In this document: positions 1-64,000 of the stretch, in pieces
How positions within the stretch are numbered: position 1 is the first letter of the stretch
Layout: every line of letters starts with the position of its first letter
Assembly: GCA_000993565.1 (NCBI GenBank)
Contig: LBWK01000001.1
Location: forward strand, 300,208-364,207
Reading direction: 5' to 3'
Origin: a candidate division WS6 bacterium GW2011_GWF2_39_15
Lineage (GTDB): Bacteria > Patescibacteriota > Dojkabacteria > SC72
DNA length: 64,000 nt
Made by a program: the position numbers and the translations under genes
Notes under the pieces: model-generated
The model's database searches: none
The model's input: the letters and a program-made list of their open reading frames with translations, nothing else
What the model was told of the DNA's origin: nothing

Positions 1-972
1 TCTTCTCGTCCACAGGAATAATCAAAGATAATATCTCCTCCTTTGATATAGAAGGATTAAACTGTCTTAACCAATTTATAATATAACTGACAGATTCTTT
101 GATCGGAGTGAGTCTATCACCTTGAGTCATTAGTATACGGGGCATAACACTCGGTTTACCGGGATACTTATCCTTTCTTCCCAATTCTTTGCACTTTGCA
201 ACAAAAGACTTCCAGTTAAGGGATTGCTCTTCACCATGAACATCAAGAAACGGGCTTACAAACTTCCCAACATATACTCCGGTAATACCTTTTGCAAAGC
301 TATATACAACTTTTGGTAGTATGTTTACAAATCTATCTCCAACGCCATTGAGTATATTAATTGCTGTAAATGTATTAATACCCCTTTCTTTAACAGCAGG
401 ATTAGATGCGTATACCTTATATCCCTCTTGGCACAAACTCAACGCAGCCTCTGCCCCTGAAGAGTGACCAACTATAACTGTCTTTTCGGGAGCCCCCCCC
501 ATATACTTGAGCACTATTTTCATCAATTTCTGATACTCCTCACTGCTGACATTTTCCTCACTGGCAGATCCTTCTTTTAGATTGGATCCCCCGAATCCGG
601 GGCAGTCCAGACCTAATGCAAGCCATTTCTTGCTAACCGGCTCAAGGTTTTTACCCAAGCTCGATACGAAAGAATTACCTGAGTCCCACGTCTTGCGATT
701 GGAGGCTAATCCTCCAGCAAGGACAAAACCGCATTCATTAAAAGATTCCTGAATCTCTCCGCTATCTCCCTCCGTCTTTCCCCATGCGTGCAGAGTTAAA
801 CCTTCATATTTATTCAGAAATTCCTTTTCTTCAGTAGGGAGAGGGGCATTCTCCGTATTTATCTTTAGGCTCCATTCTCGAAGACCATCTTTCCTCTGTT
901 TATCTTTTATTTCTTCCACCTCTATTCCGCGATCCTTCCAGGATAGATTTTCTAATGGGATATCTGGATTCA
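1..972 (-). CDS. alpha/beta-hydrolase fold protein (partial, C-terminus beyond window start); paralog of the N-terminal half of the 2107..3984 product
   Basis: Reverse-strand translation from the ATG at 970-972 gives MNPDIPLENLSWKDRGIEVEEIKDK...GLDCPGFGGS...VGHSSGAEA (a GxSxG nucleophile elbow). It is collinear and ~50% identical to the N-terminus of the 2107..3984 protein. Confidence 0.6.
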
Positions 973-1073
973 TATAACGGTATTATACATAAATATTCAG
1001 GATCTTCCATCAGTGTCTCATTTATCCTTTCAAACGATTTATGATACTCTATGTATAATTAGCGTTCATAAAA

Positions 1074-1430
1074 ATGACAAAACCAAAAGAGAATAGTAAC
1101 AATCTCAAGACATTGATAATTGTCGCCGCTATTGTTGTAATAGTCCCCGTTCTTGCCTTAGGGGGGTTGTATCTATACTCCCAATTTCAAATGAATAGAT
1201 TAAAGTCCAATGGTAATTCGAACACTACAGATTTCTGTGCCAGTGTATGGATGCCCTTTGTTACATGTAAAGAAGGGTATACACAAGGATGCGTATACAA
1301 AGACTGCAAATGTGATGACCAAAGAGAGCTAAAAAATATACGTGTAGATGGATGTATTAAAGAGAATGATACCAATACACAGTATTCACTAGATGGAGTG
1401 TGTAAGAAAGCCTGCAAACAAACGGAGTAA
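1074..1430 (+). CDS. small membrane-anchored Cys-rich protein (N-terminal TM helix, 8 Cys in the C-terminal ~60 aa)
   Basis: The ORF has a hydrophobic segment LKTLIIVAAIVVIVPVLALGGLYLY followed by a C-rich domain; no recognisable family. Confidence 0.4.
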   Translation: MTKPKENSNNLKTLIIVAAIVVIVPVLALGGLYLYSQFQMNRLKSNGNSNTTDFCASVWMPFVTCKEGYTQGCVYKDCKCDDQRELKNIRVDGCIKENDTNTQYSLDGVCKKACKQTE

Positions 1431-1503
1431 TGTTTTTTGTAGAAACCTTCCCCTTATATCCTGTATACTTCTAAGACGTTATGTAAAATAAACAAACTTA
1501 AAT

Positions 1504-2100
1504 ATGCTCAAGCAGAAAACACTCGTACTTTTCAAACCTGATGTTGTACAAAGACAAATAGTAGGGGAGATCCTTACAAGATTTGAACGGAAGGGCTTTA
1601 AAATAGTTGGAATGAAGATGGTACTCCCTACGGAGAGTCTTGCAAAAGAACACTACGAAACTACAGATGAACAGATAATTGGAATGGGAAATAAAACAAT
1701 TGTACTTGCTCAGGAACACGGAGAAGATACAAGCAAAATGGATGCACGGGAGATAGGTCTAAAGGTATGGCAAAGAAATGTTGACTATCTAAGCTGCGGC
1801 CCAATATTAGCTATAGTGATGCAAGGACCGCACATAATAGAGTCAGTGAGGAAAATGATTGGAGTTACGAATCCGTTTATGGCTGATGTAGGGACAATTA
1901 GAGCTGATTATTCACCTGATTCAATTACACTCTCATCAAGTAGCGATAGAACAACAAGGACTATGCTACATGCATCAGACAGCGAAAAAAGTGCTCAGAG
2001 AGAAATAGCTCTCTGGTTTAAAAAGGGAGAGATTTTCGAGTACGAGACGGCAATTGAGAAGGTTCTTTTTGATGTAAGCTGGAGTTTGAAGCGTAAATAA
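1504..2100 (+). CDS. ndk: nucleoside diphosphate kinase with a ~50-aa internal insertion
   Basis: N-terminal LVLFKPDVVQR..GEILTRFERKGFKIVGMK and the C-terminal active-site region TMLHASDSEKSAQREIALWF match the NDK signature (catalytic His in 'HASDS'). It is 198 aa against the usual ~140-150. Confidence 0.85.
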   Translation: MLKQKTLVLFKPDVVQRQIVGEILTRFERKGFKIVGMKMVLPTESLAKEHYETTDEQIIGMGNKTIVLAQEHGEDTSKMDAREIGLKVWQRNVDYLSCGPILAIVMQGPHIIESVRKMIGVTNPFMADVGTIRADYSPDSITLSSSSDRTTRTMLHASDSEKSAQREIALWFKKGEIFEYETAIEKVLFDVSWSLKRK

Positions 2101-2106
2101 AGCTTA

Positions 2107-3984
2107 TTATTTGCTATATCTTGATTGCATTAATTTGTTTTTAGCCTCTGCTACTTGAGCAATCTGCTGAAAACCAACGGCTGTACAGATCTTCAAATCT
2201 TCTTTCGCACTTATAAAGCTATCGAAGAACTTACTAAATTTGAAAGATGTTAAATGATGTGCATACATAACAACTAACTGCATAACAATCTCATCTCTTA
2301 CTTTCAAGAAAAAGCTATCTACTAAATCGTCAGTCGGTTCCATTCCTTCTTTCTTCCCAATTACTTTCAATGTGCCTTCTTTGGCCAACTCCGCAAATAT
2401 GGGATGAAGCGAAGTCGCCAAAAAGGTACTTTCACCATCAAAATCGGCACTATAACGGTCAAAAAACCGGACAATGTTTTTCATCTCATTTGCGACAAAC
2501 TCAGGTTCATTTCCAACCTCCACTTTATTTCTTTCGAGTAAGAAAGGGTGAGCTAATACTCTAGTAATTATTGGTTCGATAGCACTCGTAGGGAGCGTTA
2601 CTAAATAGTCATCAAATTGCGGATCTCCGCTATGGGAAGGTATCAGAACCTTATCAAGTTTAGAAAGCTCTTCAGACAAATTAGCAAATGTCTCTAGAGA
2701 GTATGTGATGAATCCGAGCTCCTTAATTCTACTGTTTGAATATTTTATCTCATCCAGTACTCTCTCGTTAAGTTTCAATCCTTGTGCATAATCATCAAGA
2801 AGTGAACTTATTAATCCATTAGAAGCCAAAACAGGGACTTTAAAGTCTTTTTTACCTTTCTTTAAAGCTACATAATCAGTCATACTTCCGGTAACCGCTT
2901 CCGCCACATTATCATCCTCATACATCCCATTATGCCCAACACTCTTTGATAACTCTTCGCTTATCGGGATAATCGTTCTCAAGATTCTCTCCTTTAGACT
3001 ATTACTATCCGTAAACCTGGAAAACCAATCACATATAACGGGGATTGACTCAACAATCGGAGTTAGTTTATCGCCCTGGGCTAGAAGTAAAGTAGGTTCT
3101 ACTGTCGGAGCAATTTTAAGAGGAGAATCGATAAGTTCCAACTCTTTTGATTTATAAACAAACGCCTTCCAAAAAAGCTTTTCCTGTCTAGAGTGAATTC
3201 CTAGCATTTCACCACCAAATTTCCCTAAATACAAAGCAGTGATTCCCACAGCAAAAGGATGAACAATAATAGAAGCGGCAGGAATTCTTTGAACACTATC
3301 ACCAATACCATTTAAAGCATTAATATTTTTGAATGCATTTTCTTCAGAATTTTTAACGGCCGGGTTACACGAAAACACTTTATATCCTTTGGTGCTAAAT
3401 GGCAGCACCGCTTCCGCTCCTGAGGAGTGACCTACTAGAACCGTACTCTTATCATCTGGATTTAAAACTTTTAAAGCTATTGATATTAGCTTTTGATAAT
3501 CTTCACTACTTACATTTTCTACACTTTCTAACCCCTTTTTAAGTGCTGAGCCGCCGAATCCCGGGCAGTCAATTGCAACTCCCATCCACTTTCCGGCAAT
3601 TGGATCAAGTTTTCTTCCTAATCTTGTTACGAACGAGTTTTTCTTTGTATCCCACACTTCATAGTTTGAAGCCAGTCCACCGGCAAAAAGAAGTCCGCAA
3701 TTCATAAAAGCCTCATGCATTTCTTCTATTCCACCTTCAACATTGCCCCAGGCATGAAAGGATAAATCGTCATACTTCTTAAGAAATTCTCTTTCTTCTT
3801 CACTTAAATTAGAGTTCTCAGCATCTATCCTTAGTTTCCATTCTTGTAGACCATCACTTCTTTCTTTATCTTTTATTTCCTCCACAATTAATCCGCGAGC
3901 TTTCCACACAGGGACATTTGAACCCTCAAAGTTTGATGATGAACTGGCTGGATAAATAGAATCTTGTGAATTGTTTTCAGTCAT
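2107..3984 (-). CDS. alpha/beta-hydrolase (esterase/lipase-like, GHSSG motif) with a ~320-aa C-terminal domain of unknown function
   Basis: GLDxPGFGGS and VGHSSGAEA motifs are present; paralogous to the 1..972 product. Confidence 0.6.
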   Translation of the reverse strand: MTENNSQDSIYPASSSSNFEGSNVPVWKARGLIVEEIKDKERSDGLQEWKLRIDAENSNLSEEEREFLKKYDDLSFHAWGNVEGGIEEMHEAFMNCGLLFAGGLASNYEVWDTKKNSFVTRLGRKLDPIAGKWMGVAIDCPGFGGSALKKGLESVENVSSEDYQKLISIALKVLNPDDKSTVLVGHSSGAEAVLPFSTKGYKVFSCNPAVKNSEENAFKNINALNGIGDSVQRIPAASIIVHPFAVGITALYLGKFGGEMLGIHSRQEKLFWKAFVYKSKELELIDSPLKIAPTVEPTLLLAQGDKLTPIVESIPVICDWFSRFTDSNSLKERILRTIIPISEELSKSVGHNGMYEDDNVAEAVTGSMTDYVALKKGKKDFKVPVLASNGLISSLLDDYAQGLKLNERVLDEIKYSNSRIKELGFITYSLETFANLSEELSKLDKVLIPSHSGDPQFDDYLVTLPTSAIEPIITRVLAHPFLLERNKVEVGNEPEFVANEMKNIVRFFDRYSADFDGESTFLATSLHPIFAELAKEGTLKVIGKKEGMEPTDDLVDSFFLKVRDEIVMQLVVMYAHHLTSFKFSKFFDSFISAKEDLKICTAVGFQQIAQVAEAKNKLMQSRYSK

Positions 3985-4116
3985 ATGTAATACGGATTCT
4001 GTGTATTTCTATCTTGATTATACACAATGACTTTAAAGCCACAAGGGAGAGTTATTATCAGCTATTTAAGTTTCACCATAGAGTAGGGGAGTTTCATACA
4101 TCATCTTTAGTAATAG

Positions 4117-4200
4117 ATTGGAATGGAAAATAAAACTATTATACTTGCACAGGGATATGGAGAAGATACTTCCAAAATGAATGCAACAGAAACCGCTGAT
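4117..4200 (+). pseudogene. decayed ndk fragment (remnant of the duplicated insertion-region segment of ndk)
   Basis: Nucleotides 4117-4200 (ggaatggaaaataaaactattatacttgcacagggatatggagaagatac...) align at ~75% with ndk 1678-1760. The encoded MENKTIILAQGYGEDTSKMNATE matches MGNKTIVLAQEHGEDTSKMDARE; the ORF track extends it in-frame to a stop at 4317 (64 aa), but only the first ~23 aa match ndk, so no intact ndk is encoded. Confidence 0.55.
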
Positions 4201-4498
4201 CATCTATTACTTAAAGGGCATCATATTTCGATTAGGTATTTAACTCGACTCCTGGAGAATTTTCTGAAGTATCACTATTTAGCCAAAGCGTTTTACACAG
4301 AAATGAGACCGTCGTAATCTCGCTATCACTCTTTGCAAAAGTGAAAGAGGCGGTATCATCTAAATATATCTGGTCGAAAAGCATCCCACTTTCATCATAC
4401 ACCCTATTTACTGCGTAGTTACTTTCTTCCTCAACTTCTATAATTCCATGGACTATAATATATCTATCTCCATCCCATACCATCGTAGCATATGAATA

Positions 4499-4720
4499 TT
4501 ATTTACCAACGTTAATATAACCCCGGGACTCCATATTAAAGGCACAAACTTCAGGTGATTCAGTGGGCTGAACTCTCAAGTCTTGATTTGTTGAAGACTT
4601 GCACCCTGAAAGAGCCAGACCTAAAATAAGAAATGGAATCGCAAACTGTTTTTTCATAGCGCATATTATATCATAGTTTATTCCAAAATCCTGTTCTACA
4701 AAGCAAAAAATAGCTAACAA
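4499..4720 (-). CDS. small lipoprotein (signal peptide + lipobox LSGC)
   Basis: MKKQFAIPFLILGLALSGCKSS has the n-h-c regions and Cys of a type II signal peptide. Confidence 0.4.
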   Translation of the reverse strand: MLAIFCFVEQDFGINYDIICAMKKQFAIPFLILGLALSGCKSSTNQDLRVQPTESPEVCAFNMESRGYINVGK

Positions 4721-4839
4721 AAAGCAAAGAAATGGGTGTAGTGATTAGAAGCCGTTTCACAAAGCGGAGGAGGTTTCATAATGCTTTATGTTTAACAGTC
4801 TTGGAGTTATACTAAGCGATAATTTATATACAAAACACT

Positions 4840-5316
4840 ATGGATAGCCAGGAATTAAAGTCACTTGTATCAAACTACCTCTCAACTCAGAAACTCATGT
4901 CACTTGCTACTTTTTCCGATACTCCATGGATCGCAAATCTATATTATGTTCATGATAGTGATTTAAATCTATACTTTGTGAGCAAAGCATGGAGAGAACA
5001 CTCAAAAGCTATAGATATCAATCCTAATGTTGCAGTCGCAATTGCAGATTCACATCAGCCTATATATCTCCCTCAGAAAGGAATTCAGTTGCATGGAACG
5101 GCCCAAAAGATTAAAAGTATTAAAAAACTGGAGTGGATGTTTAATATGTGGAATAAGCTGATAACGGAAGGGCAGGGCGAGAAGATGGAAGATCCTAAGA
5201 AGTTCATAGACGCAGCCGTTTCAAATGTATATAAGATCTCACCTAAAAGAATAAAGTTCTTCAACACACAGCTATGGCCGAAAGAGCAGTTTCAGATATT
5301 GGATTTAGCTGATTAA
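4840..5316 (+). CDS. pyridoxamine 5'-phosphate oxidase-like FMN-binding family protein (general stress protein 26-like)
   Basis: Size and the N-terminal pattern ..LMSLATFSDTPWIANLYYVHD..LYFVS are typical of the PNPOx-like split-barrel family; weak. Confidence 0.4.
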   Translation: MDSQELKSLVSNYLSTQKLMSLATFSDTPWIANLYYVHDSDLNLYFVSKAWREHSKAIDINPNVAVAIADSHQPIYLPQKGIQLHGTAQKIKSIKKLEWMFNMWNKLITEGQGEKMEDPKKFIDAAVSNVYKISPKRIKFFNTQLWPKEQFQILDLAD

Positions 5317-5373
5317 TTTCTATATTCTCTCCTTAAAAAAAACATTTCATTTAAATGTTAGAATGTCAATGAG

Positions 5374-5970
5374 ATGCAGATTACAGACACAAATCAAAAA
5401 TCATTCACACTTCCGACACGACTATCATCAAAAGCTCGCGCCCGCTCTTTAACCACCACCATTATCGCTGTCATCGTGCTTATACTCGCATACTCTTTTA
5501 ATATCACCAATCCGGAAAGCCAGCCCGGTGTAAAATCCGCACAAGATTTCAGTATTGATGAGAACAAGTTCTACGAGGTAACAAAGGTAGTAGACGGAGA
5601 TACAATAAAAGTATCTGAATTAGGAACTTTAAGAATGATCGGGATTGATACGCCAGAGATTGTAGATCCGCGAAAACCTGTTGAATGTTTTGGTAGGGAG
5701 GCCTCAGATAAAGCCAAGGATCTTTTATTAGGTAAGAAAGTAAGGTTGGAAGTAGATAATTCACAGGAGAGAATAGACAGGTATGACAGACTGCTTGTTT
5801 ATGTCTATACAAAAGACGGGCTTTTCTTCAATCAGGAGATGATCAGACAGGGGTATGCACACGAATATACGTATTCAGTACCCTACAAATACCAGATTGA
5901 TTTCAGAAATGCACAAAGAGATGCACAGGAGAATAATAGGGGCTTGTGGGGAGCAAAGTGCAATAATTGA
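5374..5970 (+). CDS. thermonuclease (staphylococcal nuclease-like), membrane-anchored/secreted
   Basis: VVDGDTIKV...LRMIGIDTPE...ERIDRYDRLLVYV...GLW is the SNase motif set; an N-terminal TM helix is present. Confidence 0.75.
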   Translation: MQITDTNQKSFTLPTRLSSKARARSLTTTIIAVIVLILAYSFNITNPESQPGVKSAQDFSIDENKFYEVTKVVDGDTIKVSELGTLRMIGIDTPEIVDPRKPVECFGREASDKAKDLLLGKKVRLEVDNSQERIDRYDRLLVYVYTKDGLFFNQEMIRQGYAHEYTYSVPYKYQIDFRNAQRDAQENNRGLWGAKCNN

Positions 5971-6064
5971 ACCGTAACATTTGCCTTCCCCGTATCATGA
6001 TAGTAGAATGTATTAGCGATATAAAACATAGGCTTTAGATATATAAATTATTATCTAAAAACAT

Positions 6065-6538
6065 ATGCTACTTAACAGTCCTTCAATTATTCACGATAGT
6101 GAGATCCCACCCCAATACACTTGTGATGGAGAGAACATCAACCCGCCTTTTACAATCTCCTATGTACCGCAAAATGCACAAAGCCTGGTCTTTCTTGTCG
6201 AAGACCCGGATGCCCCTGCAGGACTATGGGTACACTGGATGATATGGAATATGGATCCTAAAATGACAGAGATAAGAGAAGGTGAAGTACCAAAAGGAGC
6301 TGTCGGAATGAACTCGGGAATGACCAATGACTGGTATCCTATATGCCCTCCAGAAGGAGAACATCGATATCACTTCAAACTCTTCGCTTTAGATACAATG
6401 CTGGAACTGGATGAGAAAACCGTAACAAGAGAAGACCTTCTTGCTGCAATGGAAGATCATATTGTTGCAAAAGCAGAGTTAGTTGGGAGATATACGAAAG
6501 CTGAAAATAAAGTTACTTTGGAACAGCCCACGACCTAG
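6065..6538 (+). CDS. YbhB/YbcL-family phosphatidylethanolamine-binding protein (PEBP)
   Basis: The HRYHFKLFALD motif and the DPDAP motif are present. Confidence 0.75.
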   Translation: MLLNSPSIIHDSEIPPQYTCDGENINPPFTISYVPQNAQSLVFLVEDPDAPAGLWVHWMIWNMDPKMTEIREGEVPKGAVGMNSGMTNDWYPICPPEGEHRYHFKLFALDTMLELDEKTVTREDLLAAMEDHIVAKAELVGRYTKAENKVTLEQPTT

Positions 6539-6611
6539 TCCTTACTCTGTAGCGACAAACTGTAGATATTTTAGTGCTATACTTTGTATAGTAATATCAT
6601 TTTGAACTTGT

Positions 6612-7184
6612 TTGGAAACTGAAAATCCTCAATATATACTACTCATGAAAGCCGGCCCATACTGCGGATACACTCTCCCTGAGATTATTGAGATAAAGCA
6701 GAAAGAAGAGAAGAAGACCGGAAAATTCTTCTGGGGATATAGCGGAGTTTTTTGTCATCCAAAAACACTGCAAAACTTTGTTCTTCAATCTATATCAAAT
6801 AGCAAAAAGGTATATATCCTGCTCACCGAAACGAAGTCCTCATTTGAAACTCCAAAGGTTGAACAGTTCACAAAGTATTCTACAGATACTAACCACTGGT
6901 TAAATCTACCTGAAGAAATCCTCCTGGTTGGCAATAAATCCAGACCTCACTTTGCAATAACGGGAAACAAATTACATGCTGTAGAGATGAATCTGGATAT
7001 AAGCCAATACTGTCTGTTGAATGGTTTACTAATAAACAAGGACCGATATCTAAACAACTACTTTAAATACAGAGTAGACAAAGCCTGCGGTTACTATTCC
7101 CCAAGAGAAGACTATACAGAAAAGATAATAAAAGTGAACTATCTAGCAGAACTGGTTTCTCCATACTCAATCTATATAAAGTGA
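6612..7184 (+). CDS. hypothetical protein
   Basis: Long ORF in coding-like context; no recognisable motifs. Confidence 0.35.
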   Translation: METENPQYILLMKAGPYCGYTLPEIIEIKQKEEKKTGKFFWGYSGVFCHPKTLQNFVLQSISNSKKVYILLTETKSSFETPKVEQFTKYSTDTNHWLNLPEEILLVGNKSRPHFAITGNKLHAVEMNLDISQYCLLNGLLINKDRYLNNYFKYRVDKACGYYSPREDYTEKIIKVNYLAELVSPYSIYIK

Positions 7185-7289
7185 GGTGAATCAACATTTG
7201 GGTGGTTTTTGATCTTTACCCACAACTCCTCTACTCTCACAAGATATTGCCCTACTTCTAATTGATCCCTTTTATCCTTCGGAGTATAA

Positions 7290-7721
7290 TTGCATATTTC
7301 ACTGCCAATAAATTATAAAACAAGTCAAATGGCGGATACCTCACAGGTCGCAATACAAGACCACGAAGGAACTAGCGAAAGCCCTGCAGTCGCAGAGGCA
7401 AAAAAGGCTCTTAGAAAGTGGGGCGTAGAATTAGAAGAGACTGAAATAACCATACAGACTGTTGGTGATGTAAATGCTCTAAACCAAGGAGAGTTCTTCT
7501 TCAGCTCTAGTTCATACAGAAATTTAGTCCTTGCTTTAAAAGAAGGCCCAGATGGTATATCCGTGATAATCGGTGACCCAACACAATATGATCAGGGAGT
7601 GGCAGTACTCCCTTTTAGTGTATTCATAAACTTTATTATGTCGGGAGATATTCTCGTTGAGTGTGGGACGAGTTTTAATGACGTAAACCTAAAAGAATTA
7701 TATCCTACCGTCTATCAATAG
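7290..7721 (+). CDS. hypothetical protein
   Basis: ORF only; no recognisable motifs. Confidence 0.3.
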   Translation: MHISLPINYKTSQMADTSQVAIQDHEGTSESPAVAEAKKALRKWGVELEETEITIQTVGDVNALNQGEFFFSSSSYRNLVLALKEGPDGISVIIGDPTQYDQGVAVLPFSVFINFIMSGDILVECGTSFNDVNLKELYPTVYQ

Positions 7722-7740
7722 ATATCTGACACGATATTAA

Positions 7741-9729
<1,989 letters not shown>

Positions 9730-9766
9730 CCTTTATATTCTTTCCTTACAGGCTTATAATCCCAGT

Positions 9767-10753
9767 ATGCTTCTAACAATACCCGCTACATATCCTGAAC
9801 AGACTGTAATCAAGTACTATCAAACTGTTCAATCTCCTCTGTTTGTAGGTCTGGACTCAGCCGTTCTACTTAAATCCACTGAGAAATACCTCGACACTGT
9901 TAAGCCCTCAGGAATAATACTGCTGGGTAACAATATTGAGAATTATGAACAGACTAAAAAATTGATCTCAGATATAAAAAAATATGCACAGAAAAAAGGT
10001 ATTAGTATAGAGATCTCCATCGATGAAGAAGGAGGGCTTGTTTCAAGATTAAAAAATTTAAACGGATATCCCAGAGACTTTACGGGAATCAGCGATTACA
10101 ATTCGAAAACCGCCTCCAAACAGGCTGACTATATGAAGCAGATTGGAATAAACCTAAACTTAGCACCCGTTGCTGACATCGCGTACAAAAACTCTGTGAT
10201 GACAACCAGAAGTGCAGGAGAGACCTCGGTTAAAGTATCTGAGGTTATTTCATCATATATAGATATTCTTCACGCAAATAATATTGAGAGCTCTGTAAAG
10301 CACTTTCCCGGTCTCGGAAGAACCACCTCTGACACGCATTTCTCTCAAACTACGGTGGGAATAAACTACAGGCAGTGGTTAGTTACAGACTCAATCCCTT
10401 TTAAGACTGCCGTCGATAACGGGACAGATTATGTAATGACAGGACATGTTATTTACAACCAAATAGACTCACTTCCTGCGAGTATATCTCCAAAATGGAC
10501 CGAGATATTAAGAAACGAGCTTCACTTTGAAGGCAGGATTATAACCGACGATTTAAAGATGGTAGGGGTAGGGGAGTATGGAAACACCTATCTATGTAAT
10601 AACAAAAAGAAAGTTTCAGGGAAAGATAAGTATGCTGTCATAATAAAGAAGGCTTTAGATGCAGGAACCAACAACCCTTTGCTCATTCTTAACCAGCAGG
10701 ATACTATCAATGCTACAAAAGATTGGATACTCATTGAAAAAGAGTGTATATAA
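9767..10753 (+). CDS. glycoside hydrolase family 3 N-terminal domain protein (beta-N-acetylhexosaminidase NagZ-like)
   Basis: KHFPGLGRTTSDTHF matches the KHFPGHG motif, with an upstream DEEGG.V.R motif. Confidence 0.7.
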   Translation: MLLTIPATYPEQTVIKYYQTVQSPLFVGLDSAVLLKSTEKYLDTVKPSGIILLGNNIENYEQTKKLISDIKKYAQKKGISIEISIDEEGGLVSRLKNLNGYPRDFTGISDYNSKTASKQADYMKQIGINLNLAPVADIAYKNSVMTTRSAGETSVKVSEVISSYIDILHANNIESSVKHFPGLGRTTSDTHFSQTTVGINYRQWLVTDSIPFKTAVDNGTDYVMTGHVIYNQIDSLPASISPKWTEILRNELHFEGRIITDDLKMVGVGEYGNTYLCNNKKKVSGKDKYAVIIKKALDAGTNNPLLILNQQDTINATKDWILIEKECI

Positions 10754-10789
10754 CAATATAATGAGATATTAATTTGAAAATATCGCACG

Positions 10790-11617
10790 ATGATTAATCT
10801 TGAAAACGCTGTAAAATTCCCCTTTGAGGATAAAGACTGGCTCAAAACAGTCGGGGTATATTTTTTGATCAGTTTAGGACTTGCGATAATAACCTTTGTA
10901 CTTCAGACAACTTTTCAACTTCCTGCAGATATCTTTAATACAATAGCAAAAGAAACTGAGACTGAGTCCTTTAAATATCTTGCAACCAGTACAAACGCCA
11001 TTTCGGCTTTTTTCAATATGATTGTATCTTTGGTTACATTCCCGGTAACCTTGTACCTATCAGGTTATCTCTTTGATGTGGTAGGACATATCATGTATGG
11101 AAAGAAGCCCGAAATCACTCCGCATGGAAATATATGGCAGAGGGTAAAGTTTGGGATTGTGAAGGTGGTAATAGGATTTGTGCTTGGTATGACTTCTCTT
11201 CTGCTCCTTGGATTTCCCATACTTACAGGAGCAGCAGCTGCAATATCGATGGAAAGCATGATTGTAGTGAGCATCCTTTTATGGATTGCGACAGGAGTTC
11301 TTTTCCTTTTATGGCTTTTTACCTGCGTCATAATAGTAAAGTTTGCAATGTACAGCATGGAGTATTTGTATCTATCCGAAGGATTCAAAAATGTCTTTGT
11401 TCTTTCAAAAGTTTCGGCCCTCATTTCCAACAACTGGAAAAAGTATCTTCTCCTTCTTGGGCTTGAGATATTAGGGGCGATAGCAATCTCCCTCTCCTTT
11501 GTCACATGCTGTATGGCCTTCTTTGTATACCCGGCAGTAGCAACCGTTGTAGCATTTGCTTTGGCATACTGTTACGGCACTGTATACAAGGAGATATATA
11601 CCTCTTCTAGGGTTTAA
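10790..11617 (+). CDS. polytopic membrane protein, unknown function
   Basis: Multiple hydrophobic helices. Confidence 0.4.
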   Translation: MINLENAVKFPFEDKDWLKTVGVYFLISLGLAIITFVLQTTFQLPADIFNTIAKETETESFKYLATSTNAISAFFNMIVSLVTFPVTLYLSGYLFDVVGHIMYGKKPEITPHGNIWQRVKFGIVKVVIGFVLGMTSLLLLGFPILTGAAAAISMESMIVVSILLWIATGVLFLLWLFTCVIIVKFAMYSMEYLYLSEGFKNVFVLSKVSALISNNWKKYLLLLGLEILGAIAISLSFVTCCMAFFVYPAVATVVAFALAYCYGTVYKEIYTSSRV

Positions 11618-11680
11618 CAAAACCGCCTTTTTAGGGTATCATGGTTAGACAGGCAACGTATAATTTAGATACTACAAGTT

Positions 11681-14461
11681 ATGAACGACGAGAAGGATAA
11701 GATTGTGAAATTGGCAACAGAACAGGATCCAGAAACAAATACACCAGAAACTCCACCAGTGGTTGAAACAGAATCAGAAGACGGAGGAGATGATGAAGGA
11801 CTTTCATTTAATACAGAGTTCAAACCAGGTGAGATAGCAGACAGTTCCATTTCAGATGAGATGAAGACCCGCTACATCGACTACTCAATGTCCGTAATTG
11901 TTTCAAGAGCACTTCCTGAGGTAAAAGATGGTTTGAAACCGTCGCAGAGAAGAATTCTCGTTGCAATGAACGACATGAACCTGATTCCTTCCGCGCACTA
12001 CAGAAAATCAGCAAAAATAGCGGGTGATACTTCAGGTAACTACCACCCGCATGGAGAGGTCGTTATCTATCCTACAATGGTTAAAATGGCTCAGGATTTT
12101 TCAACCCGATACCCGTTAGTAGACGGGCAGGGAAATTTTGGTTCAGTAGACGGGGACCCTGCGGCTGCAATGAGATACACGGAAGCCAAGATGTCAAAAA
12201 TTACAGTGGAACTCCTTCGAGACCTTGAGAAGGGAACCGTCCCTTTTATTCCTAACTATGACGGTACAAGACTGGAACCCACTGTTCTTCCTGCTGCAAT
12301 TCCACAGCTTCTGGCAAACGGAAGCGATGGTATAGCCGTTGGTATGGCAACAAAAATTCCTCCTCACAACCTCACAGAACTAATTACCGCACTGCGCGAA
12401 ATGATCAAGAGAGGAAACAAGTGGGAAGGAAAAGCTATCTATAACGAGCTCAGACTTGATAGAGAAAAGGGAGAGAGAATCCCTATGACCCTCGACCCCA
12501 GACCAGTTGACTACCTTGGCAACTATATAAATAAATATAGTCTGGAGTATGAAAAGCAGAGAGAAGCAATTGCTCTTCGCATTAAAACCGACGAGCGTCT
12601 GTACCCTGAATTCAAATCTGAAATAACGCCTGAAGAACTCATCAACATAATTCCCGGACCTGACTTTCCCACAGGAGGAACTATTTATGACAGGAATGAG
12701 ATTCTGAATGCATATTCAACCGGTAGAGGAAGGATTCTTCAAAGGGCGAAAGCATCTATTGAAGAGGGAAAGAAAGGCAGATACGAGATAATTGTAACTG
12801 AGATACCTTTCCAGGTTAATAAAGCATACCTGACCGAAAAGATTGCTGATTTGGTGAAAGAGAAGAAGGTTGAAGGTATTGCAGATATCCGTGACGAGTC
12901 TAACAGAGAGGGGATGAGAGTTGTAATAATCCTGAAAAAGGATGTCCAGCCGAAAACAGTCCTAAACAAGCTCTACAAGTTTACAGAGATGCAAAAGGTC
13001 TTCAATGCCAATATGATTGCCCTTGTTGAGCAGGAGCCAAAGACACTTCCTCTAAAACAGATGCTGGAGCTATTTTTAAGCTTCAGAATCTCAGTTGTAA
13101 TTAGAAGATTTGAGTTTGATTTAGCAGAGGCAAGGTATAGAGGACATATACTTGAAGGCCTGCTTAAAGCACTAGATATTCTTGATGACATTATTGCCAC
13201 AATACGAGGTTCAAAAACCCAGGAAGAGGCCAAAACCAACCTTATTTCCAAATTTGACTTTACAGAGGTACAGGCACAGGCCATTCTTGAGATGCAGCTC
13301 AGAAAACTCGCTGCTCTGGAGAGAGAGAAACTGCAGGATGAATATAAAGAATTAGGTGAAAAGATTAAAGAGTATACCTTAACCCTTGCAGACCCAATTA
13401 AGATCCTTGGAGTGATCGACGCAGAATTATCCGAGATCGTTGAGAAACACGGTGACGCAAGAAGATCTAAAGTCATTAAAGGCAAGATTGATGAAATTTC
13501 TGAGGAGGATATGGTCGCGGCTGAAAATACACTAGTAACCTTGAGCCACTCGGGATACATAAAGAGGATTCCTCCTGATACATACAGGACTCAGAATAGA
13601 GGAGGAAAGGGTATTACAGGTGCCACGACAAAGGAAGATGACTGGATCTCGCACGCCATTTTGTGCAATACACATGATGACTTGATGTTCTTCAGCAACA
13701 GGGGAAGAGTATTCAGAATAAGGGCATTTGAGATCCCAGAGTATGGAAGAACAGCTAAAGGCCTTCCGATTGTGAACCTCATCTCTTTGGAACAGGGTGA
13801 ATTGATCACAAGCGTTCTTAATATCAGCAGGAACAGTGACGAATCAGGAGTTACATATAAGTTCCTTTTCATGGCTACGAAAAAAGGGACAGTCAAAAAG
13901 ACTGACATTAAAGACTTCGAAAAGATTAGAGCAACCGGATTAATAGCAGCAAAGCTCGAAGGAAGCGACGAACTGCTCAAAGTGATTCCAACCTCAGGGG
14001 AAAGTGAGATCATTATGGTAACAAGAGAAGGTAAGTCAATCAGGTTTAAAGAGGAGGATGTAAGGCCGACAGGAAGGGCTACGATGGGAGTACGCGGTAT
14101 TAAGTTTGCCAAAGACAATGATGAAGTGATATCCATGGATGTTATGGTATCAGAAGAGGGTAATTTCTTTACCCTTTCTGAAAAAGGCTTTGGAAAGATG
14201 AGTAAATTAAGTGATTACACTCTGCAGGGCAGAGGAGGATCAGGTATCTTTACCTTTAGGGTAACCGATAAGACAGGAAAGTTGGTAGTTGCAAAAATTG
14301 TTGATAATAAAGACGAAAGTGAAATAGTCGTGATATCAGAAAACGGCGTAATTATAAGAACGGAGATGAAAAACCTTCCTATTCTTCAGCGCCAAACCTC
14401 GGGAGTAAAAATTATGAATGTCGCAACAGAGGATAAAGTTTCTGCAATTGCCGTAATTTAG
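11681..14461 (+). CDS. gyrA: DNA gyrase subunit A (with acidic N-terminal extension)
   Basis: [22 protein letters not shown] (catalytic Tyr region) and [23 protein letters not shown] are present, with C-terminal beta-pinwheel repeats; 926 aa. Confidence 0.95.
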
Positions 14462-14482
14462 TTTAATTGTTAACGATTTCAA

Positions 14483-15100
14483 ATGAGACAGTTACTAATT
14501 AATAAGCTGATTACGGATAAGAAGGTATTAAGTCTCCTGACGCTTAACGACTTCGGAACCTGGTCAAGTGCGAGTCTCTCAGGAATTATATTTCCACTCT
14601 TCTCTATATCACAAATTAAAGGTGCTGATCTAACAGATGTTGGACTATCATCCCTAGTATTCTTAGGTGTAAGTGCTGCTCTCAATCTTCCTTTAGGAAA
14701 GGCTATGGATAGGCTTAAAGGGTACGTGGATGAAACCTATATTCTCGTAGCCTCCTCGGTGCTTAGAGGCATTGCCCTAATTCTTCTCGCCTATTCAACT
14801 TCACTCGCAGCATTATACTTCTATCAAATAATACTGGGAATCGCTCGGTCAATGAACTATGTTTCCTGGAGGGTTCTATTTAGCAAGTACCTGGATCCCA
14901 AGCATGTAGGGGAGCAGTGGAGCGTTTATGACTCGGTTATCGCCATTGGCCTTGGTATAGCAACGTTTATAGGCGGCTACATGGGTGATAATTTCCCGTA
15001 TTCATATGTAATTCTTGTTGCAGGTCTAGTCTCTATTGTTGGAGGCGTATTTCCTCTATTTATTGTAAAGGACGTGAAAGAGATTGCTGAAGAGAAATAA
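14483..15100 (+). CDS. membrane protein, unknown function
   Basis: Six predicted hydrophobic segments. Confidence 0.35.
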   Translation: MRQLLINKLITDKKVLSLLTLNDFGTWSSASLSGIIFPLFSISQIKGADLTDVGLSSLVFLGVSAALNLPLGKAMDRLKGYVDETYILVASSVLRGIALILLAYSTSLAALYFYQIILGIARSMNYVSWRVLFSKYLDPKHVGEQWSVYDSVIAIGLGIATFIGGYMGDNFPYSYVILVAGLVSIVGGVFPLFIVKDVKEIAEEK

Positions 15101-15128
15101 ACGGGTAATGAAATGATATACTCAAGTT

Positions 15129-16028
15129 ATGGAAATAACGTTAAACAGAGAGAGTAAAGAGAGAAGGATCGGCATTCTTTTTATTCGTCTTTTTATACCC
15201 CTCCTGTTACTTTTTACTGTCCTTTCTGTAGGGCTATGGAAATATTCATACATCTTTGGACGTTCCAATGAAACAGAGAAGGATGTACCCGTATTAAAAG
15301 TAGGGGAGAGAAATGAAACGAGCCTACTCAAACCTCTTCCAATTCCACAACCTTCTATCAAGAAAATTGTCGTGCCTGTAGCGCCTAAGAGTGCCGGAAC
15401 AAGTACCGCAGGCTGGTGGAAATATCCAAACGTGATTAAGGAAACAACTAGGTCAGGTGACGATTTATTAGTGTTAGTGAATAAAGAGTATAGATTACCT
15501 TCTACATACGTTCCTGCAGGTTTGGTTTATGCTAATACTAGCGGGATCAGGGTAACTACAAAAGCAAGCTACATGTTAAGGAGTATTGTAATTGAAGATT
15601 TAAGGGAGCTTAATAATGATGCAAAGAAGGCAGGGTTGAACTTGAGTGTGATATCGGGTTATCGGTCGTATGCAGCTCAATCCGGCACCTATAACTACTG
15701 GGTTAATTACAACGGCGGCAACTATGATGTAGTGGACCAGATATCCGCCAGGCCGGGACACAGCCAGCATCAGCTTGGTACAGCCATGGATTTTTCAAGT
15801 AGTGAGATAGGGGACAGGCTGGGAAGTGAGTTTACAGATACGAAGGCAGGTAAGTGGTTAGCCGCAAATGCATGGAAGTATGGATTTGTGATTTCATATC
15901 CAAAGGGGTGGGAAGCGGTAACAGGGTATACTTATGAGAGCTGGCATTACAGATACATAGGGAGAGAGAATGCCAAAGAGATGGTAGAGAGTGGTATCAT
16001 ATTGGAAGATTATTTAAAAAATAAGTAA
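15129..16028 (+). CDS. peptidase M15 (VanY-like D-alanyl-D-alanine carboxypeptidase family), membrane-anchored
   Basis: SGYRSYAAQ...HSQHQLGTAMDF...ESWHYRYIG are M15B motifs, with an N-terminal TM helix. Confidence 0.7.
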   Translation: MEITLNRESKERRIGILFIRLFIPLLLLFTVLSVGLWKYSYIFGRSNETEKDVPVLKVGERNETSLLKPLPIPQPSIKKIVVPVAPKSAGTSTAGWWKYPNVIKETTRSGDDLLVLVNKEYRLPSTYVPAGLVYANTSGIRVTTKASYMLRSIVIEDLRELNNDAKKAGLNLSVISGYRSYAAQSGTYNYWVNYNGGNYDVVDQISARPGHSQHQLGTAMDFSSSEIGDRLGSEFTDTKAGKWLAANAWKYGFVISYPKGWEAVTGYTYESWHYRYIGRENAKEMVESGIILEDYLKNK

Positions 16029-16031
16029 GAA

Positions 16032-16676
16032 GTGAATAAGAAAAGAGTTTTAAACAAGATCCTTAATTGGTATATACTCGTGGGAGTAGTTATGCTCGTA
16101 GTAGCAACCTTATTTATTCTCTCCCCGATTTATCCTTATATCTGGTTCCAAATAAATAATGATGCTTTAGCCAAAGAGCAAGCAAATGTAGTCACTCTCA
16201 TCAACAATATAGATGAAGAGGAAAGAAGTAATACAGCTCCGGAAACTCCAGATCTACCGTCATTTGATTCATCACTTACATCTACAAACACCCTTTTAAT
16301 TCCCTCCATTGGAGTTGTAGGAGCAATAAATGAAAATTCTATTCCGGAAAACGGACTTTCTAAAGGTGTATGGAGAGTTTCTGAATGGGGAGATCCAATT
16401 AATAACACAAACCCGATTATTCTTGCTTCACATAGATTTGGTTATTTAGCCTGGAGTAACAGTTATAGAAAGAAGAATTCATTTGAGAACCTTCCTAAAA
16501 CTAAAGTAGGGGATACCATAGAGATAATATGGGAACAGAGAAGATTTAGATATAAAATATATAAAGTGGAAGAGAATACTAAGATTGCTGATTATAAAGC
16601 CAACCTCATTCTTTACACTTGTAAAACACTAAACTCAGAGATTAGAGTTTTTAGATATGCTATGAGAGTAGAATAA
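16032..16676 (+). CDS. sortase family transpeptidase
   Basis: N-terminal TM helix, catalytic His in ILASHR and Cys in LILYTCK (TLxTC-like). Confidence 0.7.
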   Translation: MNKKRVLNKILNWYILVGVVMLVVATLFILSPIYPYIWFQINNDALAKEQANVVTLINNIDEEERSNTAPETPDLPSFDSSLTSTNTLLIPSIGVVGAINENSIPENGLSKGVWRVSEWGDPINNTNPIILASHRFGYLAWSNSYRKKNSFENLPKTKVGDTIEIIWEQRRFRYKIYKVEENTKIADYKANLILYTCKTLNSEIRVFRYAMRVE

Positions 16677-16677
16677 A

Positions 16678-17895
16678 CTAAGCAGCAAATGATAAAGGTT
16701 GGGAACTCTTCTCGACTTTCGATCCCTTAGGTATAGAACTTCCGCCAGCAATTATTCCGGCAAGGTCAAACAAACCCCATGGGAGAGGTTGATAAAGAGA
16801 TATAAAATTAGCGGTGAAGTTAGCATTTATTATTTCCTGATTTTGACTTAATTCACCAATCCGAAATCCTTTTCTTCTAATGTAATCTGAGAAGACTGCC
16901 TGAACATATGTAGAGTGAGACTCATTCGCCAACAATGAATGATATTGTTTTCCTAACGCAGTATTAATATCTCTGGACATAATATAACCACCTGCATTTA
17001 CCAAAATAGAGGGAAGTAAATACCATCCATTTACTCCGAAAGCCATAAGAATACTTAATATATCTATCACCTGAAATCTTTTCTGAGTGATTATGAACTC
17101 TCTGGACCTATTCGAGACTTCCGGATATTTATATGCAAACCAACTATGTGCTGCTTCATGTGCGAGAATCTCTGCTGGGGTTAATATCTCACGATATACT
17201 TTATCTGAAAAGAAGGAATTCATAATATGAATCCTATTCCCATCGATCCCCATTCCAGCTCTCAATAATGATGGCCTAAGAATATATTCATACCATTTAA
17301 ATCTCGCAAATACGATTTCCGCATTCGGGATAAGAGAATTAATATCAAGAGTATTCCCATTTGGAGACGTTTGATAAAAACCGACAGTACTTAAATACTT
17401 ATCCGGCGACGACGTTCCTGATTTTAGATCAAATACAATGTCTACATTGTTGTTGCCAGGAATATCATAATTTATCCTTAATAATCCATTAGATACAGCA
17501 CCTTTGAAATCTCCACCCTTCATTGACCTAAACATCGTTTTCAAATTGTCTTCAGTGCTTGTACTTAAGCCATCTCCCGCAATTATATGTGGATCCAATG
17601 TTCCTACATCCTGTAGGGGAGTTTCCCAGAGAAACATGGTCTCATTACCATATTTTTCTCTGAAGAGTTCACCAGGAGCTGTTTTTTCAATTCTTACACC
17701 TTTAAAATATTCAATTACCTCATCAGCTTCCGGAAGATGATCCTTAACAAAATCAGCATCTGTTCCCGGAGGGGTTTGCCAGTTTTCCCTGACTTGTTTT
17801 AATCCAGCAGAGTATGCGTAAGTATTATTCATATCGTAATTATAAACTATTGCATCCAAATTAACTATAGGGTATAATTCTCCCAGATATTTCAT
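16678..17895 (-). CDS. putative zinc metallopeptidase (HEAAH motif)
   Basis: LAHEAAHSWF is an HExxH motif; otherwise unassigned. Confidence 0.4.
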   Translation of the reverse strand: MKYLGELYPIVNLDAIVYNYDMNNTYAYSAGLKQVRENWQTPPGTDADFVKDHLPEADEVIEYFKGVRIEKTAPGELFREKYGNETMFLWETPLQDVGTLDPHIIAGDGLSTSTEDNLKTMFRSMKGGDFKGAVSNGLLRINYDIPGNNNVDIVFDLKSGTSSPDKYLSTVGFYQTSPNGNTLDINSLIPNAEIVFARFKWYEYILRPSLLRAGMGIDGNRIHIMNSFFSDKVYREILTPAEILAHEAAHSWFAYKYPEVSNRSREFIITQKRFQVIDILSILMAFGVNGWYLLPSILVNAGGYIMSRDINTALGKQYHSLLANESHSTYVQAVFSDYIRRKGFRIGELSQNQEIINANFTANFISLYQPLPWGLFDLAGIIAGGSSIPKGSKVEKSSQPLSFAA

Positions 17896-17907
17896 ATATC
17901 ATTAATT

Positions 17908-18159
17908 ATGAGAAATACTAAATTACAATCTATATTTGCAGTTGCCATATTAGCAATGGTTTTCTTTTTTGCTATAAACGGTAATACATTTGCAAGTGGA
18001 TATGGTCCTTACGGGCCTTATGGTCCATACGGTCCTCATAATCCCGTTGATGCAAGTATTGTAAATACAGATGTATTTTCTATAGTTGGTCTTTCTTTGT
18101 ATGGAGCAGGTAGTGCATTAATTGCAAATGCTTCAAAGCTCAAGAAACTTATTAAGTAA
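17908..18159 (+). CDS. small secreted GYGPY-repeat protein with C-terminal hydrophobic segment + basic tail (cell-wall sorting-signal-like)
   Basis: Signal peptide, (GPY)4 repeats, then FSIVGLSLYGAGSALIANA followed by SKLKKLIK. Confidence 0.4.
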   Translation: MRNTKLQSIFAVAILAMVFFFAINGNTFASGYGPYGPYGPYGPHNPVDASIVNTDVFSIVGLSLYGAGSALIANASKLKKLIK

Positions 18160-18252
18160 TACTCATTTCCTGACCTTTCCTTGTTTATTGCCCTTTAACA
18201 ACTGATCTATGTCATTAGTGTAAGTTCGGTTAACTAGAAAAGGAGAACCCCC

Positions 18253-18486
18253 ATGATACTTGATTTGATTTCCCCCATTTTACTGTCACTTTGGTATTTT
18301 GTGATTACCTTGGGAGGCTTCTACGCCTTCTACATTGTGGTCACATCATCCTTAGTGGCAAAGAGTAAGGTGAAGCTAGTATTAATCTTAGCGTGCTTGC
18401 AAAGCGTTGTAATACCGATCATGATATCGGCTACACCCGCTGGGCTACACGCTTTGAGAGATCTTCTCACCCTACTTTTATCTTAA
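18253..18486 (+). CDS. small membrane protein
   Basis: Two hydrophobic helices; weak. Confidence 0.3.
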   Translation: MILDLISPILLSLWYFVITLGGFYAFYIVVTSSLVAKSKVKLVLILACLQSVVIPIMISATPAGLHALRDLLTLLLS

Positions 18487-19160
18487 CCGTCGTGCACTAT
18501 CAGGTGCGTTTTTAGAAATAGAGACGCACCTGCGGTTAATCCTTATATTAATGATATAGACTACATTAACCTATAGTATTTACATTTAAGACAGTATGTA
18601 CTATAATGTAACTAGCAATTTAACAATTAAATAGATTAACTTAAATCTGGTGCGCTTAAATCCTAAAAGGATTTCCAGATATAAATTAGTGATTAAAGAA
18701 ATAAGCGCCACATGTAAAACTGTGGCGCTTTCTTTAATCATTGTAAGTTGGTCAGAAAAATACATATAGAATTACATTTAAGCGAATGTAGTACTAAATG
18801 TTTCTGACCAGCTTAGAATGAAAATATAGAGGATACATAGATTAATGTTAAAAGAATATTTTTACATTAAATATGTCTCTTTTAGAAATAAAAGGACAAG
18901 TTCTTTTAAAAGCCTGATATATGATAATAGTAGTATATTTATATACTCAAATTACATATTTGATGGCAACACTCGTTGAAAAAGAATCGGACGGAAAGAT
19001 GGAAGGTATAGGATGTATAGAGTTACATCTCTTCATCGGATAAAGAGTTTTATTATTAGAATTTTTTATCTGATGAAGAGCACGCAGTGCTCTAGAAAAT
19101 CCTTTGCCACGAGGGGGAAACACCCTTCATACCATCAGGTGGCCAACAAACAACTACCAA
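18487..19160. other. ~670-bp AT-rich non-coding region dense in hairpins and a ~30-nt direct repeat
   Basis: Bulged hairpin at 18487-18545 (ttaaccg..caggtgcgt/acgcacctgcggttaa). A ~19-bp-stem hairpin at 18691-18741 (gattaaagaaataagcgccaca / tgtggcgctttctttaatc). An inverted repeat at 18747-18812 (gttggtcagaaa / tttctgaccagc). Direct repeats at 18578-18610 and 18770-18800 (ttacatttaag...gta.tactaaatg). Confidence 0.5.
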
Positions 19161-19170
19161 GGAGGTAGTG

Positions 19171-19899
19171 ATGAAACCCATGACCGTTATTTCAAGTCTG
19201 GTTCTTTTTGCTGTTCTGCTGACTGCATGCAATATCGGCGCGGTTCAATCCGTTTCTGGCGACGTCTCCGCTTGCGGTGGCGTTGTTTCCATGAACGCTG
19301 ATGGAACCTTTACGGCAGATGTCGGCACGATCGTGTACACGATTGGTGGGATCACCCTTCACTATGAAGATGGAGATCCTCTCAAGCTTAACGCTGGGCA
19401 GTTTGCCACAGTCACTGAGCTTGTGACAATCAATCCCACGGCTGGAACCATCACTGGTAAAGTGATTCCAGGCGTCGGTACACCTCCTGCCTGCGTTGTA
19501 GCAGCTGCAGCTATCGTTCCTGCAACCATGACGCCTCAACCGGTTTCGACCGAGTTGGACTTCGTGCTTGCACACGGGGCGCACTTTGCGGATTACATCA
19601 CACCTGGCCGCGACTACCGCGAGCTGTCCGTGATGGACGTCTACAATGCGCTGAAAGCGTATGGATACGAGGACACCGATTTTCTGGTCATTGCCCACTC
19701 AGATGAAGTGCGCGAATGGCAGGAATCTCGGCTTCTCGCGAAATCCTTCGATGCCGGAAAGGCCCTCATTGCCGTTGGCGAGGTGAAGAACCTTAAATCT
19801 GACAAAGCTTTCATGCTGGTCAGTGCCAATGTGTATGATGGTCCGAATGACATCAATGGGAATCCGCTTGAGGTCTTCGACCCCACGCCCAACGAGTGA
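19171..19899 (+). CDS. lipoprotein of unknown function, GC-rich (horizontally acquired)
   Basis: Strong SD aaggaggt 8 nt upstream of the ATG. MKPMTVISSLVLFAVLLTAC has an LTAC lipobox. By eye GC is >50% against ~37% in the surroundings. Confidence 0.6.
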   Translation: MKPMTVISSLVLFAVLLTACNIGAVQSVSGDVSACGGVVSMNADGTFTADVGTIVYTIGGITLHYEDGDPLKLNAGQFATVTELVTINPTAGTITGKVIPGVGTPPACVVAAAAIVPATMTPQPVSTELDFVLAHGAHFADYITPGRDYRELSVMDVYNALKAYGYEDTDFLVIAHSDEVREWQESRLLAKSFDAGKALIAVGEVKNLKSDKAFMLVSANVYDGPNDINGNPLEVFDPTPNE

Positions 19900-19968
19900 T
19901 CCATATCACCGCTCCCTAACTTATCTCTGAAAGGAGGTTAAAAAATAAGTTTAGGGAGCGGTGGATCA
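19897..19968. terminator. long inverted repeat between convergent genes (possible bidirectional terminator or island boundary)
   Basis: tgatcca(tat)caccgctccctaa ...32-nt loop... ttagggagcggtggatca. Confidence 0.4.
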
Positions 19969-19979
19969 TTCAAAAGAAT

Positions 19980-22832
19980 CTATCTTTTGAAAACCAATCC
20001 CCAAATCCAAAAAGCAAGATACACTAAATATATCCATAACGTAGCAAACAAACCGATCATATAGATAATTTGTGGTATATACACGATTATCAGTGAATCA
20101 TAACTCTCTATATTCTTTACATACCATCCGTTTGCATAGTCGTAAGTTGTAAGTTCCTGGCTACTTAGATCTGTCACAGTTTTATTATTTCTGATACCAA
20201 TAAGTCTCCATTGGGCGTTTTTATTCTGATTAAGCGACACTACATAATTACCGACAGCATCTTTACTCCAACTTACCTGTGAACCCCAAACATAATTTTT
20301 TATCGTAAGATCTAAATTCTTCCCTCTATCAAGATTGATTCCATCTACAACCTGACCAGAGTATGATAGGGGAAGAGTAACGAATCTCACTTCTTTAATA
20401 TCAATTGAAAAAATCTTTTCTTTCTCATCATTCAAATACAGGTAAAGAGACATATCATTTTTATCCTTATACCTGTCGATATTCTTTAGATATACATAGT
20501 CAGTTACATAACCGAAAGATTCTTCACGTCTCGTAATAATCCCGTCACTCTGAGAATCTTCCCCCAATACTCCTGAGAAATAGCAGAAATTATCTTTAAG
20601 CCCAAAGATACAATACCGAATACTCTGGGTAGAATTATTCGAATAGGTTACCTTCAATATTCCTCCCTTACCTATATTACTATTCATCACAGGTTCAAAC
20701 ATACATGTCCTTTGTCCAGCAGATGTAATTCTGATACCTGAGCTCTTTTTTAGCTTTGTTATTTGAATTTCCGATGGTTCTGTATCCTCAGGATCACATG
20801 TATATCGGGAACCGTTATTCCAAACTCCGTTATTAAAGTTGTAATTTGAGATCAGATCATAATGCCCAGACTTTAAATCCAGGCTTTGGGATTCATCTTC
20901 ATTATTGATATAGAGGGAGTCTCCGACTATCGAGAACCCATTGTTCTTCGGCTCTTTGCCACATATAGATGAGTTAGGGAAATATTTGTCAACCGGGAGA
21001 CCAACTCTACACTCATTACTCCCATAGATAATTTTTGAACTAACCTGGATACTATCTTTAGAATGATCATTACATGTATTGCGATATAGAGATAATTGCC
21101 CATATTCGCTCACAAGGTTCCAGCAATCGAAATTGCTAATCAATGCCTTAAATTCATTTAACCGAACTTTAGAGCCGTCACCAGGAAGGTCTATGAAATC
21201 ATTTCGAAGAAGAATCCAATTTGTTTGCGTTCTAAATAAAAAATCATTGAGGGTGGTTGCATTTGGTTCCTGTAAGCTATTCAAAATACTGACAGTTTTG
21301 TTTCCCTGTATCTGATTGTAATACCCGTCTATGTAGTCGACATCTGCAAGTCTATGCATAATATCAGGGCCGGCATAACCCCAATCATAGTATGTATACC
21401 CATAGATATGTTTTGATAAAGGTAGAGGAAGAACTTTTTGCCCTTTGGCATTTTCATTTAAATACTCTGCCATTTCCAGATAGCCATAAGTAATTGGGCT
21501 TATCCAAGCTTCATTAATCGCCCTCCCAGGTATAACATATAGCAAAATCCCAAAGATAAATAAGAAGAAAACTATCTGTACTCTGGTAAATGTATAAACA
21601 AACTTCTCTGAAGTGAACTTGAAAAGCTGCTTGATCTCCAATTTCTGGTTAAACAACAATGCCAGCAAAAGAGACCCAATAAAGAAATACGGCATAGACC
21701 AATATGTCCAGCTGTCCCGGAATAAATCTGAGTATAATGGGATCTTTGATAAAGTTTCTGCAAATATACTGCCAAACGGAGAACCGAATCCATTTGCTAA
21801 AATACCAAAGATTATAAAAATAAATAACAACACCCAACGCTTTTTAAGATTAATCAATCCTGAGATGATCATACAGATGATAGGTACTAACCCTAGTGTC
21901 AGCATGGCTGACTTGGATATATTCCCTAGAATCGGGAAATTATGATCGCCTGGATTAATGGAACTTAAACCATGAGTCCAGGCATATGAGCCAAACCCAG
22001 CCATCGTTTCGACAAGCTTATAATCCTTTGAAAATAGTGTCGCATCATTTCTATAGTATTCCAGTAGACTATTCTGTGCGATATCCGAGTAGTTCAGACG
22101 AGAACCAAAGTAGGAGAGAAAGACCACAGTGTTCAAGAAAAGCGCAACGATAACTATTAAACATACTTCTCTAAGCCGAATTCTGATCGAGATCAGATCC
22201 ATTTTCCCTAATACTAGTACAATAGCTGGGACAAGAATCCAATAAATAAGATATATATTTGCAGTTCGCGATATCGACATCATAACCAAAGCAAATATCC
22301 CAGCTCCAAGATAGGGATTAATCGTTTTATCAAAAGTACGAGCTAGAATATAAACCAGAAGGGGTAAGGAAGCATATGCATATAGGAGATGGGGTTGTGG
22401 AAATTGAAAGCGGAGAAACACATAAACATTGAGCATAAAAAATAAACTCCCAACCCACATTGCAAGTTTGCCAAATTTCAAATAACGAAGAAGCATGAAC
22501 ATAAAGATTCCTGCAAAAGCTCTTAAAACCGTGAAGTATAGGAAGTTGGTTAAAGTTATTGACCTAACAAGCATCTGAATAATTAGCTGAGGGAGAAGAA
22601 GAAATAGTTTACTTACTGCGAAGAACTCCGGAACTCCCAGCGCTTCTCCTGACCATACATAAAGACTTCTTTTAATTTCCAAACCTATATTTATCGGATA
22701 GTCGATATCGCCACCATTTATAAGTTGACCCCACTGTCCTTTGTATGCAATTAAATGAATCGCTAGGCTTATACCTAAAAAAACGGCTAAAGGAGCGAAT
22801 TTCTTTAGCAGATTCAAGATCTTTCTTTTCAT
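19980..22832 (-). CDS. large polytopic membrane protein, GT-C-like (AftD/YfhO/DUF3367-like) glycosyltransferase candidate with a ~450-aa extracytoplasmic C-terminal domain
   Basis: About 12 or more TM helices in the N-terminal 520 aa. N-terminus paralogous to the 24829..26469 product. The start is more likely the internal MKRKILNLL (22832) than the ORF-track start at 23000. Confidence 0.5.
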   Translation of the reverse strand: MKRKILNLLKKFAPLAVFLGISLAIHLIAYKGQWGQLINGGDIDYPINIGLEIKRSLYVWSGEALGVPEFFAVSKLFLLLPQLIIQMLVRSITLTNFLYFTVLRAFAGIFMFMLLRYLKFGKLAMWVGSLFFMLNVYVFLRFQFPQPHLLYAYASLPLLVYILARTFDKTINPYLGAGIFALVMMSISRTANIYLIYWILVPAIVLVLGKMDLISIRIRLREVCLIVIVALFLNTVVFLSYFGSRLNYSDIAQNSLLEYYRNDATLFSKDYKLVETMAGFGSYAWTHGLSSINPGDHNFPILGNISKSAMLTLGLVPIICMIISGLINLKKRWVLLFIFIIFGILANGFGSPFGSIFAETLSKIPLYSDLFRDSWTYWSMPYFFIGSLLLALLFNQKLEIKQLFKFTSEKFVYTFTRVQIVFFLFIFGILLYVIPGRAINEAWISPITYGYLEMAEYLNENAKGQKVLPLPLSKHIYGYTYYDWGYAGPDIMHRLADVDYIDGYYNQIQGNKTVSILNSLQEPNATTLNDFLFRTQTNWILLRNDFIDLPGDGSKVRLNEFKALISNFDCWNLVSEYGQLSLYRNTCNDHSKDSIQVSSKIIYGSNECRVGLPVDKYFPNSSICGKEPKNNGFSIVGDSLYINNEDESQSLDLKSGHYDLISNYNFNNGVWNNGSRYTCDPEDTEPSEIQITKLKKSSGIRITSAGQRTCMFEPVMNSNIGKGGILKVTYSNNSTQSIRYCIFGLKDNFCYFSGVLGEDSQSDGIITRREESFGYVTDYVYLKNIDRYKDKNDMSLYLYLNDEKEKIFSIDIKEVRFVTLPLSYSGQVVDGINLDRGKNLDLTIKNYVWGSQVSWSKDAVGNYVVSLNQNKNAQWRLIGIRNNKTVTDLSSQELTTYDYANGWYVKNIESYDSLIIVYIPQIIYMIGLFATLWIYLVYLAFWIWGLVFKR

Positions 22833-22867
22833 AGCTGTAATTATACGAAATAATGTATAATTTAACC

Positions 22868-24037
22868 ATGAAAATACTTCTAGCTGTCCCAGAATATCCT
22901 CCACATCATATTGGAGGTGGTGGTGAAGTTTACAAACAGCTTGCAACAAACTATCAGCGATTAGGGCATGAGGTAACTGTTTTATATGGATATTATCCAA
23001 ATAGGGGATTAAATTCCAAAATTAAGAGCTACAAGAAAGATAATATAATCTTCTATGAGGTCCCGGAGCTACCATACCCTAAGTCGAAACCATTTCTCAG
23101 AACCGCAATGCCAGCTACCATGAAAGCAAAAAAAGAGCTTCAGGACATTATTAGTTCTGACATTTTTGATGTCGCACACCTTCACGGATATGGTTGGCCT
23201 TTAATAAACACAATTGCAGGGCTTTGTATGAAATTTAATATTCCTTATATTTACACATTACATGGATACCCTGAGAGCCAGAATTCTTCCCCAATTTTAA
23301 GACTTATATGGAATAACTTCATATTACCAACCCAAAATAGATCCCTAAGTCAAGCCCATTCACTAACGGCAATCTCCGACTATGTGGCAAAGGATCCAAG
23401 GAACACTCAACTTAGCAAGACTCATACAATATTCAACGGAATCAATTACAGTTCATTTAGAGAGATCGCAAATGAGGTAGATATAAAGACGGAAAACAAC
23501 ATTTCAGATGATGACTTATTCATATATTCAATAGGTAGGTTGGCAGAAATGAAAGGCTTCCAGAATATCGTTAAGTTGATACCTCAGATAAATAAGCAGG
23601 GAATGAAAGTAAAATACTTAATCGCCGGTGATGATGATGGATATATGAAAGAATTGGAAAAGCTAGTTTCAAACTTAAGGTTAGAGGATCAAGTTAAGCT
23701 TGTAGGTTTTCATGGTGATGATACTAAAAAAATGTTCATAAAACAGTGTAATATATACGCAGTTCCATCGTTATGGGAACCATTTGGTTTAACCGTTCTT
23801 GAAGGAATGGTATTTGAGAAACTGATACTAACAACCGAGGCCGGAGGGATTAAGGAAGTTTTGGAGGGATATAGCAACAAGATTAATATGGATGATAAAG
23901 ATCTGATAAATAAAATCATCAGTAGAAAGCAAAATAGAAGCGAAATGGATTGGAATAGATTTAATTGGGAAACAATATCCAAGAATTATCTTAGTCTTTT
24001 AGAAGAAGCCGCTATTCATACAAAGAGATTAGCCTGA
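22868..24037 (+). CDS. glycosyltransferase family 4 (GT-B, GT1/GT4)
   Basis: N-terminal HIGGGGEVY and C-terminal VPSLWEPFGLTVLEGM (an EX7E-type motif). Confidence 0.75.
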   Translation: MKILLAVPEYPPHHIGGGGEVYKQLATNYQRLGHEVTVLYGYYPNRGLNSKIKSYKKDNIIFYEVPELPYPKSKPFLRTAMPATMKAKKELQDIISSDIFDVAHLHGYGWPLINTIAGLCMKFNIPYIYTLHGYPESQNSSPILRLIWNNFILPTQNRSLSQAHSLTAISDYVAKDPRNTQLSKTHTIFNGINYSSFREIANEVDIKTENNISDDDLFIYSIGRLAEMKGFQNIVKLIPQINKQGMKVKYLIAGDDDGYMKELEKLVSNLRLEDQVKLVGFHGDDTKKMFIKQCNIYAVPSLWEPFGLTVLEGMVFEKLILTTEAGGIKEVLEGYSNKINMDDKDLINKIISRKQNRSEMDWNRFNWETISKNYLSLLEEAAIHTKRLA

Positions 24038-24339
24038 ACGATTTAGCACGACTTAGTGATATTAAAGGTTAAATAGAGTCACATCTCATATTTACTCGAA
24101 GCGAGTAATAGCCTATAATATTTATCTTTTCCTCCATTTTTAGTATAATATATTGTCTAAATAATACATTTAGAAATACTGCTCTTTACAAATATATTTC
24201 TTAAATGCAGGGAGTCATCAAGTAATGATTTATATCGTTATTTGAATATCTCCTTGCTATTCCTCCTAAATGTCATAGTTTGACGATTAGAGCAATACTT
24301 TATTGTTGTAATCGTCAGATTTTGACTATGGAGGTAGTC

Positions 24340-24711
24340 ATGAAAAAAATGATTGAAAAAGTAAAAGCAGCACTGGCCTTGAAAAGTGAAAAAAGGAAAG
24401 CACGATTCTATCTGATCATGCTGGAAATCCTTTTTCTCACAATCATAACACAGGTTCATGGAAATCCTATGAGCCAGTTTCTTGCCGGAAGTGCTGGAGT
24501 GATTGGTTTCTTCGGATATCAGGCACTCATCAGAGGGTTTCGCTCCGAATGGGCTGTATTTGCAGGCTTACTAATGGGAGTTTCAATTTCCCCTCTTAGT
24601 ATGATCATTGCATACAGTTTATTACATTTGGAGGTTACCCAATCATTTACGCTGAGCATGGTAGCATGGTGGTTTATACCATTCATTTCTACCTTGCTCA
24701 ATGAAAGCTGA
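24340..24711 (+). CDS. small polytopic membrane protein
   Basis: SD ggaggt is followed by the ATG at 24340; four hydrophobic helices. A 9-bp inverted repeat (tgacgatta/taatcgtca) lies upstream at ~24278-24320. Confidence 0.4.
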   Translation: MKKMIEKVKAALALKSEKRKARFYLIMLEILFLTIITQVHGNPMSQFLAGSAGVIGFFGYQALIRGFRSEWAVFAGLLMGVSISPLSMIIAYSLLHLEVTQSFTLSMVAWWFIPFISTLLNES

Positions 24712-24714
24712 GGA

Positions 24715-24770
24715 GATAACCGCCCAAGCACGTGAGTGCGTCAAAAACATCTGACGCACTCACGGTTATC
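24715..24770 (+). terminator. GC-rich stem-loop directly after the stop codon (intrinsic terminator-like)
   Basis: gataaccg-cccaagcacgtgagtgcgtca-aaaacatc-tgacgcactcacg-gttatc, a 13-bp inner stem, followed by a T-rich tract. Confidence 0.5.
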
Positions 24771-24828
24771 TATGTATTTAAGAAATATATATTCTCTATC
24801 CAATTATCTTAGAAAAATTGGATAATTT

Positions 24829-26469
24829 GTGAGATACTCTTCTTATATGAAAATCCTAACCTGGTTTAAATCACATTACTATATTATTCTTCCAATCCTT
24901 CTCCTCTCAGTAATCTCTTTAATGAATTTCCATTCCAATCAATTTATAATGGGATTGGATAATATATCTCCATACTTTAATTCAAGAGCAGTGCTAGATA
25001 AGCTATTTGGAAGTGAAACTGGTGCTGTATTCGCGAACCTCCCCTTTCTATTTACACTCCCTATATTTGAACTTCTTAAACTCATTTCAATTCCCATATG
25101 GGCAATCAATCAGCTGTATTTGATGTTCGGACTTTGGATGGGAGTATTAGGAACGGGATACCTCGTATACAGAATCACAAAGTCTAAAAAAGGCTTTCTG
25201 TTTGGATCAGTACTATCTTTGGCAAACCTTGCAACTTTCTGGATCTTTAATCAGCCTAACTACTTCTTTGTAGCCGCATTTGCATCTATACCATGGTTAA
25301 TGGAGTGGGGGATAGGAAAGCCAGAGAAAAACCTTGTCTTAACAATAATCAGGATCACCGCCGTTATACTATTCTTCCAGACGACAATGAATCTAGTGGT
25401 CTTCATCTCATACCTCTTTGCAATTCTTCTAATACAATTTGCTATAAACACTAGCAGAGTGGAATGGAAGAGTAATTTAATAACTCAGACAAAAAGGCTG
25501 GGAATTATTCTATTAATACTTTTAATTGTATGGCAAGCAGGAATATTTCTGACAGGAAAATCCGATTTTGTTGTTTCTAAATTAGTAACATACTACTCAA
25601 GTATCAAAGAGAACCCTCTAACAAAAGCCATTACTAAAGATCTTCAGGCATCAGGAATAATTAATAACAATATTGTCAATAATATTGTTTTCAAAAACTC
25701 ATGGGTTGAAACTCATACAACGGAGGGCATCAGACTATTTCAAAGCTATGATTACTACTCAGGTCCTATATTCCTAATTGGACTTATACCGTTCGTACTA
25801 GCCCTTTCGACCCTTTTCAATAGTGATCGACAAAAGAAAATTCCTTTACACTTTGCTCTCATAGTGGGACTCATACTAATGAGCAGTATTATGTTGAAGG
25901 CAACTCAAGGGGTACCAGTATTAAGTGAGGCTTTCAGGTGGAGTGCAAGTAAGTTCTGGCCCCTTATTATCTTTCCGATTATCCTCCTCGCTACAGACTC
26001 TCTAGTCACGTTAAAAAGGCCTTTGATAACCGGGATCGTCTTCGGTCTGCTCCTCATTTATATCCTCCCAATGTTTACGGGTAATCTCTTTTCCAAAGAA
26101 CTTGTAACAAAGCTACCTGGCGAGTATTTCAAACTGGATAACAATATTAAAAGTGAAACTCTCTATTACTATCTTCCTGCTCCTCAGGATCTATATTTTT
26201 ATACATACAAATTCGGATATTTTGGTTCCGATTTTGTTTCGTATATGACAAAAGGAGACACTCAAAAAACCGGGATTCTCTCATACTTCAATAATGTTGA
26301 GAGGTACAAGAGTATTAGTAAATCCCTCGTAAACTGTGAGTCGAAAATTGAGAATATTAAGATAATCTGGGATTCAAATGTAGAGACAGGGAGTAATATA
26401 ATTAAAAATTGTTTGGACAGCAAATATAATCTAACTTCAAAAGACAGGGGATTATATATATATGAGTAA
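24829..26469 (+). CDS. polytopic membrane protein, paralog of the N-terminal domain of the 19980..22832 product (GT-C-like candidate)
   Basis: Collinear similarity at the N-terminus (NISPYFNSRAVLDKLFG vs DIDYPINIGLEIKRSLY, etc.); at least 10 TM helices. Confidence 0.5.
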   Translation: MRYSSYMKILTWFKSHYYIILPILLLSVISLMNFHSNQFIMGLDNISPYFNSRAVLDKLFGSETGAVFANLPFLFTLPIFELLKLISIPIWAINQLYLMFGLWMGVLGTGYLVYRITKSKKGFLFGSVLSLANLATFWIFNQPNYFFVAAFASIPWLMEWGIGKPEKNLVLTIIRITAVILFFQTTMNLVVFISYLFAILLIQFAINTSRVEWKSNLITQTKRLGIILLILLIVWQAGIFLTGKSDFVVSKLVTYYSSIKENPLTKAITKDLQASGIINNNIVNNIVFKNSWVETHTTEGIRLFQSYDYYSGPIFLIGLIPFVLALSTLFNSDRQKKIPLHFALIVGLILMSSIMLKATQGVPVLSEAFRWSASKFWPLIIFPIILLATDSLVTLKRPLITGIVFGLLLIYILPMFTGNLFSKELVTKLPGEYFKLDNNIKSETLYYYLPAPQDLYFYTYKFGYFGSDFVSYMTKGDTQKTGILSYFNNVERYKSISKSLVNCESKIENIKIIWDSNVETGSNIIKNCLDSKYNLTSKDRGLYIYE

Positions 26470-27691
26470 AGACACAGTACTGGTAATAACCTCATATCCT
26501 TCTAAAGATACTAAACATGATAAAGGAGTGAGCGGACTGGCCTCATTTGCAAAAAACACTGTAGAGTCTATACCTAAAGATAATATTAATATAATTGTTC
26601 TTGCGGAAAAGAAAGACAAGTTTGATGTGTACAAAGAGGGTGATGTACTAGTTAAAAGAATATGGCAGAGAAATACCCTCAGATTATATTTCCAGCTTTT
26701 CAAACAGGCTTGGATCTACAGGAAGGTGTCAAATAAAATACTTCTGGAGTTTGAATACTCTGTCTACGGATCAAACTTTGTAACCGGATTTATGCCAATA
26801 TTCATCATTGCCGCACGAGTACTTGGGTACAAGACGGTATCGGTTATGCACCAGGTCATTAGAAGTAGGGAAATTCTTTCACAAAACTTAGGTCTTGCTC
26901 AAAGAAGTTTTAAGCTGCATATTGTCTACTTTCTGACCCAAATATTTACACGTTTCTTCACATTCGTTTCTTCTCATATTGTGGTGCTTGATGAAGTACA
27001 CAAGCAAAATTTGAAAGATATTACAAACATCAAAAAGGTAACAGTCATACCACACGGAGTAGAGCAGAGAGACGTAGTACAAAAAGAGACTGGAAAGAAA
27101 ATCAACCTTTTATATTTTGGATTCCTTGCTTGGTATAAAGGGGCAGACTGGTTAATAGATTCTTATCTGGAATTCTCTAAACATAACCCGGAACTGGCTG
27201 ATAAATTCCACATAACTATGGCAGGAGGTGAGAGCCCTACACAGTCGGTAAATCCTAAATATAGGGAATATTATGACGGTATGGTAAGGAAGGCCAACGA
27301 GAATAAGAATATAACCATAACAGGGTTTGTTAAGGAAGAGGACTTCGACACTATCTTTGGTAATGCAGATATTCAGATATTGCCTTATAGGGCCATTATG
27401 TCCTCCAGTGGGCCACTGTCATGGGCTTTTACTTATGAAAAACCTGTTTTGTTGTCTAATATTCTAAGCCCTTATCTCGAAACTGAAGATATAAAGGAAG
27501 TTCTAAATGAACTTAAAATAAGCAGCAACCAATTTACTTTCAATTTGGATAAGCCCTTTAAACTTTTTGAAAGACTTCTAGAAATGCCAAAGCCAGATTT
27601 AAACAGATTAAGTGAATTTTCAAGAGAGGTTAAAGGTAAGCGCAATTGGAAATGGCTTGGGGAGAAGTATCTGTCTATTATATTAAGCTAA
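26462..27691 (+). CDS. glycosyltransferase family 4-like (GT-B)
   Basis: Overlaps the upstream gene by 8 nt. C-terminal ILPYRAIMSSSGPLSWAFTYEKPVLLSN resembles the GT4 donor-binding region. Confidence 0.55.
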   Translation: MSKDTVLVITSYPSKDTKHDKGVSGLASFAKNTVESIPKDNINIIVLAEKKDKFDVYKEGDVLVKRIWQRNTLRLYFQLFKQAWIYRKVSNKILLEFEYSVYGSNFVTGFMPIFIIAARVLGYKTVSVMHQVIRSREILSQNLGLAQRSFKLHIVYFLTQIFTRFFTFVSSHIVVLDEVHKQNLKDITNIKKVTVIPHGVEQRDVVQKETGKKINLLYFGFLAWYKGADWLIDSYLEFSKHNPELADKFHITMAGGESPTQSVNPKYREYYDGMVRKANENKNITITGFVKEEDFDTIFGNADIQILPYRAIMSSSGPLSWAFTYEKPVLLSNILSPYLETEDIKEVLNELKISSNQFTFNLDKPFKLFERLLEMPKPDLNRLSEFSREVKGKRNWKWLGEKYLSIILS

Positions 27692-27701
27692 TACAAAGCC
27701 T

Positions 27702-28481
27702 TTAAATCTTATTGTAGTAAATATCAACCTTCTGACGAATCTCATCTTCAGTGAATCTTCCTGTTAACCGTAAAAGGTTTTCAATAACAGATTTGTCAAC
27801 GCCGGACTTTCTCATCCATTTAAAATGATATCCCACAGAGTCAATACTTTGTCTATTGTAACCCTCAACTAATGGTCTCCACACATTATTCATCATCTCT
27901 AAAAGTAGATCCCTATTCATTCGTTCAGGAAAGATACTACGAATACAAACGGCTAGACCTTTAACTAATTCAACTGTTCTAATATCTGAAAGGGTAATGT
28001 AAAATAGCCCGCCATTTGACTCTCGGATACCATGTTCACGACTCAATACATCGTAACGCTGAACAGCAGATACTTCTCTAAACACAACTTCTGCATCCTC
28101 ATTAGGATAAAGCACTACAGAGGTTGTCACATGGGCAATTAATTGCTGCAAAGAAGTTAATACCCGACCATGTATTCGAGCCTCTTCATTTGGGACAGTT
28201 TTCCTCTGGTGTACATATGAAGAAGCAGAAACTATATCTGTCTTGACTACGTTACTCACAGTATACTCCCCTGACTGCTCCATAAAGTACCTTCTAGCTT
28301 GCTCCAGGCTCTGCATAAATGAGACATATTCATCAAAAGTCATGCCTTCCTTAATATTTTCGTAAAATGCTCTCTCTCCTCCTGTTGGAGAGCCAGATCC
28401 TGGTCCTAAATCTGTAGCGACTCCATCAACAATTTCGCCACCATCCTGATCGCGTTTGGGAGTAATTGGGTAATTAGTCAT
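27702..28481 (-). CDS. hypothetical soluble protein co-transcribed with the GT2 gene
   Basis: 8-nt overlap with the 28474..29253 gene; no motifs recognised. Confidence 0.4.
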   Translation of the reverse strand: MTNYPITPKRDQDGGEIVDGVATDLGPGSGSPTGGERAFYENIKEGMTFDEYVSFMQSLEQARRYFMEQSGEYTVSNVVKTDIVSASSYVHQRKTVPNEEARIHGRVLTSLQQLIAHVTTSVVLYPNEDAEVVFREVSAVQRYDVLSREHGIRESNGGLFYITLSDIRTVELVKGLAVCIRSIFPERMNRDLLLEMMNNVWRPLVEGYNRQSIDSVGYHFKWMRKSGVDKSVIENLLRLTGRFTEDEIRQKVDIYYNKI

Positions 28482-29253
28482 TCTTCATACTATTTAAATT
28501 AGCTCTTGAATAATTATATCTGATTTTACTGAAACTCTTCTTTAACTGATACATCTTTAGCTTAGCAAGCTCCAAAGAAACCTCTTTAAAAGCCTTTCTG
28601 AAGTTCAGTTTGGACTCAGCTTTATATATCCATTTGATAGGGAACTCCCTTACTTTAAAACCATTAAACTTACTATCAATGAGTAAGTTTACATCAACCG
28701 TCCACTTATTGGCAACTAATATTTTCATCAGTTTCTTTGCTACATGTCTCTTCATTACCTTTACTGCACACTGAGTATCTGCAAACTTAAGTCCAAACAG
28801 AGTTCTTACTGCAACGTTAAACATTCTTGAAAGAACAAATCTGTAGACTGGCATATCACCGGATATTTCAGACTTTCTCATATATCTGCTACCCATTACC
28901 AGATCAAGCTCCGGATTCTTTTTAAGCATATTAAATCCTTTAACCAAGTCTTTTATTGAAGATGAACCGTCAGCATCCTGATATGCAACGTACTTTCCTT
29001 TACCAATTTTGACACCTCTGGCGATTGCACCACCTTTACCCGTATAACCCTTAATATTCATAACTTTTATGAATTCATAGCTCTTAGCTACCTCTTTGAC
29101 AACATCAACCGTATTGTCTGTGGAATTATTTACAACAACAATTACCTCACATTCAATACTGGACTTTGAGAAGTATTTCCCAAGTTCCATTAGAGTGGGT
29201 CTTATCCTCTTTTCTTCATTGTATGCCGGTATAATTACCGTTAAGTCTTTCAT
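28474..29253 (-). CDS. glycosyltransferase family 2 (dolichyl/polyprenyl-phosphate sugar transferase, DPM1-like)
   Basis: VIIPAYNEE...VVVNNSTDNT...DADGSS are GT2 DxD-type motifs. Confidence 0.8.
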   Translation of the reverse strand: MKDLTVIIPAYNEEKRIRPTLMELGKYFSKSSIECEVIVVVNNSTDNTVDVVKEVAKSYEFIKVMNIKGYTGKGGAIARGVKIGKGKYVAYQDADGSSSIKDLVKGFNMLKKNPELDLVMGSRYMRKSEISGDMPVYRFVLSRMFNVAVRTLFGLKFADTQCAVKVMKRHVAKKLMKILVANKWTVDVNLLIDSKFNGFKVREFPIKWIYKAESKLNFRKAFKEVSLELAKLKMYQLKKSFSKIRYNYSRANLNSMKND

Positions 29254-29414
29254 ATCATAAAGGCTTTATTTATACACTATATTATACCAAATTATCCCAT
29301 AGTATTCCATTCTCTATATTATAACCTTTGATAGGGGATTCTGAGTATTGACAACAATAATCATTCTGTTTACTATGGATAAGAAAGTAATTTATGGGAT
29401 ACTCATATAATTAA

Positions 29415-29906
29415 ATGGAACCTGCCCGACAAAATATCTCTCAGTTAATAGTAAATGATGATGTTACACAGACAAAGTTCAATCAATTTGCAAAGGAACT
29501 TCAGGATTTAGGAGCATCAGAGAAAGAGATTAAAGAGATAGCCATGGGAGTTGCAAAGACTGCATCTAATCAGACGACAGCAAAAATCAGCCTTTTAATG
29601 GACGATAGCGACTGGAGTAAATGGAAAGCCTTTGTAGATTCAACTCCAACACCAAATGTTGCACAACAACTCATTATCATGAACAAATTCCTTGAAGATA
29701 GGACAGGCAAGAGCCTAGAGACATTGCATCTTGAAATTCTTGATTCATTACTTAAAGATACTCTTGATCAGATTCAAAAGAGAAGGGATATGGCTATTAA
29801 AGTATCCAAACTTTCTGACGAACAGATAGATACCGTTAATGAAGCTCTTGATAATGAGGAGTTTGATAAAGCTGATGATATATTAAATTCTACAAGTACT
29901 AATTAA
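29415..29906 (+). CDS. small acidic helical protein preceding the giant protein gene (1-nt spacer)
   Basis: ORF; predicted all-helical and acidic; no family recognised. Confidence 0.4.
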   Translation: MEPARQNISQLIVNDDVTQTKFNQFAKELQDLGASEKEIKEIAMGVAKTASNQTTAKISLLMDDSDWSKWKAFVDSTPTPNVAQQLIIMNKFLEDRTGKSLETLHLEILDSLLKDTLDQIQKRRDMAIKVSKLSDEQIDTVNEALDNEEFDKADDILNSTSTN

Positions 29907-29907
29907 A

Positions 29908-32900
29908 ATGGGACTTAACGCCGGTGGTATGCAAGAAATACATCCTGATATCCAGTCAGATAGAGAGTTAATAACCTCTGGTAAAGTTCCTCAGGGAACT
30001 GCTGAAGCTAATGACAAATTAAATACTCCAGTAGTAGATATTACAAAGACAACTGGTTATTATGGGAATGATTTAACAACCGATCCTCTCCCGCTTACTG
30101 CTGAAGCGACAGCAAAGATACTTAGAAGAGGTCCTGCACAAAATGAAGATAATGGAGAAACAGGCTTGAAAGCCGGCGAGGAAAGACCTAAAACTCAATC
30201 TGCTATTCCTGTAGCCAACGGATCAGCTTATGTCGAATCAGTTAGTCCTTCAACCCCTGCACAGCAGACACCAGACACCGAAGGACTTGATCAACTTAAT
30301 ACCCCCTTATATACGCTTACTGGAGGAGGAGAGACCACTTCGACTAATGTAACTACGCCAAATGCAACAGAAGGTAAAGCAGGTAAAAACGGTACTGATA
30401 CATCAGATGACTTAGTAGCAAAGCTAAGATCAATGTTGTCCCAGGCTGACAAAGATAAGCCTAAAGAACACACTATAGAAACACCTGTAGCCCAGGATCT
30501 CAATCAGGCAGTTACAGCTTTGGCTGCAGAAGTTGCTAAGGAACCTGAAAATAATTCAAAGAAGGAAGAGTTGAACGGCTTAAAGGAATTAAGTCAATCT
30601 GTAACGAACCTCTCACAACAGATAAACCAGGTGAAAATAGAAATCACAAATCAAGTTAATACTCAGGTTGCCCAAATTACTGCAAAGATGGAAGAATCTA
30701 AAGATAAGCTGGCAGGAACGGTAAACCACTATTATATGCAAGGGGGCTCAGTATTTCACGGGACAGTAGGAGCAGGTACACATATAGAAGTTACAAATAC
30801 GGCAAGTAATTTTAATACAGGAGCAGCAGGAATAAGCGTTAGAAATACAGCAGACCACGGAAGTACAATAAACAATGGCAATATTGTAGATGCAGGTGTT
30901 AATCTGGGTATACTAGATTTGAATGCAATGATGGAAGAAGCTGAAAATTTGGACAGGCTTGCAGACGAACCAGAAGCGCCAACTTCTCTAAGTGAGGCGG
31001 CAAGGGACACAGCCGATAAGGCGAGAGAGCTTACAGAGGATATAAAGACAAGAAAAACTGATCGAGTAACAGATCCGGCAGTTACACCTGATTCAAGTTC
31101 AACAACTCATCCACCCGTAATAAAACCTCAACCAAATGTAACACCGAACGATAATCCTCCTACACCTCCACAACCGGCAGTAGCAGTAACAGATGACAGT
31201 AGTGAGCATAAAGACACCGGAGTAACCCCAGAAGAGCAACCTACTTCCGATCCTAAGAAAGCAGCAGAGAATCTAGTAGGGCCATTGACTCCTGAAGAGT
31301 CACAGGAATTTGATAATGCGAATGAAAAGAAAGGTTTTCTCTTCAGCATAAAGAGAATGTTCAGCGGTGAAAACTGGAAGAGATGGGTACCAACAGTGAT
31401 AGGGTCGATCGCAGGTTCATTCGGGGTAAAACTGTTTGCAGGAGCAGCTCTATCAATGGGTCCAATTGGAACCGCATTACTCGGAGGTGCAATGGCTGGT
31501 TTTGCCATATATTCAGGATATAGAGCTATCAAGAACTTAAGTGAGGCAGCCAAGGCGGAAGGTAAATCTGTATGGCAGGTAATGGGCAACTTGGATTTTG
31601 TAAAAGGAGCCTTACTTGGAGGATTAATTTCTGGGGTAGGTAAAGCTTCAGCGAAGTTTATCCCTGGATTCGGTTCGCTTATGGCACTTGGACTTGAAGG
31701 AGGAACTTCGTGGCTATTTGAAAATCACCTTAACAAGAAACAGCAGGAATTAGTTAACAAATACATGGATACATACCAGGCACGCAGGTATGCAAATCTT
31801 AAGGATAAAGGATATGTCATTAGAGGTGCTGAAGGAGCACCTGCTGTAGGAATGGAATCCATACTTAAAGATATGACAAGTGCACCTTCAGAATCAGAAA
31901 AGAAGGTAGCAAAGAGAGCTGCACTTGCTTCCCTTATACATCTCTACAGCATAACTAAGGATGATGCCCATAAATTTGTTGAGTATACGATAAAGGAGAA
32001 CGGTGTCGATAAGGTGATTAAGGTTGATATTACACAAATTGCGATTGATGAAGCAGAAGGAAGTACAGAGAAATACAGAATGCTTCAACTTAAAGATACT
32101 GACAAGATTAATGTCGAGAAATTTATAGATACATTAGATACAGCCAAACTTACATCAGCGATTCAAGATGCATGGAACAAAACCGATGCAACTAAGAGGG
32201 CTGATATGGCTAAGGATCTTGTAAACCTCTTCGTTGGCTTGGAAGGCACAGAAGTAGAGAAGATTATGTCGGAAGAGAGAAAGAGCTATCTCTCATGGAT
32301 CAACTTCACAACTGGGTTACACTTTGGTATGGCGGCAGTAAATGTTGGATCCTCTCTTGCAGGAGCTTACGGAGCATTCAGAGACAATTTTGGTGTCAAT
32401 CATGATGCACAGGGAGTAAACACCTCAGATTCTCAACAAGCAACAGAAGATTATAGAAGTGCCCATCCAGAAGCCCCGCAGGCAGAAGTAGAGAGGGTAG
32501 TAAATGCTGAAGGCCACATAATTGATAAGGTAGATGTAGACGGAGGCGGCGTAGACTACTACGTCGACCAAACTACAAACCAATATGTTGTACTTTCTGG
32601 GACCGGTGCTGAAAGCGTATTTGAAATACAACACCCGGATCTTGGACAGGTAACCGCAACTGAAGTAACTACCCACGGAGATACAGGCATTGTTGCCACT
32701 TTGAGTGATAATGCAGGAAAAGTTGTTGGTGTAACATATGCCGACTCTACTGGACACATTGGAGTTTTGGATATGAACGGCGTAGGTCAGCATCTATTTG
32801 CAGGTGGAGGAGAGAGCCCAATACACGGAGTAACTCTCACTGATATACAGCCAAATGGTGATGCAACATTAGTTTTAGACAATGTAAACCATCAAGTAAA

Positions 32901-35259
32901 TCTAGGAAATCTTAACCTTGAACTTGACGGATCATCAACATCAGAGGTTCAGACACAGATTGGTGTATTGATGCCACAGAGTGGAGATTCAGTAAATAGT
33001 ATGCTTCACCATACAATTGAACAGGCTAAAACTCTGAATCCTAATTTGCAACAATATGACAATCTGGAACTTGAGAGAATGCTTTACCAGGAAGGAAGTG
33101 GTATCCATGCTAATGACGCCGCGATAAGGCAGGAGTTAGGTATCAGGGGAGCACTTGATGTATCAGAGGAATGGAGCTGGAAAGATTCACCTACAATTAT
33201 GTCCTGGCTAACGGAGCTTAACGGTGGGAATACTGTGGAACTAGGTTCACAGACAGTTACAGGCGGAACACCTGGTGTAAACACTTTCTTTGAAGGGCCG
33301 GAAGTTTCCGCATTTGACGTTGCAAATGCAGGATCTGCACCTGGAGAATCAGGTGGCTTTATCAGTGTAATGGATAGAATCGTAGAGCCATCACTTCTTG
33401 CTTTGGTAGGTGGTGTGATGGCAGGTGTATTTGCTTCACAACCTAAGAGTGGCGGTATTTCAAGGCAGAACGATGTAAATACCGCAACGGCAAAAGCCGG
33501 TGATGATAAGACAAAAGATGACAAAGGCAAGGGAGTAAGCAAAGAAACCTCAGTTGAATTAGCAGCAGGAGAAGGAGCTGTTGAAAAGAAAGTCGGAGGG
33601 CCAAAGGATGTAATCGTAAATCAGATACTTAAGAACGTTATACCTAATAAATATGTTGAGATAGCTGGAAAGAAATATATTCAGGTAGAGAGTGCACCTG
33701 GGCAATGGAAAGAAAAAGATGTTAAAGACGCCCAGCCTATATCAGCTGAAGACCTTGCAGATCTACTCTTGAATCAAACGGATAAGAATCTAAGAAGTAA
33801 AGATCTATCTGGAATACTTAATAGTGCGGCCATCAAAGGTGGGGCAACTATAAAATTAACGGAGGAAGATGGTTCTGAGACAACATATAAGAAGTCCGTA
33901 AAAGACAATGAACCAGGAAAGAGGCCTGTCAAATTAGTATCATGGATTAACACAGAGACAAAGAAGAGTAGCGATGTTCTAACTAGCGATGCACTTGCGA
34001 CCAAGATCCTTGATTTGAAGGAAAAGACAGTTACAGTATCAACGCCATCTGGAAGTCCACAAGGAGGACCAAGTGCTGAAGCTGGTGGAGACGAAACAAA
34101 GAAAGAGGGTGAGGTAGATAAGGAAAAAGCTCTGAAAGAAACTTTAAACAATATATTAGAAACTCTTCATATTGATAAAAAGCAAGTTGTTATTAATGGT
34201 GAAAAATACGAATATAACAAGGATGCCAAAATATGGATAAAGTCAGGTGCATTGTTCAACAAGAATCTAATTCAGAAAGGCTCTGATAATCTTAGTGACC
34301 AGCAAGTTGTTGAATCCTGGATTAAACTTGAGTCAAAACAGCTTGGGAAGGATTTGGAAACAACTCTTGGGAACGTCGACAGTGGGAAAAAGATAAATGT
34401 TATTGACGAAATATTTAGTAAGACACCGACCTCAGTATTGAAACAAGCAAATTACAATGGCGATGTTTATACTTATGATTCAGAAAAAGATGTATGGAAT
34501 AAGGATAAAAAGAGTAAAACGGCAAGTCCAAAGAGTATCACAGGATCTGGAATGACAACCTATATAGCGAATGGTACGGCCAACGCACTCCCAAGCAAAA
34601 AAGAAAATCTGATTTGGAAATCAGATACCAGAGCTTTTAATGACAAAGATTTGGCATTAGAAATTGCAAAACTGAGGGTAAGCACTAAGGAAGTAAAGTC
34701 TGAAACAAAATCCGCAGACAGTAATGCAGAAGGGGAAAAGAACAAGGAAGAAAAAGAGAAGAAAGAAAGTAAGGGCAGAAAACTCCTTAAGACAGCGCTT
34801 ATAGTATTAGCCGTAGCAGGAGGTATTACCTCATATGCAGTTGGTGGTTGGCAAGTAGCAGCAATTACATCAGGCATCAGCTGGTTGACGACACTTGGTC
34901 TAAATATCGGAGAAGGTTTGGCACAAAAAGGTATAAGCAAGAGACAAGCCGAAGCCGCTGAACTAGCAGAAAAGCTTAAAAACGAGAAACGAGCACTGAA
35001 GCCTGATGAAGAAAAGTCGTTGGAGGAAAGGAAGAGGAAGGACGAAAGGGCTAGAAATATTATTTATTGGCTCAAATTTGCCAGTAAAGTCACGGGTGCC
35101 CTATCAATATCATCTGGAGCTTCTGCACTGTTAGGTTTAGTGATTGATAAGTTCCAGATTAACATAAAAGGAATAATCGGAGGTGCTTTCAATAGACCAG
35201 AGATAAACCAAGTTCCTTTTGAACAAACAATAGACGAATCACTTAACTTAGGAAAGTAA
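29908..35259 (+). CDS. giant (1783 aa) membrane-anchored protein with low-complexity regions, Gly-rich TM segments and a 55-aa module shared with the 35741..37288 product
   Basis: Continuous ORF. TM-like segments at about aa 490-540, 560-600 and 1640-1720. Shared module at aa 275-330 (YYMQGGSVFHGTVGAGTHIEVTNTASNFNTGAAGISVRNTADHGSTINNGNI). Degenerate G-x-Y-x-Y...W-x-K repeats at about aa 1200-1500. Confidence 0.6.
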   Translation: MGLNAGGMQEIHPDIQSDRELITSGKVPQGTAEANDKLNTPVVDITKTTGYYGNDLTTDPLPLTAEATAKILRRGPAQNEDNGETGLKAGEERPKTQSAIPVANGSAYVESVSPSTPAQQTPDTEGLDQLNTPLYTLTGGGETTSTNVTTPNATEGKAGKNGTDTSDDLVAKLRSMLSQADKDKPKEHTIETPVAQDLNQAVTALAAEVAKEPENNSKKEELNGLKELSQSVTNLSQQINQVKIEITNQVNTQVAQITAKMEESKDKLAGTVNHYYMQGGSVFHGTVGAGTHIEVTNTASNFNTGAAGISVRNTADHGSTINNGNIVDAGVNLGILDLNAMMEEAENLDRLADEPEAPTSLSEAARDTADKARELTEDIKTRKTDRVTDPAVTPDSSSTTHPPVIKPQPNVTPNDNPPTPPQPAVAVTDDSSEHKDTGVTPEEQPTSDPKKAAENLVGPLTPEESQEFDNANEKKGFLFSIKRMFSGENWKRWVPTVIGSIAGSFGVKLFAGAALSMGPIGTALLGGAMAGFAIYSGYRAIKNLSEAAKAEGKSVWQVMGNLDFVKGALLGGLISGVGKASAKFIPGFGSLMALGLEGGTSWLFENHLNKKQQELVNKYMDTYQARRYANLKDKGYVIRGAEGAPAVGMESILKDMTSAPSESEKKVAKRAALASLIHLYSITKDDAHKFVEYTIKENGVDKVIKVDITQIAIDEAEGSTEKYRMLQLKDTDKINVEKFIDTLDTAKLTSAIQDAWNKTDATKRADMAKDLVNLFVGLEGTEVEKIMSEERKSYLSWINFTTGLHFGMAAVNVGSSLAGAYGAFRDNFGVNHDAQGVNTSDSQQATEDYRSAHPEAPQAEVERVVNAEGHIIDKVDVDGGGVDYYVDQTTNQYVVLSGTGAESVFEIQHPDLGQVTATEVTTHGDTGIVATLSDNAGKVVGVTYADSTGHIGVLDMNGVGQHLFAGGGESPIHGVTLTDIQPNGDATLVLDNVNHQVNLGNLNLELDGSSTSEVQTQIGVLMPQSGDSVNSMLHHTIEQAKTLNPNLQQYDNLELERMLYQEGSGIHANDAAIRQELGIRGALDVSEEWSWKDSPTIMSWLTELNGGNTVELGSQTVTGGTPGVNTFFEGPEVSAFDVANAGSAPGESGGFISVMDRIVEPSLLALVGGVMAGVFASQPKSGGISRQNDVNTATAKAGDDKTKDDKGKGVSKETSVELAAGEGAVEKKVGGPKDVIVNQILKNVIPNKYVEIAGKKYIQVESAPGQWKEKDVKDAQPISAEDLADLLLNQTDKNLRSKDLSGILNSAAIKGGATIKLTEEDGSETTYKKSVKDNEPGKRPVKLVSWINTETKKSSDVLTSDALATKILDLKEKTVTVSTPSGSPQGGPSAEAGGDETKKEGEVDKEKALKETLNNILETLHIDKKQVVINGEKYEYNKDAKIWIKSGALFNKNLIQKGSDNLSDQQVVESWIKLESKQLGKDLETTLGNVDSGKKINVIDEIFSKTPTSVLKQANYNGDVYTYDSEKDVWNKDKKSKTASPKSITGSGMTTYIANGTANALPSKKENLIWKSDTRAFNDKDLALEIAKLRVSTKEVKSETKSADSNAEGEKNKEEKEKKESKGRKLLKTALIVLAVAGGITSYAVGGWQVAAITSGISWLTTLGLNIGEGLAQKGISKRQAEAAELAEKLKNEKRALKPDEEKSLEERKRKDERARNIIYWLKFASKVTGALSISSGASALLGLVIDKFQINIKGIIGGAFNRPEINQVPFEQTIDESLNLGK
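30730..30887 (+). repeat. copy A of a ~158-bp inverted repeat (in-frame, inside the giant gene)
   Basis: About 90% nucleotide identity to the reverse complement of 37091-37246. Confidence 0.8.
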
Positions 35260-35285
35260 AAATTAAACTATAAAAGACTTGAGAT

Positions 35286-35729
35286 ATGGTAGAGGAAATT
35301 GCAAAACTAATAGATCAGTTAAAAACTTACGGCCTTGATAATGCAAAACTATCAGCTCTATACCAGTTGGCAGTAGAAGATTTTCTTGAGGAGGTTCAAA
35401 CAGACCTAACAGAAATCTCCGATAGTGACCTAACCGACATAGAGTCATCACTTAAAGACATAACCATTGATAGCTTAGCAGAAGGTAATAATGATCCTTT
35501 CATGACGACTTTACGAAAACTATATGGAGCTCAAGCAGAACCGAGATTCTTGAAATTCCTTAAGGAATACTTTGAAGATGCTGTTAAGCAAGCCCAATCA
35601 GCAAAAGAGCTACTAGAGAAATATAAAGCTAATGATCCTGAAGTTCTAAAGAAGTTAGAGGAAGCAAAAATGAACGAGGATTATGATACGATGGAGGCTA
35701 TTATCAAGAGCCTTAATCCTGGAGAATAG
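35286..35729 (+). CDS. small acidic helical protein following the giant protein gene
   Basis: ORF; pI acidic; no family recognised. Confidence 0.4.
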   Translation: MVEEIAKLIDQLKTYGLDNAKLSALYQLAVEDFLEEVQTDLTEISDSDLTDIESSLKDITIDSLAEGNNDPFMTTLRKLYGAQAEPRFLKFLKEYFEDAVKQAQSAKELLEKYKANDPEVLKKLEEAKMNEDYDTMEAIIKSLNPGE

Positions 35730-35740
35730 TCTTAAAAGAG

Positions 35741-37288
35741 TTATTCTCTAACCCTTACAAACTCACTTTGTGATACAAAATGTATCCCGGTATCTGCTTG
35801 AAACACCTTTCTTCCTTCTTCAAACCACTTACCTTCAGGTGGATTGATCGAAGTCAGAATACCCAAGTATACAAAAGCTAAAAGCTGACATCCTGCCGGA
35901 GATTTATCAAACTTCTGCAACTTTGTATTTACTTTTGCTTTCTGTAATTCATTAAGTTCATCAGTTTCAAGAGGGGAGAGAAGATTGAATGAGCCTTTTT
36001 CTTCAATCATTATTCTAAATACTGAATTGAACTGCATATTCATATTACTAGCCAACCAATGTATTTTTTCTGAAGGTGTAAAATCGTCCCTCCAACCATC
36101 TGGGATTCTATCTTTTCGGATACCACCTTCCATTGGATCCACATAGTGAATTACATATCCTCCAAAGGCTTCATCTTTCACAGGAGTACTCAATATCGCA
36201 CGCGCATGTCCGCCAATATGACGATCCTGGGAAGAATAGTAGATACCAACCGGAATTCCCCATCTGTCTCCAAGCTTTGCCATATCAGTTACATTTATCT
36301 CAGTCTCTCTATTGGCATAGCTATCTAGACGGGGAACATCATCCTGTGCTCTTGGCCAGACATCATGATCAGGAAGTTCATCCGTTGTAATGTGGAATTC
36401 GGCTGGCCTACCAGGTTCCCTTGTTTCATGAACGTTTAGGTCATCGATATAAGGAGGTACAAAACCATGCAAAAGGTACTCTCTAACATCGGAACCTTTC
36501 TGGGACAAGATTTTCCTGAACATATCTTCAAGATAATTCGCAACGGTCAGGTTCCTATTTACCCAATGCTGAACCAGTGAGGCATCCATAATGGGTTCCT
36601 CAAGTAGAACAGCTGGAACCTCAACCATTAACCGGCTATGATCTTCCTGCTCTCGGATTATTAGGATAAATAAAGGGTTTTCTTTAGTATCAGAATCCAG
36701 TTCATCTTCTTTTGTCACAACAATATCAACGACGTCTTCATCCTCTTTTGTTTCAATATCAGGGTAAATACTAACCATGTCTTCAAGGTTTTCACCTAAG
36801 GCTTCAGTGAGTTGCATTTGATTTTTTACAATTTGTATTTGGTCATCAATGCTATCTATTTCCTCGCTTATGTCTAAATCTCCGTGATCTGTACTCGTAT
36901 GTGGAGCTGTTTCTTCTCCTTTTGGTCGCAGCGGCTCATCAGATTTTGAAGGAATTGTGGATACCGGAGTTGCACTGTCTACTTTCTGAGGTTCTGGGGT
37001 TGAGGTCTTCTTTTCTGTATCATCAAAGGTAGCAGCTTCTTCCATTGTAGTATCCTGTGTCAAAGTTTTCAGACTAGTCTTTGTGACGGCAATATTGCCA
37101 TTGTTTATTGTGCTTCCATGGTCTGCTGTATTTCTAACGCCTATTCCGACTGCTCCTGTATTGAAATTACTTGCCATATTTGTAACTTCTATATGGGAAT
37201 CTGATCCTACTGTTCCGTGAAATACTGAGCCCCCATGCATATAATATTCATTTGAAGATTCAACACTTTTCTTCCTTTGACCATTCAT
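35741..37288 (-). CDS. 515-aa protein with the shared N-terminal module (aa 15-70) and an unrelated C-terminal body
   Basis: N-terminal YYMHGGSVFHGTVGSDSHIEVTNMASNFNTGAVGIGVRNTADHGSTINNGNI, followed by an acidic linker and a ~300-aa C-terminal domain. Confidence 0.5.
   Translation of the reverse strand: MNGQRKKSVESSNEYYMHGGSVFHGTVGSDSHIEVTNMASNFNTGAVGIGVRNTADHGSTINNGNIAVTKTSLKTLTQDTTMEEAATFDDTEKKTSTPEPQKVDSATPVSTIPSKSDEPLRPKGEETAPHTSTDHGDLDISEEIDSIDDQIQIVKNQMQLTEALGENLEDMVSIYPDIETKEDEDVVDIVVTKEDELDSDTKENPLFILIIREQEDHSRLMVEVPAVLLEEPIMDASLVQHWVNRNLTVANYLEDMFRKILSQKGSDVREYLLHGFVPPYIDDLNVHETREPGRPAEFHITTDELPDHDVWPRAQDDVPRLDSYANRETEINVTDMAKLGDRWGIPVGIYYSSQDRHIGGHARAILSTPVKDEAFGGYVIHYVDPMEGGIRKDRIPDGWRDDFTPSEKIHWLASNMNMQFNSVFRIMIEEKGSFNLLSPLETDELNELQKAKVNTKLQKFDKSPAGCQLLAFVYLGILTSINPPEGKWFEEGRKVFQADTGIHFVSQSEFVRVRE
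37091..37246 (-). repeat. copy B of the ~158-bp inverted repeat (in-frame, 5' end of the 515-aa gene)
   Basis: Reverse complement aligns to 30730-30887 with ~13 mismatches across ~156-158 nt. Confidence 0.8.
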
Positions 37289-37333
37289 GACTTTATATGT
37301 GTGATGTATTTTTTAAGTATAACATAACGGAGA

Positions 37334-38644
37334 TTATTTCAGCGGATGCTTCTCCTTATGCGTCTCCTGTGCATACTTATCTGATGCATGCACATATCTT
37401 GTTGTTGTATTGAGACTTTCATGACCAAGCAATACCTGTATAGCAGCAGGACTCGCACCATTTTCAGCCAAATATGTTGCAAAACCATGCCTTAAACTAT
37501 GTGCAGAAGTAGGGACTAAAATGCCTAATCTACGCCTATAATTAGCAATACACTCCTGAAAATAGTTTGTAGATAATCGCGCATTTACATGTTTAGCCCT
37601 AGTCCCGCGAAGCGGAGTAAACAGGGCAGGGGAGTCAAACTTATCCAAGTATCTTGATTTCCTATATTCCTCAATGGTTTTCACATACCTCCACCTATCG
37701 TTTGCATCACTTATGAGATCAACAATATCCTTATTATCCTCAGATGTTTCACGATCAAGTATAAAAGCATGTCTCAGCCTTATCTCTAAATATCTATCCA
37801 ACCAATCCATTGCCCGGTCAGTCATATAAACGAACCTCTCTTTCTTTCCTTTACCCTTTATAAACAGCTTCCCGTCAAGGTTTATCTGATCCAGATTGAG
37901 ATTAATAAGCTCCGAGATACGCATACCAGTTGAAAAAAGCAACTCCATCATTGCACGATTACGCACTCCGACATCATGATCGTGCTCAAACTCAACCGGT
38001 GACTCAATCAGTCTAACTAAATCTTCCAACTCAGCCACCTGTGATTTCTTCTTGTCCGCCTTAATTAATTTAATTGCATCAGGAGGAATTGGAACCTCCA
38101 AATCTCTATCAATTCTGAATTTCAAATAACTTCTGATTGCACTCAACATACGATTGACGCTTCGGGCATCCAAACCGGTATCAGATCGACTGGAGACATT
38201 GGCAGGCTTACCGTGTACCCCAAGACTTCCGAACACCTTGCGATATACATCCTCGAGAAATTTTCCTTTAAACTCGGTACTTTCCGTCTCACTCACAGGT
38301 CTCAATACAGTACCCTCAGGCACTTCGACGGTTCTAGACCCCTTGTAGCCCTTTGAGGTATCTTCCTGTGCTGTATCAACCTTTCTTAAGTATTTCTCCC
38401 TTATTTTATCCAAATCCTTCAAATGATCACCATTTCTAAGGTAGCCCTTGTACAAAGTCACCTGTTCTTTATTCAACTTCTCAAAGGAATACGAATTAGC
38501 ATCAAGAAACACTGCAAAAATTGAAAGATCCCGTGCGTAATTAAGTACTGTCTGCATACTATAATTGTTATTCTGAAGCTCTAAAAGAAAGGAGTCCTGA
38601 TCAGGAAGCTTCGGAATTACTGTGTTCATATTTTTAGAAGACAT
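37334..38644 (-). CDS. tyrosine site-specific recombinase (XerC/XerD-like integrase family) with a ~100-aa insertion
   Basis: C-terminal catalytic region AHSLRHGFATYLAENGASPAAIQVLLGHESLNTTTRYVHA (H-x-x-R ... Y) and an N-terminal core-binding-like helix NYARDLSIFAVFL; 436 aa against ~300 for canonical Xer. Confidence 0.8.
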   Translation of the reverse strand: MSSKNMNTVIPKLPDQDSFLLELQNNNYSMQTVLNYARDLSIFAVFLDANSYSFEKLNKEQVTLYKGYLRNGDHLKDLDKIREKYLRKVDTAQEDTSKGYKGSRTVEVPEGTVLRPVSETESTEFKGKFLEDVYRKVFGSLGVHGKPANVSSRSDTGLDARSVNRMLSAIRSYLKFRIDRDLEVPIPPDAIKLIKADKKKSQVAELEDLVRLIESPVEFEHDHDVGVRNRAMMELLFSTGMRISELINLNLDQINLDGKLFIKGKGKKERFVYMTDRAMDWLDRYLEIRLRHAFILDRETSEDNKDIVDLISDANDRWRYVKTIEEYRKSRYLDKFDSPALFTPLRGTRAKHVNARLSTNYFQECIANYRRRLGILVPTSAHSLRHGFATYLAENGASPAAIQVLLGHESLNTTTRYVHASDKYAQETHKEKHPLK

Positions 38645-39082
38645 GGGAGTAGGGGGGTGAAATTTTAGTATTTAGGATAGTAGGGATATAGGAGGTATTA
38701 ATAACATAATTTACTATCTTTCTATCCAGATCTTCATACATAATAAATAATAGCATCTATTGTGAATATATAAAAATAGCTTAAATAGAGCACTTCTCTG
38801 TTCTCCTCTATGCTCTACCGCATATAAGAGCGATTATACTCGGTAGTATATTACCTGATATATACTACTCTGTAAAGGGAAGACCCATCATATTAAAGGT
38901 GTGCACACATTCATATAAATAAATATTAAGACCCTTTATTAATAAGTACTAATAATAAAGATTATTCATTGATAGAAGGAGGTACTACACTGTAAAGATA
39001 TCCACAGATTTACTATAAGATATTAATCACTATGGGATAGCTAGCACTCCCCCTCCCCTTTGCTTATCGTAACATGGAAAAA

Positions 39083-39898
39083 TTAAGAATAATAAATTCC
39101 CAAAATAAACGTAAGGACTAATAGAAACACGTATTGGATCAGATCAAAGTTCCTAACCATATTACGCTGTTTCTTGGTTATGTACTCTAGAGAGATGAAC
39201 CCCCCTACTGTTGGCCCCAAAGCTATAACCTCGTGCCTTTGTGAAACAATCGCCAGTGCTATCACAGAGGTAGAAAGGAAAAGTAACGTTAGAGCGGTAT
39301 ATCCCCCTATCCTCTCCCAGCTTATGTCCATATGCCTTAAGTGGAAAAAGATAAGACCCGTGTAAGTAAGCAACAGAATAGCCATGGTAATAAAGATATT
39401 AAAATTGGCATCCATTATCCCAACAGTTATAAAGAAGGTGCATATAAGAGTTCCAATAAATGAAACCGTTCTTGCCGCCTGAACGAGGGGAATTTCTTTC
39501 TTGATTGTTGAAACGTTAAATATATTAGCCATCAAAAATGACATATATATACCGCCAAACAGAATTGCCAAGATACCAATGAGAATAAGAACTTCATAAA
39601 CCCTACCCACCCTTCTGAAGAAGAAGAGCTCAAGAAAGATCATTTCTGCAAAAATAAAAAGACTCGTCTGCGGAACAATGTATAGAAGAGTGTGTAGCGT
39701 AACCTGGAACCTAAGTGCCCATATTAATCCAATATATGAAAAGATAAAGTACCCTACTCCTCTCAAAATAATCGTGACAGGATTAACAATAACAGATTGC
39801 TGTGTGATTTTAAAAAATAATATGGAGAGTGAGATAACTAATGCAAGAGTCAAGATTCTACCTTTTTTTACATTGTCTATGTTTCCCTGTATTTCCAT
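39083..39898 (-). CDS. polytopic membrane protein, unknown function
   Basis: About 8 hydrophobic helices. Confidence 0.4.
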   Translation of the reverse strand: MEIQGNIDNVKKGRILTLALVISLSILFFKITQQSVIVNPVTIILRGVGYFIFSYIGLIWALRFQVTLHTLLYIVPQTSLFIFAEMIFLELFFFRRVGRVYEVLILIGILAILFGGIYMSFLMANIFNVSTIKKEIPLVQAARTVSFIGTLICTFFITVGIMDANFNIFITMAILLLTYTGLIFFHLRHMDISWERIGGYTALTLLFLSTSVIALAIVSQRHEVIALGPTVGGFISLEYITKKQRNMVRNFDLIQYVFLLVLTFILGIYYS

Positions 39899-39901
39899 GT
39901 T

Positions 39902-40960
39902 TTATATTATAGACGTTAATCCTAGAATCTCAATTGCATGACGCATACCCTTCTCAGTCAATACCCGCCCGCGCGATGTTCTTTGTAACAACCCGCATTT
40001 CATTAAAAACGGCTCGTAAACAGACTCAACAGTATTAAGATCTTCAGATACAGCCGCTGCTAATGTGGAAAGTCCGACTGGACCACCGCCATAGTTATTA
40101 TAAATGGATGCAAGTATCTTTCTATCTATTTCTTCCAGACCCAGATCATCTATACCAAGCAATTCTAGGCCTCTTATAGCCGTTTCTCTGTCAATGAAAG
40201 ACTTAAGTATTTCAGATTCGGCAAAATCCCGAACTCTTTTCAACAGCCTCAAGGCAACTCTCGCTGTACCTCTAGACCTTTTTGCCACCTCTGTTAATGC
40301 ATCACTGTCATATGCAATATCCCAAAGCACTGCAGCACGTTTAAGAATTAGGACCAGGTCTTCTTCACCGAAGTAATCAAGTCTTTGAATCAATCCGAAC
40401 CTGTCTCTCATGGGTGAACTGATCTTTCCAATCTGTGTTGTCGCTCCAATTAGTGTAAAGGGCTCCAGTGTTAAGCGGATTGTTTTAGCCGATGGGCCCT
40501 TACCCATCACAATATCAATAGCCCTGTCTTCCATGGCGGGATAAAGAATCTCTTCAACAACCCTTGGTATTCGATGTATCTCATCTATAAACAAGATATC
40601 GTTGGCTTTAAGATTTGTAAGTATAGCAGCCAAATCCCCCTGCCTTTCAATAGCCGGACCAGAGGTTATTCTCAAAGAGGAGTTGATCTCATTAGCAAGG
40701 GCAATAGCAAAAGTCGTCTTGCCAAGCCCCGGAGGTCCGTAAAAAAGGATATGATCAAGGACCTCTCCCCTCCTCTTGGTTGAACTTATCATCATTCTAA
40801 GTTTCTTCTTCTCAGAATCTCTTCCAACAATTTCATCAATTGTTGACGGTCTGATTGACTGCTCTATTACAGTGGCGACACCACTTGATTCTATTGGTTT
40901 GACCCTCTTCTTTTTACTTATCCCGCTCTTCACCGAAGAGATATGGCTTGATTCTATCAC
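39902..40960 (-). CDS. ruvB: Holliday junction branch migration ATPase RuvB
   Basis: Walker A GPPGLGKTT, Walker B ILFIDEIHR and the C-terminal winged-helix LQRTSRGRVLT. Confidence 0.9.
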   Translation of the reverse strand: MIESSHISSVKSGISKKKRVKPIESSGVATVIEQSIRPSTIDEIVGRDSEKKKLRMMISSTKRRGEVLDHILFYGPPGLGKTTFAIALANEINSSLRITSGPAIERQGDLAAILTNLKANDILFIDEIHRIPRVVEEILYPAMEDRAIDIVMGKGPSAKTIRLTLEPFTLIGATTQIGKISSPMRDRFGLIQRLDYFGEEDLVLILKRAAVLWDIAYDSDALTEVAKRSRGTARVALRLLKRVRDFAESEILKSFIDRETAIRGLELLGIDDLGLEEIDRKILASIYNNYGGGPVGLSTLAAAVSEDLNTVESVYEPFLMKCGLLQRTSRGRVLTEKGMRHAIEILGLTSII

Positions 40961-41556
40961 TCAGACTTTAATACCAATTTAAGAACTTCCTCAATTGAAT
41001 ACTCTTTTCCTTCCATAAGTTTCTGAGCACTTCGCAAGTATTCCTTTAATGGCTCCCCGCTAAAACCTAAGGATCGAAGAGCATTATTCAAATCATGCAT
41101 CACTTCATCTTTCTGTCCTGAAGTGACTTCACCTGCGATTATTCCCATATCGTCAATCTTATTTTTAAGCTCTATTACAATCTTCTGAGCACTTTTCTGA
41201 CCAAGGCCAGGGACTTTGCTCAGTGTTTTGAAATCTTCAGAAAGCAAAACCATATATAGCTGGGAAGGGGTGAACACGGACAGAATTGATATTCCGCTCT
41301 TCGGCCCGATACCGGAAACTGAGATTAACATCTCAAAAAGATCTCTTTCTTCTAACGTTTTGAAACCATAAAGGGTTTGACTGTCTTCACGCACCACCAT
41401 CAGAGTGTGAAATATTGCCTCTTGACCTACAACAAACCGAAGAAGCTTGGAAGTAACAACCCTGTAACCTATTCCATTACCCAAAAGTACATCCACTTCT
41501 TGATATCTATCTTCTGATTTAATGTGCAGAATCTTGCCTTGTAAATACGAAATCAT
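40957..41556 (-). CDS. ruvA: Holliday junction DNA-binding protein RuvA
   Basis: Position between ruvC and ruvB (4-nt overlap); SGIGPKSGISIL and PGLGQKSAQKIVIEL helix-hairpin-helix motifs. Confidence 0.8.
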   Translation of the reverse strand: MISYLQGKILHIKSEDRYQEVDVLLGNGIGYRVVTSKLLRFVVGQEAIFHTLMVVREDSQTLYGFKTLEERDLFEMLISVSGIGPKSGISILSVFTPSQLYMVLLSEDFKTLSKVPGLGQKSAQKIVIELKNKIDDMGIIAGEVTSGQKDEVMHDLNNALRSLGFSGEPLKEYLRSAQKLMEGKEYSIEEVLKLVLKSE

Positions 41557-41573
41557 ATAGTTAAGTATAAAGG

Positions 41574-42062
41574 TTATTTCCCTAATATTCTATCCATTTT
41601 CGCGGAATAATGACAGCATACTGCAGCGGCGATTGCATCTGCTGCATCATCTGGTTTAGGTATGGTTTCGAGGTTTAGCAGCAGTTTAACATTTTCCTGA
41701 ACCTGCCTTTTATCCGCCCTACCGTTTCCCGTTATAGCACGCTTAATTTGGGGGGGTGTATATTGATGTATAGGTAACCCATTCTGCTCAAGGACAAGCA
41801 TACATACCCCTCTCGCCTCACCTACTGCCATAGCGGTTTTTACGTTATTACTGAACAAAAGGATTTCTACAGATGCTAATTCAGGTTTAAACTTTTTGAT
41901 AATATTATGAAGGTCTTCATATATCTCCCCTAACCTCATGCTATTGCGCAAGCCTGCTTTGGTTGATATAACGCCGTAATCGATAGCTTTAAGGTCAGTA
42001 TCTGCATCAATAATAGCCCATCCGGTTGTAGCAAGTCCGGGATCAATACCTAAAATAAGCAT
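41574..42062 (-). CDS. ruvC: crossover junction endodeoxyribonuclease RuvC
   Basis: MLILGIDPGLATTGWAII; 162 aa; synteny. Confidence 0.85.
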   Translation of the reverse strand: MLILGIDPGLATTGWAIIDADTDLKAIDYGVISTKAGLRNSMRLGEIYEDLHNIIKKFKPELASVEILLFSNNVKTAMAVGEARGVCMLVLEQNGLPIHQYTPPQIKRAITGNGRADKRQVQENVKLLLNLETIPKPDDAADAIAAAVCCHYSAKMDRILGK

Positions 42063-42090
42063 ATAAATGAATAAAAGATTAGATCACCCT

Positions 42091-42864
42091 TTACTCCTGA
42101 TCTAGGTCTGTCCAAATTTCTTGAACATCGTCATAATCCTCAAGAGTTTCAATAGCTCCATTTAACTTTTCCAACTCGGCTTCCCCTATCTTCTTGGTCA
42201 TCTTAGGAACTTTAACTAGCTGAGCTTTGAGTACAACGTATCCCATTTTAAGAATTGCATCTCTAACTTTAGCAAGATTCTTGAACTCACAGTATATATC
42301 AAGAGTACGATCTTCGCTTATATCAATATCCTCAATGCCCTCAACATCCATAAACAGCATCATTACCTCTTCAATATTCTCTTCTACGAAATAATCGGGC
42401 TCTCCGAACTTTTCTGATTTAACCATCTTTCCAGGTTTTACGTTTATATACCCTTTAGTATCAAAGTTCCAAGAGACTGAACCGGCTTCTCCGAGATTTC
42501 CTCCGAAGTCCTCAAACATATTTCTCAGTTCTGATACAACTCTATTGGTATTATCAGTAAGAACATCAACAATAATGGCAATTCCTCCCGGGCCGAAACC
42601 CTCGTAGGAGGCCTCTGTGAGCTGGACACCGTCACTGCTGCCAGCACCTTTATCTATTGCTTTTTGTATATTATCCGTTGGGAAACCTTCTTCTTTAGCC
42701 TGTGCCACAAGAAGACGTAAAGAGGGATTCATATTAATATCTCCCCCGCCCTGCCTTGCGGCATGAGTTATAAGCTGAGACAGTTTAGAGAATACTTTCC
42801 CTTTCTTAGCATCGTTTATTGCCTTCTTGTGTTTAATTGTAGACCATTTACTGTGACCTGACAT
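42091..42864 (-). CDS. YebC/PmpR-family DNA-binding transcriptional regulator
   Basis: MSGHSKWSTIKHKKA is the family N-terminus; the likely start is the internal Met rather than the ORF-track start at 42915. Confidence 0.85.
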   Translation of the reverse strand: MSGHSKWSTIKHKKAINDAKKGKVFSKLSQLITHAARQGGGDINMNPSLRLLVAQAKEEGFPTDNIQKAIDKGAGSSDGVQLTEASYEGFGPGGIAIIVDVLTDNTNRVVSELRNMFEDFGGNLGEAGSVSWNFDTKGYINVKPGKMVKSEKFGEPDYFVEENIEEVMMLFMDVEGIEDIDISEDRTLDIYCEFKNLAKVRDAILKMGYVVLKAQLVKVPKMTKKIGEAELEKLNGAIETLEDYDDVQEIWTDLDQE

Positions 42865-43058
42865 CAATAGTATTGTAACACAAGAACATAAAAACTGATA
42901 AGCCTTAGAATACAAACCTCTTATAGTTACCTACGCAGGTCTAATATTTAAATAAAATTTCCAAATGGTTACAAATAGCTCAAACTTATATTTTTCCTAT
43001 CTTCTTTCTCTGCTGTTTTCCTCTAAAATATAGATATCTAACTTAATCGCCAACAATA

Positions 43059-43577
43059 ATGAAAAGGAAGAAAGAGACTACACTTGAGACTCTTGATAGG
43101 AAACTGGACGAGATCTCGGAGAGATTAAAAGACCATGACAGCAGGTTTATATCTATAGACAAAAGGTTTGATAGTGTAGACAATCAATTCATCAGCATAG
43201 CTAAAAAATTTGATAGTATCGACAATCAATTTATCAGCATAGATAAAAGGCTTGACAGTTTCGATAAACAATTCGCTAACATAGACAAAAGGTTTAATAT
43301 AGTGAATAAAAGATTTGATTTAGTAAACGGAAAACTTATAAAAATAGCTCGGGAGCAAACCTCAAACTCCATGTCTCTGTTCTCATTGGGCGACAAGATT
43401 AATAATCTTGAAAGTCTTTACGAAACAGTTAATGATAAACTTGATACATCAATGATTATCTCAAATAAGCTTTTCGCTGAATATTCACAGAAGATTGAAG
43501 TACTGGATTATAAAGTCAATGAAATAAGTCTAAAACTTGCTGACAAGGAGACTAATCAAAAGTACAAGAAAAAATAG
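43059..43577 (+). CDS. small coiled-coil protein built from ~9 near-perfect heptads (hDxxFxS)
   Basis: IDKRFDS/VDNQFIS/IAKKFDS/IDNQFIS/IDKRLDS/FDKQFAN/IDKRFNI/VNKRFDL, i.e. 21-nt tandem repeats at about 43150-43340. Confidence 0.45.
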   Translation: MKRKKETTLETLDRKLDEISERLKDHDSRFISIDKRFDSVDNQFISIAKKFDSIDNQFISIDKRLDSFDKQFANIDKRFNIVNKRFDLVNGKLIKIAREQTSNSMSLFSLGDKINNLESLYETVNDKLDTSMIISNKLFAEYSQKIEVLDYKVNEISLKLADKETNQKYKKK

Positions 43578-43581
43578 ACCT

Positions 43582-46104
43582 CTACTCTTGATCCATATTA
43601 TTCTGAGCCGGAATCACTACAGGTGAACCTATTTCCCCTGCTTTTACAACACTTGGCATCTCCACGTTTGAAGATACTGTCTCTGTTCTTTTTCCATTAT
43701 TTACATTCATTAATGCCCTATTCCCTTTATCACTATACTTCTGTTCACTCCATCTTCTAATCTTGTCTTCTATAACTTCCTGGTCTGCACTATACCTCTC
43801 TCTAGAGTTTTGTATAATCTTCTCTTTATTCCCAAATTTCTCATATCTAAGATCTAGAGATTTGGCGCTGAAAGGTTTTGAAGTCATCCCATCAATACAA
43901 AGCTTCACATAAAGAGAGTGGGATTCAAGAGAGACAAGGTCCTCTGCAGAAAATATTGGAGCAAACTCATTAGAGAGAATCGATGCATCTCCCTGGCTAA
44001 CTACAAATGAAGCCAGTGTTCCCACATTACCAAAAATAGCCTGCCTTACAGTTAAAGGTATCTGATCTATATACTGGTTGGTCATGGTGAGATTAAGTTT
44101 GAACTTTCTGGCTTCTGAAAGAATTTTTGCAAAAGAATCTGTTGCAAAGTTCTGAAACTCATCAACATAGAGATAGAAGTCTCTTCTTTGTGCCATAGGG
44201 ATATCAACTCTCTCCATTGCCGTAGATTGGAGCCTTGTAATTAACATCCCGCCAAGCAGAGCCGAACTTTCCTCTCCGATCTTGCCTTGAGCCAAGTTAA
44301 CTAACAATATTTTGCCCTCATCCATAACATTTCTCAAATTAAAGGAGGACTTCACCTGCCCGACTATATTTCTAATTACAGCAGAAGATATAAACCGGCC
44401 AACCTTGTTCTGAATAGGTGCAACTGCCTCCGAAACCAGCTTAGAGTTCTGCGACATCTGTGCAAACTCCTCCTCCCAGAACTTATATAAGATGGGATCT
44501 TTCACCTGTTTAAGAATAAACTTGCGGTAGTTTCGATCATTAAGAAGCCGCATAACCGAGAGAATTGTTGTTCCCTGAGCTTCAAGAGCAGTTGAAATGG
44601 TGTTAGTAAGGATGTATTGAAGACGTGGCCCCCAAGACTCAAACTGCTTTTTGAAAACTTCCACAACACCATCCGCAACCAGATCCCGCTGTGACGAGTC
44701 ATTCATCTCCAAAAGGTTGAAAGCAATTGGGTGCTTCACGTCTGCAGGGTCAAAATATATGACATCGTTCACTCTTTCAGGGGGAATGAAATCGAGAAGC
44801 TCATCAACCGTCTCACCGTGAGGGTCTATAAAACACGCTCCGTTACCGGCAATCACATCTGAAATGAACATATTCTTGAATACCGTTGATTTACCTACCC
44901 CCGTTTTACCCAATAAATAGACGTGGCGTCTTCTATCGTCCTTCTTAACTCCAAAGGATATTTTCTGCCCCCGATAGTCAGTCTCAGCAAAGGCATTAAC
45001 GTCAGGCTCCCCGGCAAGAGGCAGATCCATTGGAGGTTCAGCTTTCCTTGCCCTGCTCCACAAAATATTCGGCGTCTCCACAGAAATATTTGGCAGATGA
45101 AAAACAGAGGCAAGTTCTTCAATATTCAGAATATCTTCAGGTGTAGAAACCAATTTTCTCTTCAGGAAATCGCCGTATATTGATTGGGCACTCTGGTTAG
45201 GTGCCGAATGGACAAAGCTATTCAGGTGAGCAGTTGTAAACTGCTTGAAACTAGCAACAAGATCTCTAAGTATCTGCTCAGATCTTGGCTGATCGGGAGA
45301 TTTTGTAACAACCCTAATACTCACTTCAAACCCAAGTTTAAGCATTTTGGTTTCAATCTGAGTGAGCTCTTCCTGCTGGCCTGGCGCCAGCTTTACAACC
45401 TCTTTACCTCCACCTTTCTCTGTAGATGTCTGAAGGGATTTCGAGATATCCTTAACCATCTTCATAAGGAGTTCCCCAATACTGTTAATAGAGCTCTTCC
45501 CCTCCTTAATCTCCGTAATATATTTCTTTGAAGCCTCCTGCCAATAATTAGCTATTGGTCTCATGTTGAACTGCACCCAAGCTTCCTCTCCAAGCTTTAG
45601 GCCTGAAATGGCACTTGTAATAGCGGCCAGAGGATCAACTTCAAAGTTCCGAAATGTTTTAATCGGGAATATATAACTCTTATCAAGTTCTACAATTCCG
45701 GTACTCACAAAAACCTGTGATTCTCCACGAGTCGCAGTGTAGTCCTGAACATGCTTAATTTCAGCATTTGGATACTGTGCATAGATCTGTCCCTGAACAA
45801 ACTCGGCAAGATGCGCAGGGATAACGGCATAGAAACGTATCCCATTTTCACCTGAAGACACTATTTCAAACGAAATTAGATCCAACGACTTCTTGGAATC
45901 TCTTAGAATTCCATGCAATGATGCAAACATCTGTTCCGCTGCTAGAGGCGTTTTATCATTCTCTCTAGGCACAAGAATTTGTAAAACCTGAGGATTTCTC
46001 ACCTCTTCAAACACAACAACACTCTTAGGCTTCTGTGCAAAGGTGAAAACAAACAGCACAAAAAATACTGATAGAATGAGTAATATTAGTATTGTCCCTG
46101 TCAT
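43582..46104 (-). CDS. membrane-anchored VirB4/TraC/HerA-like (DUF87/AAA_10-type) P-loop ATPase
   Basis: N-terminal TM helix; Walker A YLLGKTGVGKST followed by CFIDPHGE (the D-P-x-G-E motif typical of HerA/VirB4/TraG ATPases); Walker B YLYVDEFQNF; 840 aa. Confidence 0.6.
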   Translation of the reverse strand: MTGTILILLILSVFFVLFVFTFAQKPKSVVVFEEVRNPQVLQILVPRENDKTPLAAEQMFASLHGILRDSKKSLDLISFEIVSSGENGIRFYAVIPAHLAEFVQGQIYAQYPNAEIKHVQDYTATRGESQVFVSTGIVELDKSYIFPIKTFRNFEVDPLAAITSAISGLKLGEEAWVQFNMRPIANYWQEASKKYITEIKEGKSSINSIGELLMKMVKDISKSLQTSTEKGGGKEVVKLAPGQQEELTQIETKMLKLGFEVSIRVVTKSPDQPRSEQILRDLVASFKQFTTAHLNSFVHSAPNQSAQSIYGDFLKRKLVSTPEDILNIEELASVFHLPNISVETPNILWSRARKAEPPMDLPLAGEPDVNAFAETDYRGQKISFGVKKDDRRRHVYLLGKTGVGKSTVFKNMFISDVIAGNGACFIDPHGETVDELLDFIPPERVNDVIYFDPADVKHPIAFNLLEMNDSSQRDLVADGVVEVFKKQFESWGPRLQYILTNTISTALEAQGTTILSVMRLLNDRNYRKFILKQVKDPILYKFWEEEFAQMSQNSKLVSEAVAPIQNKVGRFISSAVIRNIVGQVKSSFNLRNVMDEGKILLVNLAQGKIGEESSALLGGMLITRLQSTAMERVDIPMAQRRDFYLYVDEFQNFATDSFAKILSEARKFKLNLTMTNQYIDQIPLTVRQAIFGNVGTLASFVVSQGDASILSNEFAPIFSAEDLVSLESHSLYVKLCIDGMTSKPFSAKSLDLRYEKFGNKEKIIQNSRERYSADQEVIEDKIRRWSEQKYSDKGNRALMNVNNGKRTETVSSNVEMPSVVKAGEIGSPVVIPAQNNMDQE

Positions 46105-46142
46105 AGTATTACGATTTTAAACAAAAGAGCTCTCGAGAACAA

Positions 46143-47384
46143 TCATCTCCATCTAAGCTCACTTTCTTTATCTTCACCAAGTATAACAATTATATCACCA
46201 GTTGTAATGAAATCAGGTCTTCCATTAATTATTTCACACTTTCCACAGACCAGGTCTTCCACACTATTAAAAGAGTTTAAAAACTTCTTTTTATCCGAAA
46301 TATATATGGTAGTTTTAGGGAGATTATTCGGTGCATTATCATACCTGACTACTTTCACTCCATAGTTTTGCACCTTTCGTGCATATCTTCCCGCAAGTCC
46401 TGAAACCCCGCTACCATTGTAAACCTCTACTCTTGCCTGCTCTTTCTCTACCAGTCTCGTCCTTATAATGTTAAAGTTCTCTTCAATTTTCCGATCGAAT
46501 TCAGGATAGTTAATAACACTAATGTTTCTACCGTTACTGTCTATGCGTGAGACATACGCCCATTTTTGACTCAAATCTATCATTTTAATCCCACCTGCAT
46601 CAAGCTGCGAGTATCCTCTGTGCAATAGCTTTATAAGGGCTATAGATGTGAGATTGGAATCGACACCGGAAATAAACTTATTCCATACCTCAGATTTAAC
46701 AGCAAGAGTAACTAAGTTGAACCTGCTGTAAAAAGAGTTAATTCCCATACTAGCAGCTGATACATCACGAGATGGATTAAACTTCTCTTTAAAATCATAT
46801 TCACTATACTCGCTAATATCTCCAAACATAGTTGCATACAAACTTAGAGACTTTTCATCCAGCCATATATAGTTCTCAACCGTAAAGCCAGTCATATTTT
46901 CAATCTGCCACACTACATACTCAACAGTACGATTAGGGTTGACCAATTTTGCTGCGTATTCCAAATCCGCAACCTGAATGTGGGCGTTGAAAAGCTGGTT
47001 AGGATCCTCAACATAAACCCCGGGAGGTATATAAATTACTAATGTAGAACCGGTGTTTTCGTTATTAACGATTAACCAACCTCCTGCAAGTCTATTATCA
47101 ACAGGAGACTTAAAGATCACCAATGTAGATGATAAGTCTTTCCGCTCTTTAATGAGATTCAGACGCGATTTGCAGACACTACAGTGAGAATCAGCCGTAA
47201 GAAGATTATTAGCTACCGTAAACGAGCTGTAGACCCCCAGAGTGAGTACTAAGATAATAAGTACCCATCTAATCCATCTAAGTGGGCTTATCTTCCTTTC
47301 ATTTTTTCTAGATTTTAAAAATCCGGAGTTTTGTCTACCACGCTCTATTCTCTTCATATGATACCTCCATCTTACTACAAACAA
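46143..47384 (-). CDS. LytR-CpsA-Psr (LCP) family protein with LytR_C domain
   Basis: N-terminal TM anchor; C-terminal VEVYNGSGVSGLAGRYARKVQNYGVKVV is characteristic of LytR_C. Confidence 0.55.
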   Translation of the reverse strand: MFVVRWRYHMKRIERGRQNSGFLKSRKNERKISPLRWIRWVLIILVLTLGVYSSFTVANNLLTADSHCSVCKSRLNLIKERKDLSSTLVIFKSPVDNRLAGGWLIVNNENTGSTLVIYIPPGVYVEDPNQLFNAHIQVADLEYAAKLVNPNRTVEYVVWQIENMTGFTVENYIWLDEKSLSLYATMFGDISEYSEYDFKEKFNPSRDVSAASMGINSFYSRFNLVTLAVKSEVWNKFISGVDSNLTSIALIKLLHRGYSQLDAGGIKMIDLSQKWAYVSRIDSNGRNISVINYPEFDRKIEENFNIIRTRLVEKEQARVEVYNGSGVSGLAGRYARKVQNYGVKVVRYDNAPNNLPKTTIYISDKKKFLNSFNSVEDLVCGKCEIINGRPDFITTGDIIVILGEDKESELRWR

Positions 47385-47765
47385 GGATAACTCAGTAGTC
47401 CCAATATCCTATCTTTTTGTCGGCCAAAGCACATCCCATAATATACAAGTTACCTGAATTAACACCAATTAACTTCCTACTAAGCCAAAGCCTCCCTCCA
47501 CTCCCCTGTTACACATAGGATACGCAAAAGCGACATAAGCGTGGATATATTCAGCAACCTCGGAATATCTTATCCATTTAAATCTGGGGATGGGTAGCTA
47601 CACTGAAACTCACCAAACGTTAACAATGCTAACGTTCAATTAATTTGTACACCACAACTAACCTTACTACTAAGGTTTCCTCCTATTTGGAATAGTACCC
47701 TGAAAATTAAAGCGATGTGAAAAACTATTTGTATAAAGGAGAAATATAATATCCGATAAATATAA

Positions 47766-48752
47766 TTATACTGTCCAAACACGAAACCCTAGTTGCGGAA
47801 GATTAAGTCCGAGTAGAACCTCCTCCAATTCAAGTTCGTTATGATTTTGCCCGCTGGAAGCTCCGTACATTGTGTCACCAACTATAACAAGATTAAGACT
47901 CTTGAGAGTGGCCCGGATCTGGTGCATCCTGCCCGTCTCTATTTTTATAAGAATTGTTCCATCTGATAAGGGTTTTATATACGTGAGCGAGTATTTATAT
48001 CCGCCGCGGGGAGAGCTGATTAGTTTCATTCTACGTCTATTTCCTACATCCCTCCCTATATATCCTTCCACTTTAATCCATTCTTCTGTGGCACCGTATG
48101 AATTCAACTTAAAACTTTCCATAGCCTCAGAATATGACTCCTTACTCCTCATTAGCTCCATGCCCGACTTCATCGGTTCGACTTTCGCTCTATACACCTT
48201 AACAACGTTGTGAGCCTCAAACTGCTTTACCAAATATACCTGCATACTTCGGGTCTTAGCAATTATCATTAGTCCTGAAACACCTTTATCAAAACGATGA
48301 ACAACACCAGCTCTATCAACCGACTTATCATACTCCCCTTTTCTTTCCAGATATCCTTTAATCGAATTGGCAAGAGTACCCTCCCAATTCCCTACTCCAG
48401 GATGAACAACAACTCCTTTAGGCTTATGTATGACGAGCCAATCATCTGCCTCTTCAATTATATTTAGTGGGACATGCTCCGGTACTATATAGTTCTTCTG
48501 AAGAATACTTTGGTCAATCATCTCCGTTATTACACGAGGATCAAATGTTACTTCGTCACCGATATTTAATCTTTTTCCTTTCTTAACCCTATCTCCGTTC
48601 ACCTGTACGCACTCAACAACAGCTTTGGAAAGAAAAGACCGGGAGAGCATATCTAAGTATTTATTCTCGACAAGCTTTGGAAGATGTTCAAGCAGATAGA
48701 GATCTACTCTCTTACCTTTATCTGTGACGTCTATAAGCTCTCTATACTGCAT
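47766..48752 (-). CDS. rluD: RluA-family 23S rRNA pseudouridine synthase (RluD-like, S4 domain + catalytic domain)
   Basis: HRFDKGVSGLMIIAKT (the HRLD..TSG catalytic Asp motif) and an N-terminal S4-like region. Confidence 0.8.
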   Translation of the reverse strand: MQYRELIDVTDKGKRVDLYLLEHLPKLVENKYLDMLSRSFLSKAVVECVQVNGDRVKKGKRLNIGDEVTFDPRVITEMIDQSILQKNYIVPEHVPLNIIEEADDWLVIHKPKGVVVHPGVGNWEGTLANSIKGYLERKGEYDKSVDRAGVVHRFDKGVSGLMIIAKTRSMQVYLVKQFEAHNVVKVYRAKVEPMKSGMELMRSKESYSEAMESFKLNSYGATEEWIKVEGYIGRDVGNRRRMKLISSPRGGYKYSLTYIKPLSDGTILIKIETGRMHQIRATLKSLNLVIVGDTMYGASSGQNHNELELEEVLLGLNLPQLGFRVWTV

Positions 48753-49594
48753 TACTTTTTACCTTTAGATATTCTTACTGCGCTCCCTATTTTAGGAAGC
48801 CTTGGGGCTTTAATGACCGTATCAACAACTATATTTGTCTTCTGCATATCATAGATATACAGAATGCTCGACAGCAGACAAAAGACAGCGAGCGCGTAGA
48901 GATTATATCTGTCTATCTTGGTAATTTCACTTGAAAGAAGTGAGAAAAGGATATAGATATTTGCTATGACAAAGTATGCAAAGTGAAGGATAAAGATATT
49001 CTTTTCGTAACTATCTCTATTATTCTTCAATGCTTTTTTAAGAAGATAGTGAAGGACTGAATATATTACAAAGATACCAATAATCCCCAGTCCCTGGTTT
49101 CTAACTTGAACATTTTCTCCGTAAAGACCCGTTGCAAACAGTGAAAGACCCAACATTATACTTCCCGAAATACTTATTACCCCCAGCATCTCCCTCCATC
49201 TCCATTTTTTTACAAATGTAGATAAAGCAAATGTTATAGTTGTGAACGCTACATACATACTAATATACAAAAAACCTCCATCCCAGATTTTCAAAAATTT
49301 CCAGGGAAGAAGACGAAAATAATAGATCCCATCGGAATACTTCTCGTAAGGCACTATTGACCATATCAAGCCTTGAAAATCAGCAGGGTTAGCAAGAATA
49401 TATGACACTCTTCCCCAAATAATAGTTATTATAAAAGCAATAATATATAAATCAAAGATGGAGTTACGGTCTTTCCTTGTCGCATGAGCTTCTGCCCAGA
49501 AAATATATATTCCAAGAACAGCAAGAACTACTAATATAGGGATAAAACCTACTCCAAGAAAAAAATTTTGAACGGATTCTAAAGCTTGGTTCAC
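48752..49594 (-). CDS. lgt: prolipoprotein diacylglyceryl transferase
   Basis: GRVSYIL (cf. GGRIGYV) and KIWDGGFLYISMYVAF (cf. RVWDGGMSFHGG); polytopic. Confidence 0.6.
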   Translation of the reverse strand: MNQALESVQNFFLGVGFIPILVVLAVLGIYIFWAEAHATRKDRNSIFDLYIIAFIITIIWGRVSYILANPADFQGLIWSIVPYEKYSDGIYYFRLLPWKFLKIWDGGFLYISMYVAFTTITFALSTFVKKWRWREMLGVISISGSIMLGLSLFATGLYGENVQVRNQGLGIIGIFVIYSVLHYLLKKALKNNRDSYEKNIFILHFAYFVIANIYILFSLLSSEITKIDRYNLYALAVFCLLSSILYIYDMQKTNIVVDTVIKAPRLPKIGSAVRISKGKK

Positions 49595-50235
49595 TTCTGC
49601 TTTTTATTTTTCTTAGATTTCTTTTTGGACTTTTTCGCTTTACTGTTTACGGGGAGTGGTCTAATTTCAGCTTTCATATTGACTCTAGCCTTGTATTCTT
49701 TCATCTGAGTAAATTTGCGGGATACAAATTCCTTGAAGGTCTCATACCTTACAACTTTCTTAACCTGAGGAATAAAAGCACTGTTTATATCTCCGCAAAA
49801 CGGGCAGTTCTCCCATCTTTTATCTATATTTACACCGCAGTTAGAGCATTTAACTTTGACCTCGGTTTTACAATATGGACAGTATACAAATCCCGGTTGA
49901 AGCATATTTCCGCATTTCATACAATCAGTAAGCTCAGCAGTCTCATACATTAGATATCGTCTTTCAAGATCTGACCAATACTGTTCCTGAAGCGTCATTT
50001 TAGGTCTGAGGATCAAGTATATGAGAAGCCCAGGGATATTAAAGATCAGTACACAAAGAGTTGCGAGAATTCTAAGATAAATCTTATCACTTCGCTCGCC
50101 TGAGTCTATCCAAACCCATGCCACTACGACAATCCAAAAAGCAAGAAAAACAAAAGATGAGTACTTAATGACAACATCGAAGTCCACTTTACTCAAGCCA
50201 TCAATGAAGTCGAGGACGGATTTTTCTAGATTCAT
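49591..50235 (-). CDS. membrane protein with double zinc-ribbon (4x CxxC) and polybasic C-terminal tail
   Basis: CMKCGN...CPYCKT...CSNCGV...CPFCGD; two TM helices; ends KKSKKKSKKNKKQK. Confidence 0.45.
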   Translation of the reverse strand: MNLEKSVLDFIDGLSKVDFDVVIKYSSFVFLAFWIVVVAWVWIDSGERSDKIYLRILATLCVLIFNIPGLLIYLILRPKMTLQEQYWSDLERRYLMYETAELTDCMKCGNMLQPGFVYCPYCKTEVKVKCSNCGVNIDKRWENCPFCGDINSAFIPQVKKVVRYETFKEFVSRKFTQMKEYKARVNMKAEIRPLPVNSKAKKSKKKSKKNKKQK

Positions 50236-50264
50236 AAGGAGTGTAGCTAAAAATAATATACCTA

Positions 50265-50348
50265 TGGTCGAGGAGGGAGTTGAACCCTCACGCTATTGCT
50301 AGCATGGGATTTTGAGTCCCACGTGTCTGCCAGTTCCACCACTCGACC
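50265..50348 (-). tRNA. tRNA-Leu (anticodon CAA), type II with long variable arm; CCA not encoded
   Basis: Reverse complement GGTCGAG-TG-GTGG..CAG.CAC-G-TGGGA-CTCAAAA-TCCCA-TGCTAGCAATAGCGT-GAGGG-TTCAACT-CCCTC-CTCGACC-A folds as a cloverleaf. Confidence 0.75.
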
Positions 50349-50375
50349 ACTATGCGAATTATACTATTTACTCGC

Positions 50376-51710
50376 CTATTTGTCCTTCTTTTCACCCCTA
50401 TCTTTATATAGGTTTTTGAAACTGGCTATATTTTTAACAAATGCCAATTCTACATCACCCGTTGGTCCGTTTCTATGCTTCGCAACTATAACGTCTGCAA
50501 TCCCTTTCTTCTCCGAGTCCGGATTATACGTCTCTTCTCTGTCTATAAAGATGACAAGGTCAGCGTCTTGTTCTATACTTCCGCTTTCACGAAGGTCTGA
50601 TAGCTGCGGCCTTCTTGAGGTACGTGACTCAACTGCACGAGAAAGCTGCGACAAGGCTATAACAGGAACATCCAACTCACGAGCCATATTTTTAAGCCCC
50701 TGTGAAATCTCCCCAACTTCCTGAGTTCTTCCCTCTCTGCTGCTTCCGTGTACTAACTGCAAGTAGTCAACAATGATAATATCTATACCTCTTTCAAGAG
50801 CGACACGTCTTGCCTTCGTTCTTAGCTCATTTATGTGCTGGCCTGGAGTATCATCAATAAGTATCTGGGTTTCAGCAAGTTCACCCATTGCAATTGCTAA
50901 CCTTTCAAACATCTCATCATTTAGCTTCCCTGTTCTGGTATCCCAGAACGATACTTCCGCCTGCATACCCAGTAGCCTATCAAGTATCTGTGTATTGGAC
51001 ATTTCGAGAGAGAATATCAGGACTTTTTTCTTTTGGGTCACCCCTGCGTTCCGAGCCATATCCAAAGCAAAAGCAGTTTTACCTACAGATGGTCTTGCTG
51101 CAAGTATAATCAAATCAGATTTCTGAAATCCTCCTATTACATTATCCATATCACGAAATCCTGAGGAAATTCCAAGATATGTCTCTTCTCGCTCCGCCCT
51201 TTCGGCTCTCTCATAAGCATCTTTAAGAAGATCCTTGATATGAACAAAGTTCGTCTTAACACCTGTTTGAGCAACATCAAACAGAAGTTTCTCTGATTGA
51301 TCAACGACATCCTTCAGAGGCATACTCTCATCAAAACTAAGTTCGGTAATTTCAGAGGCAGAAGATATTAGCCCTCTTCGAACAGCATTTTCTTTGACAA
51401 TTTCTCCATACTCTTCGGCATGCGCGGAGGTTGGAACCAAATTAGCAAGATCTGTAAGGTATGCACGTCCTCCTATCTTAGATAACTGTTTTTTTCCTTT
51501 AAGCTTATTTGAAAGAGTCACAATATCTATTGGTTCCCCCTCTTCAAAAAGCTCTAGGATATTACTATATATAATTGAGTGCCTTTCCTCATAAAAGTGC
51601 TCTGCAAGAAGCCAGCCCGCTACATTTATAACCGCTTCCTTATCAAGAAGCATCGCACCTAAAACCGACTGCTCGGCTTCTGCATTTTGCGGTGGTAGTT
51701 TATATGCCAT
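50376..51710 (-). CDS. dnaB: replicative DNA helicase DnaB
   Basis: Walker A ARPSVGKTAFAL, H2 IIVDYLQL and the N-terminal SVLGAMLLD. Confidence 0.9.
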   Translation of the reverse strand: MAYKLPPQNAEAEQSVLGAMLLDKEAVINVAGWLLAEHFYEERHSIIYSNILELFEEGEPIDIVTLSNKLKGKKQLSKIGGRAYLTDLANLVPTSAHAEEYGEIVKENAVRRGLISSASEITELSFDESMPLKDVVDQSEKLLFDVAQTGVKTNFVHIKDLLKDAYERAERAEREETYLGISSGFRDMDNVIGGFQKSDLIILAARPSVGKTAFALDMARNAGVTQKKKVLIFSLEMSNTQILDRLLGMQAEVSFWDTRTGKLNDEMFERLAIAMGELAETQILIDDTPGQHINELRTKARRVALERGIDIIIVDYLQLVHGSSREGRTQEVGEISQGLKNMARELDVPVIALSQLSRAVESRTSRRPQLSDLRESGSIEQDADLVIFIDREETYNPDSEKKGIADVIVAKHRNGPTGDVELAFVKNIASFKNLYKDRGEKKDK

Positions 51711-51719
51711 ATTAATCGA

Positions 51720-52313
51720 TTAGCTTAAAAATACGATCTGCATAGTTCTTTCCTCTGACTCCGGCCTGCTCTCTACTTTAAGAGTCTTCTCTTCCGTGAA
51801 AGTTGAAAATCCGAAGTACTTCAAAAAGTCTTCTTTGGTTTTTCCACCCTCTTCTTTAGTCCCATACGGAACTAGTATCGCAGGTTCAACATTGGAAATT
51901 ATATCCTGAAGGGCTTCATATGCGGGAAAATCCTCTCCATCAGTATATGGGAGAAGAAGCACATCTACATCTCCTAAATCTTTAAGCAGTTTCATATCAA
52001 TATCTTTACTATCTGTTCCGATAAGTACAACCCTGATAAGTTCGTAATCAAGAATGTAGTGATGGGTTCCAAGAGGTCTTTGAATCATGAGACCTGAGAT
52101 CTCATACTCACCTGCACTATTTATCTCGAAAACATCTTTTCTGCTCACCGGTTTAACATCAGAGGCTTTACTACCGGCAGTATTAATTATGACATCTGCT
52201 TCCGAAGGAATCCCCTTTATCCCCTTCTCTTTAGCGAGAACCGGATCGGTAAGGACGGTGAGGTTATCTACTGAGATTGTAAATGATGTATAACCGTTGT
52301 ACTTAATCTTCAT
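51720..52313 (-). CDS. MBL-fold metal-dependent hydrolase-like (UPF0173-like)
   Basis: Size and MKIKYNGYTSFTI...VLTDP resemble Lactamase_B_3 family members; weak. Confidence 0.4.
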   Translation of the reverse strand: MKIKYNGYTSFTISVDNLTVLTDPVLAKEKGIKGIPSEADVIINTAGSKASDVKPVSRKDVFEINSAGEYEISGLMIQRPLGTHHYILDYELIRVVLIGTDSKDIDMKLLKDLGDVDVLLLPYTDGEDFPAYEALQDIISNVEPAILVPYGTKEEGGKTKEDFLKYFGFSTFTEEKTLKVESRPESEERTMQIVFLS

Positions 52314-52364
52314 AGTGTTCCGACATAATTAAAATAGCTGTGTCAGACTAAGTATACCAGAGAG

Positions 52365-52754
52365 TTACTCAATTCTCACTAGGTTTGCAATAATTATTAA
52401 TCTATTCCGAAGTGTTAAGAGTGGCGTACATGTGTAAAGCGTCAGGGTTTCGTTACCCTCCAATCTTTTTTCATATTTGATCTCTTTCTTCTCTACAATC
52501 TCTTTACTATTTACCGTATAAATATACCGATTTCTCCTATACTCCAGATACACAATATCTCCCTTTTCAACCCTATTTAAATAGAAAAAGGGAGGGGGCA
52601 ATATGCTTGCGTATGATATTCTGTGCCCTGCAATAACGACGTTTCCACCGTCACCGGGGAATGGAGTATAAGGAAGGTGCCAGAGATCTAGAGAAAGCTC
52701 CTTTCCGGTATCGACATACTCATTTACCCCTATTACAGGAATGATCAATTTCAA
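52365..52754 (-). CDS. sortase family transpeptidase (catalytic domain; the N-terminal TM helix lies upstream in-frame without a canonical start)
   Basis: GNVVIAGHR (His) and LTLYTCTP (Cys, TLxTC). The ORF as called starts at TTG. In-frame upstream to the stop at 52890-52892 the sequence encodes YFCLVFFLFLVIFLCV (a TM helix) with no ATG/GTG/TTG before it. Confidence 0.6.
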   Translation of the reverse strand: MKLIIPVIGVNEYVDTGKELSLDLWHLPYTPFPGDGGNVVIAGHRISYASILPPPFFYLNRVEKGDIVYLEYRRNRYIYTVNSKEIVEKKEIKYEKRLEGNETLTLYTCTPLLTLRNRLIIIANLVRIE

Positions 52755-52894
52755 GTCATATGAAAACGTATGAACCCTTGGTAACTCAGGATGAGAGTCG
52801 ACCTCTTTACGAATTGGGGTAACACAAAGGAATATAACGAGAAAGAGAAAAAATACTAAGCAAAAATATCTTACTATTTTACCGGAAGATTAAA

Positions 52895-53137
52895 CTATTT
52901 TAGCATTGCCACAACTCCATCGAGTTGTGCGAGAAGAGATTTCTTCATCTCTCCTTTTACTAATTCAAGTTTAGCACTTTGAAGTGAACTAATTATTGCC
53001 TCCATCTGACCAAGTATTTTTTGAGTATCTTCTTTCATTAATATCAATTTTTCGACTCCCCTTAGTTGACCCTCTATCCTATGTAGCCTATCTTGAATGG
53101 TCGACGGACCTTTTTTCGCCATAATTAACCTTTTCAT
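52895..53137 (-). CDS. CsoR/RcnR/FrmR-family (DUF156) protein lacking the canonical Cys/His metal ligands
   Basis: LHRIEGQLRGVEKL matches the family LKRIEGQVRGV helix; no Cys and no His elsewhere. Confidence 0.5.
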   Translation of the reverse strand: MKRLIMAKKGPSTIQDRLHRIEGQLRGVEKLILMKEDTQKILGQMEAIISSLQSAKLELVKGEMKKSLLAQLDGVVAMLK

Positions 53138-53495
53138 AAATTAGCTGTGATAATATTACATACCCGAGTGGGTATATGTCAACAGAGAATTGCCTCTCGA
53201 AATTATAGGCCCGAAATGAAATATTTCATTTCGGATTTAACCTTTTAAGAATATGTATTTAAGTTTAGACTATATTCCGGCTCTACCGCTCCTACCCTAT
53301 TCTCTATCTTATATAGCCAAGCCTTTGATCCACATATTTCAGGATTAATTTGCTGCTAATTTAGACCGGATCGTATTATACAGCCGATAGTTATACCCCA
53401 TGTCGGTATATTCAGATGACCGCGAAAATAACTATATTGATTAAGTTGAAATTTAAAATTATATTGCATAGGTAAATTTAACAATTAAATAAACT

Positions 53496-53903
53496 ATGCC
53501 ACCAAGAGATTCAGTATTTTCTGAGGTTATGGGAATCTGCAGAGGCTCTGTTCAGGATTTTGTACTAACACCTGATAGTCCAGCAGAGTTTGCTCAAAAA
53601 GCAACTGATATACTCTCGCGCCCTGGAGTGCTCCCGCTCCTACCCGAAGTATGCGTAATTGATTGTAAGTTTACACTAGACCCTTTTCGGGAAGGTAATC
53701 CAAACAAGATAGCAGTACGATACACCCTTAATACTGGAGATCCTGATGCAGAGAGAGCTATTGGATCAATAGTAGTAGGTATTGCCTCCAAACAGGGAGC
53801 ACAAATATTAAACCACGGGAGAATAATCAGAAACCCAGAGGGGTCAAGGATAGGGAGAGAAGACCTAATTGTACAGGTAACATCAAATGAGCATCTTTTT
53901 TAA
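53496..53903 (+). CDS. hypothetical protein
   Basis: ORF only. Confidence 0.3.
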   Translation: MPPRDSVFSEVMGICRGSVQDFVLTPDSPAEFAQKATDILSRPGVLPLLPEVCVIDCKFTLDPFREGNPNKIAVRYTLNTGDPDAERAIGSIVVGIASKQGAQILNHGRIIRNPEGSRIGREDLIVQVTSNEHLF

Positions 53904-53973
53904 CAGAGCATCTATTCACATTAGATATACGCTTCTGTATAATGGATTAGTAATTTAAGCTTATCCTCTAAAT

Positions 53974-54459
53974 ATGCCGAGTAATCAACAGGATTTCGGT
54001 AATTCTTCCACTCCGCGAGAGTCCTTAGAACATAAGGCTATCTCCCCAGAAGATGAACCCCACATAACGAGAACAACCGTTCCCTTTGATGGAACCATTC
54101 ACAATCTTGGAGATAATATCGTAGAGCCAGACGAATTTCATTTCGAGAAACTTCTCACATCACAACAATTAGCAGAGTGTATAGCCAGAAGGGTAAAGAC
54201 CGAATCGATTCATCTTGGTGCTGCGGCAGTATTTGCGAGTCTTGGTGGAGTAGCCTTTGGCAAAATCGTTGATAAAATTTTCGAGACTTATATGCAAACC
54301 TCTCATCTGACCTTTAGTTCAATTTTGACTCCTGAAAATGCCGTTGCAGGTGTTCTTGCTTTAAGTGCAATAGCCCTTTCATCTGTTGCCGTAAGAGAAT
54401 ATGGCAGTGAATTCAGGGATAGTGTGTTGGAGCAGGAAGAAATAAAGGGAGAAGCTTAA
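53974..54459 (+). CDS. hypothetical protein with C-terminal hydrophobic segment
   Basis: ORF only. Confidence 0.3.
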   Translation: MPSNQQDFGNSSTPRESLEHKAISPEDEPHITRTTVPFDGTIHNLGDNIVEPDEFHFEKLLTSQQLAECIARRVKTESIHLGAAAVFASLGGVAFGKIVDKIFETYMQTSHLTFSSILTPENAVAGVLALSAIALSSVAVREYGSEFRDSVLEQEEIKGEA

Positions 54460-54476
54460 ATTAATGATAAAGAAAC

Positions 54477-54788
54477 ATGCCTAACTATTTTGATACTCAA
54501 ACAGGACTAATAATTCACCCAAAAGTACTAGAGTTTTTGAACAAAGTTAAAGTTGAGACCACACAGCAGAAAAAAGAGTCCCATACCATGATAACAGCCT
54601 ACATAATAAGTAAGCTGGGAGAGGAGCTTAAAAAGACATCCCTATTCACAAACTTTGATACAAATAACCCTGATAATACCAAACACTTAATAGCTTCCAT
54701 AAAAGGGAATGCAGAAGTCGAGCAGATTATTACAAACTTCTTTGAAACCAAGCTTGATACAGTCCTTAATGAACTTTTAGAGGGATAG
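54477..54788 (+). CDS. hypothetical protein
   Basis: ORF only. Confidence 0.3.
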   Translation: MPNYFDTQTGLIIHPKVLEFLNKVKVETTQQKKESHTMITAYIISKLGEELKKTSLFTNFDTNNPDNTKHLIASIKGNAEVEQIITNFFETKLDTVLNELLEG

Positions 54789-54854
54789 CTTGAAGCCAAT
54801 AGCTACCAAATAATATTGGACACATTTTAACTCTTTTGTTATAATCCCCTTGCA

Positions 54855-55178
54855 ATGAAAAAGAATATACATCCAAAATATAATCACAATGTCAAAGTTA
54901 CCTGCTCATGCGGTAATCAATTTATCACAGGATCCATCCTTGACGAGATAACAACAGAGCTTTGTTCGAATTGTCACCCATTCTATACAGGAGAGCAAAA
55001 GATTGTAGACACTGCAAACTTAGTATCTAAGTATGAGGAAAGACAGAAGAAATCTCAGGCCATGTCTTTTAAGAGCAAGAAGGAGAAGATGGAAGCAAGA
55101 AAAATGAAGGCTAAAAAGGATGAGTCTAAAACAGGCACCCTCACACTTAAAGATATGCTTGCAAGTATATCTAAGTAG
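54855..55178 (+). CDS. rpmE: 50S ribosomal protein L31 (with Lys-rich C-terminal extension)
   Basis: MKKNIHPKY...CSCGNQF...CSNCHPFYTG. Confidence 0.8.
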   Translation: MKKNIHPKYNHNVKVTCSCGNQFITGSILDEITTELCSNCHPFYTGEQKIVDTANLVSKYEERQKKSQAMSFKSKKEKMEARKMKAKKDESKTGTLTLKDMLASISK

Positions 55179-55205
55179 CTAATTCCCAACCAATTCATAG
55201 CTAAT

Positions 55206-56315
55206 ATGGATATAACAACGATAGAGAAAGAGCTGGATTTAAATGGTATTAGAAATAGAAAGGAAGAGCTTGAAAAGTCTATGTCTAATCTCACCTCTCT
55301 TCCAAATGGAACTATTTCACAGATAGCCGCAGAGCTCACCTACTACTCTCAACTCTATACCCAAACCCTTTCACTTTCAAAAAAGATTGAATCGTATAAA
55401 GAGGCCGTGGAGATTATTAAACAGGGAGAGAGCAACGAGCTCTATGAACTTGCCTTAAATGACAAAAGTACCTTAGAACCTCAGATTGAGGAGGAATATA
55501 ACAATAGACTGGCTTTGGAGATTGAACACGAATTAGGAGATCCCGACGATAATAGATCCGTTCTTCTTGAAATACGTGCGGGAGCCGGAGGGGAAGAGGC
55601 TGCTCTTTTTGCGGGAGATCTTTTTAAGATGTACTCTCAATATGGAAAAAATAAAGGCTGGGCTATAGAAATTGTTGATAGCAGTATCAGTGAAAACGGG
55701 GGCTTCAAGGAGGTTATAGCACACATCAAGGGATCGAATGCGTATAAAGCCCTTAAGTATGAGAGCGGGGTACACAGAGTGCAGAGAGTTCCTATCACTG
55801 AAGCCTCAGGCCGTATTCATACATCTACAGCCTCAGTTGCAATAATGCCCGAAGCAAAAGAAATTGATATACAGATCGACCCACAGGATCTTAGAATTGA
55901 TGTAATGCGGGCAACAGGAGCAGGCGGACAAAATGTAAATAGAACTGACTCTGCTGTCCGTATAACTCACATACCTTCAGGTATAGTCGTAAGCTGCCAG
56001 GAGACTAAACATCAGGATCAGAATAAAGAGAAAGCAATGGCTCTGTTACGATCCCGCTTGTATGACAAAAAGAAGCAAGAAGAAGATGAGAAGCGCTCTC
56101 AATTAAGATCTTCTCAGATCGGCAGCTCAATGAGAGCAGAGAAGATAAGAACATACAATTTTCCGCAGACTAGAATTACCGACCATAGGATCAAGAAATC
56201 ATGGTTTAATGTTGATGCCGTTTTAGCTGGTGACATTGACGAAATGTTATCTGATATTACCAAAGAGCTTCAAAAGTTGGAGCTGGAAAAGAGACTCGAA
56301 GAGAAAAATGTTTAA
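55206..56315 (+). CDS. prfA: peptide chain release factor 1
   Basis: GGQ motif ([27 protein letters not shown]) and the RF1-type [13 protein letters not shown] (PxT) motif. Confidence 0.9.
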
Positions 56316-57120
56316 TACGCAGCTCCAAATACTAAAAACCCTCCAGAATGATCTCGAAAATATTGGATATCCGGACTCATACCGTATTGCAAGGGAGATT
56401 TATCAATATTCGGAAGGTGATCCTCAAGTAATTGTTGAGACTATAGCAAGGCTTAGACAAAATACTCCTTGGGAGTATGTGAAAGAATCGAGTGAGTTCA
56501 AAGGCTACGATTTCATAGTAAACCCAAGCGTTTTGATTCCGCGGATCGAAACAGAACAGCTAGTAGATATTGCAGCAAAAATACTTAGAGAAGACACGAA
56601 AATTAACCATATTGTGGATGTGGGGACCGGAAGTGGAGCAATCATATGCAGCTTATTTAAAGAACTTAACAATAAGGCTCTTAAATATACTGCATCAGAT
56701 ATAAGTACAGACGCTTTGAAAACAGCAAAGAAAAATGCCGCCAAACTAGATATAAAGGAGATTAATTTTATAGAAACAAACTTAGCCAAAGATATTAATA
56801 TTGATCAGCATACCTTGGTCATAGCAAACCTACCTTATATACCTACCGATACTTACATGAAGCTAGATCCATCTGTAAAGGATTTTGAGCCTAGAATTGC
56901 ACTGGATGGAGGGAGAAAGGGAGTAGACCAGATTCAAGAACTCTTCAAACAGTTACTGCTATCCCCTGCCCTACCTAAATATATCCTTCTGGAAATAGAC
57001 GCGGAAATTCTTCCTGATGTTAAATTGACAATTAAAAGCAAAACAACCAAGTACAGTATGGAAACTGTAGAAGATTATCGAAAGCAGATCAGGTTTGTTA
57101 TTTGTTCCCTCACTGCCTAA
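56308..57120 (+). CDS. prmC: release factor glutamine N5-methyltransferase PrmC/HemK
   Basis: ATG overlaps the prfA stop (ATGTTTAA). Contains [10 protein letters not shown] (SAM motif I) and IANLPYIP (an NPPY-like motif). Confidence 0.7.
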
Positions 57121-58280
57121 CTCGCCTCTTCAAGCTTCAGCTTTACTTCAACTGTTTTCCCGTCTCTCCAAAGCTTTAAAGTGAGCTCCTCGCCCACCTT
57201 ATAACCTTGAACAACCGTGGCGAGTGATTTACTCATCTTCTCACCATTAATTTCAGTAATAATATCACCCTTCTTTAAACCTGCTTTTGACGCTGGGCTA
57301 TCAGATACCACTCTGACAACCAAAGCACCTGCCACAACATTTCGATAGTACAAAGCAGCCTCTTCTGAGATCATCTGATATTCAACTCCAATATACGGCC
57401 TTATGAATTTACCATACTTCCTGTATTCTTCCAGCCTTGATTTGACTACATTAATCGGCAGTGCAAATGATATGTTATCTGCCCCCGCAGTTGTTGCAAA
57501 GTTAACACCTATAACCTCACCTGAACTATTAATCAAAGGCCCTCCTGAGTTTCCAGGATTAATGGCGGCATCAGTTTGAATAACGTCATAGTATTCCTTC
57601 GTGGTCGTACCAAAGAAATCAGCTTTAGTACTGACAGATCTGTTAAGTCCACTGATTACACCCGTTGTTACGCTACCGGCATAGTCACCAAGTGGAGTAC
57701 CAATTGCAATTACCAGCTGCCCTACCTGAAGATTATCCGAGTTCCCTAATTTGATAGCCGACAGCTTATTTCCTTTGATCTTTAGAATTGCGATATCATT
57801 AACATTATCAACAAGTATCTCATCGACTTTGAATTCTTTTCCCTCCGAAGTAATGACCTTATACTCTTCTGTAGAATCTGAGACTACATGCTGATTAGTG
57901 ACAATAATACCGCTGTTATCTACGATAAAGCCTGTCCCAATGTTGCTGCTTGTATCAACAATCCCCTGCCCCGGCTGAAAATCCATCTGACTAACAGCAA
58001 TACTAACAACAGATGGCTGAGTCTTCTTAACTACATCTATAACCACATTCTCCTCGCTTGTAACAACCGTTTTCAAATTCTCCGTCACCTTTCCTTCTTT
58101 CAAGCCCTCTATCCAATCTGAAACCTTAGGCCTGAGAAGATAGAACGCAATCAGGCACAGGGAAAACACTGTAATAACTAGAACAAATGTAATCAACCCT
58201 TTTACAAATGAAAACCTCTTTTTATTCTTAACTTCTATTTCAGCCATAGTTAGATCTAATAATAATTTATCTAATCTCAT
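57117..58280 (-). CDS. htrA: HtrA/DegP-family serine protease with PDZ domain
   Basis: GNSGGPLINSSGEVIGV (catalytic Ser), TNQHVV (His), a C-terminal PDZ and an N-terminal TM helix. Confidence 0.85.
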   Translation of the reverse strand: MRLDKLLLDLTMAEIEVKNKKRFSFVKGLITFVLVITVFSLCLIAFYLLRPKVSDWIEGLKEGKVTENLKTVVTSEENVVIDVVKKTQPSVVSIAVSQMDFQPGQGIVDTSSNIGTGFIVDNSGIIVTNQHVVSDSTEEYKVITSEGKEFKVDEILVDNVNDIAILKIKGNKLSAIKLGNSDNLQVGQLVIAIGTPLGDYAGSVTTGVISGLNRSVSTKADFFGTTTKEYYDVIQTDAAINPGNSGGPLINSSGEVIGVNFATTAGADNISFALPINVVKSRLEEYRKYGKFIRPYIGVEYQMISEEAALYYRNVVAGALVVRVVSDSPASKAGLKKGDIITEINGEKMSKSLATVVQGYKVGEELTLKLWRDGKTVEVKLKLEEAS

Positions 58281-59529
58281 CTAAAACTGTCTTCACGGCT
58301 TTCTCAAGCTGTGGATCTATACCATTCTTAAAATCCTCATCGGTTAATTCTACAACAGTATTTGGTGTAATAGGATTGTCCCTATTAAGCCATTTCCCAT
58401 CAGGCAAGAGCCACTTAAGCGTAGTCAAATGAAGGCTTGATCCATCAGTGAATGGAAGTACACTCTGAGCAGTACCTTTACCGTAAGTCTTTTCCCCAAT
58501 GACTTTGGCCCTATCATTTTTCTGCAAGGCCCCTGTTAATATCTCGGAAGCAGACGCACTTCCTGCATTAACAAGAACTGTAACAGGAACATTCAAGAGT
58601 CTGCCTTTCCTGCTTACTTTAAACTCTTTAACCTTTCCTAATCTATCTTCCTGTTTAGATATAACTGTGCCCTTTGGAAGAAAATCCTCAGCAGCATATA
58701 CAGCCGCATCAAAGTATCCTCCAGGGTTACCTCTAAGATCAAGAACGATTCCTTTTGTTTTATTTTTGACTAAACTATCCACGGCTTTATCCCAATTATC
58801 TTCCCATTCGCTAAGTGAAGAATCGGTGAAGCGGGAGATTTTCAGCACTCTTACTCTTGAATCATCACTGCTCTTAATTTCGATACTTGGGACTGTAATT
58901 TCACCTCTAATAATTTCTATCTCTTGAGCCTTCAAATCACCTTTGTGTAGAACTGTCAAAACCACTTTGCTCCCTGACTTTCCACGTATCTTCTGCACAA
59001 CATCAAATACATTCTCTGAAGGGGCAATATCCTTACCATCAATTTTCAAGATTGTATCACGAGCCTTAATGCCCGCCTTCTCGGCAGGCGATCCGCTTAT
59101 CGGCGAAATAACGATTATCTGTCCATTCTCGTAACCAAGCTCCGCTCCTATTCCTTCAAACATCTTCCCTTCATTTGACGAGTTAAAAGACTCTGTCTCT
59201 TCAGGATCCAAAAATATTGTTGCAGGATCGTCCAATGAACTCACCAAACCCTTGATACTGCCGTAAAACATCTTCTTGACATCAACGTTCTCTTCATTTA
59301 CATAGTTATCGGCAACTGTATCCCATATATTCCAAAAAAGATCGAAGTCAATTTTAGGAATATTTTTATCTTTGTCCCCGGTTATTATAACGTCATTAGA
59401 CCCGCTTCCTCCTAAACCTTTTCCATCATAAAGCCTTCCTGATACAAACCCTATAGATAAGGTACAGATAACAAGTGCAATAACCCCTATCTGCCTTACA
59501 AACCCTTTACTCTCTCTACTATTCATCAA
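58267..59529 (-). CDS. ctpA: S41-family carboxy-terminal processing protease with PDZ domain
   Basis: PDZ region (GSPAEKAGIKARDTILKIDG) and the S41 catalytic region VLDLRGNPGGY...SASASEI. Confidence 0.8.
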   Translation of the reverse strand: MMNSRESKGFVRQIGVIALVICTLSIGFVSGRLYDGKGLGGSGSNDVIITGDKDKNIPKIDFDLFWNIWDTVADNYVNEENVDVKKMFYGSIKGLVSSLDDPATIFLDPEETESFNSSNEGKMFEGIGAELGYENGQIIVISPISGSPAEKAGIKARDTILKIDGKDIAPSENVFDVVQKIRGKSGSKVVLTVLHKGDLKAQEIEIIRGEITVPSIEIKSSDDSRVRVLKISRFTDSSLSEWEDNWDKAVDSLVKNKTKGIVLDLRGNPGGYFDAAVYAAEDFLPKGTVISKQEDRLGKVKEFKVSRKGRLLNVPVTVLVNAGSASASEILTGALQKNDRAKVIGEKTYGKGTAQSVLPFTDGSSLHLTTLKWLLPDGKWLNRDNPITPNTVVELTDEDFKNGIDPQLEKAVKTVLDEIR

Positions 59530-59593
59530 TTTTCTGCGTAAAGTTAATTATCCATTATATTCAGTCCAGTGAATATGTACAACCCACCTGTAA

Positions 59594-60643
59594 TTAAATA
59601 TGCACAGGAGTTAAAAGATCCTGTGATATAAAGTATCTTTTTCCATCTTCCAGCTCTATTGATACCATATTCTCCTCTTCGTTCAGATCTAAGACTTTGC
59701 CTATTGCCCTGAAATTATCAACATCCATAACTCTTACGTTCATTCCAGGCTTAAGAAAAGAAATAAACCCTGATGGATATTCATGAGGGGCTTTATGCAG
59801 GTATGTACCTTGATCCGGCCATATAACGATATTTTTTTCAAGATCGACACTGACAAAAGAGTTGGTTAAAGATTTGCAGATAGATACATACTCCTTAGGG
59901 TATGGAATATTACCAAATCCCCCTATTATCCCGACGGAGAAATTAAGAGTTGCGAAGTCTTCATAATCCATTGAATACACTATTATGTACTCTGCTCCTC
60001 TCTCATATATCTCACGAAGGAGATCCGGATATGCAAACCGGCCTGCATAAACGATTTTTCCCTTATAATTATCCTTTAGGTCTTTTACAACATACATAGA
60101 GTTTCCCTCTCCCAAAACTTCAAACTCCCCTACCCTTACGTTTTTATACTCATTAGGTCTCTCATGATAGTTATCCGTAAGCATTGGCATAAACCAAACC
60201 ATGGTTTCTACACTCATGCCGTTCGAAAGGTCTACATCAAGAACCTTACCGTGATATTGGGCTGTATACTCGTCATTTTCAGATTCACTTAGTACATCCA
60301 GAAACCCTTTTTCAATTCTTGCCGTACTTAGTATTCCGTCGGAAGAAGCATAAAGTCTTTTCATAGCTAGACCACCTCCTGACATCCTCTCGGCAAGAAT
60401 CTCGCCTTTGAGCACATACTCACCGTTAAGCCTTACCACATAGTCTTGAGCACCCTCAACCTTAACACCTAACTCTTTAGGAATATAAGTGCTTCCTAGA
60501 ATTCTCTTTGATGACTTTGTAAAAAGCATGCTCCCTGGTTTGATTAGTTCTCCCCTTTTAGTCATAACCTCAACACTACCTTCAAAAGGTATTAGCATTC
60601 GATATCTGACCTCTCTATATAGTAGTTTAGACAATTGGAGCAT
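59594..60643 (-). CDS. hypothetical protein
   Basis: ORF overlapping the upstream gene by 17 nt (operon). Confidence 0.35.
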   Translation of the reverse strand: MLQLSKLLYREVRYRMLIPFEGSVEVMTKRGELIKPGSMLFTKSSKRILGSTYIPKELGVKVEGAQDYVVRLNGEYVLKGEILAERMSGGGLAMKRLYASSDGILSTARIEKGFLDVLSESENDEYTAQYHGKVLDVDLSNGMSVETMVWFMPMLTDNYHERPNEYKNVRVGEFEVLGEGNSMYVVKDLKDNYKGKIVYAGRFAYPDLLREIYERGAEYIIVYSMDYEDFATLNFSVGIIGGFGNIPYPKEYVSICKSLTNSFVSVDLEKNIVIWPDQGTYLHKAPHEYPSGFISFLKPGMNVRVMDVDNFRAIGKVLDLNEEENMVSIELEDGKRYFISQDLLTPVHI

Positions 60644-61964
60644 TCATCCACGAACTCATTTTAATGTGATTATCCTTAGGTTCAGGGCCGTAGATAATCG
60701 GGCGGTATCTGCTATCAACGATAACACTGTTATACTTCCTCTTCCCCACAATCAAGCCATATTTGAACTCCGAGTATAAACTGCTTCCTTTTATAAACTC
60801 GCCTTTAATCTCCTGTATATCAACATCCCTATCGACAATTATCTGAGTGATTTCGTTAGATAGAGCGTAAACATTTTTTTCATCACCCTTTTCATTAGTA
60901 ATTTTGGCTGTGAAAAGAACTCGTTTCTTCTCACCCTCATTAGCAACATCCGGAATTACAATCTGATCAAGCCTGGAAATGAAATCCTCTACATGTGTTA
61001 AGAAACCTGTCTTTGAGACTCCACCGGCATATACTTTCCCCAAATTATATGTACTGAATGTATTATCAACTGCAATATCACAGACATCCGTTAATTCCAT
61101 TGCATCAATTAAGGATAACAACATAGTTGAATATTGTAGCGAGGTTGTAATAGATCCCGTAACTAAAACCAATGTACTGTATTTATTCTCACCTATCTTA
61201 TCAAAAGACCCCTTATTATCATTTCTAATTGTCAGAAGCTGAAGAGCCATATACGCACGCAAAAGATCTTTTATAGAACCAACGCTTGACTTACCTTTAT
61301 CTCCCAAAACATAGTTCGCCCATGAATTCTGCAGCCTGGTTTTATTCGTTTCGATCTCCAGAAAGGCTTTTAATCTAGGGCTATTAATATTGTCGATTAC
61401 TTTCCATTCGTTCCCAAGCTCTATCTTCCCATGCTTGAATACATAGGGATGAACATTCGATTCATTTAAAGTTCTACGCCTCTTTTCACGATGCAGTCTA
61501 TACAGATACGTATTATCCAGATTAAGATCGACTAGCACGACATCTTCATATCCCAATTTTTCGGATATTCCCATCAAAAGATCCTGGACATAACCGTTAT
61601 CTATCTGCAGGATTGAGATGTCTTTAGAAACCTCTCTTATTATTTCTACATATTCTTTTCTAGGATATGCCCGAGTGTCCAAAATAAATATTATTGAGTC
61701 CAATCCAAACCCTTCGTCTGCAAATGTCATCATTTCACTTGAATTGTTTCTGAAAAACTCCCAATCGAAGTACTTCTCTAATGCATTTAGGTATTCTACA
61801 AGAAAATCTGCTGTAATTTCTGAAGAATTAATTCTGAGAGTATCACTTCTCACATAATGCCTGGCAATCGTATAGTCGTTATAGACAAGTTTAGCCACTA
61901 TTCTTGTTTGGCTAAGCTCAACCAAAAGGTTTGCTGATTTTTCTAAGTTAGGCAGTTTAATCAC
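60627..61964 (-). CDS. hypothetical protein, possibly a divergent actin/ASKHA-fold ATPase (FtsA/PilM-like)
   Basis: VVLVDLNLDNTYLY resembles a phosphate-1 motif and GKVYAGGVSKTG an adenosine motif; weak. Confidence 0.3.
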   Translation of the reverse strand: MIKLPNLEKSANLLVELSQTRIVAKLVYNDYTIARHYVRSDTLRINSSEITADFLVEYLNALEKYFDWEFFRNNSSEMMTFADEGFGLDSIIFILDTRAYPRKEYVEIIREVSKDISILQIDNGYVQDLLMGISEKLGYEDVVLVDLNLDNTYLYRLHREKRRRTLNESNVHPYVFKHGKIELGNEWKVIDNINSPRLKAFLEIETNKTRLQNSWANYVLGDKGKSSVGSIKDLLRAYMALQLLTIRNDNKGSFDKIGENKYSTLVLVTGSITTSLQYSTMLLSLIDAMELTDVCDIAVDNTFSTYNLGKVYAGGVSKTGFLTHVEDFISRLDQIVIPDVANEGEKKRVLFTAKITNEKGDEKNVYALSNEITQIIVDRDVDIQEIKGEFIKGSSLYSEFKYGLIVGKRKYNSVIVDSRYRPIIYGPEPKDNHIKMSSWMNAPIV

Positions 61965-62029
61965 GACAGTAGTATATAACTAGATACTACATCAATTTAC
62001 ATTATATTGGTGATATTTTCAATTACTCC

Positions 62030-62371
62030 CTACTCTACTGCTACATACGGAAGAAGAGCCATAAATCTTGCTCTTTTTACTGCTGTTGTAAGCTGTCTTT
62101 GGTGCTTATTACATACACCGGATTTTTCTGTAGCAATAATCTTTCCTCTTACGGATGTAAACTTCTTGAGCTGATAAACATCTTTGTATGATACTGTTTT
62201 AACAGCCGATTCACAGAGAGGACACTTAAGATTCAGAACAATTTTTCTTCTTCTTTTTTTATTCTTCTTCCCAAAACCTGTATGTGTCTCTTCCTCTTCA
62301 GAAGTTATACTTCTATCATCAAATACATCATCCAGTGTTGGAGGAACTACTTTTTTCTCAATTTCAGCCAT
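62030..62371 (-). CDS. rpsR: 30S ribosomal protein S18 (with ~40-aa acidic/basic N-terminal extension)
   Basis: YKDVYQLKKFTSVRGKIIATEKSGVCNKHQRQLTTAVKRARFMALLPY. Confidence 0.8.
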   Translation of the reverse strand: MAEIEKKVVPPTLDDVFDDRSITSEEEETHTGFGKKNKKRRRKIVLNLKCPLCESAVKTVSYKDVYQLKKFTSVRGKIIATEKSGVCNKHQRQLTTAVKRARFMALLPYVAVE

Positions 62372-62391
62372 TTCTTAAACTTTCTAATATC

Positions 62392-62892
62392 TTAAAATGG
62401 TAGATCTTCTAGAGGATCTTCATCTACCTTCTCCTCGGTCTTTTCAGGAGCTTCTTCTTTGACCTTCCTGGACTTCTTAGGTTTGTCTTCATCAGGAGCG
62501 TCATTATCATCAGACGCGCCTGCAGCACCGGCACCAGTTCCGATACCTTTTCGACCCTTATCGTCCAAGAGAATCATATCCTCAACTCTAACTTCAGTTT
62601 TATACTTTGTAGATCCACTATCATCCTGCCATGATCTTGTTGTGAGAGAGCCCTGAATATATACTTTCATTCCTTTAGCAAGTAATTGATTACAAATTTC
62701 CGCCATCTTGTTCCACGCAACAATATTGTGAAATTCTGTCAACTCCTCAACTTCCCCTTCCTGATTCTTCCATGATTTGTTTGTAGCAAGTCCGAATGTC
62801 GCAACTGGAGTACCATTCCCCGTATATCTAAGCTCAGGATCTCTAGTCAGATTTCCGATCAACTGGACTAGGTTTAAAGATCTTGCAGACAT
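62392..62892 (-). CDS. ssb: single-stranded DNA-binding protein
   Basis: OB-fold N-terminus LNLVQLIGNLTRDPELRYTGNG; acidic C-terminus ending DEDPLEDLPF. Confidence 0.85.
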   Translation of the reverse strand: MSARSLNLVQLIGNLTRDPELRYTGNGTPVATFGLATNKSWKNQEGEVEELTEFHNIVAWNKMAEICNQLLAKGMKVYIQGSLTTRSWQDDSGSTKYKTEVRVEDMILLDDKGRKGIGTGAGAAGASDDNDAPDEDKPKKSRKVKEEAPEKTEEKVDEDPLEDLPF

Positions 62893-62955
62893 TTTTTATA
62901 TATTAATAATTTATGTTATTTATATTCTACACCATTAACATGAAATCGGAATGAA

Positions 62956-63315
62956 CTAGACCTCTACCTCTAATTCCTTCTTTTTAATTCCTTTTCCGAC
63001 CAATTCTGGATGCTCAACTTCAGAAATCATAAATCTCAAGATTTCGTTTTTAAGTCCAAGCTTTCTTTTAAGCTCAGCAACTGCATCCGCACTCATCTGG
63101 AAATTGTATACTATATAATATCCTTCATCATGGCCTTTAATATTGTAAGCCAGATATCTTTTACCCCATACGTCTACATCTGTAACAACACCATTAGATG
63201 CTTTTACATAATCAGACATCTCTTTGTGAAGAGCTTTTCGAACATCATCAGGGAGAAGAGGTTTTAAAGCAACCATCATCTCGTAATTCTTCATATTTTT
63301 CTCTCGCTTTGCCAT
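62956..63315 (-). CDS. rpsF: 30S ribosomal protein S6
   Basis: YEMMVALKP...YLAYNIKGHDEGYYIVYNF; rpsF-ssb-rpsR synteny. Confidence 0.8.
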   Translation of the reverse strand: MAKREKNMKNYEMMVALKPLLPDDVRKALHKEMSDYVKASNGVVTDVDVWGKRYLAYNIKGHDEGYYIVYNFQMSADAVAELKRKLGLKNEILRFMISEVEHPELVGKGIKKKELEVEV

Positions 63316-63521
63316 TTTCTATCTATATAATATTAATGTATTTACCGAAGGCGGTAGGATTGTATCAAAAAAGGGAGGATTATGGAAGTATTTACTCATA
63401 ATACTTTCCGCCAACATATTTAAAACTCCTCACTTCACTCTTCCCACCTCCACAGTTTCGAATATCTCCTCATTAAGAAGCTTTTTCCCTGATTGTTAGC
63501 GGAGGTCTTTCTAGAAAGAAC

Positions 63522-63935
63522 TTAAGGCTTTAATTTTTTTAAGGCCTCAACAATACCTATATTGTGAAGTTTACCTGCACCAAGAAATGGTAGGAGAATT
63601 TCTGAGACCCTTTTCTGAGATCCAGGGTCACGCATATCTAGTGGCAAAGTTCTTGACGGTTGAACACCTGGTTTCTCTATGAACTCATAAATATTAGAAT
63701 AATCAGCAATAACACCACCTTTCGCATCTATTGAAAGTACAACCCCCCCACTTCCCTCGTTTGCCATCGTTATAAATACAACGCTTCCCGAAGAAACTCT
63801 GGGATTCTCAAATGGTAAAAGGTTCTTTTCAACAATTCCAGTATCAAATCCTATTTCCTCTAATACAGGAAAAAGCTCTTCATCAGAAGCAGATTCGGAA
63901 AATAAACTTTCGTTCGGGAAATTTCGTGATGTCAT
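63522..63935 (-). CDS. hypothetical protein
   Basis: ORF only. Confidence 0.3.
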   Translation of the reverse strand: MTSRNFPNESLFSESASDEELFPVLEEIGFDTGIVEKNLLPFENPRVSSGSVVFITMANEGSGGVVLSIDAKGGVIADYSNIYEFIEKPGVQPSRTLPLDMRDPGSQKRVSEILLPFLGAGKLHNIGIVEALKKLKP

Positions 63936-64000
63936 ATTTATATTACAAATTAAATTAATATAATCAATTATACCATCTACTAACTATAAGCCAGAAGATG

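Follow-up and report, generated by a model that had tools for sequence, protein, structure and literature searches.

A diverged hydrolase gene pair and a short ndk-derived island in the small genome of a groundwater Dojkabacteria bacterium

[quoted passage not shown] Tandem segmental duplication with a pseudogene relic leaves direct paralogs together with a fragment of the intervening gene, collinear and in the same orientation, and ectopic (non-allelic) gene conversion leaves short tracts of high identity in unrelated or diverged sequence. Gene conversion requires pre-existing homology at the recipient site.

Here we describe a locus of WS6 (Dojkabacteria) bacterium GW2011_GWF2_39_15, a groundwater organism with a metagenome-derived genome of 869 kb. 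The locus lies at the start of a 64-kb stretch of DNA, hereafter the window, and comprises two hydrolase genes (hydA and hydB), the nucleoside diphosphate kinase gene ndk between them, and a 75-nt island of ndk sequence beyond hydB (Table 1). It shares direct paralogs and a collinear, equally oriented gene fragment with tandem duplication relics, but its parts differ at least 5-10-fold in neutral divergence and the fragment is a clean 75-nt island, not a graded decayed gene. With SPDIR it shares a short ectopic intragenomic patch with sharp borders at an unrelated site, and the size (75 nt, donor 2.4 kb away) lies within the range of about 3-100 bp; the pre-insertion sequence and junction microhomologies are, however, irrecoverable here, so that only the outcome resembles SPDIR. 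Ectopic gene conversion likewise yields such tracts, and a 157-nt tract elsewhere in the window may be compared with it, but no homology is detectable around the recipient site of the island. The best reading, to which we give about an even chance, is an ancient duplication of the hydrolase gene followed later by a short ectopic copy of ndk.

Table 1. Features of the locus, in window coordinates.
Feature	Position	Strand	Basis or remark
hydA	1..973	-	N-terminal 324 codons of a 590-aa protein; gene runs past the window start
Divergent intergenic region between hydA and the 118-aa gene	974..1073		ORF list; without significant similarity to the hydB upstream region
Gene for a 118-aa Cys-rich protein with N-terminal membrane anchor, upstream of ndk	1074..1430	+	ORF list
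ndk, long-form nucleoside diphosphate kinase, 198 aa	1504..2100	+	Pfam NDK E 1.8e-39, in two stretches; named NDK in the source record
Donor segment of ndk, codons 59-83, IGMGNKTIVLAQEHGEDTSKMDARE	1678..1752	+	Inside the ~34-aa insertion of long-form NDKs
hydB, 625-aa paralog of hydA	2107..3984	-	Translation, alignment with hydA, AlphaFold model
247-nt gap from the 83-aa ORF stop to the hydB start; holds the island	3985..4231		Gene calls, independent assembly
ndk-derived 75-nt island, same orientation as ndk, sharp borders	4117..4191	+	60/75 identical to 1678-1752
64-codon ORF starting at the island Met	4123..4317	+	ORF list
83-aa called gene, at the expected place of the 3' part of a second ndk	4232..4483	-	Gene calls

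The hydrolase pair

As the sequence-only reading had recognised, the hydrolase genes are genuine paralogs and collinear. A blastn self-comparison of positions 1-4500 recovered collinear blocks of 67.5% nucleotide identity over 419 nt (528-940 vs 3491-3906; E 1e-29) and of 69.6% (389-478 vs 3352-3441), and the partial hydA product matches the N-terminal half of the 625-aa hydB protein with 52% amino acid identity over 320 aa (E 2e-110). That reading had limited the paralogy to the N-terminal half of the second gene, but with the complete hydA, taken from an identical independent assembly (L001:13012-14784), the full-length proteins (590 and 625 aa) are collinear end to end at 39% identity. It had also rightly placed the first gene on the minus strand, at 1-972, while the true extent within the window is 1-973 with the start codon at 971-973; among the common motifs listed, VGHSSGAEA is correct and the others are shorter than claimed (DCPGFGGS and NPAVK).

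The split between the two genes is deep, with silent sites at saturation over the full gene length (pS 0.72-0.77). Identity at the 85 four-fold sites is 28%, and the silent matches observed (58/146) equal those expected by chance (58.5).

Both proteins combine an alpha/beta-hydrolase fold, carrying a G-x-S-x-G nucleophile elbow with an acid and a His, with a helical C-terminal domain that follows it. In hydB the triad is Ser187 / Asp305 / His351, within conserved GHSxG, GDxLTP and GH(N/D) motifs; H186, S187, G189 and D305 are invariant in both an 8-sequence and a 15-sequence alignment, and G185 and H351 are invariant in the former and at least 90% conserved in the latter. The AlphaFold model of hydB, with pLDDT around 90 over residues 30-380, has a fold that matches alpha/beta hydrolases (Foldseek E 2e-6 to 1e-4), including ABHD6 (7OTS) and an aryl esterase (1VA4). 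These share the fold for which hydB keeps the GHSxG elbow and the conserved Asp and His, but their identity to hydB is only 10-16%, and hydB has an extra helical C-terminal domain of ~250 aa without a match. As the Pfam Abhydrolase_6 match is weak and sub-threshold (20.5 bits vs a curated cut-off of 26.3), we assign the proteins to no curated family. Relatives are very rare: a set of 1.84 billion representatives yielded 19, none of them above ~33% identity. Both genes belong to a two-domain family of serine hydrolases that is very rare. Both copies keep the catalytic Ser/Asp/His and are presumably functional; that two such diverged copies are kept in an 869-kb genome suggests that both are needed.

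The ndk gene and its 75-nt copy

The ndk gene encodes a full NDK domain (PF00334, 135 bits vs a cut-off of 27) with a conserved catalytic His motif, H156-A-S-D. Its insertion spans about aa 57-90 (~34 aa). The sequence-only reading had taken this insertion to be lineage-specific, but it is present in 16/16 Dojkabacteria NDKs aligned, and the best solved relative, the long-form NDK of Pyrobaculum aerophilum (PDB 1XQI; E 1e-34), aligns end to end with the window protein, carries the same insertion at aa ~57-90 and shows no relevant difference. Nearly all Dojkabacteria homologs listed are 190-215 aa long. Judged from these alignments, the insertion is a long-standing feature of the subfamily; it is neither recently acquired nor a mobile element. 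The fragment beyond hydB was further said to correspond exactly to the insertion; it does lie within it, although it covers only aa 59-83. A MITE-like mobile insertion in ndk was considered and rejected, the segment being homologous in all 16 NDKs and 1XQI, with only two copies in 64 kb. A diversity-generating retroelement pair was rejected too: of the 15 mismatches only 7 fall on A with the island as template, or 4 with ndk as template, and the ndk segment is conserved among orthologs.

In the self-comparison, 1678-1746 of ndk matched 4117-4185 at 84.1% over 69 nt (E 4.5e-16), and the match holds at E 9e-14 against the whole 64-kb window, where only these two copies occur. The ndk remnant of ~85 bp that had been proposed at 4117-4200 is therefore ndk-derived as stated but shorter, 75 nt, with 60/75 positions (80%) identical to ndk. 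It represents 75 of the 597 nt of ndk, lacks the NDK domain and the HASD motif, and is not an NDK gene. Its mismatches are spread 5/4/6 over the codon positions and show no coding constraint. The borders are abrupt, with identity falling to 25-37% in the flanks; local alignments of the flanks with the ndk / 118-aa-gene region were not significant (p = 0.09 and 0.19), and there is no trace around the island of the 118-aa gene, the remaining ndk or the intergenic DNA. The island matches the ndk of its own genome at 60/75 positions and the nearest orthologs at 42/75. It derives from the ndk of the same genome and, since it carries states specific to that gene, is of late origin in this lineage.

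Within about 3 kb of ndk, the recipient gap ranks among the two largest non-coding stretches. Neither unusual RNA structure nor an Rfam match was found in its 247 nt, and promoter and terminator matches are at chance level. The 64-codon ORF that opens at the island Met is probably not a gene: it is uncalled in the public assembly, runs antisense over the 3' end of the called 83-aa gene, has no Pfam match and, by direct reading, has no proper ribosome-binding site. The 83-aa gene is itself in frame with a lipoprotein-like ORF (4499-4720), a single TAA standing between them. For the 118-aa gene, tblastn revealed no further copy, neither near the island nor elsewhere in the window, and the gene has no detectable kinship to the small ORFs that precede ndk in relatives.

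One event or two

Under a single duplication of the unit all parts should be equally diverged at unconstrained sites, and they are not: identity is 60/75 in the island and 24/85 at the four-fold sites of the hydrolases (Fisher p = 4e-11). Since the silent sites of the hydrolases are saturated while the non-coding island is 80% identical to ndk, the copying of the island, or its last homogenisation, came long after the split of the hydrolases. A neutral relic dating from that split should no longer be recognisable, so the history put forward in the sequence-only reading, in which a single duplication of the whole unit was followed by decay of the second ndk, is not supported. We infer the mechanism of copying and the neutrality of the island as follows. 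A rare two-domain serine hydrolase gene would have duplicated in this lineage to give hydA and hydB in direct orientation, and much later a piece of the neighbouring ndk of ~75 nt, about 2-2.4 kb away on the same replicon, would have been copied into the gap upstream of hydB. The route may have been illegitimate and template-dependent, by a short single-stranded patch at a replication fork or repair site (SPDIR-like) or by a template switch, after which the island would have drifted neutrally.

The island sits, in the right orientation, where a second ndk would be, which a single-unit model explains without chance and which therefore counts against two events. As the recipient gap is among the two largest targets near the donor, the position is no striking coincidence, and given this proximity and a 1-in-2 chance of orientation it is only mildly surprising. 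The main rival is an ancient tandem duplication of [hyd - 118-aa gene - ndk] in which the second ndk long stayed functional, or long underwent repeated gene conversion that kept it like the first, and was recently removed by two deletions that spared 75 nt, the promoter region of hydB and the end of the neighbouring gene. Two direct hyd copies around ndk would arise most simply from a duplicated segment that included ndk, and the 132 nt from the hydB start to the island are similar in length to the 100-nt spacer between hydA and the 118-aa gene. The first ~50 aligned hydrolase codons have a silent identity of 18/26 vs 11.3 expected, which would fit later exchange between units, but the excess is not significant once scanning is corrected for (p = 0.14). 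Such a history also demands concerted evolution of ndk while the adjacent hydrolases diverged to saturation, and two independent deletions that left a clean island and erased all similarity around it. A redundant ndk kept for long is unexpected in an 869-kb genome, and a second ndk is absent from all of the relatives' ndk loci examined. We regard this rival as possible but doubtful.

The argument for two events assumes a neutral island; were its nucleotides under selection, the island would appear younger than it is. It might be kept ndk-like either as an antisense segment against ndk mRNA, located in the 5' leader of hydB or on a transcript reading through from the 83-aa gene, or as the start of a 64-aa protein. 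Identity is high for a non-coding location, the 64 codons stay open from the island Met, and a minus-strand transcript is predicted to form a duplex with ndk mRNA of -94 kcal/mol (-34 +/- 5 for shuffles), with perfect runs of 10, 9, 11 and 7 nt. However, the mismatches are even over codon positions and a nearly invariant NDK Gly is replaced, so that constraint at the protein level is absent, and the ORF is uncalled and antisense to a called gene. The gap holds no Rfam match, unusual fold or promoter/terminator signal above chance, and a collection scan found the island in no other genome. Selection of this kind seems to us quite improbable. An assembly chimera or chance match is more improbable still: the source is a metagenome, and another sample contains a low-coverage chimeric contig with 75 nt of hydB, but the E values within the region and the whole window leave little to chance, 15 differences from ndk mean that the island is no misplaced ndk read, an independent megahit assembly shows 100% identity across 13,984 nt, the island among them, and seven long contigs carry the locus.

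A second short patch, and relatives

The preferred two-event reading gains support from a second patch in the window. This patch is 157 nt long, sharply bounded and 92% identical (144/157) between two otherwise unrelated genes 6 kb apart, which share it in frame and in inverted orientation; it cannot be a decayed tandem duplicate. Its presence in the same window means that short ectopic copying happens in this genome. At the island junctions direct reading found no clear microhomology, which weighs against the two-event reading, although ~20% divergence has accrued since then and the recipient sequence in its ancestral form is irrecoverable. It is a speculative and on the whole unlikely proposal that the island arose naturally by short-patch templated insertion in a candidate-phyla-radiation bacterium and became fixed, and that the 157-nt patch is another such case. 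If it were true, this reduced genome would shuffle sub-gene segments by an illegitimate single-strand route; in a variant, a minus-strand transcript of the island made with hydB would be a putative antisense partner of ndk mRNA.

Among relatives, the nearest ndk loci (55-71% amino acid identity) have no hydrolase nearby and the hydrolase homologs have no ndk nearby, and collection scans found no closer relative and none with both hydrolases and no island. Given close relatives, the locus could yield a dated natural example of short ectopic patches in very small genomes. The case is real but fairly ordinary, and its value is mainly cautionary: collinear position alone suggested one duplication, whereas divergence at neutral sites shows that its parts are of greatly different ages. 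The 157-nt patch, for its part, seems to have transferred a protein module from one gene to an unrelated one.

Locus organisation and the ndk insertion

The hydrolase genes hydA and hydB lie on either side of ndk, and a short ndk-like island is found in the gap upstream of hydB (Table). The same locus recurs in L001, a megahit assembly produced independently from a groundwater run; it is 100% identical to window positions 1-13,984 and reaches 7.9 kb past the window start. When positions 1-4500 were compared with themselves by blastn, the hydrolase genes matched at 528-940 versus 3491-3906 (67.5% identity, 419 nt, E 1e-29) and at 389-478 versus 3352-3441 (69.6%), and ndk matched the island at 1678-1746 versus 4117-4185 (84.1%, 69 nt, E 4.5e-16). 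This piece of ndk is present in two copies only within the whole window. The hydrolase proteins are 52% identical over the 320 aa that the window covers, and complete hydA and hydB are collinear end to end at 39% identity. The hydrolase paralogs and the ndk-like island described in the sequence-only reading are therefore real, with slight corrections to coordinates and motifs.

Table. Features of the ndk locus and of the two genes sharing a 157-nt patch
Feature	Position	Strand	Remarks
hydA	1-973	-	truncated by window edge; complete gene 590 aa (L001:13012-14784)
Divergent spacer, 100 nt			between hydA and the 118-aa gene
Cys-rich membrane-anchored protein, 118 aa	1074-1430	+	
ndk	1504-2100	+	
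hydB	2107-3984	-	625 aa; convergent to ndk, 6 nt apart
Non-coding gap, 247 nt	3985-4231		
ndk-like island	4117-4191	+	middle of the 247-nt gap
Called gene, 83 aa	4232-4483	-	
515-aa ORF	35741-37288	-	157-nt patch at N-terminus
1783-aa ORF	29908-35259	+	157-nt patch at residues ~275-327

The 83-aa gene shares its frame with a lipoprotein-like ORF upstream (4499-4720, minus strand), in which an internal start yields MKKQFAIPFLILGLALSGC, and a single TAA at 4499-4501 lies between them. Positions 4232-4720 may represent a single gene broken by a stop codon, i.e., a pseudogene or a case of read-through, and not two genes.

ndk encodes a bona fide NDK (135 bits in Pfam), whose Pfam match is split into two stretches by a ~34-aa insertion at about residues 57-90 (relative to short NDKs, e.g., 2CWK). 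This insertion had been taken as lineage-specific, a claim which does not hold, as it is present and alignable in 16 of the 16 Dojkabacteria NDK homologs aligned, and the best solved match, Pyrobaculum aerophilum NDK 1XQI, aligns straight through it (E 1e-34). The listed Dojkabacteria homologs are nearly all 190-215 aa long. The insertion is an old trait of the subfamily, neither lineage-specific nor mobile, and a mobile element inserted into ndk was ruled out given that the insertion is clade-wide and common to 1XQI. Since Dojkabacteria NDKs and 1XQI have the insertion in common, the long-form NDK subfamily spans candidate-phyla-radiation bacteria and the crenarchaeal P. aerophilum. The island corresponds to ndk codons 59-83, inside the insertion; by our own estimate a random 75-nt piece of ndk would fall there in about 5% of cases, and we regard this as an a posteriori curiosity.

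Relative ages of the hydrolase paralogs and the island

A codon alignment of hydA with hydB gives a proportion of synonymous differences of 0.72 for the N-terminal half and 0.77 for the full length, and four-fold third positions at identical amino acids match in 28% of cases (24/85). Among codons for identical amino acids that lie after the first 50, the third position agrees in 58 of 146 cases, where codon usage in the window predicts 58.5. Silent sites of the hydrolases are completely saturated, therefore their 67.5% nucleotide identity is carried by protein constraint. The non-coding island, however, is identical to its source (ndk 1678-1752) at 60/75 positions, far above the 24/85 of the four-fold sites (Fisher p = 4e-11). 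Its 15 mismatches are spread 5/4/6 across codon positions; one of them changes a Gly that NDKs conserve almost invariably. As ndk is under constraint and the island presumably evolves freely, the island distance (about 0.2 substitutions/site) is at least 5-10x below the hydrolase silent distance. Furthermore, the island matches its own genome's ndk at 60/75 positions but the nearest orthologs at 42/75, and its origin is therefore late.

The sequence-only reading proposed one duplication of a hydrolase-ndk unit, after which the second ndk decayed to a remnant. The paralogy of the hydrolases and the derivation of the island from ndk stand, but the scheme as a whole is only partly supported: had the duplication been single and ancient, with decay afterwards, the relic should be as scrambled as the hydrolase silent sites, whereas the island is far less diverged.

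The borders of the island are abrupt. Similarity to ndk begins at 4117 and ends at 4191, with the adjoining 30-100 nt at 25-37% identity to the matching ndk flanks. Local alignments did not exceed shuffled sequences for 3985-4116 against 974-1677 (p = 0.09) or for 4192-4840 against 1753-2100 (p = 0.19), and tblastn around the island detected neither the 118-aa protein nor other parts of NDK. Where a second ndk would have its 3' part, there is a called gene on the opposite strand. A template/variable repeat pair of a retroelement was ruled out, the mismatches not being adenine-specific.

Origin and possible function of the island

The reading we prefer, to which we give roughly even chances, is one of two events. 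An ancient duplication would have produced hydA and hydB and, much later, about 75 nt of ndk would have been copied into the nearby 247-nt gap. Within about 3 kb of ndk, this gap ranks among the two largest non-coding targets, and given its size, its proximity and a one-in-two chance of orientation, the collinear position of the island is only mildly surprising. An old duplication of the whole unit, with the second ndk long retained and homogenised and only recently removed by two deletions, would account for that position without chance, yet it requires concerted evolution of ndk beside hydrolases that have diverged to saturation. The sole hint of later exchange is that silent sites of the first ~50 hydrolase codons agree more often than expected (18/26 against 11.3, z = 2.7), an excess which is not significant after scan correction (p = 0.14) and was discarded as evidence of gene conversion within the hydrolases. 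We consider this old unit duplication possible but rather doubtful. At the closest ndk loci of relatives, with 70-71% (L002, L003), 62% (L004) and 55% (L013) amino acid identity, neither a nearby hydrolase nor a second ndk was found, and a scan of metagenome contigs for the island/ndk DNA pattern returned no match.

Short copying of the kind required by the two-event reading has an independent example in the window, namely a 157-nt patch with sharp borders (144/157 identical; 37090-37246 versus 30730-30886, inverted). [quoted passage not shown] We only infer the copying mechanism: no junction microhomology is recognisable at the island ends. As a specific case, the locus has not been described before, but the phenomena are known ones.

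No evidence of function was found for the island in fold, Rfam, promoter/terminator or ORF checks. For 3985-4235, Rfam gave no match even at E <= 1, folding was unremarkable (z-scores 0.1 and 1.0), and promoter-like and terminator-like matches occurred at chance frequency only. A 64-codon ORF starting from the island's Met is not called and overlaps the 83-aa gene in antisense. A minus-strand transcript across the island would have strong complementarity to the ndk mRNA, and an antisense role is conceivable but speculative.

The hydrolase family

At the N-terminus, both hydrolases carry an alpha/beta-hydrolase domain in which GHSxG, Asp305 and His351 are conserved and for which Pfam scores are under the curated cut-off. 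The structure model, confident for this domain (pLDDT around 90, residues 30-380), resembles ABHD6, aryl esterases and other such enzymes, with identities of 10-16%, while a helical region without a match makes up the C-terminal ~250 aa. This two-domain family is very rare. Among 1.84 billion representatives, a full HMMER scan recovered 19 matches with E <= 0.001, the best one having 31% identity. A word-indexed protein search with hydB returned only hydB itself, and a scan of genome contigs with the hydA/hydB alignment no closer relative. On this evidence no known protein is closer to hydA or hydB than its paralog, and the two duplicated within this lineage. Neither protein search returned hydA, though hydB was found.

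Three distant homologs (P0122, P0123, P0124) each occur once, in unrelated surroundings that lack ndk, and the neighbours of the relatives vary, e.g., BacA, DUF2142 or an Fe-hydrogenase-like gene. All relatives are at or below ~34% identity except the protein fragment P0136. Its 678-nt contig (L005; NODE_156707, sample ERZ4902887) is 98.7% identical to hydB 3268-3342 over 75 nt (376-450), but with about 1x coverage and mismatched flanks, one AT-rich and the other GC-rich, both unrelated to hydB, it is most likely an assembly chimera. The presence of the organism or a near relative in that sample is nevertheless shown by the contig.

What the first reader, a model, noticed from the sequence alone, without database searches (positions are those of the whole stretch)
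16032..18159. Sortase next to candidate non-canonical substrates (GYGPY-repeat secreted peptide with sorting-signal-like C-terminus)
The sortase gene (16032-16676) is followed on the opposite strand by an HEXXH peptidase, and then by an 83-aa secreted protein with (GPY)4 repeats, a C-terminal hydrophobic helix and a basic tail (…VNTDVFSIVGLSLYGAGSALIANASKLKKLIK). That is the tripartite layout of a cell-wall sorting signal but without an LPxTG; the nearest pentapeptide candidates are NPVDA / IVNTD. No ORF in the window contains a canonical LPxTG followed by a TM helix and basic tail, which suggests these sortases recognise a divergent motif.
Basis: partly seen in the sequence, partly recalled or inferred. 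Interest (0 to 1): 0.5.

Follow-up and report, generated by a model that had tools for sequence, protein, structure and literature searches.

The report
Sortase with conserved tiny partner peptide
In an uncultured groundwater bacterium (candidate division WS6) a divergent sortase gene is always accompanied by a gene for a roughly 80-residue secreted mini-protein that carries an unusual H-x-P-x-D-T-G "sorting signal", which most likely marks it as the enzyme's own substrate and points to a recognition motif not described so far.

Summary
The window has a sortase (16032-16676, +), an HExxH ORF (16678-17895, -) and an 83-aa ORF (17908-18159, +). That ORF has a signal peptide, four YGP repeats, a C-terminal membrane helix and a Lys-rich tail. 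No ORF in the window carries a canonical LPxTG signal.

The 83-aa protein belongs to an unannotated family: 68 members, 71-97 aa, no Pfam or NCBIfam model. Its core is H-x-P-[VE]-[DPE]-T-[GSA]-[FIL], about 35 residues from the C-terminus. Thr is present in 66 of 67 members; the window copy alone has Ala (HNPVDAS).

Wherever enough flanking DNA was available, this gene lies downstream of an orthologous sortase on the same strand. In more distant CPR genomes with different flanking genes, the sortase is followed by a mini-protein with a different, Cys-loop cargo but the same H-x-P-V-D-T-G + helix + basic tail. The HExxH gene is optional.

Best reading (about 0.55): a dedicated mini-substrate of a CPR-specific sortase clade, carrying a non-canonical signal. 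Main rival: an uncleaved, SafA-like membrane partner.

Cleavage was not tested, and the rest of the genome could not be scanned. I rate this a new variant of a known kind.

The parts
16032..16676 (+). Divergent, membrane-anchored sortase (214 aa; KKR06279.1 / UT34_C0001G0319 of candidate division WS6 bacterium GW2011_GWF2_39_15). His134 and Cys197 are invariant. Arg205 is the probable catalytic Arg.
   Evidence: Pfam PF04203 33.4 bits, above the 26.6 cut-off. All NCBIfam class A-F models score far below their cut-offs. AF2 model pLDDT 87.8. Foldseek top hits are class C, A and D sortases at about 18% identity. Residue conservation. Identity of the record.
17908..18159 (+). 83-aa mini-protein, the candidate dedicated sortase substrate.
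   Evidence: ORF. Identical protein on 15 contigs. Family. No Pfam or NCBIfam model. dN/dS 0.25-0.48.
17908..17994 (+). Signal peptide (residues 1-29), with the predicted signal-peptidase site TFA|S.
   Evidence: Read from the sequence. Ala29 and Gly31 are nearly invariant in the family. N-terminal hydrophobicity 3.07.
18001..18036 (+). Four YGP units (residues 32-43). This is the short 'cargo'. Unit number varies from 1 to 4 among homologues.
18037..18060 (+). HNPVDASI (residues 44-51), the window's version of the family motif H-x-P-[VE]-[DPE]-T-[GSA]-[FIL]. The predicted scissile bond follows residue 49, which is Ala here and Thr in 66 of 67 relatives.
18073..18132 (+). C-terminal hydrophobic helix (residues 56-75) with conserved Tyr65 and Gly68.
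18133..18156 (+). Lys-rich cytoplasmic tail, SKLKKLIK.
   Evidence: Read from the sequence. Median net charge of the last 12 residues in the family is +3.
16678..17895 (-). HExxH protein (HEAAH plus a conserved downstream NESH), an optional insert between the sortase and the mini-protein gene. The real start is probably near 17832.
   Evidence: Found only in the closest clade: window, L010/L011 and L014/L017. Absent in L012, L013, L015, L018, L019, L037, L039 and L041.
15129..16028 (+). VanY/LdcB-type peptidoglycan carboxypeptidase. It lies upstream of the sortase in all WS6-type loci and is context, not proven to be part of the system.
   Evidence: Pfam VanY 134 bits. Synteny.
52365..52754 (-). 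Second, more canonical sortase (129-aa ORF). A membrane helix is encoded in frame upstream, but no ATG, GTG or TTG precedes it. No partner mini-protein lies nearby.
   Evidence: Pfam Sortase 77 bits. TIGR01076 61 bits, above the 39 cut-off. Upstream frame. Neighbours.

Best explanation
The 83-aa protein is a dedicated mini-substrate of the adjacent CPR-specific sortase.

Proposed mechanism:
1. The protein is exported by Sec. Its signal peptide is removed after TFA29.
2. It is held in the membrane by its C-terminal helix and Lys-rich tail.
3. The membrane-anchored sortase (His134, Cys197, Arg205) recognises H-x-P-[VE]-[DPE]-T-[GSA], which sits about 6 residues outside the helix.
4. The sortase cuts after the Thr position (Ala49 in this copy) and forms a thioacyl intermediate.
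5. It transfers the 12-25-residue Tyr/Pro/Gly-rich peptide to an amine of the peptidoglycan precursor. The cleaved helix and tail stay in the membrane.

Shown here: the genes, the family, the motif and its position, the conserved gene pairing, and the sortase fold with its catalytic His and Cys.

Inferred: recognition, cleavage, the acceptor, and the role of the wall-bound peptide.
For: 1. **Tripartite sorting-signal layout.** It is present in the window copy and throughout the family. The family has 68 members; length was tabulated for 64 of them, giving 71-97 aa. The motif is found in 67 of 68. Pro is 67/67, Thr 66/67 and the next residue G/S/A in 63/67. A median of 35 residues follow the Thr, and the median tail charge is +3.

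2. **Gene pairing, starting from the mini-protein.** A sortase lies upstream on the same strand in L010/L011, L012, L013, L019, L037, L039 and L041.

3. **Gene pairing, starting from sortase homologues.**
   - Homologues at 51-65% identity (L015, L017, L018) have a mini-protein downstream.
   - Homologues at 41-58% identity (L043, L044, L045) also have one downstream.

4. **The pair survives a change of neighbours.** VanY is upstream in WS6-type loci, and a RadA-like gene in L043-L045.

5. **The signal is modular.** L043-L045 mini-proteins carry a Cys-loop cargo (C-x9-13-C, no YGP repeats) but the same VH-x-[PT]-V-[DN]-T-[GD]-L-x-D + helix + basic tail. They are still detected by the family HMM at 15 and 30 bits.

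6. **Near-threshold match to the canonical anchor.** The L045 copy scores 14.7 bits on TIGR01167 LPXTG_anchor, just under the 15.9 cut-off.

7. **Precedent for Pro at P2.** 26 of 67 members read [VE]-P-T-G. This resembles the (E/Q/V)(V/P)PTG motif cleaved between T and G by the S. pyogenes class B sortase Spy0129 (PMC3019223).

8. **The enzyme is a real but divergent sortase.** It falls outside classes A-F, as expected for altered specificity.

9. **Possible division of labour.** A second, more canonical sortase in the window could serve conventional substrates.
Against: - No cleavage or anchoring data exist.
- The 'cargo' is extraordinarily short, 12-28 residues after both cleavages. No function is evident for it.
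- The profile search found only small proteins with this signal, not large surface proteins. That search was biased toward full-length matches.
- The window copy has Ala where the other 66 of 67 motif-bearing members have Thr, so this particular protein may be a poor substrate.
- Tyr65 and Gly68 in the helix are as conserved as the motif. That would also fit a helix that has a job of its own.
- Arg205 is Lys in 6 of 38 homologues.
- The rest of the 869-kb genome could not be scanned for LPxTG proteins or for other carriers of the motif.
Confidence: 0.55

Rival explanations
1. An uncleaved, membrane-anchored sortase partner, functionally analogous to SafA. The mini-protein would stay in the membrane and bind the sortase through its helix and/or the juxtamembrane motif. 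It would then stabilise, localise or gate the enzyme, possibly as a pseudo-substrate, rather than being turned over.
For: - There is a direct precedent. [quoted passage not shown] It binds the sortase via a juxtamembrane FPW motif and protects it from signal peptidase (PMC9282373).
- Here the gene also lies immediately downstream of the sortase.
- The helix has near-invariant Tyr and Gly.
- The ectodomain is too short to look like a conventional cargo.
- The window copy tolerates Thr-to-Ala at the supposed scissile position.
Against: - The topology is opposite to SafA: a cleavable signal peptide, N-out/C-in.
- There is no FPW motif.
- The best-conserved residues form a P-x-x-T-G motif at the canonical distance from a helix plus basic tail. 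That is the signature of a substrate.
- Two unrelated cargos share the same signal. This is the logic of a sorting tag.
Confidence: 0.2
2. A small type I membrane protein of the cell-envelope gene cluster, whose link to the sortase is only inherited gene order. The C-terminus would be a plain membrane anchor, and the motif would serve another partner, for example the large polytopic membrane proteins or glycosyltransferases nearby.
For: - In WS6-type loci the whole block is syntenic: gyrA, VanY, sortase, mini-protein, polytopic membrane protein, GT4, a roughly 950-aa membrane protein.
- Weak homologues of the large membrane proteins also lie near the pair in L043 and L045.
Against: - The sortase and mini-protein stay adjacent when the upstream neighbours change (VanY versus RadA-like), and when an HExxH gene or two more genes are inserted between them.
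- At 41-55% sortase identity, gene order is normally kept only for coupled genes. This point rests on general knowledge.
- The motif matches what sortases cut.
Confidence: 0.12
3. A precursor of a released peptide: a signal, bacteriocin-like peptide or RiPP-like product. It would be freed either by the HExxH protease or by sortase-catalysed hydrolysis rather than by wall anchoring.
For: - The mature region is tiny, with repeats or a disulfide-type Cys loop.
- An HExxH protein is encoded between the sortase and the mini-protein gene in the window.
Against: - The HExxH gene is missing from most loci that keep the pair.
- No modification enzymes, exporters or immunity genes are conserved nearby.
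- The helix plus basic tail is not a feature of known leader or follower peptides. This point rests on my own knowledge.
Confidence: 0.06

Closest known systems
Canonical LPXTG cell-wall sorting signal and its sortases (Pfam PF00746, TIGR01167; class A sortases)
   Same: Signal peptide, then a short motif ending in T-G, a roughly 20-residue hydrophobic helix and a basic tail. A membrane-anchored Cys/His sortase is encoded next door. One distant family member scores 14.7 bits on TIGR01167, against a cut-off of 15.9.
   Different: - The motif is H-x-P-[VE]-[DPE]-T-[GSA]. Pro sits one position further from the Thr than in LPXTG, and a near-invariant His lies two residues before it.
- The cargo is only 12-28 residues.
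- The enzyme fails every class A-F model.
Streptococcus pyogenes class B pilus sortase Spy0129 and its (E/Q/V)(V/P)PTG motifs (PMC3019223)
   Same: A non-LPXTG motif with Pro at P2 and cleavage between T and G. 26 of 67 family members read [VE]-P-T-G. The substrates are encoded beside the sortase.
   Different: - Spy0129's substrates are large Ig-fold pilins joined through a Lys.
- 51 of 64 mini-proteins have no Lys at all in the mature part, so Lys-linked polymerisation is unlikely.
- The sortase is not class B.
SafA, the small membrane protein downstream of actinobacterial housekeeping sortase (PMC9282373)
   Same: A very small single-helix membrane protein, encoded immediately downstream of the sortase and conserved across a phylum-level group.
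   Different: - SafA is 52 aa, has no cleavable signal peptide, is N-in/C-out, and acts through an FPW motif.
- The CPR family has a signal peptide, is N-out/C-in, lacks FPW and carries a sortase-type motif.
Dedicated one-sortase, one-target pairs, for example the 'class GN' or marine proteobacterial sortase (TIGR03784) with its single adjacent target. Recalled from my own knowledge of TIGRFAMs and Comfort & Clubb 2004; not tested here.
   Same: A sortase with a variant motif and a single conserved target gene beside it.
   Different: - That target is a large protein.
- The sortase in question did not match TIGR03784. Only the second sortase of the window matched it, at 37 bits, far below the 158 cut-off.

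Membership tests
Sortase superfamily (PF04203) | Score above the Pfam gathering threshold | tested here: met
   33.4 bits against 26.6. However, TIGR01076 sortase_fam gives only 19.2 bits against 39.35.
Sortase superfamily (PF04203) | Eight-stranded sortase beta-barrel fold | tested here: met
   AF2 model pLDDT 87.8. 132 PDB matches at E <= 1e-3. All of the 50 best matches listed are sortases, of classes C, A and D, with TM-scores up to 0.72 on the target.
Sortase superfamily (PF04203) | Catalytic His, Cys (TLxTC-like) and Arg | tested here: inconclusive
   His134 and Cys197 (LILYTC) are invariant in 38 homologues. The candidate Arg205 is Arg in 32 and Lys in 6. Arg208 is less conserved.
Sortase classes A-F (NCBIfam class models) | Score above the curated class cut-off | tested here: not met
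   The best scores are class D 20.2/17.6, class C 17.3 and class E 17.2 bits, against cut-offs of 140-165. A profile search against PDB gives only E of about 0.09.
LPXTG cell-wall sorting signal (PF00746 / TIGR01167) | LPXTG-type pentapeptide (L/N-P-x-T-G/A/N) | tested here: not met
   The window copy reads HNPVDAS. The family reads H-x-P-[VE]-[DPE]-T-[GSA]. No member reaches a model cut-off.
LPXTG cell-wall sorting signal (PF00746 / TIGR01167) | Motif followed by a hydrophobic helix and a positively charged tail at the extreme C-terminus, plus an N-terminal signal peptide | tested here: met
   The L045 homologue scores 14.7 bits against 15.9 on TIGR01167.
LPXTG cell-wall sorting signal (PF00746 / TIGR01167) | Cleavage after Thr and amide linkage to peptidoglycan | not testable with these tools
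   This needs biochemistry or muropeptide mass spectrometry.
SafA (sortase-associated factor A) | [quoted passage not shown] | tested here: met
   Gaps of 58-163 bp in L013, L015, L037, L039, L041 and L044.
SafA (sortase-associated factor A) | About 52 aa, no cleavable signal peptide, N-in/C-out topology, exoplasmic FPW motif | tested here: not met
   The family has a signal peptide with an A-x-A site and a C-terminal helix with a basic tail, and it has no FPW. The SafA features come from PMC9282373.
Gluzincin-type metallopeptidase (for the HExxH ORF) | HExxH plus a downstream Glu ligand in a recognisable zincin fold | tested here: inconclusive
   HEAAH and a conserved NESH about 75 residues downstream are present. 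There is no Pfam, NCBIfam, PHROG or PDB match. The single-sequence AF2 model is unusable, pLDDT 35.

The most novel reading that the evidence does not exclude
A CPR-wide sortase clade has co-evolved with a dedicated mini-substrate whose recognition signal is a seven-residue H-x-P-x-D-T-G. The main product would be a 12-28-residue peptide covalently fixed to the wall. The cargo is Tyr/Pro-rich in WS6 and Cys-looped in L043-L045, the more distant CPR genomes sampled here. The peptide itself would be a structural or acceptor element of the still-unknown CPR envelope, for example a primer or attachment point for glycans made by the large GT-C-like membrane proteins that travel with the pair. This would be a peptide-based wall decoration with no counterpart in Firmicutes or Actinobacteria.
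Probability: 0.15. Interest if true: 0.8.

Novelty: new variant of a known kind. Interest (0 to 1): 0.6.

Why it matters
- **Substrates of CPR sortases are unknown.** A sortase is reported in more than half of CPR genomes and nearly all Microgenomates (PMC6744442). My literature searches found no paper on its substrates or specificity. How the CPR cell envelope is built also remains unclear (PMC5220378).
- **The question becomes testable.** A conserved, adjacent mini-substrate with a defined motif gives a short peptide and a small enzyme domain that can be synthesised and assayed.
- **Possible wider use.** If confirmed, the motif would define a new sorting-signal variant. That variant could be used to annotate CPR surface proteins. 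It might also give a sortase with orthogonal specificity for protein ligation.

Tried and rejected
- **Single-sequence database search.** Searching with the 83-aa protein found only 2 relatives. The profile search of representatives was needed to reveal the family.
- **GTDB genome scan.** The scan with the family patterns gave only one locus.
- **Metagenome scan.** On the second attempt it gave 18 loci. 17 were spurious YGPYGPH repeat matches and only L019 was real.
- **Known families.** Pfam, NCBIfam and PHROGs gave nothing for the mini-protein family or the HExxH protein.
- **Solved structures.** PDB sequence searches gave no hit for the sortase as a single sequence, E of about 0.09 as a profile, and nothing for the HExxH protein.
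- **HExxH structure.** The single-sequence run gave pLDDT 35, so no fold search was attempted.
- **RNA families.** Rfam found nothing on 15000-20500.
- **Readings considered and dropped.**
  - Lys-linked pilus polymerisation: most mature regions have no Lys.
  - Head-to-tail polymerisation or cyclisation: the N-terminus is not conserved between the two cargo types.
  - Prepilin or lipoprotein: there is no G|F-x-x-x-E site and no lipobox.
  - 'IVNTD' as the motif: it is out of register with the family.
- **Literature.** Searches for CPR or Patescibacteria sortase substrates found no description of this partner. The 'novel pilus system in CPR' preprint concerns donor-strand-exchange pili, not sortase.
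Full report
**1. What is in the window**

Origin and gene order:
- The window comes from candidate division WS6 (Dojkabacteria) bacterium GW2011_GWF2_39_15, a groundwater CPR genome. The sortase is KKR06279.1 / UT34_C0001G0319, on a contig of up to 869 kb.
- Around the finding the gene order is gyrB ... gyrA, a half-size MFS protein, VanY/LdcB carboxypeptidase (15129-16028), sortase (16032-16676, +), HExxH ORF (16678-17895, -), the 83-aa ORF (17908-18159, +), a 77-aa membrane ORF, an AT-rich gap, a lipoprotein gene, a 1006-aa polytopic membrane protein (-) and glycosyltransferases.

The sortase:
- It passes the Pfam Sortase threshold, 33.4 against 26.6 bits.
- It fails TIGR01076 and every NCBIfam class model: 17-20 bits against cut-offs of 140-165.
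- With 38 homologues, AlphaFold gives a confident model, pLDDT 87.8. Its best solved neighbours are class C, A and D sortases at about 18% identity.
- His134 and Cys197 are invariant. Arg205 is Arg in 32 of 38 homologues and Lys in 6.

The 83-aa ORF:
- Its sequence is MRNTKLQSIFAVAILAMVFFFAINGNTFA | SG(YGP)4 | HNPVDAS | IVNTD | VFSIVGLSLYGAGSALIANA | SKLKKLIK.
- The four YGP units are encoded by non-identical codons.
- It is the only plausible gene in the window with a C-terminal helix plus basic tail. [quoted passage not shown]
The repeat is (YGP)4. The HExxH ORF probably starts about 21 codons later, because its homologues are 376-377 aa.

**2. The mini-protein is a conserved, unannotated family**

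- A word-indexed search found only two relatives.
- A full HMMER profile search of 1.84 billion cluster representatives found 48 hits at E <= 1e-3. 47 of these are 72-97 aa and align end to end. The exception is a 451-aa repeat protein.
- With further members the set has 68 sequences.
- None matches any Pfam or NCBIfam model.
- The nearly invariant positions are the signal-peptidase site (Ala29, Gly31), a P-Y of the repeat, Pro46, the residue at position 49, and Gly68 in the helix.
- Aligned on the motif, the family reads H(61/67)-x-P(67/67)-[V35 E21]-[D33 P26 E7]-T(66/67)-[G45 S9 A9]-[F/I/L 61/67].
- A median of 35 residues follow the Thr. The median net charge of the last 12 residues is +3.
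- The window protein is the single member with Ala in place of Thr. This is not an assembly error, because the identical protein occurs on 15 contigs.
'IVNTD' is not.
- dN/dS against three orthologues is 0.25-0.48, as expected for a real gene.

**3. Linkage to the sortase**

Contexts reached from the mini-protein all show a sortase upstream on the same strand:

| Locus | Arrangement |
|---|---|
| L010/L011 | HExxH gene in between |
| L012 | directly adjacent, 216-bp gap, although the mini-protein is identical to that of L010 |
| L013 | 163-bp gap |
| L019 | sortase directly upstream |
| L037 | 89-bp gap |
| L039 | 156-bp gap; the sortase here has a long Pro-rich N-terminal extension |
| L041 | 105-bp gap |

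Contexts reached from sortase homologues all show a mini-protein downstream:

| Locus | Sortase identity to window | What lies downstream |
|---|---|---|
| L015 | 55% | 78-aa TPEDTG protein after 58 bp |
| L018 | 51% | 84-aa DPEDTG protein |
| L017 | 65% | two extra genes and the HExxH gene intervene; the mini-protein begins at the contig end and equals that of L014 |

An HMM tabulation summarises all of these contexts.

Three more distant sortases were also examined: P0109 (58% identity over the catalytic domain), P0028 (43%) and P0033 (41%).
- They sit in a different neighbourhood: an S1-domain protein, a RadA-like ATPase, the sortase, a small gene, a secreted protein of about 300 aa and a membrane protein of about 900 aa.
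- Each is again followed by a small signal-peptide protein.
- Those proteins have no YGP repeats. They carry a Cys loop instead: CPQAYGGGVVC, CTQVTQYGGAVGIVC and CVTVYGGGVVC.
- The loop is followed by VHTTVNTGLGD, VHTPVDTGLAD or THEPVDTDLGD, then a helix and a basic tail.
- Two of them are detected by the WS6 family HMM, at 15 and 30 bits.
- The third scores 14.7 bits on TIGR01167 LPXTG_anchor, just under the 15.9 cut-off.

Two conclusions follow. The pair persists when the flanks change, and the C-terminal module is shared by two different cargos. That is how a sorting tag behaves.

**4. The HExxH gene is not part of the conserved pair**

- Homologues occur only in the closest clade: the window, L010/L011 and L014/L017.
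- They share HExxH and a downstream NESH.
- Nothing identifies the fold.
- In L012 the same mini-protein as in L010 sits beside the sortase without it. The HExxH gene is therefore a recent insertion or deletion.

**5. Most likely mechanism**

I favour a dedicated-substrate reading, at about 0.55.
- The protein is exported by Sec and its signal peptide is removed.
- It is held in the membrane by the helix and tail.
- The sortase recognises H-x-P-[VE]-[DPE]-T-[GSA] and cuts after the Thr position.
- The short peptide is transferred to the wall precursor.

The motif differs from LPXTG. Pro lies one residue further from the Thr, and a His two residues earlier is nearly invariant. The 26 members reading [VE]-P-T-G recall the (E/Q/V)(V/P)PTG motifs that the S. 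pyogenes class B sortase Spy0129 cuts between T and G (PMC3019223).

A second sortase in the window (52365-52754, -) is more canonical: Pfam 77 bits and TIGR01076 61 bits. It has no such neighbour. A division of labour between the two enzymes is plausible but is only an inference.

**6. Rivals**

[quoted passage not shown] It binds the enzyme and protects it from signal peptidase (PMC9282373).
- For this rival: the tiny ectodomain, the conserved Tyr and Gly in the helix, and the Thr-to-Ala change in the window copy.
- Against it: the opposite topology, the cleavable signal peptide, the lack of FPW, the substrate-like motif and the modular cargo.

*Other rivals.* Inherited synteny within an envelope cluster is rated about 0.12, and a released peptide about 0.06. 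The remaining probability, about 0.07, is left for explanations not listed. The reasons are given in the rival entries.

**7. Limits**

- No cleavage evidence exists.
- The role of a 12-28-residue wall-bound peptide is unknown.
- Only 64 kb of the genome, plus about 150 kb of related loci, could be searched for other carriers of the signal. None was found.

**8. Novelty**

- Sortases in CPR are known. Family fam000526 is reported in more than half of CPR genomes (PMC6744442).
- My searches found no paper, Pfam model or NCBIfam model for the partner family or its motif.
- This is a new variant of a known kind: a sortase and sorting signal with a shifted, longer motif and a minimal cargo.
- I score interest at 0.6. 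It is moderately surprising to a sortase or CPR specialist, and it turns CPR sortase specificity into a directly testable question.

Noticed in passing
window 52365-52961 (-): The second sortase ORF starts at a TTG and lacks a membrane anchor. The same frame upstream encodes a hydrophobic helix (VRYFCLVFFLFLVIFLCV) after a stop codon, with no ATG, GTG or TTG before it. This could mean a non-standard start codon, or an anchor-less or decaying gene.
   Followed up: partly
window 19168-19899 (+): A lipoprotein gene (lipobox LLTAC) has 53% G+C, against about 34-37% for its neighbours. It has no homologue in any related locus. Related genomes carry unrelated lipoproteins at the same position: L010 185 aa, L015 154 aa with D-A-D-type repeats, L018 133 aa. 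This looks like a variable lipoprotein slot, possibly filled by horizontal transfer.
   Followed up: partly
window 18253-18486 (+) and 18487-19167: A 77-aa two-helix membrane ORF has a strong AAAGGAGAA ribosome-binding site and is called as a gene on other contigs of the same species. It has no homologue in related loci. It is followed by a 680-bp stretch of 32% G+C with no long ORF and no Rfam match.
   Followed up: partly
L017 4771-7251; L014 187-2064: In a related genome, three different HExxH-containing proteins lie between the sortase and the mini-protein gene: HEILH in a 204-aa protein, HELWH in a 234-aa protein, and HEQGH in the 377-aa homologue of the window ORF. In L014 the 377-aa gene is split by a frameshift.
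   Followed up: no
L010 5371-6799: An AbiEii-type toxin gene and a partner ORF are inserted between the MFS gene and VanY in an otherwise syntenic relative.
   Followed up: no
L039 2905-4845: The orthologous sortase in this genome is 646 aa. It has an N-terminal extension of about 430 residues, rich in Pro, Thr, Gln and Glu and of low complexity, before the membrane helix.
   Followed up: no
window 19980-23000 (-) and 24829-26469 (+); L043 6446-8732; L045 6237-8726: Large polytopic membrane proteins with no Pfam match travel with the sortase and mini-protein pair in both neighbourhood types. Precomputed annotations give only weak or faint GT-C_AftD hints for the relatives in L015 and L018. tblastn identity is 21-24%, with E from 1e-8 to 4e-5. 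They may form a wider envelope-assembly module.
   Followed up: partly
window 14483-15100 (+): The MFS_1 match covers only about half of a normal transporter: a 205-aa ORF matching profile positions 9-177 of 347. The short form is conserved at 202-205 aa in relatives.
   Followed up: no

Follow-up and report, generated by a model that had tools for sequence, protein, structure and literature searches.

An atypical base composition is routinely read as evidence of recent foreign origin. In the 64-kb stretch of Dojkabacteria DNA analyzed here (64,000 nucleotides, hereafter the window), one predicted lipoprotein gene stands out for its GC content, and an earlier note had interpreted it as a recent horizontal acquisition, inserted between envelope genes from a high-GC, possibly actinobacterium-like, source. 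The question raised by this locus is whether such a composition records the arrival of a gene or a lasting property of the position that the gene occupies.

Composition and codon usage of the lipoprotein gene

The ORF at positions 19171-19899 (+ strand; 242 aa, beginning MKPMTVISSLVLFAVLLTAC) has a GC content of 53.2%, compared with 38.8% for the window (0.532 vs 0.388). Measured against all 729-nt windows lying outside it (mean 0.387, sd 0.027, maximum 0.46), the ORF is an outlier at z = 5.4, and its GC3 of 0.56 exceeds that of the 55 other ORFs (0.351 ± 0.041, maximum 0.41) with a z of about 5. In codon usage it is the most extreme of 56 ORFs (z = -6.7). The striking GC richness and the foreign-looking codon usage that had been described from the letters were thus borne out, the GC lying outside the norm of the window. 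The codons AGA, ATA, TTA and CTA are absent, arginine is encoded by CGC and CGG only, and the genome-rare codons CGC, CGG and CTG are all in use. Base composition shifts abruptly at either end of the ORF: GC starts to climb ~65-85 nt upstream of the start codon, inside a structured leader, and drops downstream of a structured element at the 3' end.

Of the residues of the product, 40% are Ala, Val, Thr or Gly. Amino-acid composition cannot be the sole cause of the high GC, because it accounts for just 5.1 of the 13.8 points of excess, synonymous codon choice contributing 8.8. Translational optimization was ruled out, since ribosomal proteins S6 and S18 and SSB favor AGA, ACA, ATT, TCT and CCT and the lipoprotein gene takes the GC-ending codons that they shun. 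Slow translation through rare codons does not fit either, as the bias peaks at L013 (GC3 0.78; L numbers denote loci of relatives), against a background GC3 of 0.48 in which GC-ending codons cannot be called rare. Nor is the composition one of secreted proteins in general: the signal-peptide-bearing dockerin- and CLIPPER-domain proteins of L011 show ordinary GC3. An antisense ORF (19192-19698), in a frame that places sense position 3 at antisense position 1, was considered as the origin of the C3 excess and rejected. In homologues between 0 and 11 stops, differing in position, interrupt this frame, which indicates that the antisense ORF is a by-product of TTA, CTA and TCA avoidance. An assembly artifact was also rejected, the same pattern being present in more than 10 independent assemblies, among them the complete NCBI genome CP129478.1.

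Domain organization and family of the predicted lipoprotein

The N-terminus has the signal peptide of a bacterial lipoprotein, with a basic n-region, a hydrophobic h-region and the lipobox LTAC (pattern used, [LVI][ASTVI][GAS]C). The signal peptide and lipobox span 19171..19230 (MKPMTVISSLVLFAVLLTA followed by C), and Cys20 is the predicted lipidated residue. The lipobox, the strong Shine-Dalgarno sequence and the Ala/Val/Thr/Gly-rich product noticed at first reading are all present. Every gene that occupies the same position in relatives (the slot, described below) has a lipobox, including an L005 occupant that is not homologous to the others, and the slot gene is the sole lipobox ORF detected in the window and six relatives' loci (~150 kb examined). 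Beyond the signal peptide, also on the + strand, come a predicted variable, beta-rich N-terminal domain (19231..19485; 29-35% identity between relatives), an Ala/Pro/Thr-rich linker that varies in length and sequence (19486..19551), and a conserved C-terminal alpha/beta domain that runs to the stop codon (19552..19899; FVLAHG...RDYREL...VIAHSDEVREWQE...GKALI...DKAFM). In family members P0011, P0012, P0013 and P0015 the N-terminal domain is fused to other C-terminal domains. The C-terminal domain is the GC-richest section of the window gene (GC3 = 0.65), and across homologues its GC3 (0.51-0.65) exceeds that of the variable N-terminal domain (0.43-0.53). Differences among homologues are fewest at codon position 2, more frequent at position 1 and most frequent at position 3; synonymous change between them has reached or come close to saturation, and the homologues are under genuine protein-coding constraint.

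When 1.84 billion representative proteins were searched with a profile, 10 matched, and 5.8 billion clusters contained four. Nine of the ten matches were examined; the contigs of all nine are low in GC, the same neighborhood is visible around six, and the search found no high-GC organism with a family member, which speaks against the proposed high-GC or actinobacterial source. GTDB genome contigs held no match to the profiles of the lipoprotein or of its GT-C-like neighbor, and JGI metagenome contigs none to the protein profile or to a DNA pattern of the leader. The homologue search detected no relatives of the L005 occupant, and we found no literature on Dojkabacteria lipoproteins.

Structured elements flank the coding sequence

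Two predicted non-coding structures bracket the coding sequence, and both show compensatory changes, their conservation being judged from 3 to 5 independent sequences. Neither has an Rfam counterpart, only generic hairpin matches far below the gathering score having been returned. The 5' leader, read on the + strand, is predicted to form three hairpins. Hairpin 1 (19029..19080) has an AU-rich stem of ~20 bp that is kept in L001 and L003; in its conserved arms (CTTCAYYRGAT...ATCTRRTGAAG) three pairs are altered on both sides, in addition to G-U pairs. It folds at -31.6 kcal/mol (z = -7.4) on the + strand and at -20.3 on the - strand, which favors an RNA structure in the sense transcript. Hairpin 2 (19078..19094; AGAGCAC-GCA-GTGCTCT) corresponds to the small hairpin reported near 19080, and its stem AGAGC/GCTCT is likewise kept in L001 and L003. 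Hairpin 3 (19106..19143), formed by GCCAC...GTGGC around an inner stem, is where GC begins to rise ahead of the start codon; L003 keeps the outer stem and has an inner stem of different sequence. The Shine-Dalgarno sequence AAGGAGGT (19159-19166) would be partly sequestered by a mini hairpin, CTACC/GGTAG (19153..19169), and analogous mini hairpins of other sequence were read by eye in L003 (TAATCC/GGATTA), L001 (ACCT/AGGT) and L011 (AGATC/GATCT). Nearly all alleles have a strong Shine-Dalgarno sequence. The leader motif is also matched at 13/14 positions at 63875-63888, within coding sequence, and this second occurrence was dismissed as chance.

The 3' element (19894..19969, +) is placed between the convergent lipoprotein and GT-C genes. 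Its outer stem, GTGATC/GATCA(T), shares bases with the stop codon, and its long inner hairpin is formed by CACCGCTCCCTAA/TTAGGGAGCGGTG. With a predicted fold of -38.4 kcal/mol over 19894-19971 (z = -8.1 vs shuffles) it confirms the downstream inverted repeat with a Shine-Dalgarno-like loop motif that had been pointed out: AAGGAGGT recurs in the loop at 19931-19938, a motif not kept in relatives. The architecture is common to L001, L002, L003, L005 and L015, with one copy per locus. The outer stem is kept as GATCAC in relatives and as GATCAT with one G-U pair in the window, seven pairs of the inner stem have changed on both sides, and an additional hairpin of the relatives' element is absent from the window copy. 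An intrinsic (Rho-independent) terminator was rejected, as no U-tract follows the stem, no T-run being present on either strand, and a terminator scan makes no call.

The gene occupies a fixed slot beside a putative envelope-glycosylation locus

Convergent with the lipoprotein gene is a GT-C-like gene (19980..22832, - strand) encoding a 950-aa polytopic membrane protein, and the next member of the conserved neighborhood is a GT4 glycosyltransferase gene (22868..24037, + strand). The GT-C-like protein is AftD-like by homology only: neither Pfam nor NCBIfam matches the window protein, ~50%-identical homologues give a 'weak' match to PF11847, and the NCBI name of P0006 (50% identity), from a Candidatus Dojkabacteria bacterium, is that of an arabinofuranosyltransferase-family protein. 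The lipoprotein gene adjoins GT-C/GT4 in eight relatives from independent assemblies (including L001, L002, L015, L005, L009, L011 and L013), counted among Dojkabacteria-like CPR bacteria with contigs long enough to reach the neighboring genes, and none of these relatives has an empty slot. The slot is a fixed position beside the GT-C/GT4 envelope-glycosylation locus of Dojkabacteria-like CPR bacteria; the supposed insertion between envelope genes is contradicted by a site that is filled wherever its surroundings can be seen.

All eleven slot or family genes are GC-rich (48-62%; GC3 0.47-0.78) in backgrounds of 30-47%, three of the eleven being on contigs too short to reveal the neighbor. GC of the slot gene stays at ~0.5-0.6 irrespective of host background, and the background is lower in every context, including the GC-richest ones (0.47 for L013 and 0.45 for L005). 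A GC excess shared by synonymously saturated homologues, and independent of the background, does not agree with recent import. Every slot context examined is chromosomal and syntenic. Within ±10 kb of the ORF there are no integrases, transposases or flanking direct repeats, the only repeats being short and at chance level, and the sole tRNA of the window is at 50264. No mobile-element genes adjoin the slot in the window, L001, L002, L005, L009 or L015. The glycan genes adjoining the slot in L011 are atypically AT-rich, and in L011 alone a bAvd-family gene lies 3 kb upstream of it.

Alleles are replaced between strains

Exchange at the slot is seen directly in the strain-level pair L002 and L015. 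Their GT-C genes are 99.6% identical in DNA (dS 0.012), their GT4 genes 98.1%, their 3' elements 100% and their leaders 93%, whereas the lipoprotein coding sequences share 62.6% DNA and 64.6% protein identity, with dN 0.32, dS about 3.3 (saturated) and dN/dS 0.10. Identity is lost past codon 4 and returns 15 nt ahead of the stop codon, so that the divergence occupies codons 5 to about 238. In L002 and L005, flanks that are 72-74% identical enclose non-homologous lipoproteins; homology ends ~8 nt 5' of the start codon and resumes within the 3' element, and the L005 occupant is also GC-rich. The domains are mosaic as well: L001 and L009 have N-terminal domains of 56% identity beside flanking proteins of 30-31%, and the window gene and L001 have C-terminal domains that are 83% identical, flanks that are 47-49% identical and N-terminal domains that are 33% identical. 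An identical 536-nt stretch, with 411 nt of coding sequence within it, recurs in L005, L006 and L007 from three samples, which favors discrete replacement over continuous mutation.

Horizontal exchange at the slot is therefore allele replacement with sharp breakpoints. What survives of the earlier acquisition claim is this exchange, shown in relatives (L002/L015, flanks 98-100% and coding sequence 62.6% identical); insertion from a foreign donor does not. The recent replacement is that of this one strain-level pair, in a comparison from which a close relative of the window genome is absent. The argument from mosaicism takes as its reference glycosylation genes in the flanks, which may be subject to exchange too, and not a housekeeping-gene tree.

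The locus resembles an integron cassette with its attC site in that an ORF is followed by an imperfect inverted repeat of 75-100 nt, with a fixed promoter and leader upstream and replaceable content. An integron was rejected because the stem ends are GTGATC/GATCAC and not RYYYAAC/GTTRRRY, no integrase lies within ±10 kb, there is one unit per locus, and allele breakpoints fall at no fixed site of the element. A diversity-generating retroelement was rejected in turn: the window holds no template repeat, the annotation of the surrounding ±10 kb includes no reverse transcriptase, and the L002/L015 differences run through the whole of codons 5 to about 238, the C-terminal domain being the most conserved, whereas such an element would vary only adenine-templated positions of a short stretch close to the C-terminus.

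Discussion

We consider it most probable, at roughly 55%, that the gene belongs to a hypervariable, modular surface-lipoprotein cassette at the fixed GT-C/GT4 slot, supplied from a GC-rich allele pool, with GC bias linked to recombination as the most likely force. The ORF at 19171-19899 would be the local allele of a lineage-specific gene at which old diverged, domain-swapped and even non-homologous alleles displace each other between strains. The exchange would probably proceed by homologous recombination, its crossovers falling in the conserved flanks, namely the structured leader with its ribosome-binding site on the 5' side, and on the 3' side the GTGATC...GATCAC multi-hairpin followed by the GT-C gene. 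Selection on an exposed surface protein, whether diversifying or balancing, would be expected to leave such an allele pattern. The lipoprotein would presumably be surface-exposed, and it may be functionally tied to glycosylation, with a linker that is possibly O-glycosylated.

The GC-rich, C3-rich and A3-poor composition would then be a property of the whole allele pool, upheld against an AT-biased background, and not the mark of an outside donor. As the leading candidate for the GC excess, and the most likely one, we regard a GC bias linked to recombination, which may take the form of biased gene conversion or of GC selection whose effect is confined to frequently recombining sites; transcript-level selection might contribute the excess of C over G. 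Recombining bacterial genes have more non-optimal GC-ending and fewer optimal AU-ending codons (Lassalle et al. 2015, PMC4450053), and the codon contrast between the lipoprotein gene and S6, S18 and SSB is the same pattern, in which a recombining gene raises its GC3 through non-optimal GC-ending codons and loses optimal AU-ending ones. The shift at the slot differs from that precedent in being C-biased and not G/C symmetric. The higher GC3 of the C-terminal domain also counts for recombination-linked bias, because a conserved domain permits heteroduplex between alleles more readily than a variable one. The GC3 elevation of recombining genes is reportedly modest, and the excess observed here (+7 to +41 GC3 points) looks much larger. 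At four-fold degenerate sites C is increased 1.6-4.6-fold and A is depleted, NNC being preferred over NNT in 7/7 loci; enrichment of G and preference of NNG over NNA are inconsistent across loci. This strand asymmetry of the synonymous shift counts against conversion, since a symmetric gene-conversion bias does not predict it. So do the AT-rich composition of the crossover flanks and the need of conversion for heteroduplex, which is unlikely to form between 60%-identical or non-homologous alleles.

Replacement of this kind has parallels. At O-antigen rfb, capsule cps and variable outer-surface protein loci, anciently diverged or non-homologous alleles are swapped by homologous recombination through conserved flanks, and the composition of the swapped segment is atypical in all alleles, such loci usually being AT-rich, as are the glycan genes adjoining the slot in L011. 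The slot differs in that just one coding sequence of 0.7 kb varies, its breakpoints lying within the first and last few codons, the anomaly is high and not low GC, and structured RNA-like elements stand at both borders. The vlsE/vls system of Borrelia is closer in composition: a surface-lipoprotein gene in an AT-rich genome whose variable coding region is far GC-richer than the genome. Average GC is 49.1% in the vls cassettes and about 28.6% in the chromosome, a difference kept across species despite divergence, which the authors explain by strong selection connected with the mechanism of recombination (PMC11499132). In contrast to the slot genes, which have a GC skew of -0.13 to +0.05, vls has one of about +0.52 with runs of G. 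Silent cassette arrays adjoin the vls expression site, whereas neither blastn nor tblastn found a second copy, silent cassette or paralogue of the lipoprotein gene in the 64-kb window. Finally, vls variation is gene conversion within one genome, the evidence at the slot is for replacement between strains, and the proteins are unrelated.

The strongest competitor, possible but considerably less probable, is that the GC richness is maintained by selection on the transcript, recombination explaining the diversity of the alleles and not their composition. A C-rich, A-poor mRNA of a very abundant envelope lipoprotein would be stable or cheap, with few AU-rich endonuclease sites and with its ends shielded by the 5' hairpins and the 3' multi-hairpin. 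This accords with the order of bases at four-fold sites, C above G and T above A (pooled C 0.35, G 0.23, T 0.25, A 0.17; the background has no skew), and with a GC rise and fall that follows the presumed transcript from leader to 3' element. The strong ribosome-binding sites, the far better fold of the leader on the sense strand and the same composition of the non-homologous L005 occupant point in the same direction, as does the report that transcription-related selection favors U and C at synonymous sites (Chen et al. 2016, PMC4844684). However, ribosomal-protein genes of the same genome have no such shift, and T is also below background in most loci, contrary to a model of cheap U. Selection of this kind is known to have only small effects.

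It is unlikely that alleles are imported time after time from an unsampled reservoir of higher GC within the same radiation (a mobile element, phage or sister lineage), each of them a recent arrival with the composition of the reservoir. Such import would make sense of the demonstrated allele replacement and of a gene GC of ~0.5-0.6 whatever the host, and the AT-rich glycan genes of L011 suggest that the whole region moves between lineages. Against it stand the chromosomal, syntenic contexts, every one of them, L013 and L005 included, below the gene in GC, the lack of mobile-element genes next to the slot at the six loci inspected for them, and databases of ~15 billion proteins in which no reservoir was found.

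GC-biased hypermutation or diversification of the coding sequence only, guided by the 5' leader and the 3' GTGATC-stem element, seems very improbable. The confinement of the L002/L015 divergence between near-identical flanks, the rough match of the GC-rich to the divergent tract and the presence of conserved structured elements exactly at both borders are what it would predict, but the combination of dN/dS 0.10 and saturated dS looks like that of old, selected alleles, and identical sequence was recovered from three independent samples. The window contains neither template repeat nor silent copy, the ±10 kb annotation lists no reverse transcriptase, and point mutation cannot yield non-homologous or domain-swapped occupants. 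We give only slight credence to the idea that the leader and 3' multi-hairpin could bound a new targeted diversification mechanism, RNA-templated or based on error-prone repair, with a C-biased, GC-rich footprint; if true, it would account both for divergence confined in this way between near-identical strains and for the GC richness of every occupant.

Least probable is recent, not yet ameliorated acquisition from a high-GC, actinobacterium-like organism: the outlying GC, GC3 and codon usage, the genome-rare CGC, CGG and CTG and the sharp change at both gene ends favor it, but the slot is filled in all relatives by alleles that are GC-rich despite synonymous saturation, relatives have the leader and 3' element too, 1.84 billion representatives yielded no homologue from outside the neighborhood and GTDB genomes and JGI metagenomes none at all, and the ±10 kb around the ORF hold no integrase, transposase or flanking direct repeats, the lone tRNA lying far off at 50264.

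At this slot, then, the rule that equates atypical composition with recent foreign origin gives the wrong history. The GC anomaly is a stable trait of a resident locus across genomes of 30 to 47% GC, one that has outlasted saturating synonymous change, and the slot offers a clean natural test case for what holds GC up against AT-biased mutation in bacteria, with recombination-linked bias and transcript selection as the candidates. It also brings to light a putative surface lipoprotein of Dojkabacteria, fast-evolving and not described before, whose gene is linked to an envelope glycosylation locus. Since a dependence on other cells is widely attributed to CPR bacteria, we may speculate that the slot lipoprotein is a plausible host-contact or phage-contact molecule.

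A lipoprotein gene of outlying composition

The ORF at 19171-19899 (+) encodes a 242-aa product with a basic n-region, a hydrophobic core and an LTAC lipobox, and is preceded by a strong Shine-Dalgarno sequence, AAGGAGGT, at 19159-19166 (+), in agreement with its earlier reading as a lipoprotein gene. The description of this ORF as a GC-rich outlier was also borne out: GC content is 0.532 in the ORF and 0.388 in the window (z = 5.4, 729-nt windows), every other 729-nt window has a GC content of at most 0.46, GC3 is 0.56 compared to 0.351 ± 0.041 in 55 other ORFs (maximum 0.41), and the codon-usage score lies 6.7 sd below the other ORFs. AGA, ATA, TTA and CTA are absent, and arginine is encoded by CGC and CGG only. 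The GC excess of 13.8 points divides into 5.1 from amino-acid composition, with Ala, Val, Thr, Gly and Pro enriched, and 8.8 from synonymous codon choice.

In codon-aligned homologues, differences increase from position 2 to position 1 to position 3 (0.11–0.28, 0.16–0.37 and 0.47–0.69, respectively, in the C-terminal domain); the ORF is a real, constrained protein-coding gene. Its product is modular: the N-domain is beta-rich and variable, the C-domain is alpha/beta and conserved, and a Pro/Thr/Ala linker joins them. The N-domain is fused to unrelated C-termini in the family members P0011, P0012, P0013 and P0015, and P0010 consists of a membrane anchor followed by the C-domain. A lipobox scan of ~150 kb (window 1-64000 and the relatives' loci L001, L002, L005, L009, L011 and L013) returned no further candidate lipoprotein ORFs. 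These genomes seem to encode few lipoproteins, and the gene described here may be one of only a handful.

The gene occupies a fixed, filled slot

Convergent to the lipoprotein gene, 19980-22832 encodes a polytopic membrane protein of 950 aa. A homologue with 50% identity, P0006 (Candidatus Dojkabacteria bacterium, 1.04-Mb record CP129478.1), is annotated by NCBI as arabinofuranosyltransferase-family (GT-C, AftD-like). All lipoprotein family members on long enough contigs adjoin a homologue of this membrane protein and a GT4 transferase. The lipoprotein and GT-C genes are convergent in L001, L002, L015 and L009, and rearranged yet still adjacent in L011/L012 and L013/L014. Synteny of the window with L001 extends on the left side to a 405-aa and an 83-aa protein. 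No relative with an empty slot was found, the slot being filled in every one whose contig shows the context, and the insertion into an otherwise empty site proposed in the earlier note is thus refuted on that note's own terms.

The 83-aa protein (17908-18159) is secreted, contains a GYGPYGPYGPYGP repeat and has a confirmed L001 homologue; similar small proteins are encoded near the locus in L013 (SSYGPYGPYETE) and L005 (GYSPYSPYNGHPP), and in L015 the corresponding position is taken by an 83-aa gene. A stretch of ~530 bp (18487-19020) upstream of the leader is non-coding and very AT-rich (20–33% GC). Within it, a promoter-like site close to consensus (18579-18607, +) is followed by a hairpin resembling a bidirectional terminator (18703-18730) and by an inverted repeat whose arms measure 24 nt (18738-18821). 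The stretch may represent a remnant or a gene for a small RNA; the equivalent place in L001 holds a DUF3800 gene. Further away, a 1783-aa ORF (29908-35259) has no Pfam match at E <= 1e-5.

The GC excess is shared by all slot genes

Gene and background GC contents are 0.53 and 0.39 in the window, 0.53 and 0.30 in L001, 0.49 and 0.40 in L002, 0.51 and 0.42 in L015, 0.48 and 0.33 in L003, 0.55 and 0.30 in L009, 0.59 and 0.41 in L011, 0.62 and 0.47 in L013, 0.51 and 0.39 in L016, and 0.56 and 0.45 in L005; the L010 gene has 0.58, on a contig too short for a background value. GC3 of these genes ranges from 0.47 to 0.78, and their GC content is independent of that of the host. The anomaly is a property of the whole slot, not of the window genome. 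Synonymous sites between homologues are at or near saturation, and identical degenerate residues use different codons in 45–79% of cases in the lipoproteins and 55–73% in the flanking GT-C genes. Had the AT-biased background acted unopposed, a GC excess passed on by descent would have been lost, so something maintains it.

In L013, a 73-aa hydrophobic ORF (9156-9377, -) ~620 nt upstream of the lipoprotein gene has GC 0.55 and GC3 0.70, so that in this lineage the GC-rich tract may reach past the lipoprotein coding sequence. L011 has another break in composition, this time towards AT: its GT4, GT-C-like and 583-aa genes (11166-17152) have 29–32% GC (GC3 0.24–0.28) on a contig otherwise at 35–50%, and directly adjoin the 59% GC lipoprotein gene, which suggests that the glycan locus itself moves between lineages. 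At a distance of 3 kb upstream, the L011 lipoprotein gene is preceded by a gene (6898-7206; L012, 6898-7245) of the bAvd/23S-rRNA-IVP family, to which the accessory proteins of diversity-generating retroelements belong. A 1.2-kb stretch without called genes follows (8757-10000); the L011 locus contains no reverse transcriptase.

Alleles are replaced between conserved flanks

L002 and L015, the sole strain-level pair, are near-identical in their GT-C genes (99.6%, dS 0.012), GT4 (98.1%), 3' element (100%) and leader (93%), and their lipoprotein coding sequences share only 62.6% DNA and 64.6% protein identity (dN 0.32, dS ~3.3, dN/dS 0.10). Identity is lost after codon 4 and regained 15 nt before the stop codon. 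In L005, which is 76% identical to L002 in the GT-C protein and 72–74% in the flanking DNA, the slot is occupied by a lipoprotein that is not homologous, has a lipobox of its own and contains TDGTD/STD repeats; homology stops ~8 nt before the start codon and restarts inside the 3' element. The N-domains of L001 and L009 are 56% identical and the flanking proteins 30–31%, and the window and L001 share 83% of C-domain, 33% of N-domain and 47–49% of flank residues. Domain relationships thus conflict with those of the flanks.

Across three independent samples of the L005 lineage, a stretch of 536 nt is identical, 411 nt of it coding sequence, and change therefore occurs by discrete replacement, not continuous mutation. 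Low dN/dS together with saturated dS indicates old alleles under purifying selection that moved between backgrounds. Such a pattern would be expected if diversifying or balancing selection acted on a surface protein while the population recombines. The earlier note suggested horizontal acquisition. Exchange does take place, but it replaces the alleles of a resident slot with others from within the clade; it does not insert a gene from a high-GC donor.

Structured elements flank the coding sequence

The leaders of the window, L001 and L003 contain a long AU-rich hairpin (19029-19080), with both partners altered in three pairs, and a small GC hairpin (19078-19094); the latter was already seen in the earlier note and is real. 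A third stem (19106-19143) is common to the window and L003. In the long hairpin, the sense strand folds better than the antisense (-31.6 vs -20.3 kcal/mol) because of G-U pairs. L002, L015 and L005 have another long leader hairpin in common, although the L005 coding sequence is unrelated. A mini hairpin, CTACC/GGTAG (19153-19169), sequesters the Shine-Dalgarno in part. Since it recurs in L003, L001 and L011 with different stem sequences, it may control translation.

The inverted repeat noted earlier downstream of the gene is likewise genuine (19894-19971, -38.4 kcal/mol, z -8.1). This 3' element, with its closing GTGATC/GATCAC stem, is present in the window, L001, L002, L003, L005 and L015, once per locus; in the window and L001 the stop codon and this stem overlap. 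The long hairpin inside the element varies in sequence by locus but still pairs, seven base pairs having both partners altered; the window lacks an additional hairpin that the relatives have. The element has no U-tract, was negative as an intrinsic terminator and matches no Rfam family. The two structured elements are previously undescribed; they could protect mRNA ends or have a regulatory function, and may act as conserved homology arms for recombination.

Candidate causes of the GC excess

Slot genes show a synonymous shift in which the gain of C is consistent: C at four-fold sites is enriched 1.6–4.6-fold, and the NNC share of NNY codons is 0.54–0.82 against a background of 0.25–0.49. A is depleted in 6/7 loci; neither G enrichment nor a preference for NNG over NNA is consistent. 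We favour a GC bias linked to recombination, possibly combined with selection on the transcript, which would keep the lipoprotein alleles GC-rich. Recombining bacterial genes are reported to have more non-optimal GC-ending and fewer optimal AU-ending codons (PMC4450053), a signature that matches lipoprotein codon usage, and the higher GC3 of the conserved, more recombinable C-domain is consistent with such a bias. Selection on the transcript, the second remaining candidate, would explain C over G and U over A (PMC4844684). Neither candidate explains well the effect size and strand asymmetry.

Slow translation through rare codons fits poorly, because the bias is strongest in L013, where GC-ending codons are not rare. 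Translational optimisation is excluded, since the ribosomal proteins S6 and S18 and SSB show no such shift, their preferred codons being the AU-ending ones avoided in the lipoprotein gene. The high-GC, Actinobacteria-like donor of the earlier note is unsupported, the family being tiny (four members in a word-indexed search of 5.8 billion protein clusters, ten in an exhaustive profile search of 1.84 billion representatives) and without matches in GTDB genome or JGI metagenome contigs; an overlapping antisense gene was excluded as the cause.

Relation to known variable loci

The nearest analogue is Borrelia vls, a surface lipoprotein with a GC-rich variable region (49% GC in a 28.6% GC genome; PMC11499132). 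Unlike vls, the lipoprotein locus lacks a strong GC skew and G runs and has no silent cassettes within 64 kb, and its evidence concerns variation between strains. In O-antigen and capsule loci the flanks are conserved, the alleles are ancient or not homologous to one another, and every allele is atypical in composition. These three features are also found at the lipoprotein slot, which differs in that only one coding sequence varies and in that its anomaly lies in a high GC content. The locus fails the tests that define a foreign islet, an integron cassette or a diversity-generating retroelement target. The slot is best read as a hypervariable surface-protein locus of atypical composition, and it carries a conserved compositional signature.

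Follow-up and report, generated by a model that had tools for sequence, protein, structure and literature searches.

A giant polytopic membrane protein flanked by two small acidic proteins in a putative, apparently Dojkabacteria-specific operon

Introduction

The described systems closest to the locus reported here are the invertible loci of the R64 shufflon and of the mollicutes Mycoplasma and Ureaplasma, the Rhs/CDI loci, the small helpers of type III and type VIIb secretion, and the Wzz/Wzc polysaccharide co-polymerases. In the reduced genome of Ureaplasma, the inversion of surface genes is driven by a Xer-type recombinase (PMC3599477), and the recoding of proteins by inversion is a widespread phenomenon (PMC10028968). 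The locus analyzed here lies in a 64-kb stretch of the genome of candidate division WS6 (Dojkabacteria) GW2011_GWF2_39_15, called the window below, and shares individual traits with each of these systems. We know of no cultivated member of the Dojkabacteria, which are ultra-small bacteria of groundwater, and to our knowledge neither the building of their envelope nor their cell contact is understood. Large lineage-specific hypothetical membrane proteins are common in CPR genomes. An earlier note on the window had singled out one of them as a suspected host-attachment or effector protein, placed between two small proteins in a putative invertible locus.

Results

Organization and integrity of the three-gene locus

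Three open reading frames of 163, 1783 and 147 codons follow each other on the forward strand, as had been described: p163 (29415..29906), the giant gene (UT34_C0001G0333, 29908..35259) and p147 (35286..35729). The stop codon of p163 is separated from the ATG of the giant gene by 1 nt (TAAAATG), in agreement with the earlier note, while the distance from the giant stop codon to the ATG of p147 is 26 nt and not 27 nt. A candidate sigma-70-like promoter (TTGACA-17-TACTAT, 29348..29376, forward strand) precedes p163, within a divergent intergenic region of 161 nt; it is a consensus match only (10 of 12 positions), and sites of this kind were not enriched over shuffled sequences.

All three reading frames, the giant included, were found identical and intact on seven independent contigs of this organism, obtained from several sources (ENA, Logan) and up to 721 kb in length, the longest on record being 869 kb. 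The order p163-giant-p147 was the same on every one of them, and two copies compared over 24-25 kb were 100% identical to the window. The uninterrupted frame in independent assemblies, together with homologues of like length and architecture in other genomes, refutes the idea that the giant gene is a pseudogene, a gene-call artefact or an assembly chimera. The 5.35-kb frame is open in a genome of 39% GC and purifying selection is seen in the invariant core residues; no point in favour of an artefact was found, and its probability is practically negligible.

A family with a conserved core and a fixed genomic position

An exhaustive HMMER scan of 1.84 billion representative proteins (E <= 0.001) gave 14 matches, 12 of which are large homologues of 825-2028 aa. 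These have in common a core corresponding to aa ~465-1190 of the giant (24-37% identity), and vary in their N- and C-termini. The family can be defined by this core with its 30-odd invariant residues, by p163 upstream, and by a position between a glycosyltransferase (GT) cluster and xer-ruv; the window locus has all three.

Synteny was compared over ten related loci, almost all of which carry the label Dojkabacteria (nine distinct ones after collapsing L010 and L014). Wherever the contig allows, the order is GT genes, p163, giant, (p147), a convergent xer, p271 and ruvBAC. Directly upstream lie GT2, GT4 and GT4-GT2 fusion genes together with genes for polytopic proteins of at least 10 TM segments. 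The giant gene is present as a single copy in this fixed synteny, and appears from these comparisons to be vertically inherited. Its core is only about 35% identical to those of relatives, against 64-70% for RuvB. Because the synteny of the whole region is conserved, having GT genes or xer as neighbours may say nothing about function. The three genes probably form an operon, apparently specific to Dojkabacteria, that closes a cluster for cell-envelope glycosylation.

Segments of the giant protein

The conserved core of the family (aa 462-1195, 31291..33492, forward strand) consists, in order, of an amphipathic helix, four Gly-zipper TM segments, a predicted cytoplasmic alpha/beta domain, TM5, a predicted extracytoplasmic domain and TM6. 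It is preceded by a variable N-terminal arm (aa 1-461, 29908..31290, forward strand), which is not conserved in the family and is made of a Thr/Gly/Pro-rich part, a coiled-coil-like part, a repeat module and a Pro-rich linker. A low-complexity N-terminus of ~270 aa had been claimed: this is right for the first 200 aa, rich in Thr, Gly, Ala and Pro, while aa 201-275 resemble a coiled coil more than low-complexity sequence. After the core, a Lys-rich arm predicted to be cytoplasmic (aa 1178-1625, 33439..34782, forward strand) leads to a C-terminal Gly-zipper module (aa 1626-1748, 34783..35151, forward strand) composed of a TM pair, a charged helix and a last TM segment.

The Lys-rich arm holds the hairpin motifs G-x-x-Y-x-Y...W-x-K, which the earlier note had read as degenerate repeats. 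Two of the three copies quoted there fit a strict pattern, GEKYEYNKDAKIWIK (aa 1431) and GDVYTYDSEKDVWNK (aa 1518), and the third is looser. By shuffling, 0.001 strict matches were expected where 2 were observed, and none of 5000 shuffles reached 2. There are just two to three Y-x-Y...W motifs in the giant, spaced about 90-190 aa apart, and the motifs have positional equivalents in homologues.

Charge-based topology

Hydropathy and the positive-inside rule, the charge pattern being taken over 12 family members, were the sole basis of the topology. No signal peptide was found, as previously noted: the first hydrophobic stretch (aa 324-341) is weak, and the first stretch of TM grade starts at aa 493. 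The two Gly-zipper hairpins (together aa 493-600, 31384..31707, forward strand) were located at aa 493-538 and 565-600, and the C-terminal TM pair at aa 1626-1667. Three more TM-like segments (aa 797-822, 1158-1177 and 1727-1748) had escaped the earlier note. TM3 and TM4 of the giant are weakly hydrophobic. The family means of K+R in the flanks are 5.8 before TM1 and 6.0 in the TM2-3 loop, fall to 0.9 after TM5 and 0.5 before TM6, and rise again to 3.0 after TM6 and 5.6-7.1 around TM7-9. The TM segments and this charge pattern bear out that the giant is a genuine membrane protein and give an N-in, roughly 9-TM topology. It places the first ~490 aa, the domain at aa 600-796 and the last ~450 aa in the cytoplasm, and only aa ~823-1157 (~335 aa, 19%) would be outside. 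In all, some 70% of the giant is predicted to be cytoplasmic. In homologue P0015 a GT2 domain of cytoplasmic type is fused after TM6, which agrees with a cytoplasmic location of this side.

The sole predicted extracytoplasmic domain (aa 823-1157, 32374..33378, forward strand) is beta-rich with a helical part and carries a conserved DxDxDG-like loop, in which D876, D878 and D883 are invariant. Fold comparison of this domain gave no match. Its alignment to an approximate LysM sequence had an hhalign probability of 0.4%; there was no Pfam match to FG-GAP/VCBS, the only related match being CRTAC1 at E 0.29. The AF2 model of the core was mediocre (mean pLDDT 62, pTM 0.32, from a 9-sequence alignment). 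The whole giant had no match in Pfam, NCBIfam, PHROG, PADLOC, PDB sequences or PDB folds, and on this comparison its family appears to fit no known kind.

The small flanking proteins

Both flanking proteins are acidic, as had been stated, with a pI of 4.53 for p163 and 4.35 for p147; their ratios of D+E to K+R are 30/19 and 33/17, and each has only 3-4 Pro/Gly. Both genes are kept beside homologues of the giant. Homologues of p163 (40-47% identity), the conserved partner gene directly 5′ of the giant, lie immediately upstream in 6/6 informative loci with a gap of 18-24 nt, and homologues of p147 (28-38% identity), the conserved partner gene directly 3′, start 2-5 nt past the giant stop codon in six loci. 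Presence of p147 follows the C-terminal Gly-zipper TM module: it was found in 7/7 loci with this module (window counted) and in 0/2 without it, among nine loci that are phylogenetically non-independent. No gene replaces p147 in the loci with other giant C-termini. As the presence of p147 goes with a single defined part of the giant, it is reasonable to read the small proteins as dedicated partners. p163 had no family or PDB match, and neither small protein matched a WXG100, LXG, Lap or chaperone family.

Of the two roles that had been suggested for these proteins, chaperone or immunity partner, the notion of a dedicated partner stands. An immunity function is not supported: no toxin domain was found in the giant, and its gene is single-copy, syntenic and vertically inherited.

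An inverted repeat shared with a strain-specific gene

Convergent with p147 lies p515 (35741..37288, reverse strand), a gene for a lineage-specific, acidic 515-aa ORFan protein. The N-terminus of p515 (aa 15-67) is a paralogue of a module in the cytoplasmic arm of the giant; beyond this short patch its sequence is unrelated. At the DNA level the patch is a sharp-edged inverted repeat of 164 nt, in frame in both genes, with one arm in the giant (aa ~272-326, YYMQGGSVFHGTVG...NNGNIV, 30723..30886, forward strand) and the other in p515 (aa ~13-66, 37090..37253, reverse strand). The arms are 6203 nt apart and 90% identical, with 16 differing positions and a longest exact run of 22 nt. No other inverted repeat of at least 35 nt was detected in the window. 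The dS is 0.22 in the core of the module against saturated flanks, and dN/dS is about 0.3, which indicates that the copies in the giant and in p515 are both under protein-level constraint. Because the repeat is in frame in two convergent genes, both chimeras predicted from an inversion (775 and 1523 aa) stay open.

The next gene, 45 nt upstream of p515, encodes a Xer-like tyrosine recombinase of 436 aa (37334..38644, reverse strand) with Pfam matches to Phage_integrase (2.3e-33) and Phage_int_SAM_1 (3e-09). Its best NCBIfam matches, XerC and XerD, reach 177 bits against cut-offs of 330-335, and its two domains are set apart by an insertion of ~80 aa. The recombinase was found at the same place, downstream of ruvB-p271 and convergent with the giant or p147, in eight related loci (seven distinct), all without repeats. 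p515, the module and any comparable repeat were absent from the related loci L005-L016. The adjacency of the recombinase therefore appears to be ancestral synteny, its position being the same in every related locus that is long enough; p515 and the shared module appear unique to this genome.

The inverted-form junction gave no match in metagenome contigs, which are consensus assemblies and insensitive to minority orientations. None of the nine possible single-crossover giantN-p515C proteins occurred among 15 billion proteins, in which native p515 was present. Every long contig showed the same orientation. In other samples, the contigs that match the window at 100% identity all break off at giant codons 255-259, immediately ahead of the homology. 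The putative invertible locus of the earlier note is real as an inverted repeat and unsupported as an inversion.

Discussion

The locus is best described as an uncharacterised lineage-specific membrane-scaffold operon, switching being possible but unsupported. We give about an even chance to the reading in which p163-giant-p147 is a vertically inherited operon and the giant an N-in, roughly 9-TM scaffold with dedicated partners. The giant would be an inner-membrane scaffold anchored by its two Gly-zipper (GxxxG) hairpins and by the third, C-terminal Gly-zipper module. The domain with the DxDxDG-like loop would face the cell wall or the exterior, and its variable arms, about 1250 aa with disordered, coiled-coil and Lys-rich repeat parts, would remain in the cytoplasm. 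p163 and p147 would be dedicated cytoplasmic partners of holdase or adaptor type, p163 serving the conserved part or the N-terminal arm and p147 the C-terminal TM module. Such a protein may span the envelope as a tether or organiser and link factors in the cytoplasm with the cell surface, for envelope-glycan assembly or at a contact zone, rather than as a secreted adhesin or toxin. Its function is a guess, as the giant has no homology to any characterised protein. p515 would have arisen recently in this strain by copying a ~55-aa module of the cytoplasmic arm, and would most likely dock to the same partner as the giant; the inverted repeat would be a by-product of this copying and not a proven switch.

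A shufflon-like switch is rather unlikely. Here a Xer-like recombinase, or homologous recombination, would invert the 6.2-kb segment between the repeats and replace the giant past aa ~326 (core, C-terminal arm, p147 along) by the C-terminal 449 aa of p515, which are soluble and acidic, so that two alternative proteins share a constant expression site with p163 and the N-terminal arm. The sharp edges and low dS of the repeat, the recombinase next to it and the clustering of contig ends just upstream suit a switch better than passive duplication. Also in its favour, the repeat is the sole long inverted one in 64 kb, both chimeras stay open and the recombinase looks active. However, the recombinase is inherited by relatives that have no repeat, the 16 differences leave short exact runs while active invertible repeats are usually near-identical, and the inverted junction and chimeras were absent, although minority forms escape consensus assemblies. 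Moreover, the exchange would remove the conserved core of the family and keep its least conserved part, an odd design. We consider it unlikely that a reversible flip by the chromosomal Xer-type recombinase or by repeat recombination brings about whole-core protein switching in this patescibacterium. It is equally unlikely that its products are a 1783-aa envelope-spanning scaffold or a 775-aa soluble acidic protein made from one promoter, p163 and a ~270-aa arm, and no likelier that the contig ends at codons 255-259 are its population footprint. If true, the inversion would be a first case of programmed switching between proteins in the CPR bacteria.

The remaining explanations concern the giant itself. 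It might sit at the surface of an episymbiont as a host-attachment or effector protein, p163 being its secretion chaperone and p147 an immunity protein or chaperone. Its large size, fast evolution and lineage-specific occurrence fit this; the variable termini, the one conserved extracytoplasmic domain with its Ca-binding-like loop, and the size and pI of the small partners also fit. But the predicted topology, with about 70% of the giant in the cytoplasm, speaks against both an adhesin of the classical type and a secreted effector, and the variable arms, the would-be business end, are predicted on the cytoplasmic side. A signal peptide, a cell-wall anchor, adhesin repeats and toxin domains were not found in the giant, its locus is present once and inherited vertically, and p147 tracks a TM module and not an enzymatic C-terminus. 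The attachment role proposed in the earlier note is thus not upheld and is quite unlikely. It is very unlikely that the giant is a channel or translocon subunit whose Gly-zipper hairpins oligomerise into a pore, like VirB6/TrbL or a holin; a VirD4/TraD-like ATPase 8 kb away might then be its partner for DNA or macromolecule transfer. Its three Gly-zipper modules, a weak match of the TM hairpin of homologue P0011 to holin superfamily III (E 0.004, below threshold) and the conserved DUF8128/TrwB-like ATPase in the same syntenic block point this way. Yet no TrbL/VirB6, holin or other transporter family matched at threshold and no fold similarity to VirB6/TrbL or holins was found, seven genes (xer, p271, ruvBAC, yebC and a 172-aa ORF) lie between the giant and the ATPase, which is on the opposite strand, and no other T4SS parts were seen. 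If the locus were polymorphic-toxin-like, the giant would serve as a scaffold for delivery whose C-termini can be exchanged, p147 would be the immunity gene and p515 an orphan C-terminal cassette; the C-termini indeed vary, p147 co-varies with their type, and p515 has unrelated sequence after its short patch of homology. Against this, no Rhs/YD, LXG, VENN, PT-HINT or toxin domain was present (no delivery or toxin domain matched in Pfam, NCBIfam or PADLOC for the giant, p515 and six homologues), the patch precedes the core instead of marking a core/toxin junction, the cassette is inverted and not tandem, each genome has one copy in fixed synteny, and the module that p147 tracks is a membrane anchor, not an enzyme. 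This reading is highly improbable, and that p515 keeps its patch for recombination has just as slight a chance.

The analysis defines a single-copy, class-conserved three-gene module to which no curated family and no solved fold is related, and provides it with a testable topology and a partner map. With the default view of a giant surface adhesin removed, the module becomes a concrete target for work on CPR cell architecture.

Comparison with known systems

The inversion systems (R64 shufflon/Rci; Mycoplasma/Ureaplasma Xer-type, PMC3599477; PMC10028968) resemble the locus in the in-frame inverted repeats within opposed genes, the adjoining tyrosine recombinase and the reduced genome, where a Xer-type enzyme could double as invertase. 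Here, however, the recombinase is an ancestral syntenic gene found also in related loci without repeats, the arms are just 90% identical, there is a single cassette, the second orientation was not found in any assembly, and the conserved core, not a variable tip, would be removed. Rhs/CDI loci, as generally described, likewise combine C-termini that vary with a small gene downstream that co-varies and a gene fragment close by that shares a short patch of homology; they differ from this locus, which has no delivery or toxin domains, an inverted cassette, a patch upstream of the core and single-copy vertical inheritance. T3SS chaperones and the Lap/DUF3130-type helpers of LXG toxins in T7SSb are comparable in size (147-163 aa) and pI (~4.4), in adjoining and being translationally coupled (putatively so here) to a very large client, and in that one partner tracks one client region. 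The client here is instead a polytopic membrane protein and not a secreted one, and neither T3SS/T7SS components nor a helper family match were found; for T7SS/WXG100 there was no WXG100 or LXG match, only the FtsK/VirD4-like ATPase 8 kb off beyond the ruv operon. Compared with the Wzz/Wzc polysaccharide co-polymerases, again as generally known, the giant has no Wzz family match and carries seven further TM segments and ~1250 cytoplasmic residues, but it shares with them the arrangement TM5, aa 823-1157, TM6 in a glycosyltransferase cluster, and one of its homologues is itself fused to a GT2 domain.

Results

In the groundwater bacterium GW2011_GWF2_39_15 (candidate division WS6, Dojkabacteria), the ORF listing places on the forward strand the genes for a small protein, p163 (29415-29906), a 1783-aa membrane protein, here called giant (29908-35259), and a second small protein, p147 (35286-35729). 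All three ORFs, described in an earlier note from sequence inspection, were present and intact. Seven contigs from ENA and Logan assemblies, up to 721 kb in length, carry an identical giant in the same arrangement each time, and two retrieved copies matched the window at 100% across 24-25 kb. These data refute a pseudogene or an assembly chimera, and render an artefact extremely improbable. The proposed spacing of 1 nt upstream of giant was correct, the p163 stop codon and the giant ATG forming the junction TAAAATG, but the downstream gap is 26 nt and not 27. We infer that the three genes form one operon with translational coupling, its promoter possibly corresponding to a promoter-like site at 29348-29376. 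As had been noted, p163 and p147 are both acidic (pI 4.53 and 4.35, respectively), and both contain little Pro and Gly.

Scans covering one genome per GTDB species and the JGI metagenomes retrieved 10 related loci, 9 of them distinct. The taxon labels on the 7 genome records, on which the taxon counts rest since metagenome contigs carry no label, are Dojkabacteria for six and Saccharibacteria for one bin. Gene order was constant wherever the contig reached: p163, giant and, in some loci, p147 are preceded by polytopic membrane proteins together with glycosyltransferases, in many cases a GT4-GT2 fusion, and are faced convergently by a Xer-like recombinase, p271 (a membrane protein of 271 aa), ruvB, ruvA, ruvC, yebC and a VirD4-like ATPase. 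All 6/6 informative loci have a p163 homologue (40-47% identity) 18-24 nt upstream of giant, and six loci have a p147 homologue (28-38% identity) 2-5 nt downstream. The p163-giant-p147 unit is intact, class-conserved and tightly spaced, and it sits at the end of an envelope glycosylation cluster. In the informative loci p163 was always present beside giant. p147 tracked the C-terminal Gly-zipper TM module of giant: the only two loci that lack it are those in which giant is devoid of this module (7 with, 2 without, the window included and the loci not being phylogenetically independent). Neither small protein family showed a detectable relation to solved proteins. Their C-terminal helices share a D-[YF]-E-x-A likeness by eye only, and a paralogous origin was rejected (hhalign probability 1.7%).

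Several neighbouring features were recorded in the window. Two large ORFs at 19980-23000 (−; 1006 aa, or 950 aa in the public annotation) and 24829-26469 (+; 546 aa) encode polytopic proteins with at least 10 TM-like segments and no family match; interleaved with GT4, GT1 and GT2 genes, they form part of an envelope-glycan cluster. The polytopic p271 (39083-39898, −), also devoid of a family match, lies between ruvB and the recombinase in all related loci reaching there, and in this lineage it seems to belong to the ruv operon. A 172-aa coiled-coil ORF (43059-43577, +), flanked by yebC and the VirD4-like ATPase gene, carries four tandem 42-nt (14-aa) units at 43155-43322 with 62-100% identity. 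The adjacent 840-aa protein (43582-46104, −), with a DUF8128 match and a weak match to TrwB/VirD4/TraD-type coupling-protein ATPases, is kept in the syntenic block of all related loci (823-829 aa). Further away, gyrB and gyrA (7807-14461, +) are split by genes for a GH3-family glycoside hydrolase and a DUF4013 membrane protein, and a 92-nt direct repeat (849-940 and 3815-3906; 78% identity, copies 2966 nt apart) brackets a 625-aa minus-strand ORF (2107-3984). No RNA element was found in the 27-40 kb segment of the window.

Relatives of giant were detected only by an exhaustive HMMER scan of aa 484-1683 against 1.84 billion representatives, which matched 14 proteins, 12 of them large homologues (825-2028 aa, 24-37% identity). 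Word-indexed protein searches with giant, the core alignment or p515, a convergent 515-aa ORFan, returned self or nothing, apparently because low-complexity words swamped them. The homologues share a core (aa ~465-1190) with ~30 invariant residues, and differ in the first ~460 aa and in everything past ~1200. In one homologue, P0015 (825 aa), the extracytoplasmic domain and TM6 are joined to a C-terminal GT2 glycosyltransferase domain; P0006, P0009 and P0010 carry other large C-terminal regions that match no family. No match to giant, p163, p147 or p515 reached threshold in Pfam, NCBIfam, PHROGs or PADLOC, and single-sequence and profile searches of PDB sequences gave no significant match. Viral contigs contained no relatives of the giant family or p515, and a phage or mobile origin was therefore rejected. 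Literature searches found nothing on the giant protein or on this genome locus.

As the earlier note had stated, giant has no signal peptide, an N-terminal hydrophobic segment being absent. The Gly-zipper hairpins (aa 493-538 and 565-600) and the C-terminal TM pair (1626-1667) were also confirmed, but three TM-like segments (797-822, 1158-1177 and 1727-1748) had been missed. Two of the three quoted Y-x-Y...W-x-K repeats fit the strict pattern (2 observed against 0.001 expected in shuffles) and the third does not; these motifs have positional equivalents in the homologues. Across 12 family members, the flanks preceding TM1, separating TM2 from TM3, following TM6 and surrounding TM7-9 contain 3-7 Lys/Arg, as against 0.5-0.9 in those following TM5 and preceding TM6. 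On this distribution giant is predicted to be N-in, polytopic and mostly cytoplasmic, with aa ~823-1157 (~335 aa, 19%) as its only extracytoplasmic part. The GT2 domain following TM6 in P0015 fits a cytoplasmic location there. AlphaFold2 modeling from a 9-sequence alignment yielded a mean pLDDT of 62, reaching 70-85 in two regions, a cytoplasmic alpha/beta domain and an extracytoplasmic beta-rich plus helical domain. The latter displays an invariant DxDxDG-like loop; its membership of FG-GAP, VCBS or LysM could not be shown, and LysM was rejected.

The single long inverted repeat of the 64-kb window has opposed arms at 30723-30886 and 37090-37253 (164 nt, 90% identity), which differ at 16 positions with a longest exact run of 22 nt. 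Both arms encode in frame the same ~55-aa module, at aa ~272-326 of giant and at the N-terminus of p515. The repeat edges are sharp, a collinear 13-nt island of identity follows at 30931-30943, and the repeat core has a dS of 0.22 and a dN of 0.07 while the flanks are saturated. In giant, the module is enclosed by a 25-nt direct repeat (30681-30705 and 30924-30948), whose copies are 84% identical and encode KMEES and MMEEA; the second of them shares with p515 the collinear exact block ATGGAAGAAGCTG (30931-30943 versus 37033-37045). The module may be an insertion into giant; alternatively, the duplication may span ~258 nt instead of 164 nt. The C-terminal part of p515 (aa ~180-515; 35741-36750, −) reads GGHARAIL, YVIHYV, ~88 aa, SPAGCQLL and a hydrophobic helix. 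Its His...His...Cys order resembles that of permuted NlpC/P60-LRAT thiol enzymes, an assignment rejected as being without HMM support. The Xer-like tyrosine recombinase gene (37334-38644, −) ends 45 nt before p515. The enzyme scores far below the XerC/XerD equivalog cut-offs, and an ~80-aa insertion separates its SAM-like domain from its catalytic domain; homologues in all related loci are of comparable length (454-476 aa where complete).

Three short contigs from other samples (L019, L020 and L021; ERZ28563687, JGI 3300025111 and ERZ27254768) were 100% identical to the window within positions 29177-30684. Their ends all fall in a 12-nt interval, 30672-30684, in giant codons 255-259, and two of them begin at the same base, 29262. 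The ends are thereby 40-55 nt short of the repeat core, at the very point where the homology to the p515 start codon sets in. These ends point to population heterogeneity starting at codons 255-259, and suggest that p163 and the first ~259 aa of giant form a block common to co-occurring strains, which would diverge or be rearranged from a point just ahead of the module.

Discussion

The earlier note had placed giant in a putative invertible locus. The inverted repeat is indeed present, and together with a convergent gene and a recombinase it reproduces the layout of an inversion system that swaps 3′ ends; Xer-type enzymes drive such inversion in Ureaplasma (PMC3599477), and recoding of proteins by inversion is common (PMC10028968). 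However, the related loci that reach the recombinase all have it at the same place, with giant or p147 directly adjoining it, and contain neither p515, the module nor a comparable inverted repeat. We therefore take the position of the recombinase next to this locus to be inherited synteny, and p515 to be a strain-specific insertion. The mismatches between the arms also argue against switching. The inverted form was not encountered: long contigs showed one orientation without exception, no inversion-specific junction pattern was seen in metagenome contigs, and all 9 single-crossover proteins joining the N-terminal part of giant to the C-terminal part of p515 were absent from a 15-billion-protein collection in which native p515 is present. 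The clustered short-contig ends are not counted as a sign of flipping because an inversion should have its breakpoint beyond the repeat, whereas these ends precede it. An invertible switch is unlikely, and switching of the whole core by inversion, which would be a really surprising reading of the locus, is more doubtful still.

That giant is a membrane scaffold of the predicted architecture is, in our judgement, evenly poised; that it spans the envelope as a scaffold or tether serving envelope or contact-zone organisation is our preferred, though tentative, functional guess. The Gly-zipper hairpins would anchor giant and probably also mediate its oligomerisation. Its one domain on the outside would touch the wall or surface, and the long variable cytoplasmic arms would recruit other factors. 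p163 and p147 could act as dedicated holdase or adaptor partners, and p515 might dock through its copied module. An adhesin or effector accompanied by a chaperone and an immunity protein seems improbable, a pore or translocon slightly more so, and a polymorphic-toxin-like locus has a very slim chance.

The giant family fits no known kind, and only in this respect is it new. The module comes from an uncultivated class; it is clearly delimited and conserved and lends itself to testing. However, CPR genomes commonly encode large hypothetical membrane proteins that are lineage-specific. The locus resembles shufflons and Xer-driven inversion loci in repeat layout only, and p163 and p147 resemble the small partners of chaperone-client pairs in size, charge and adjacency only. 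Likewise, giant is similar to Wzz-type proteins only in the order TM, outside domain, TM within a glycan cluster.
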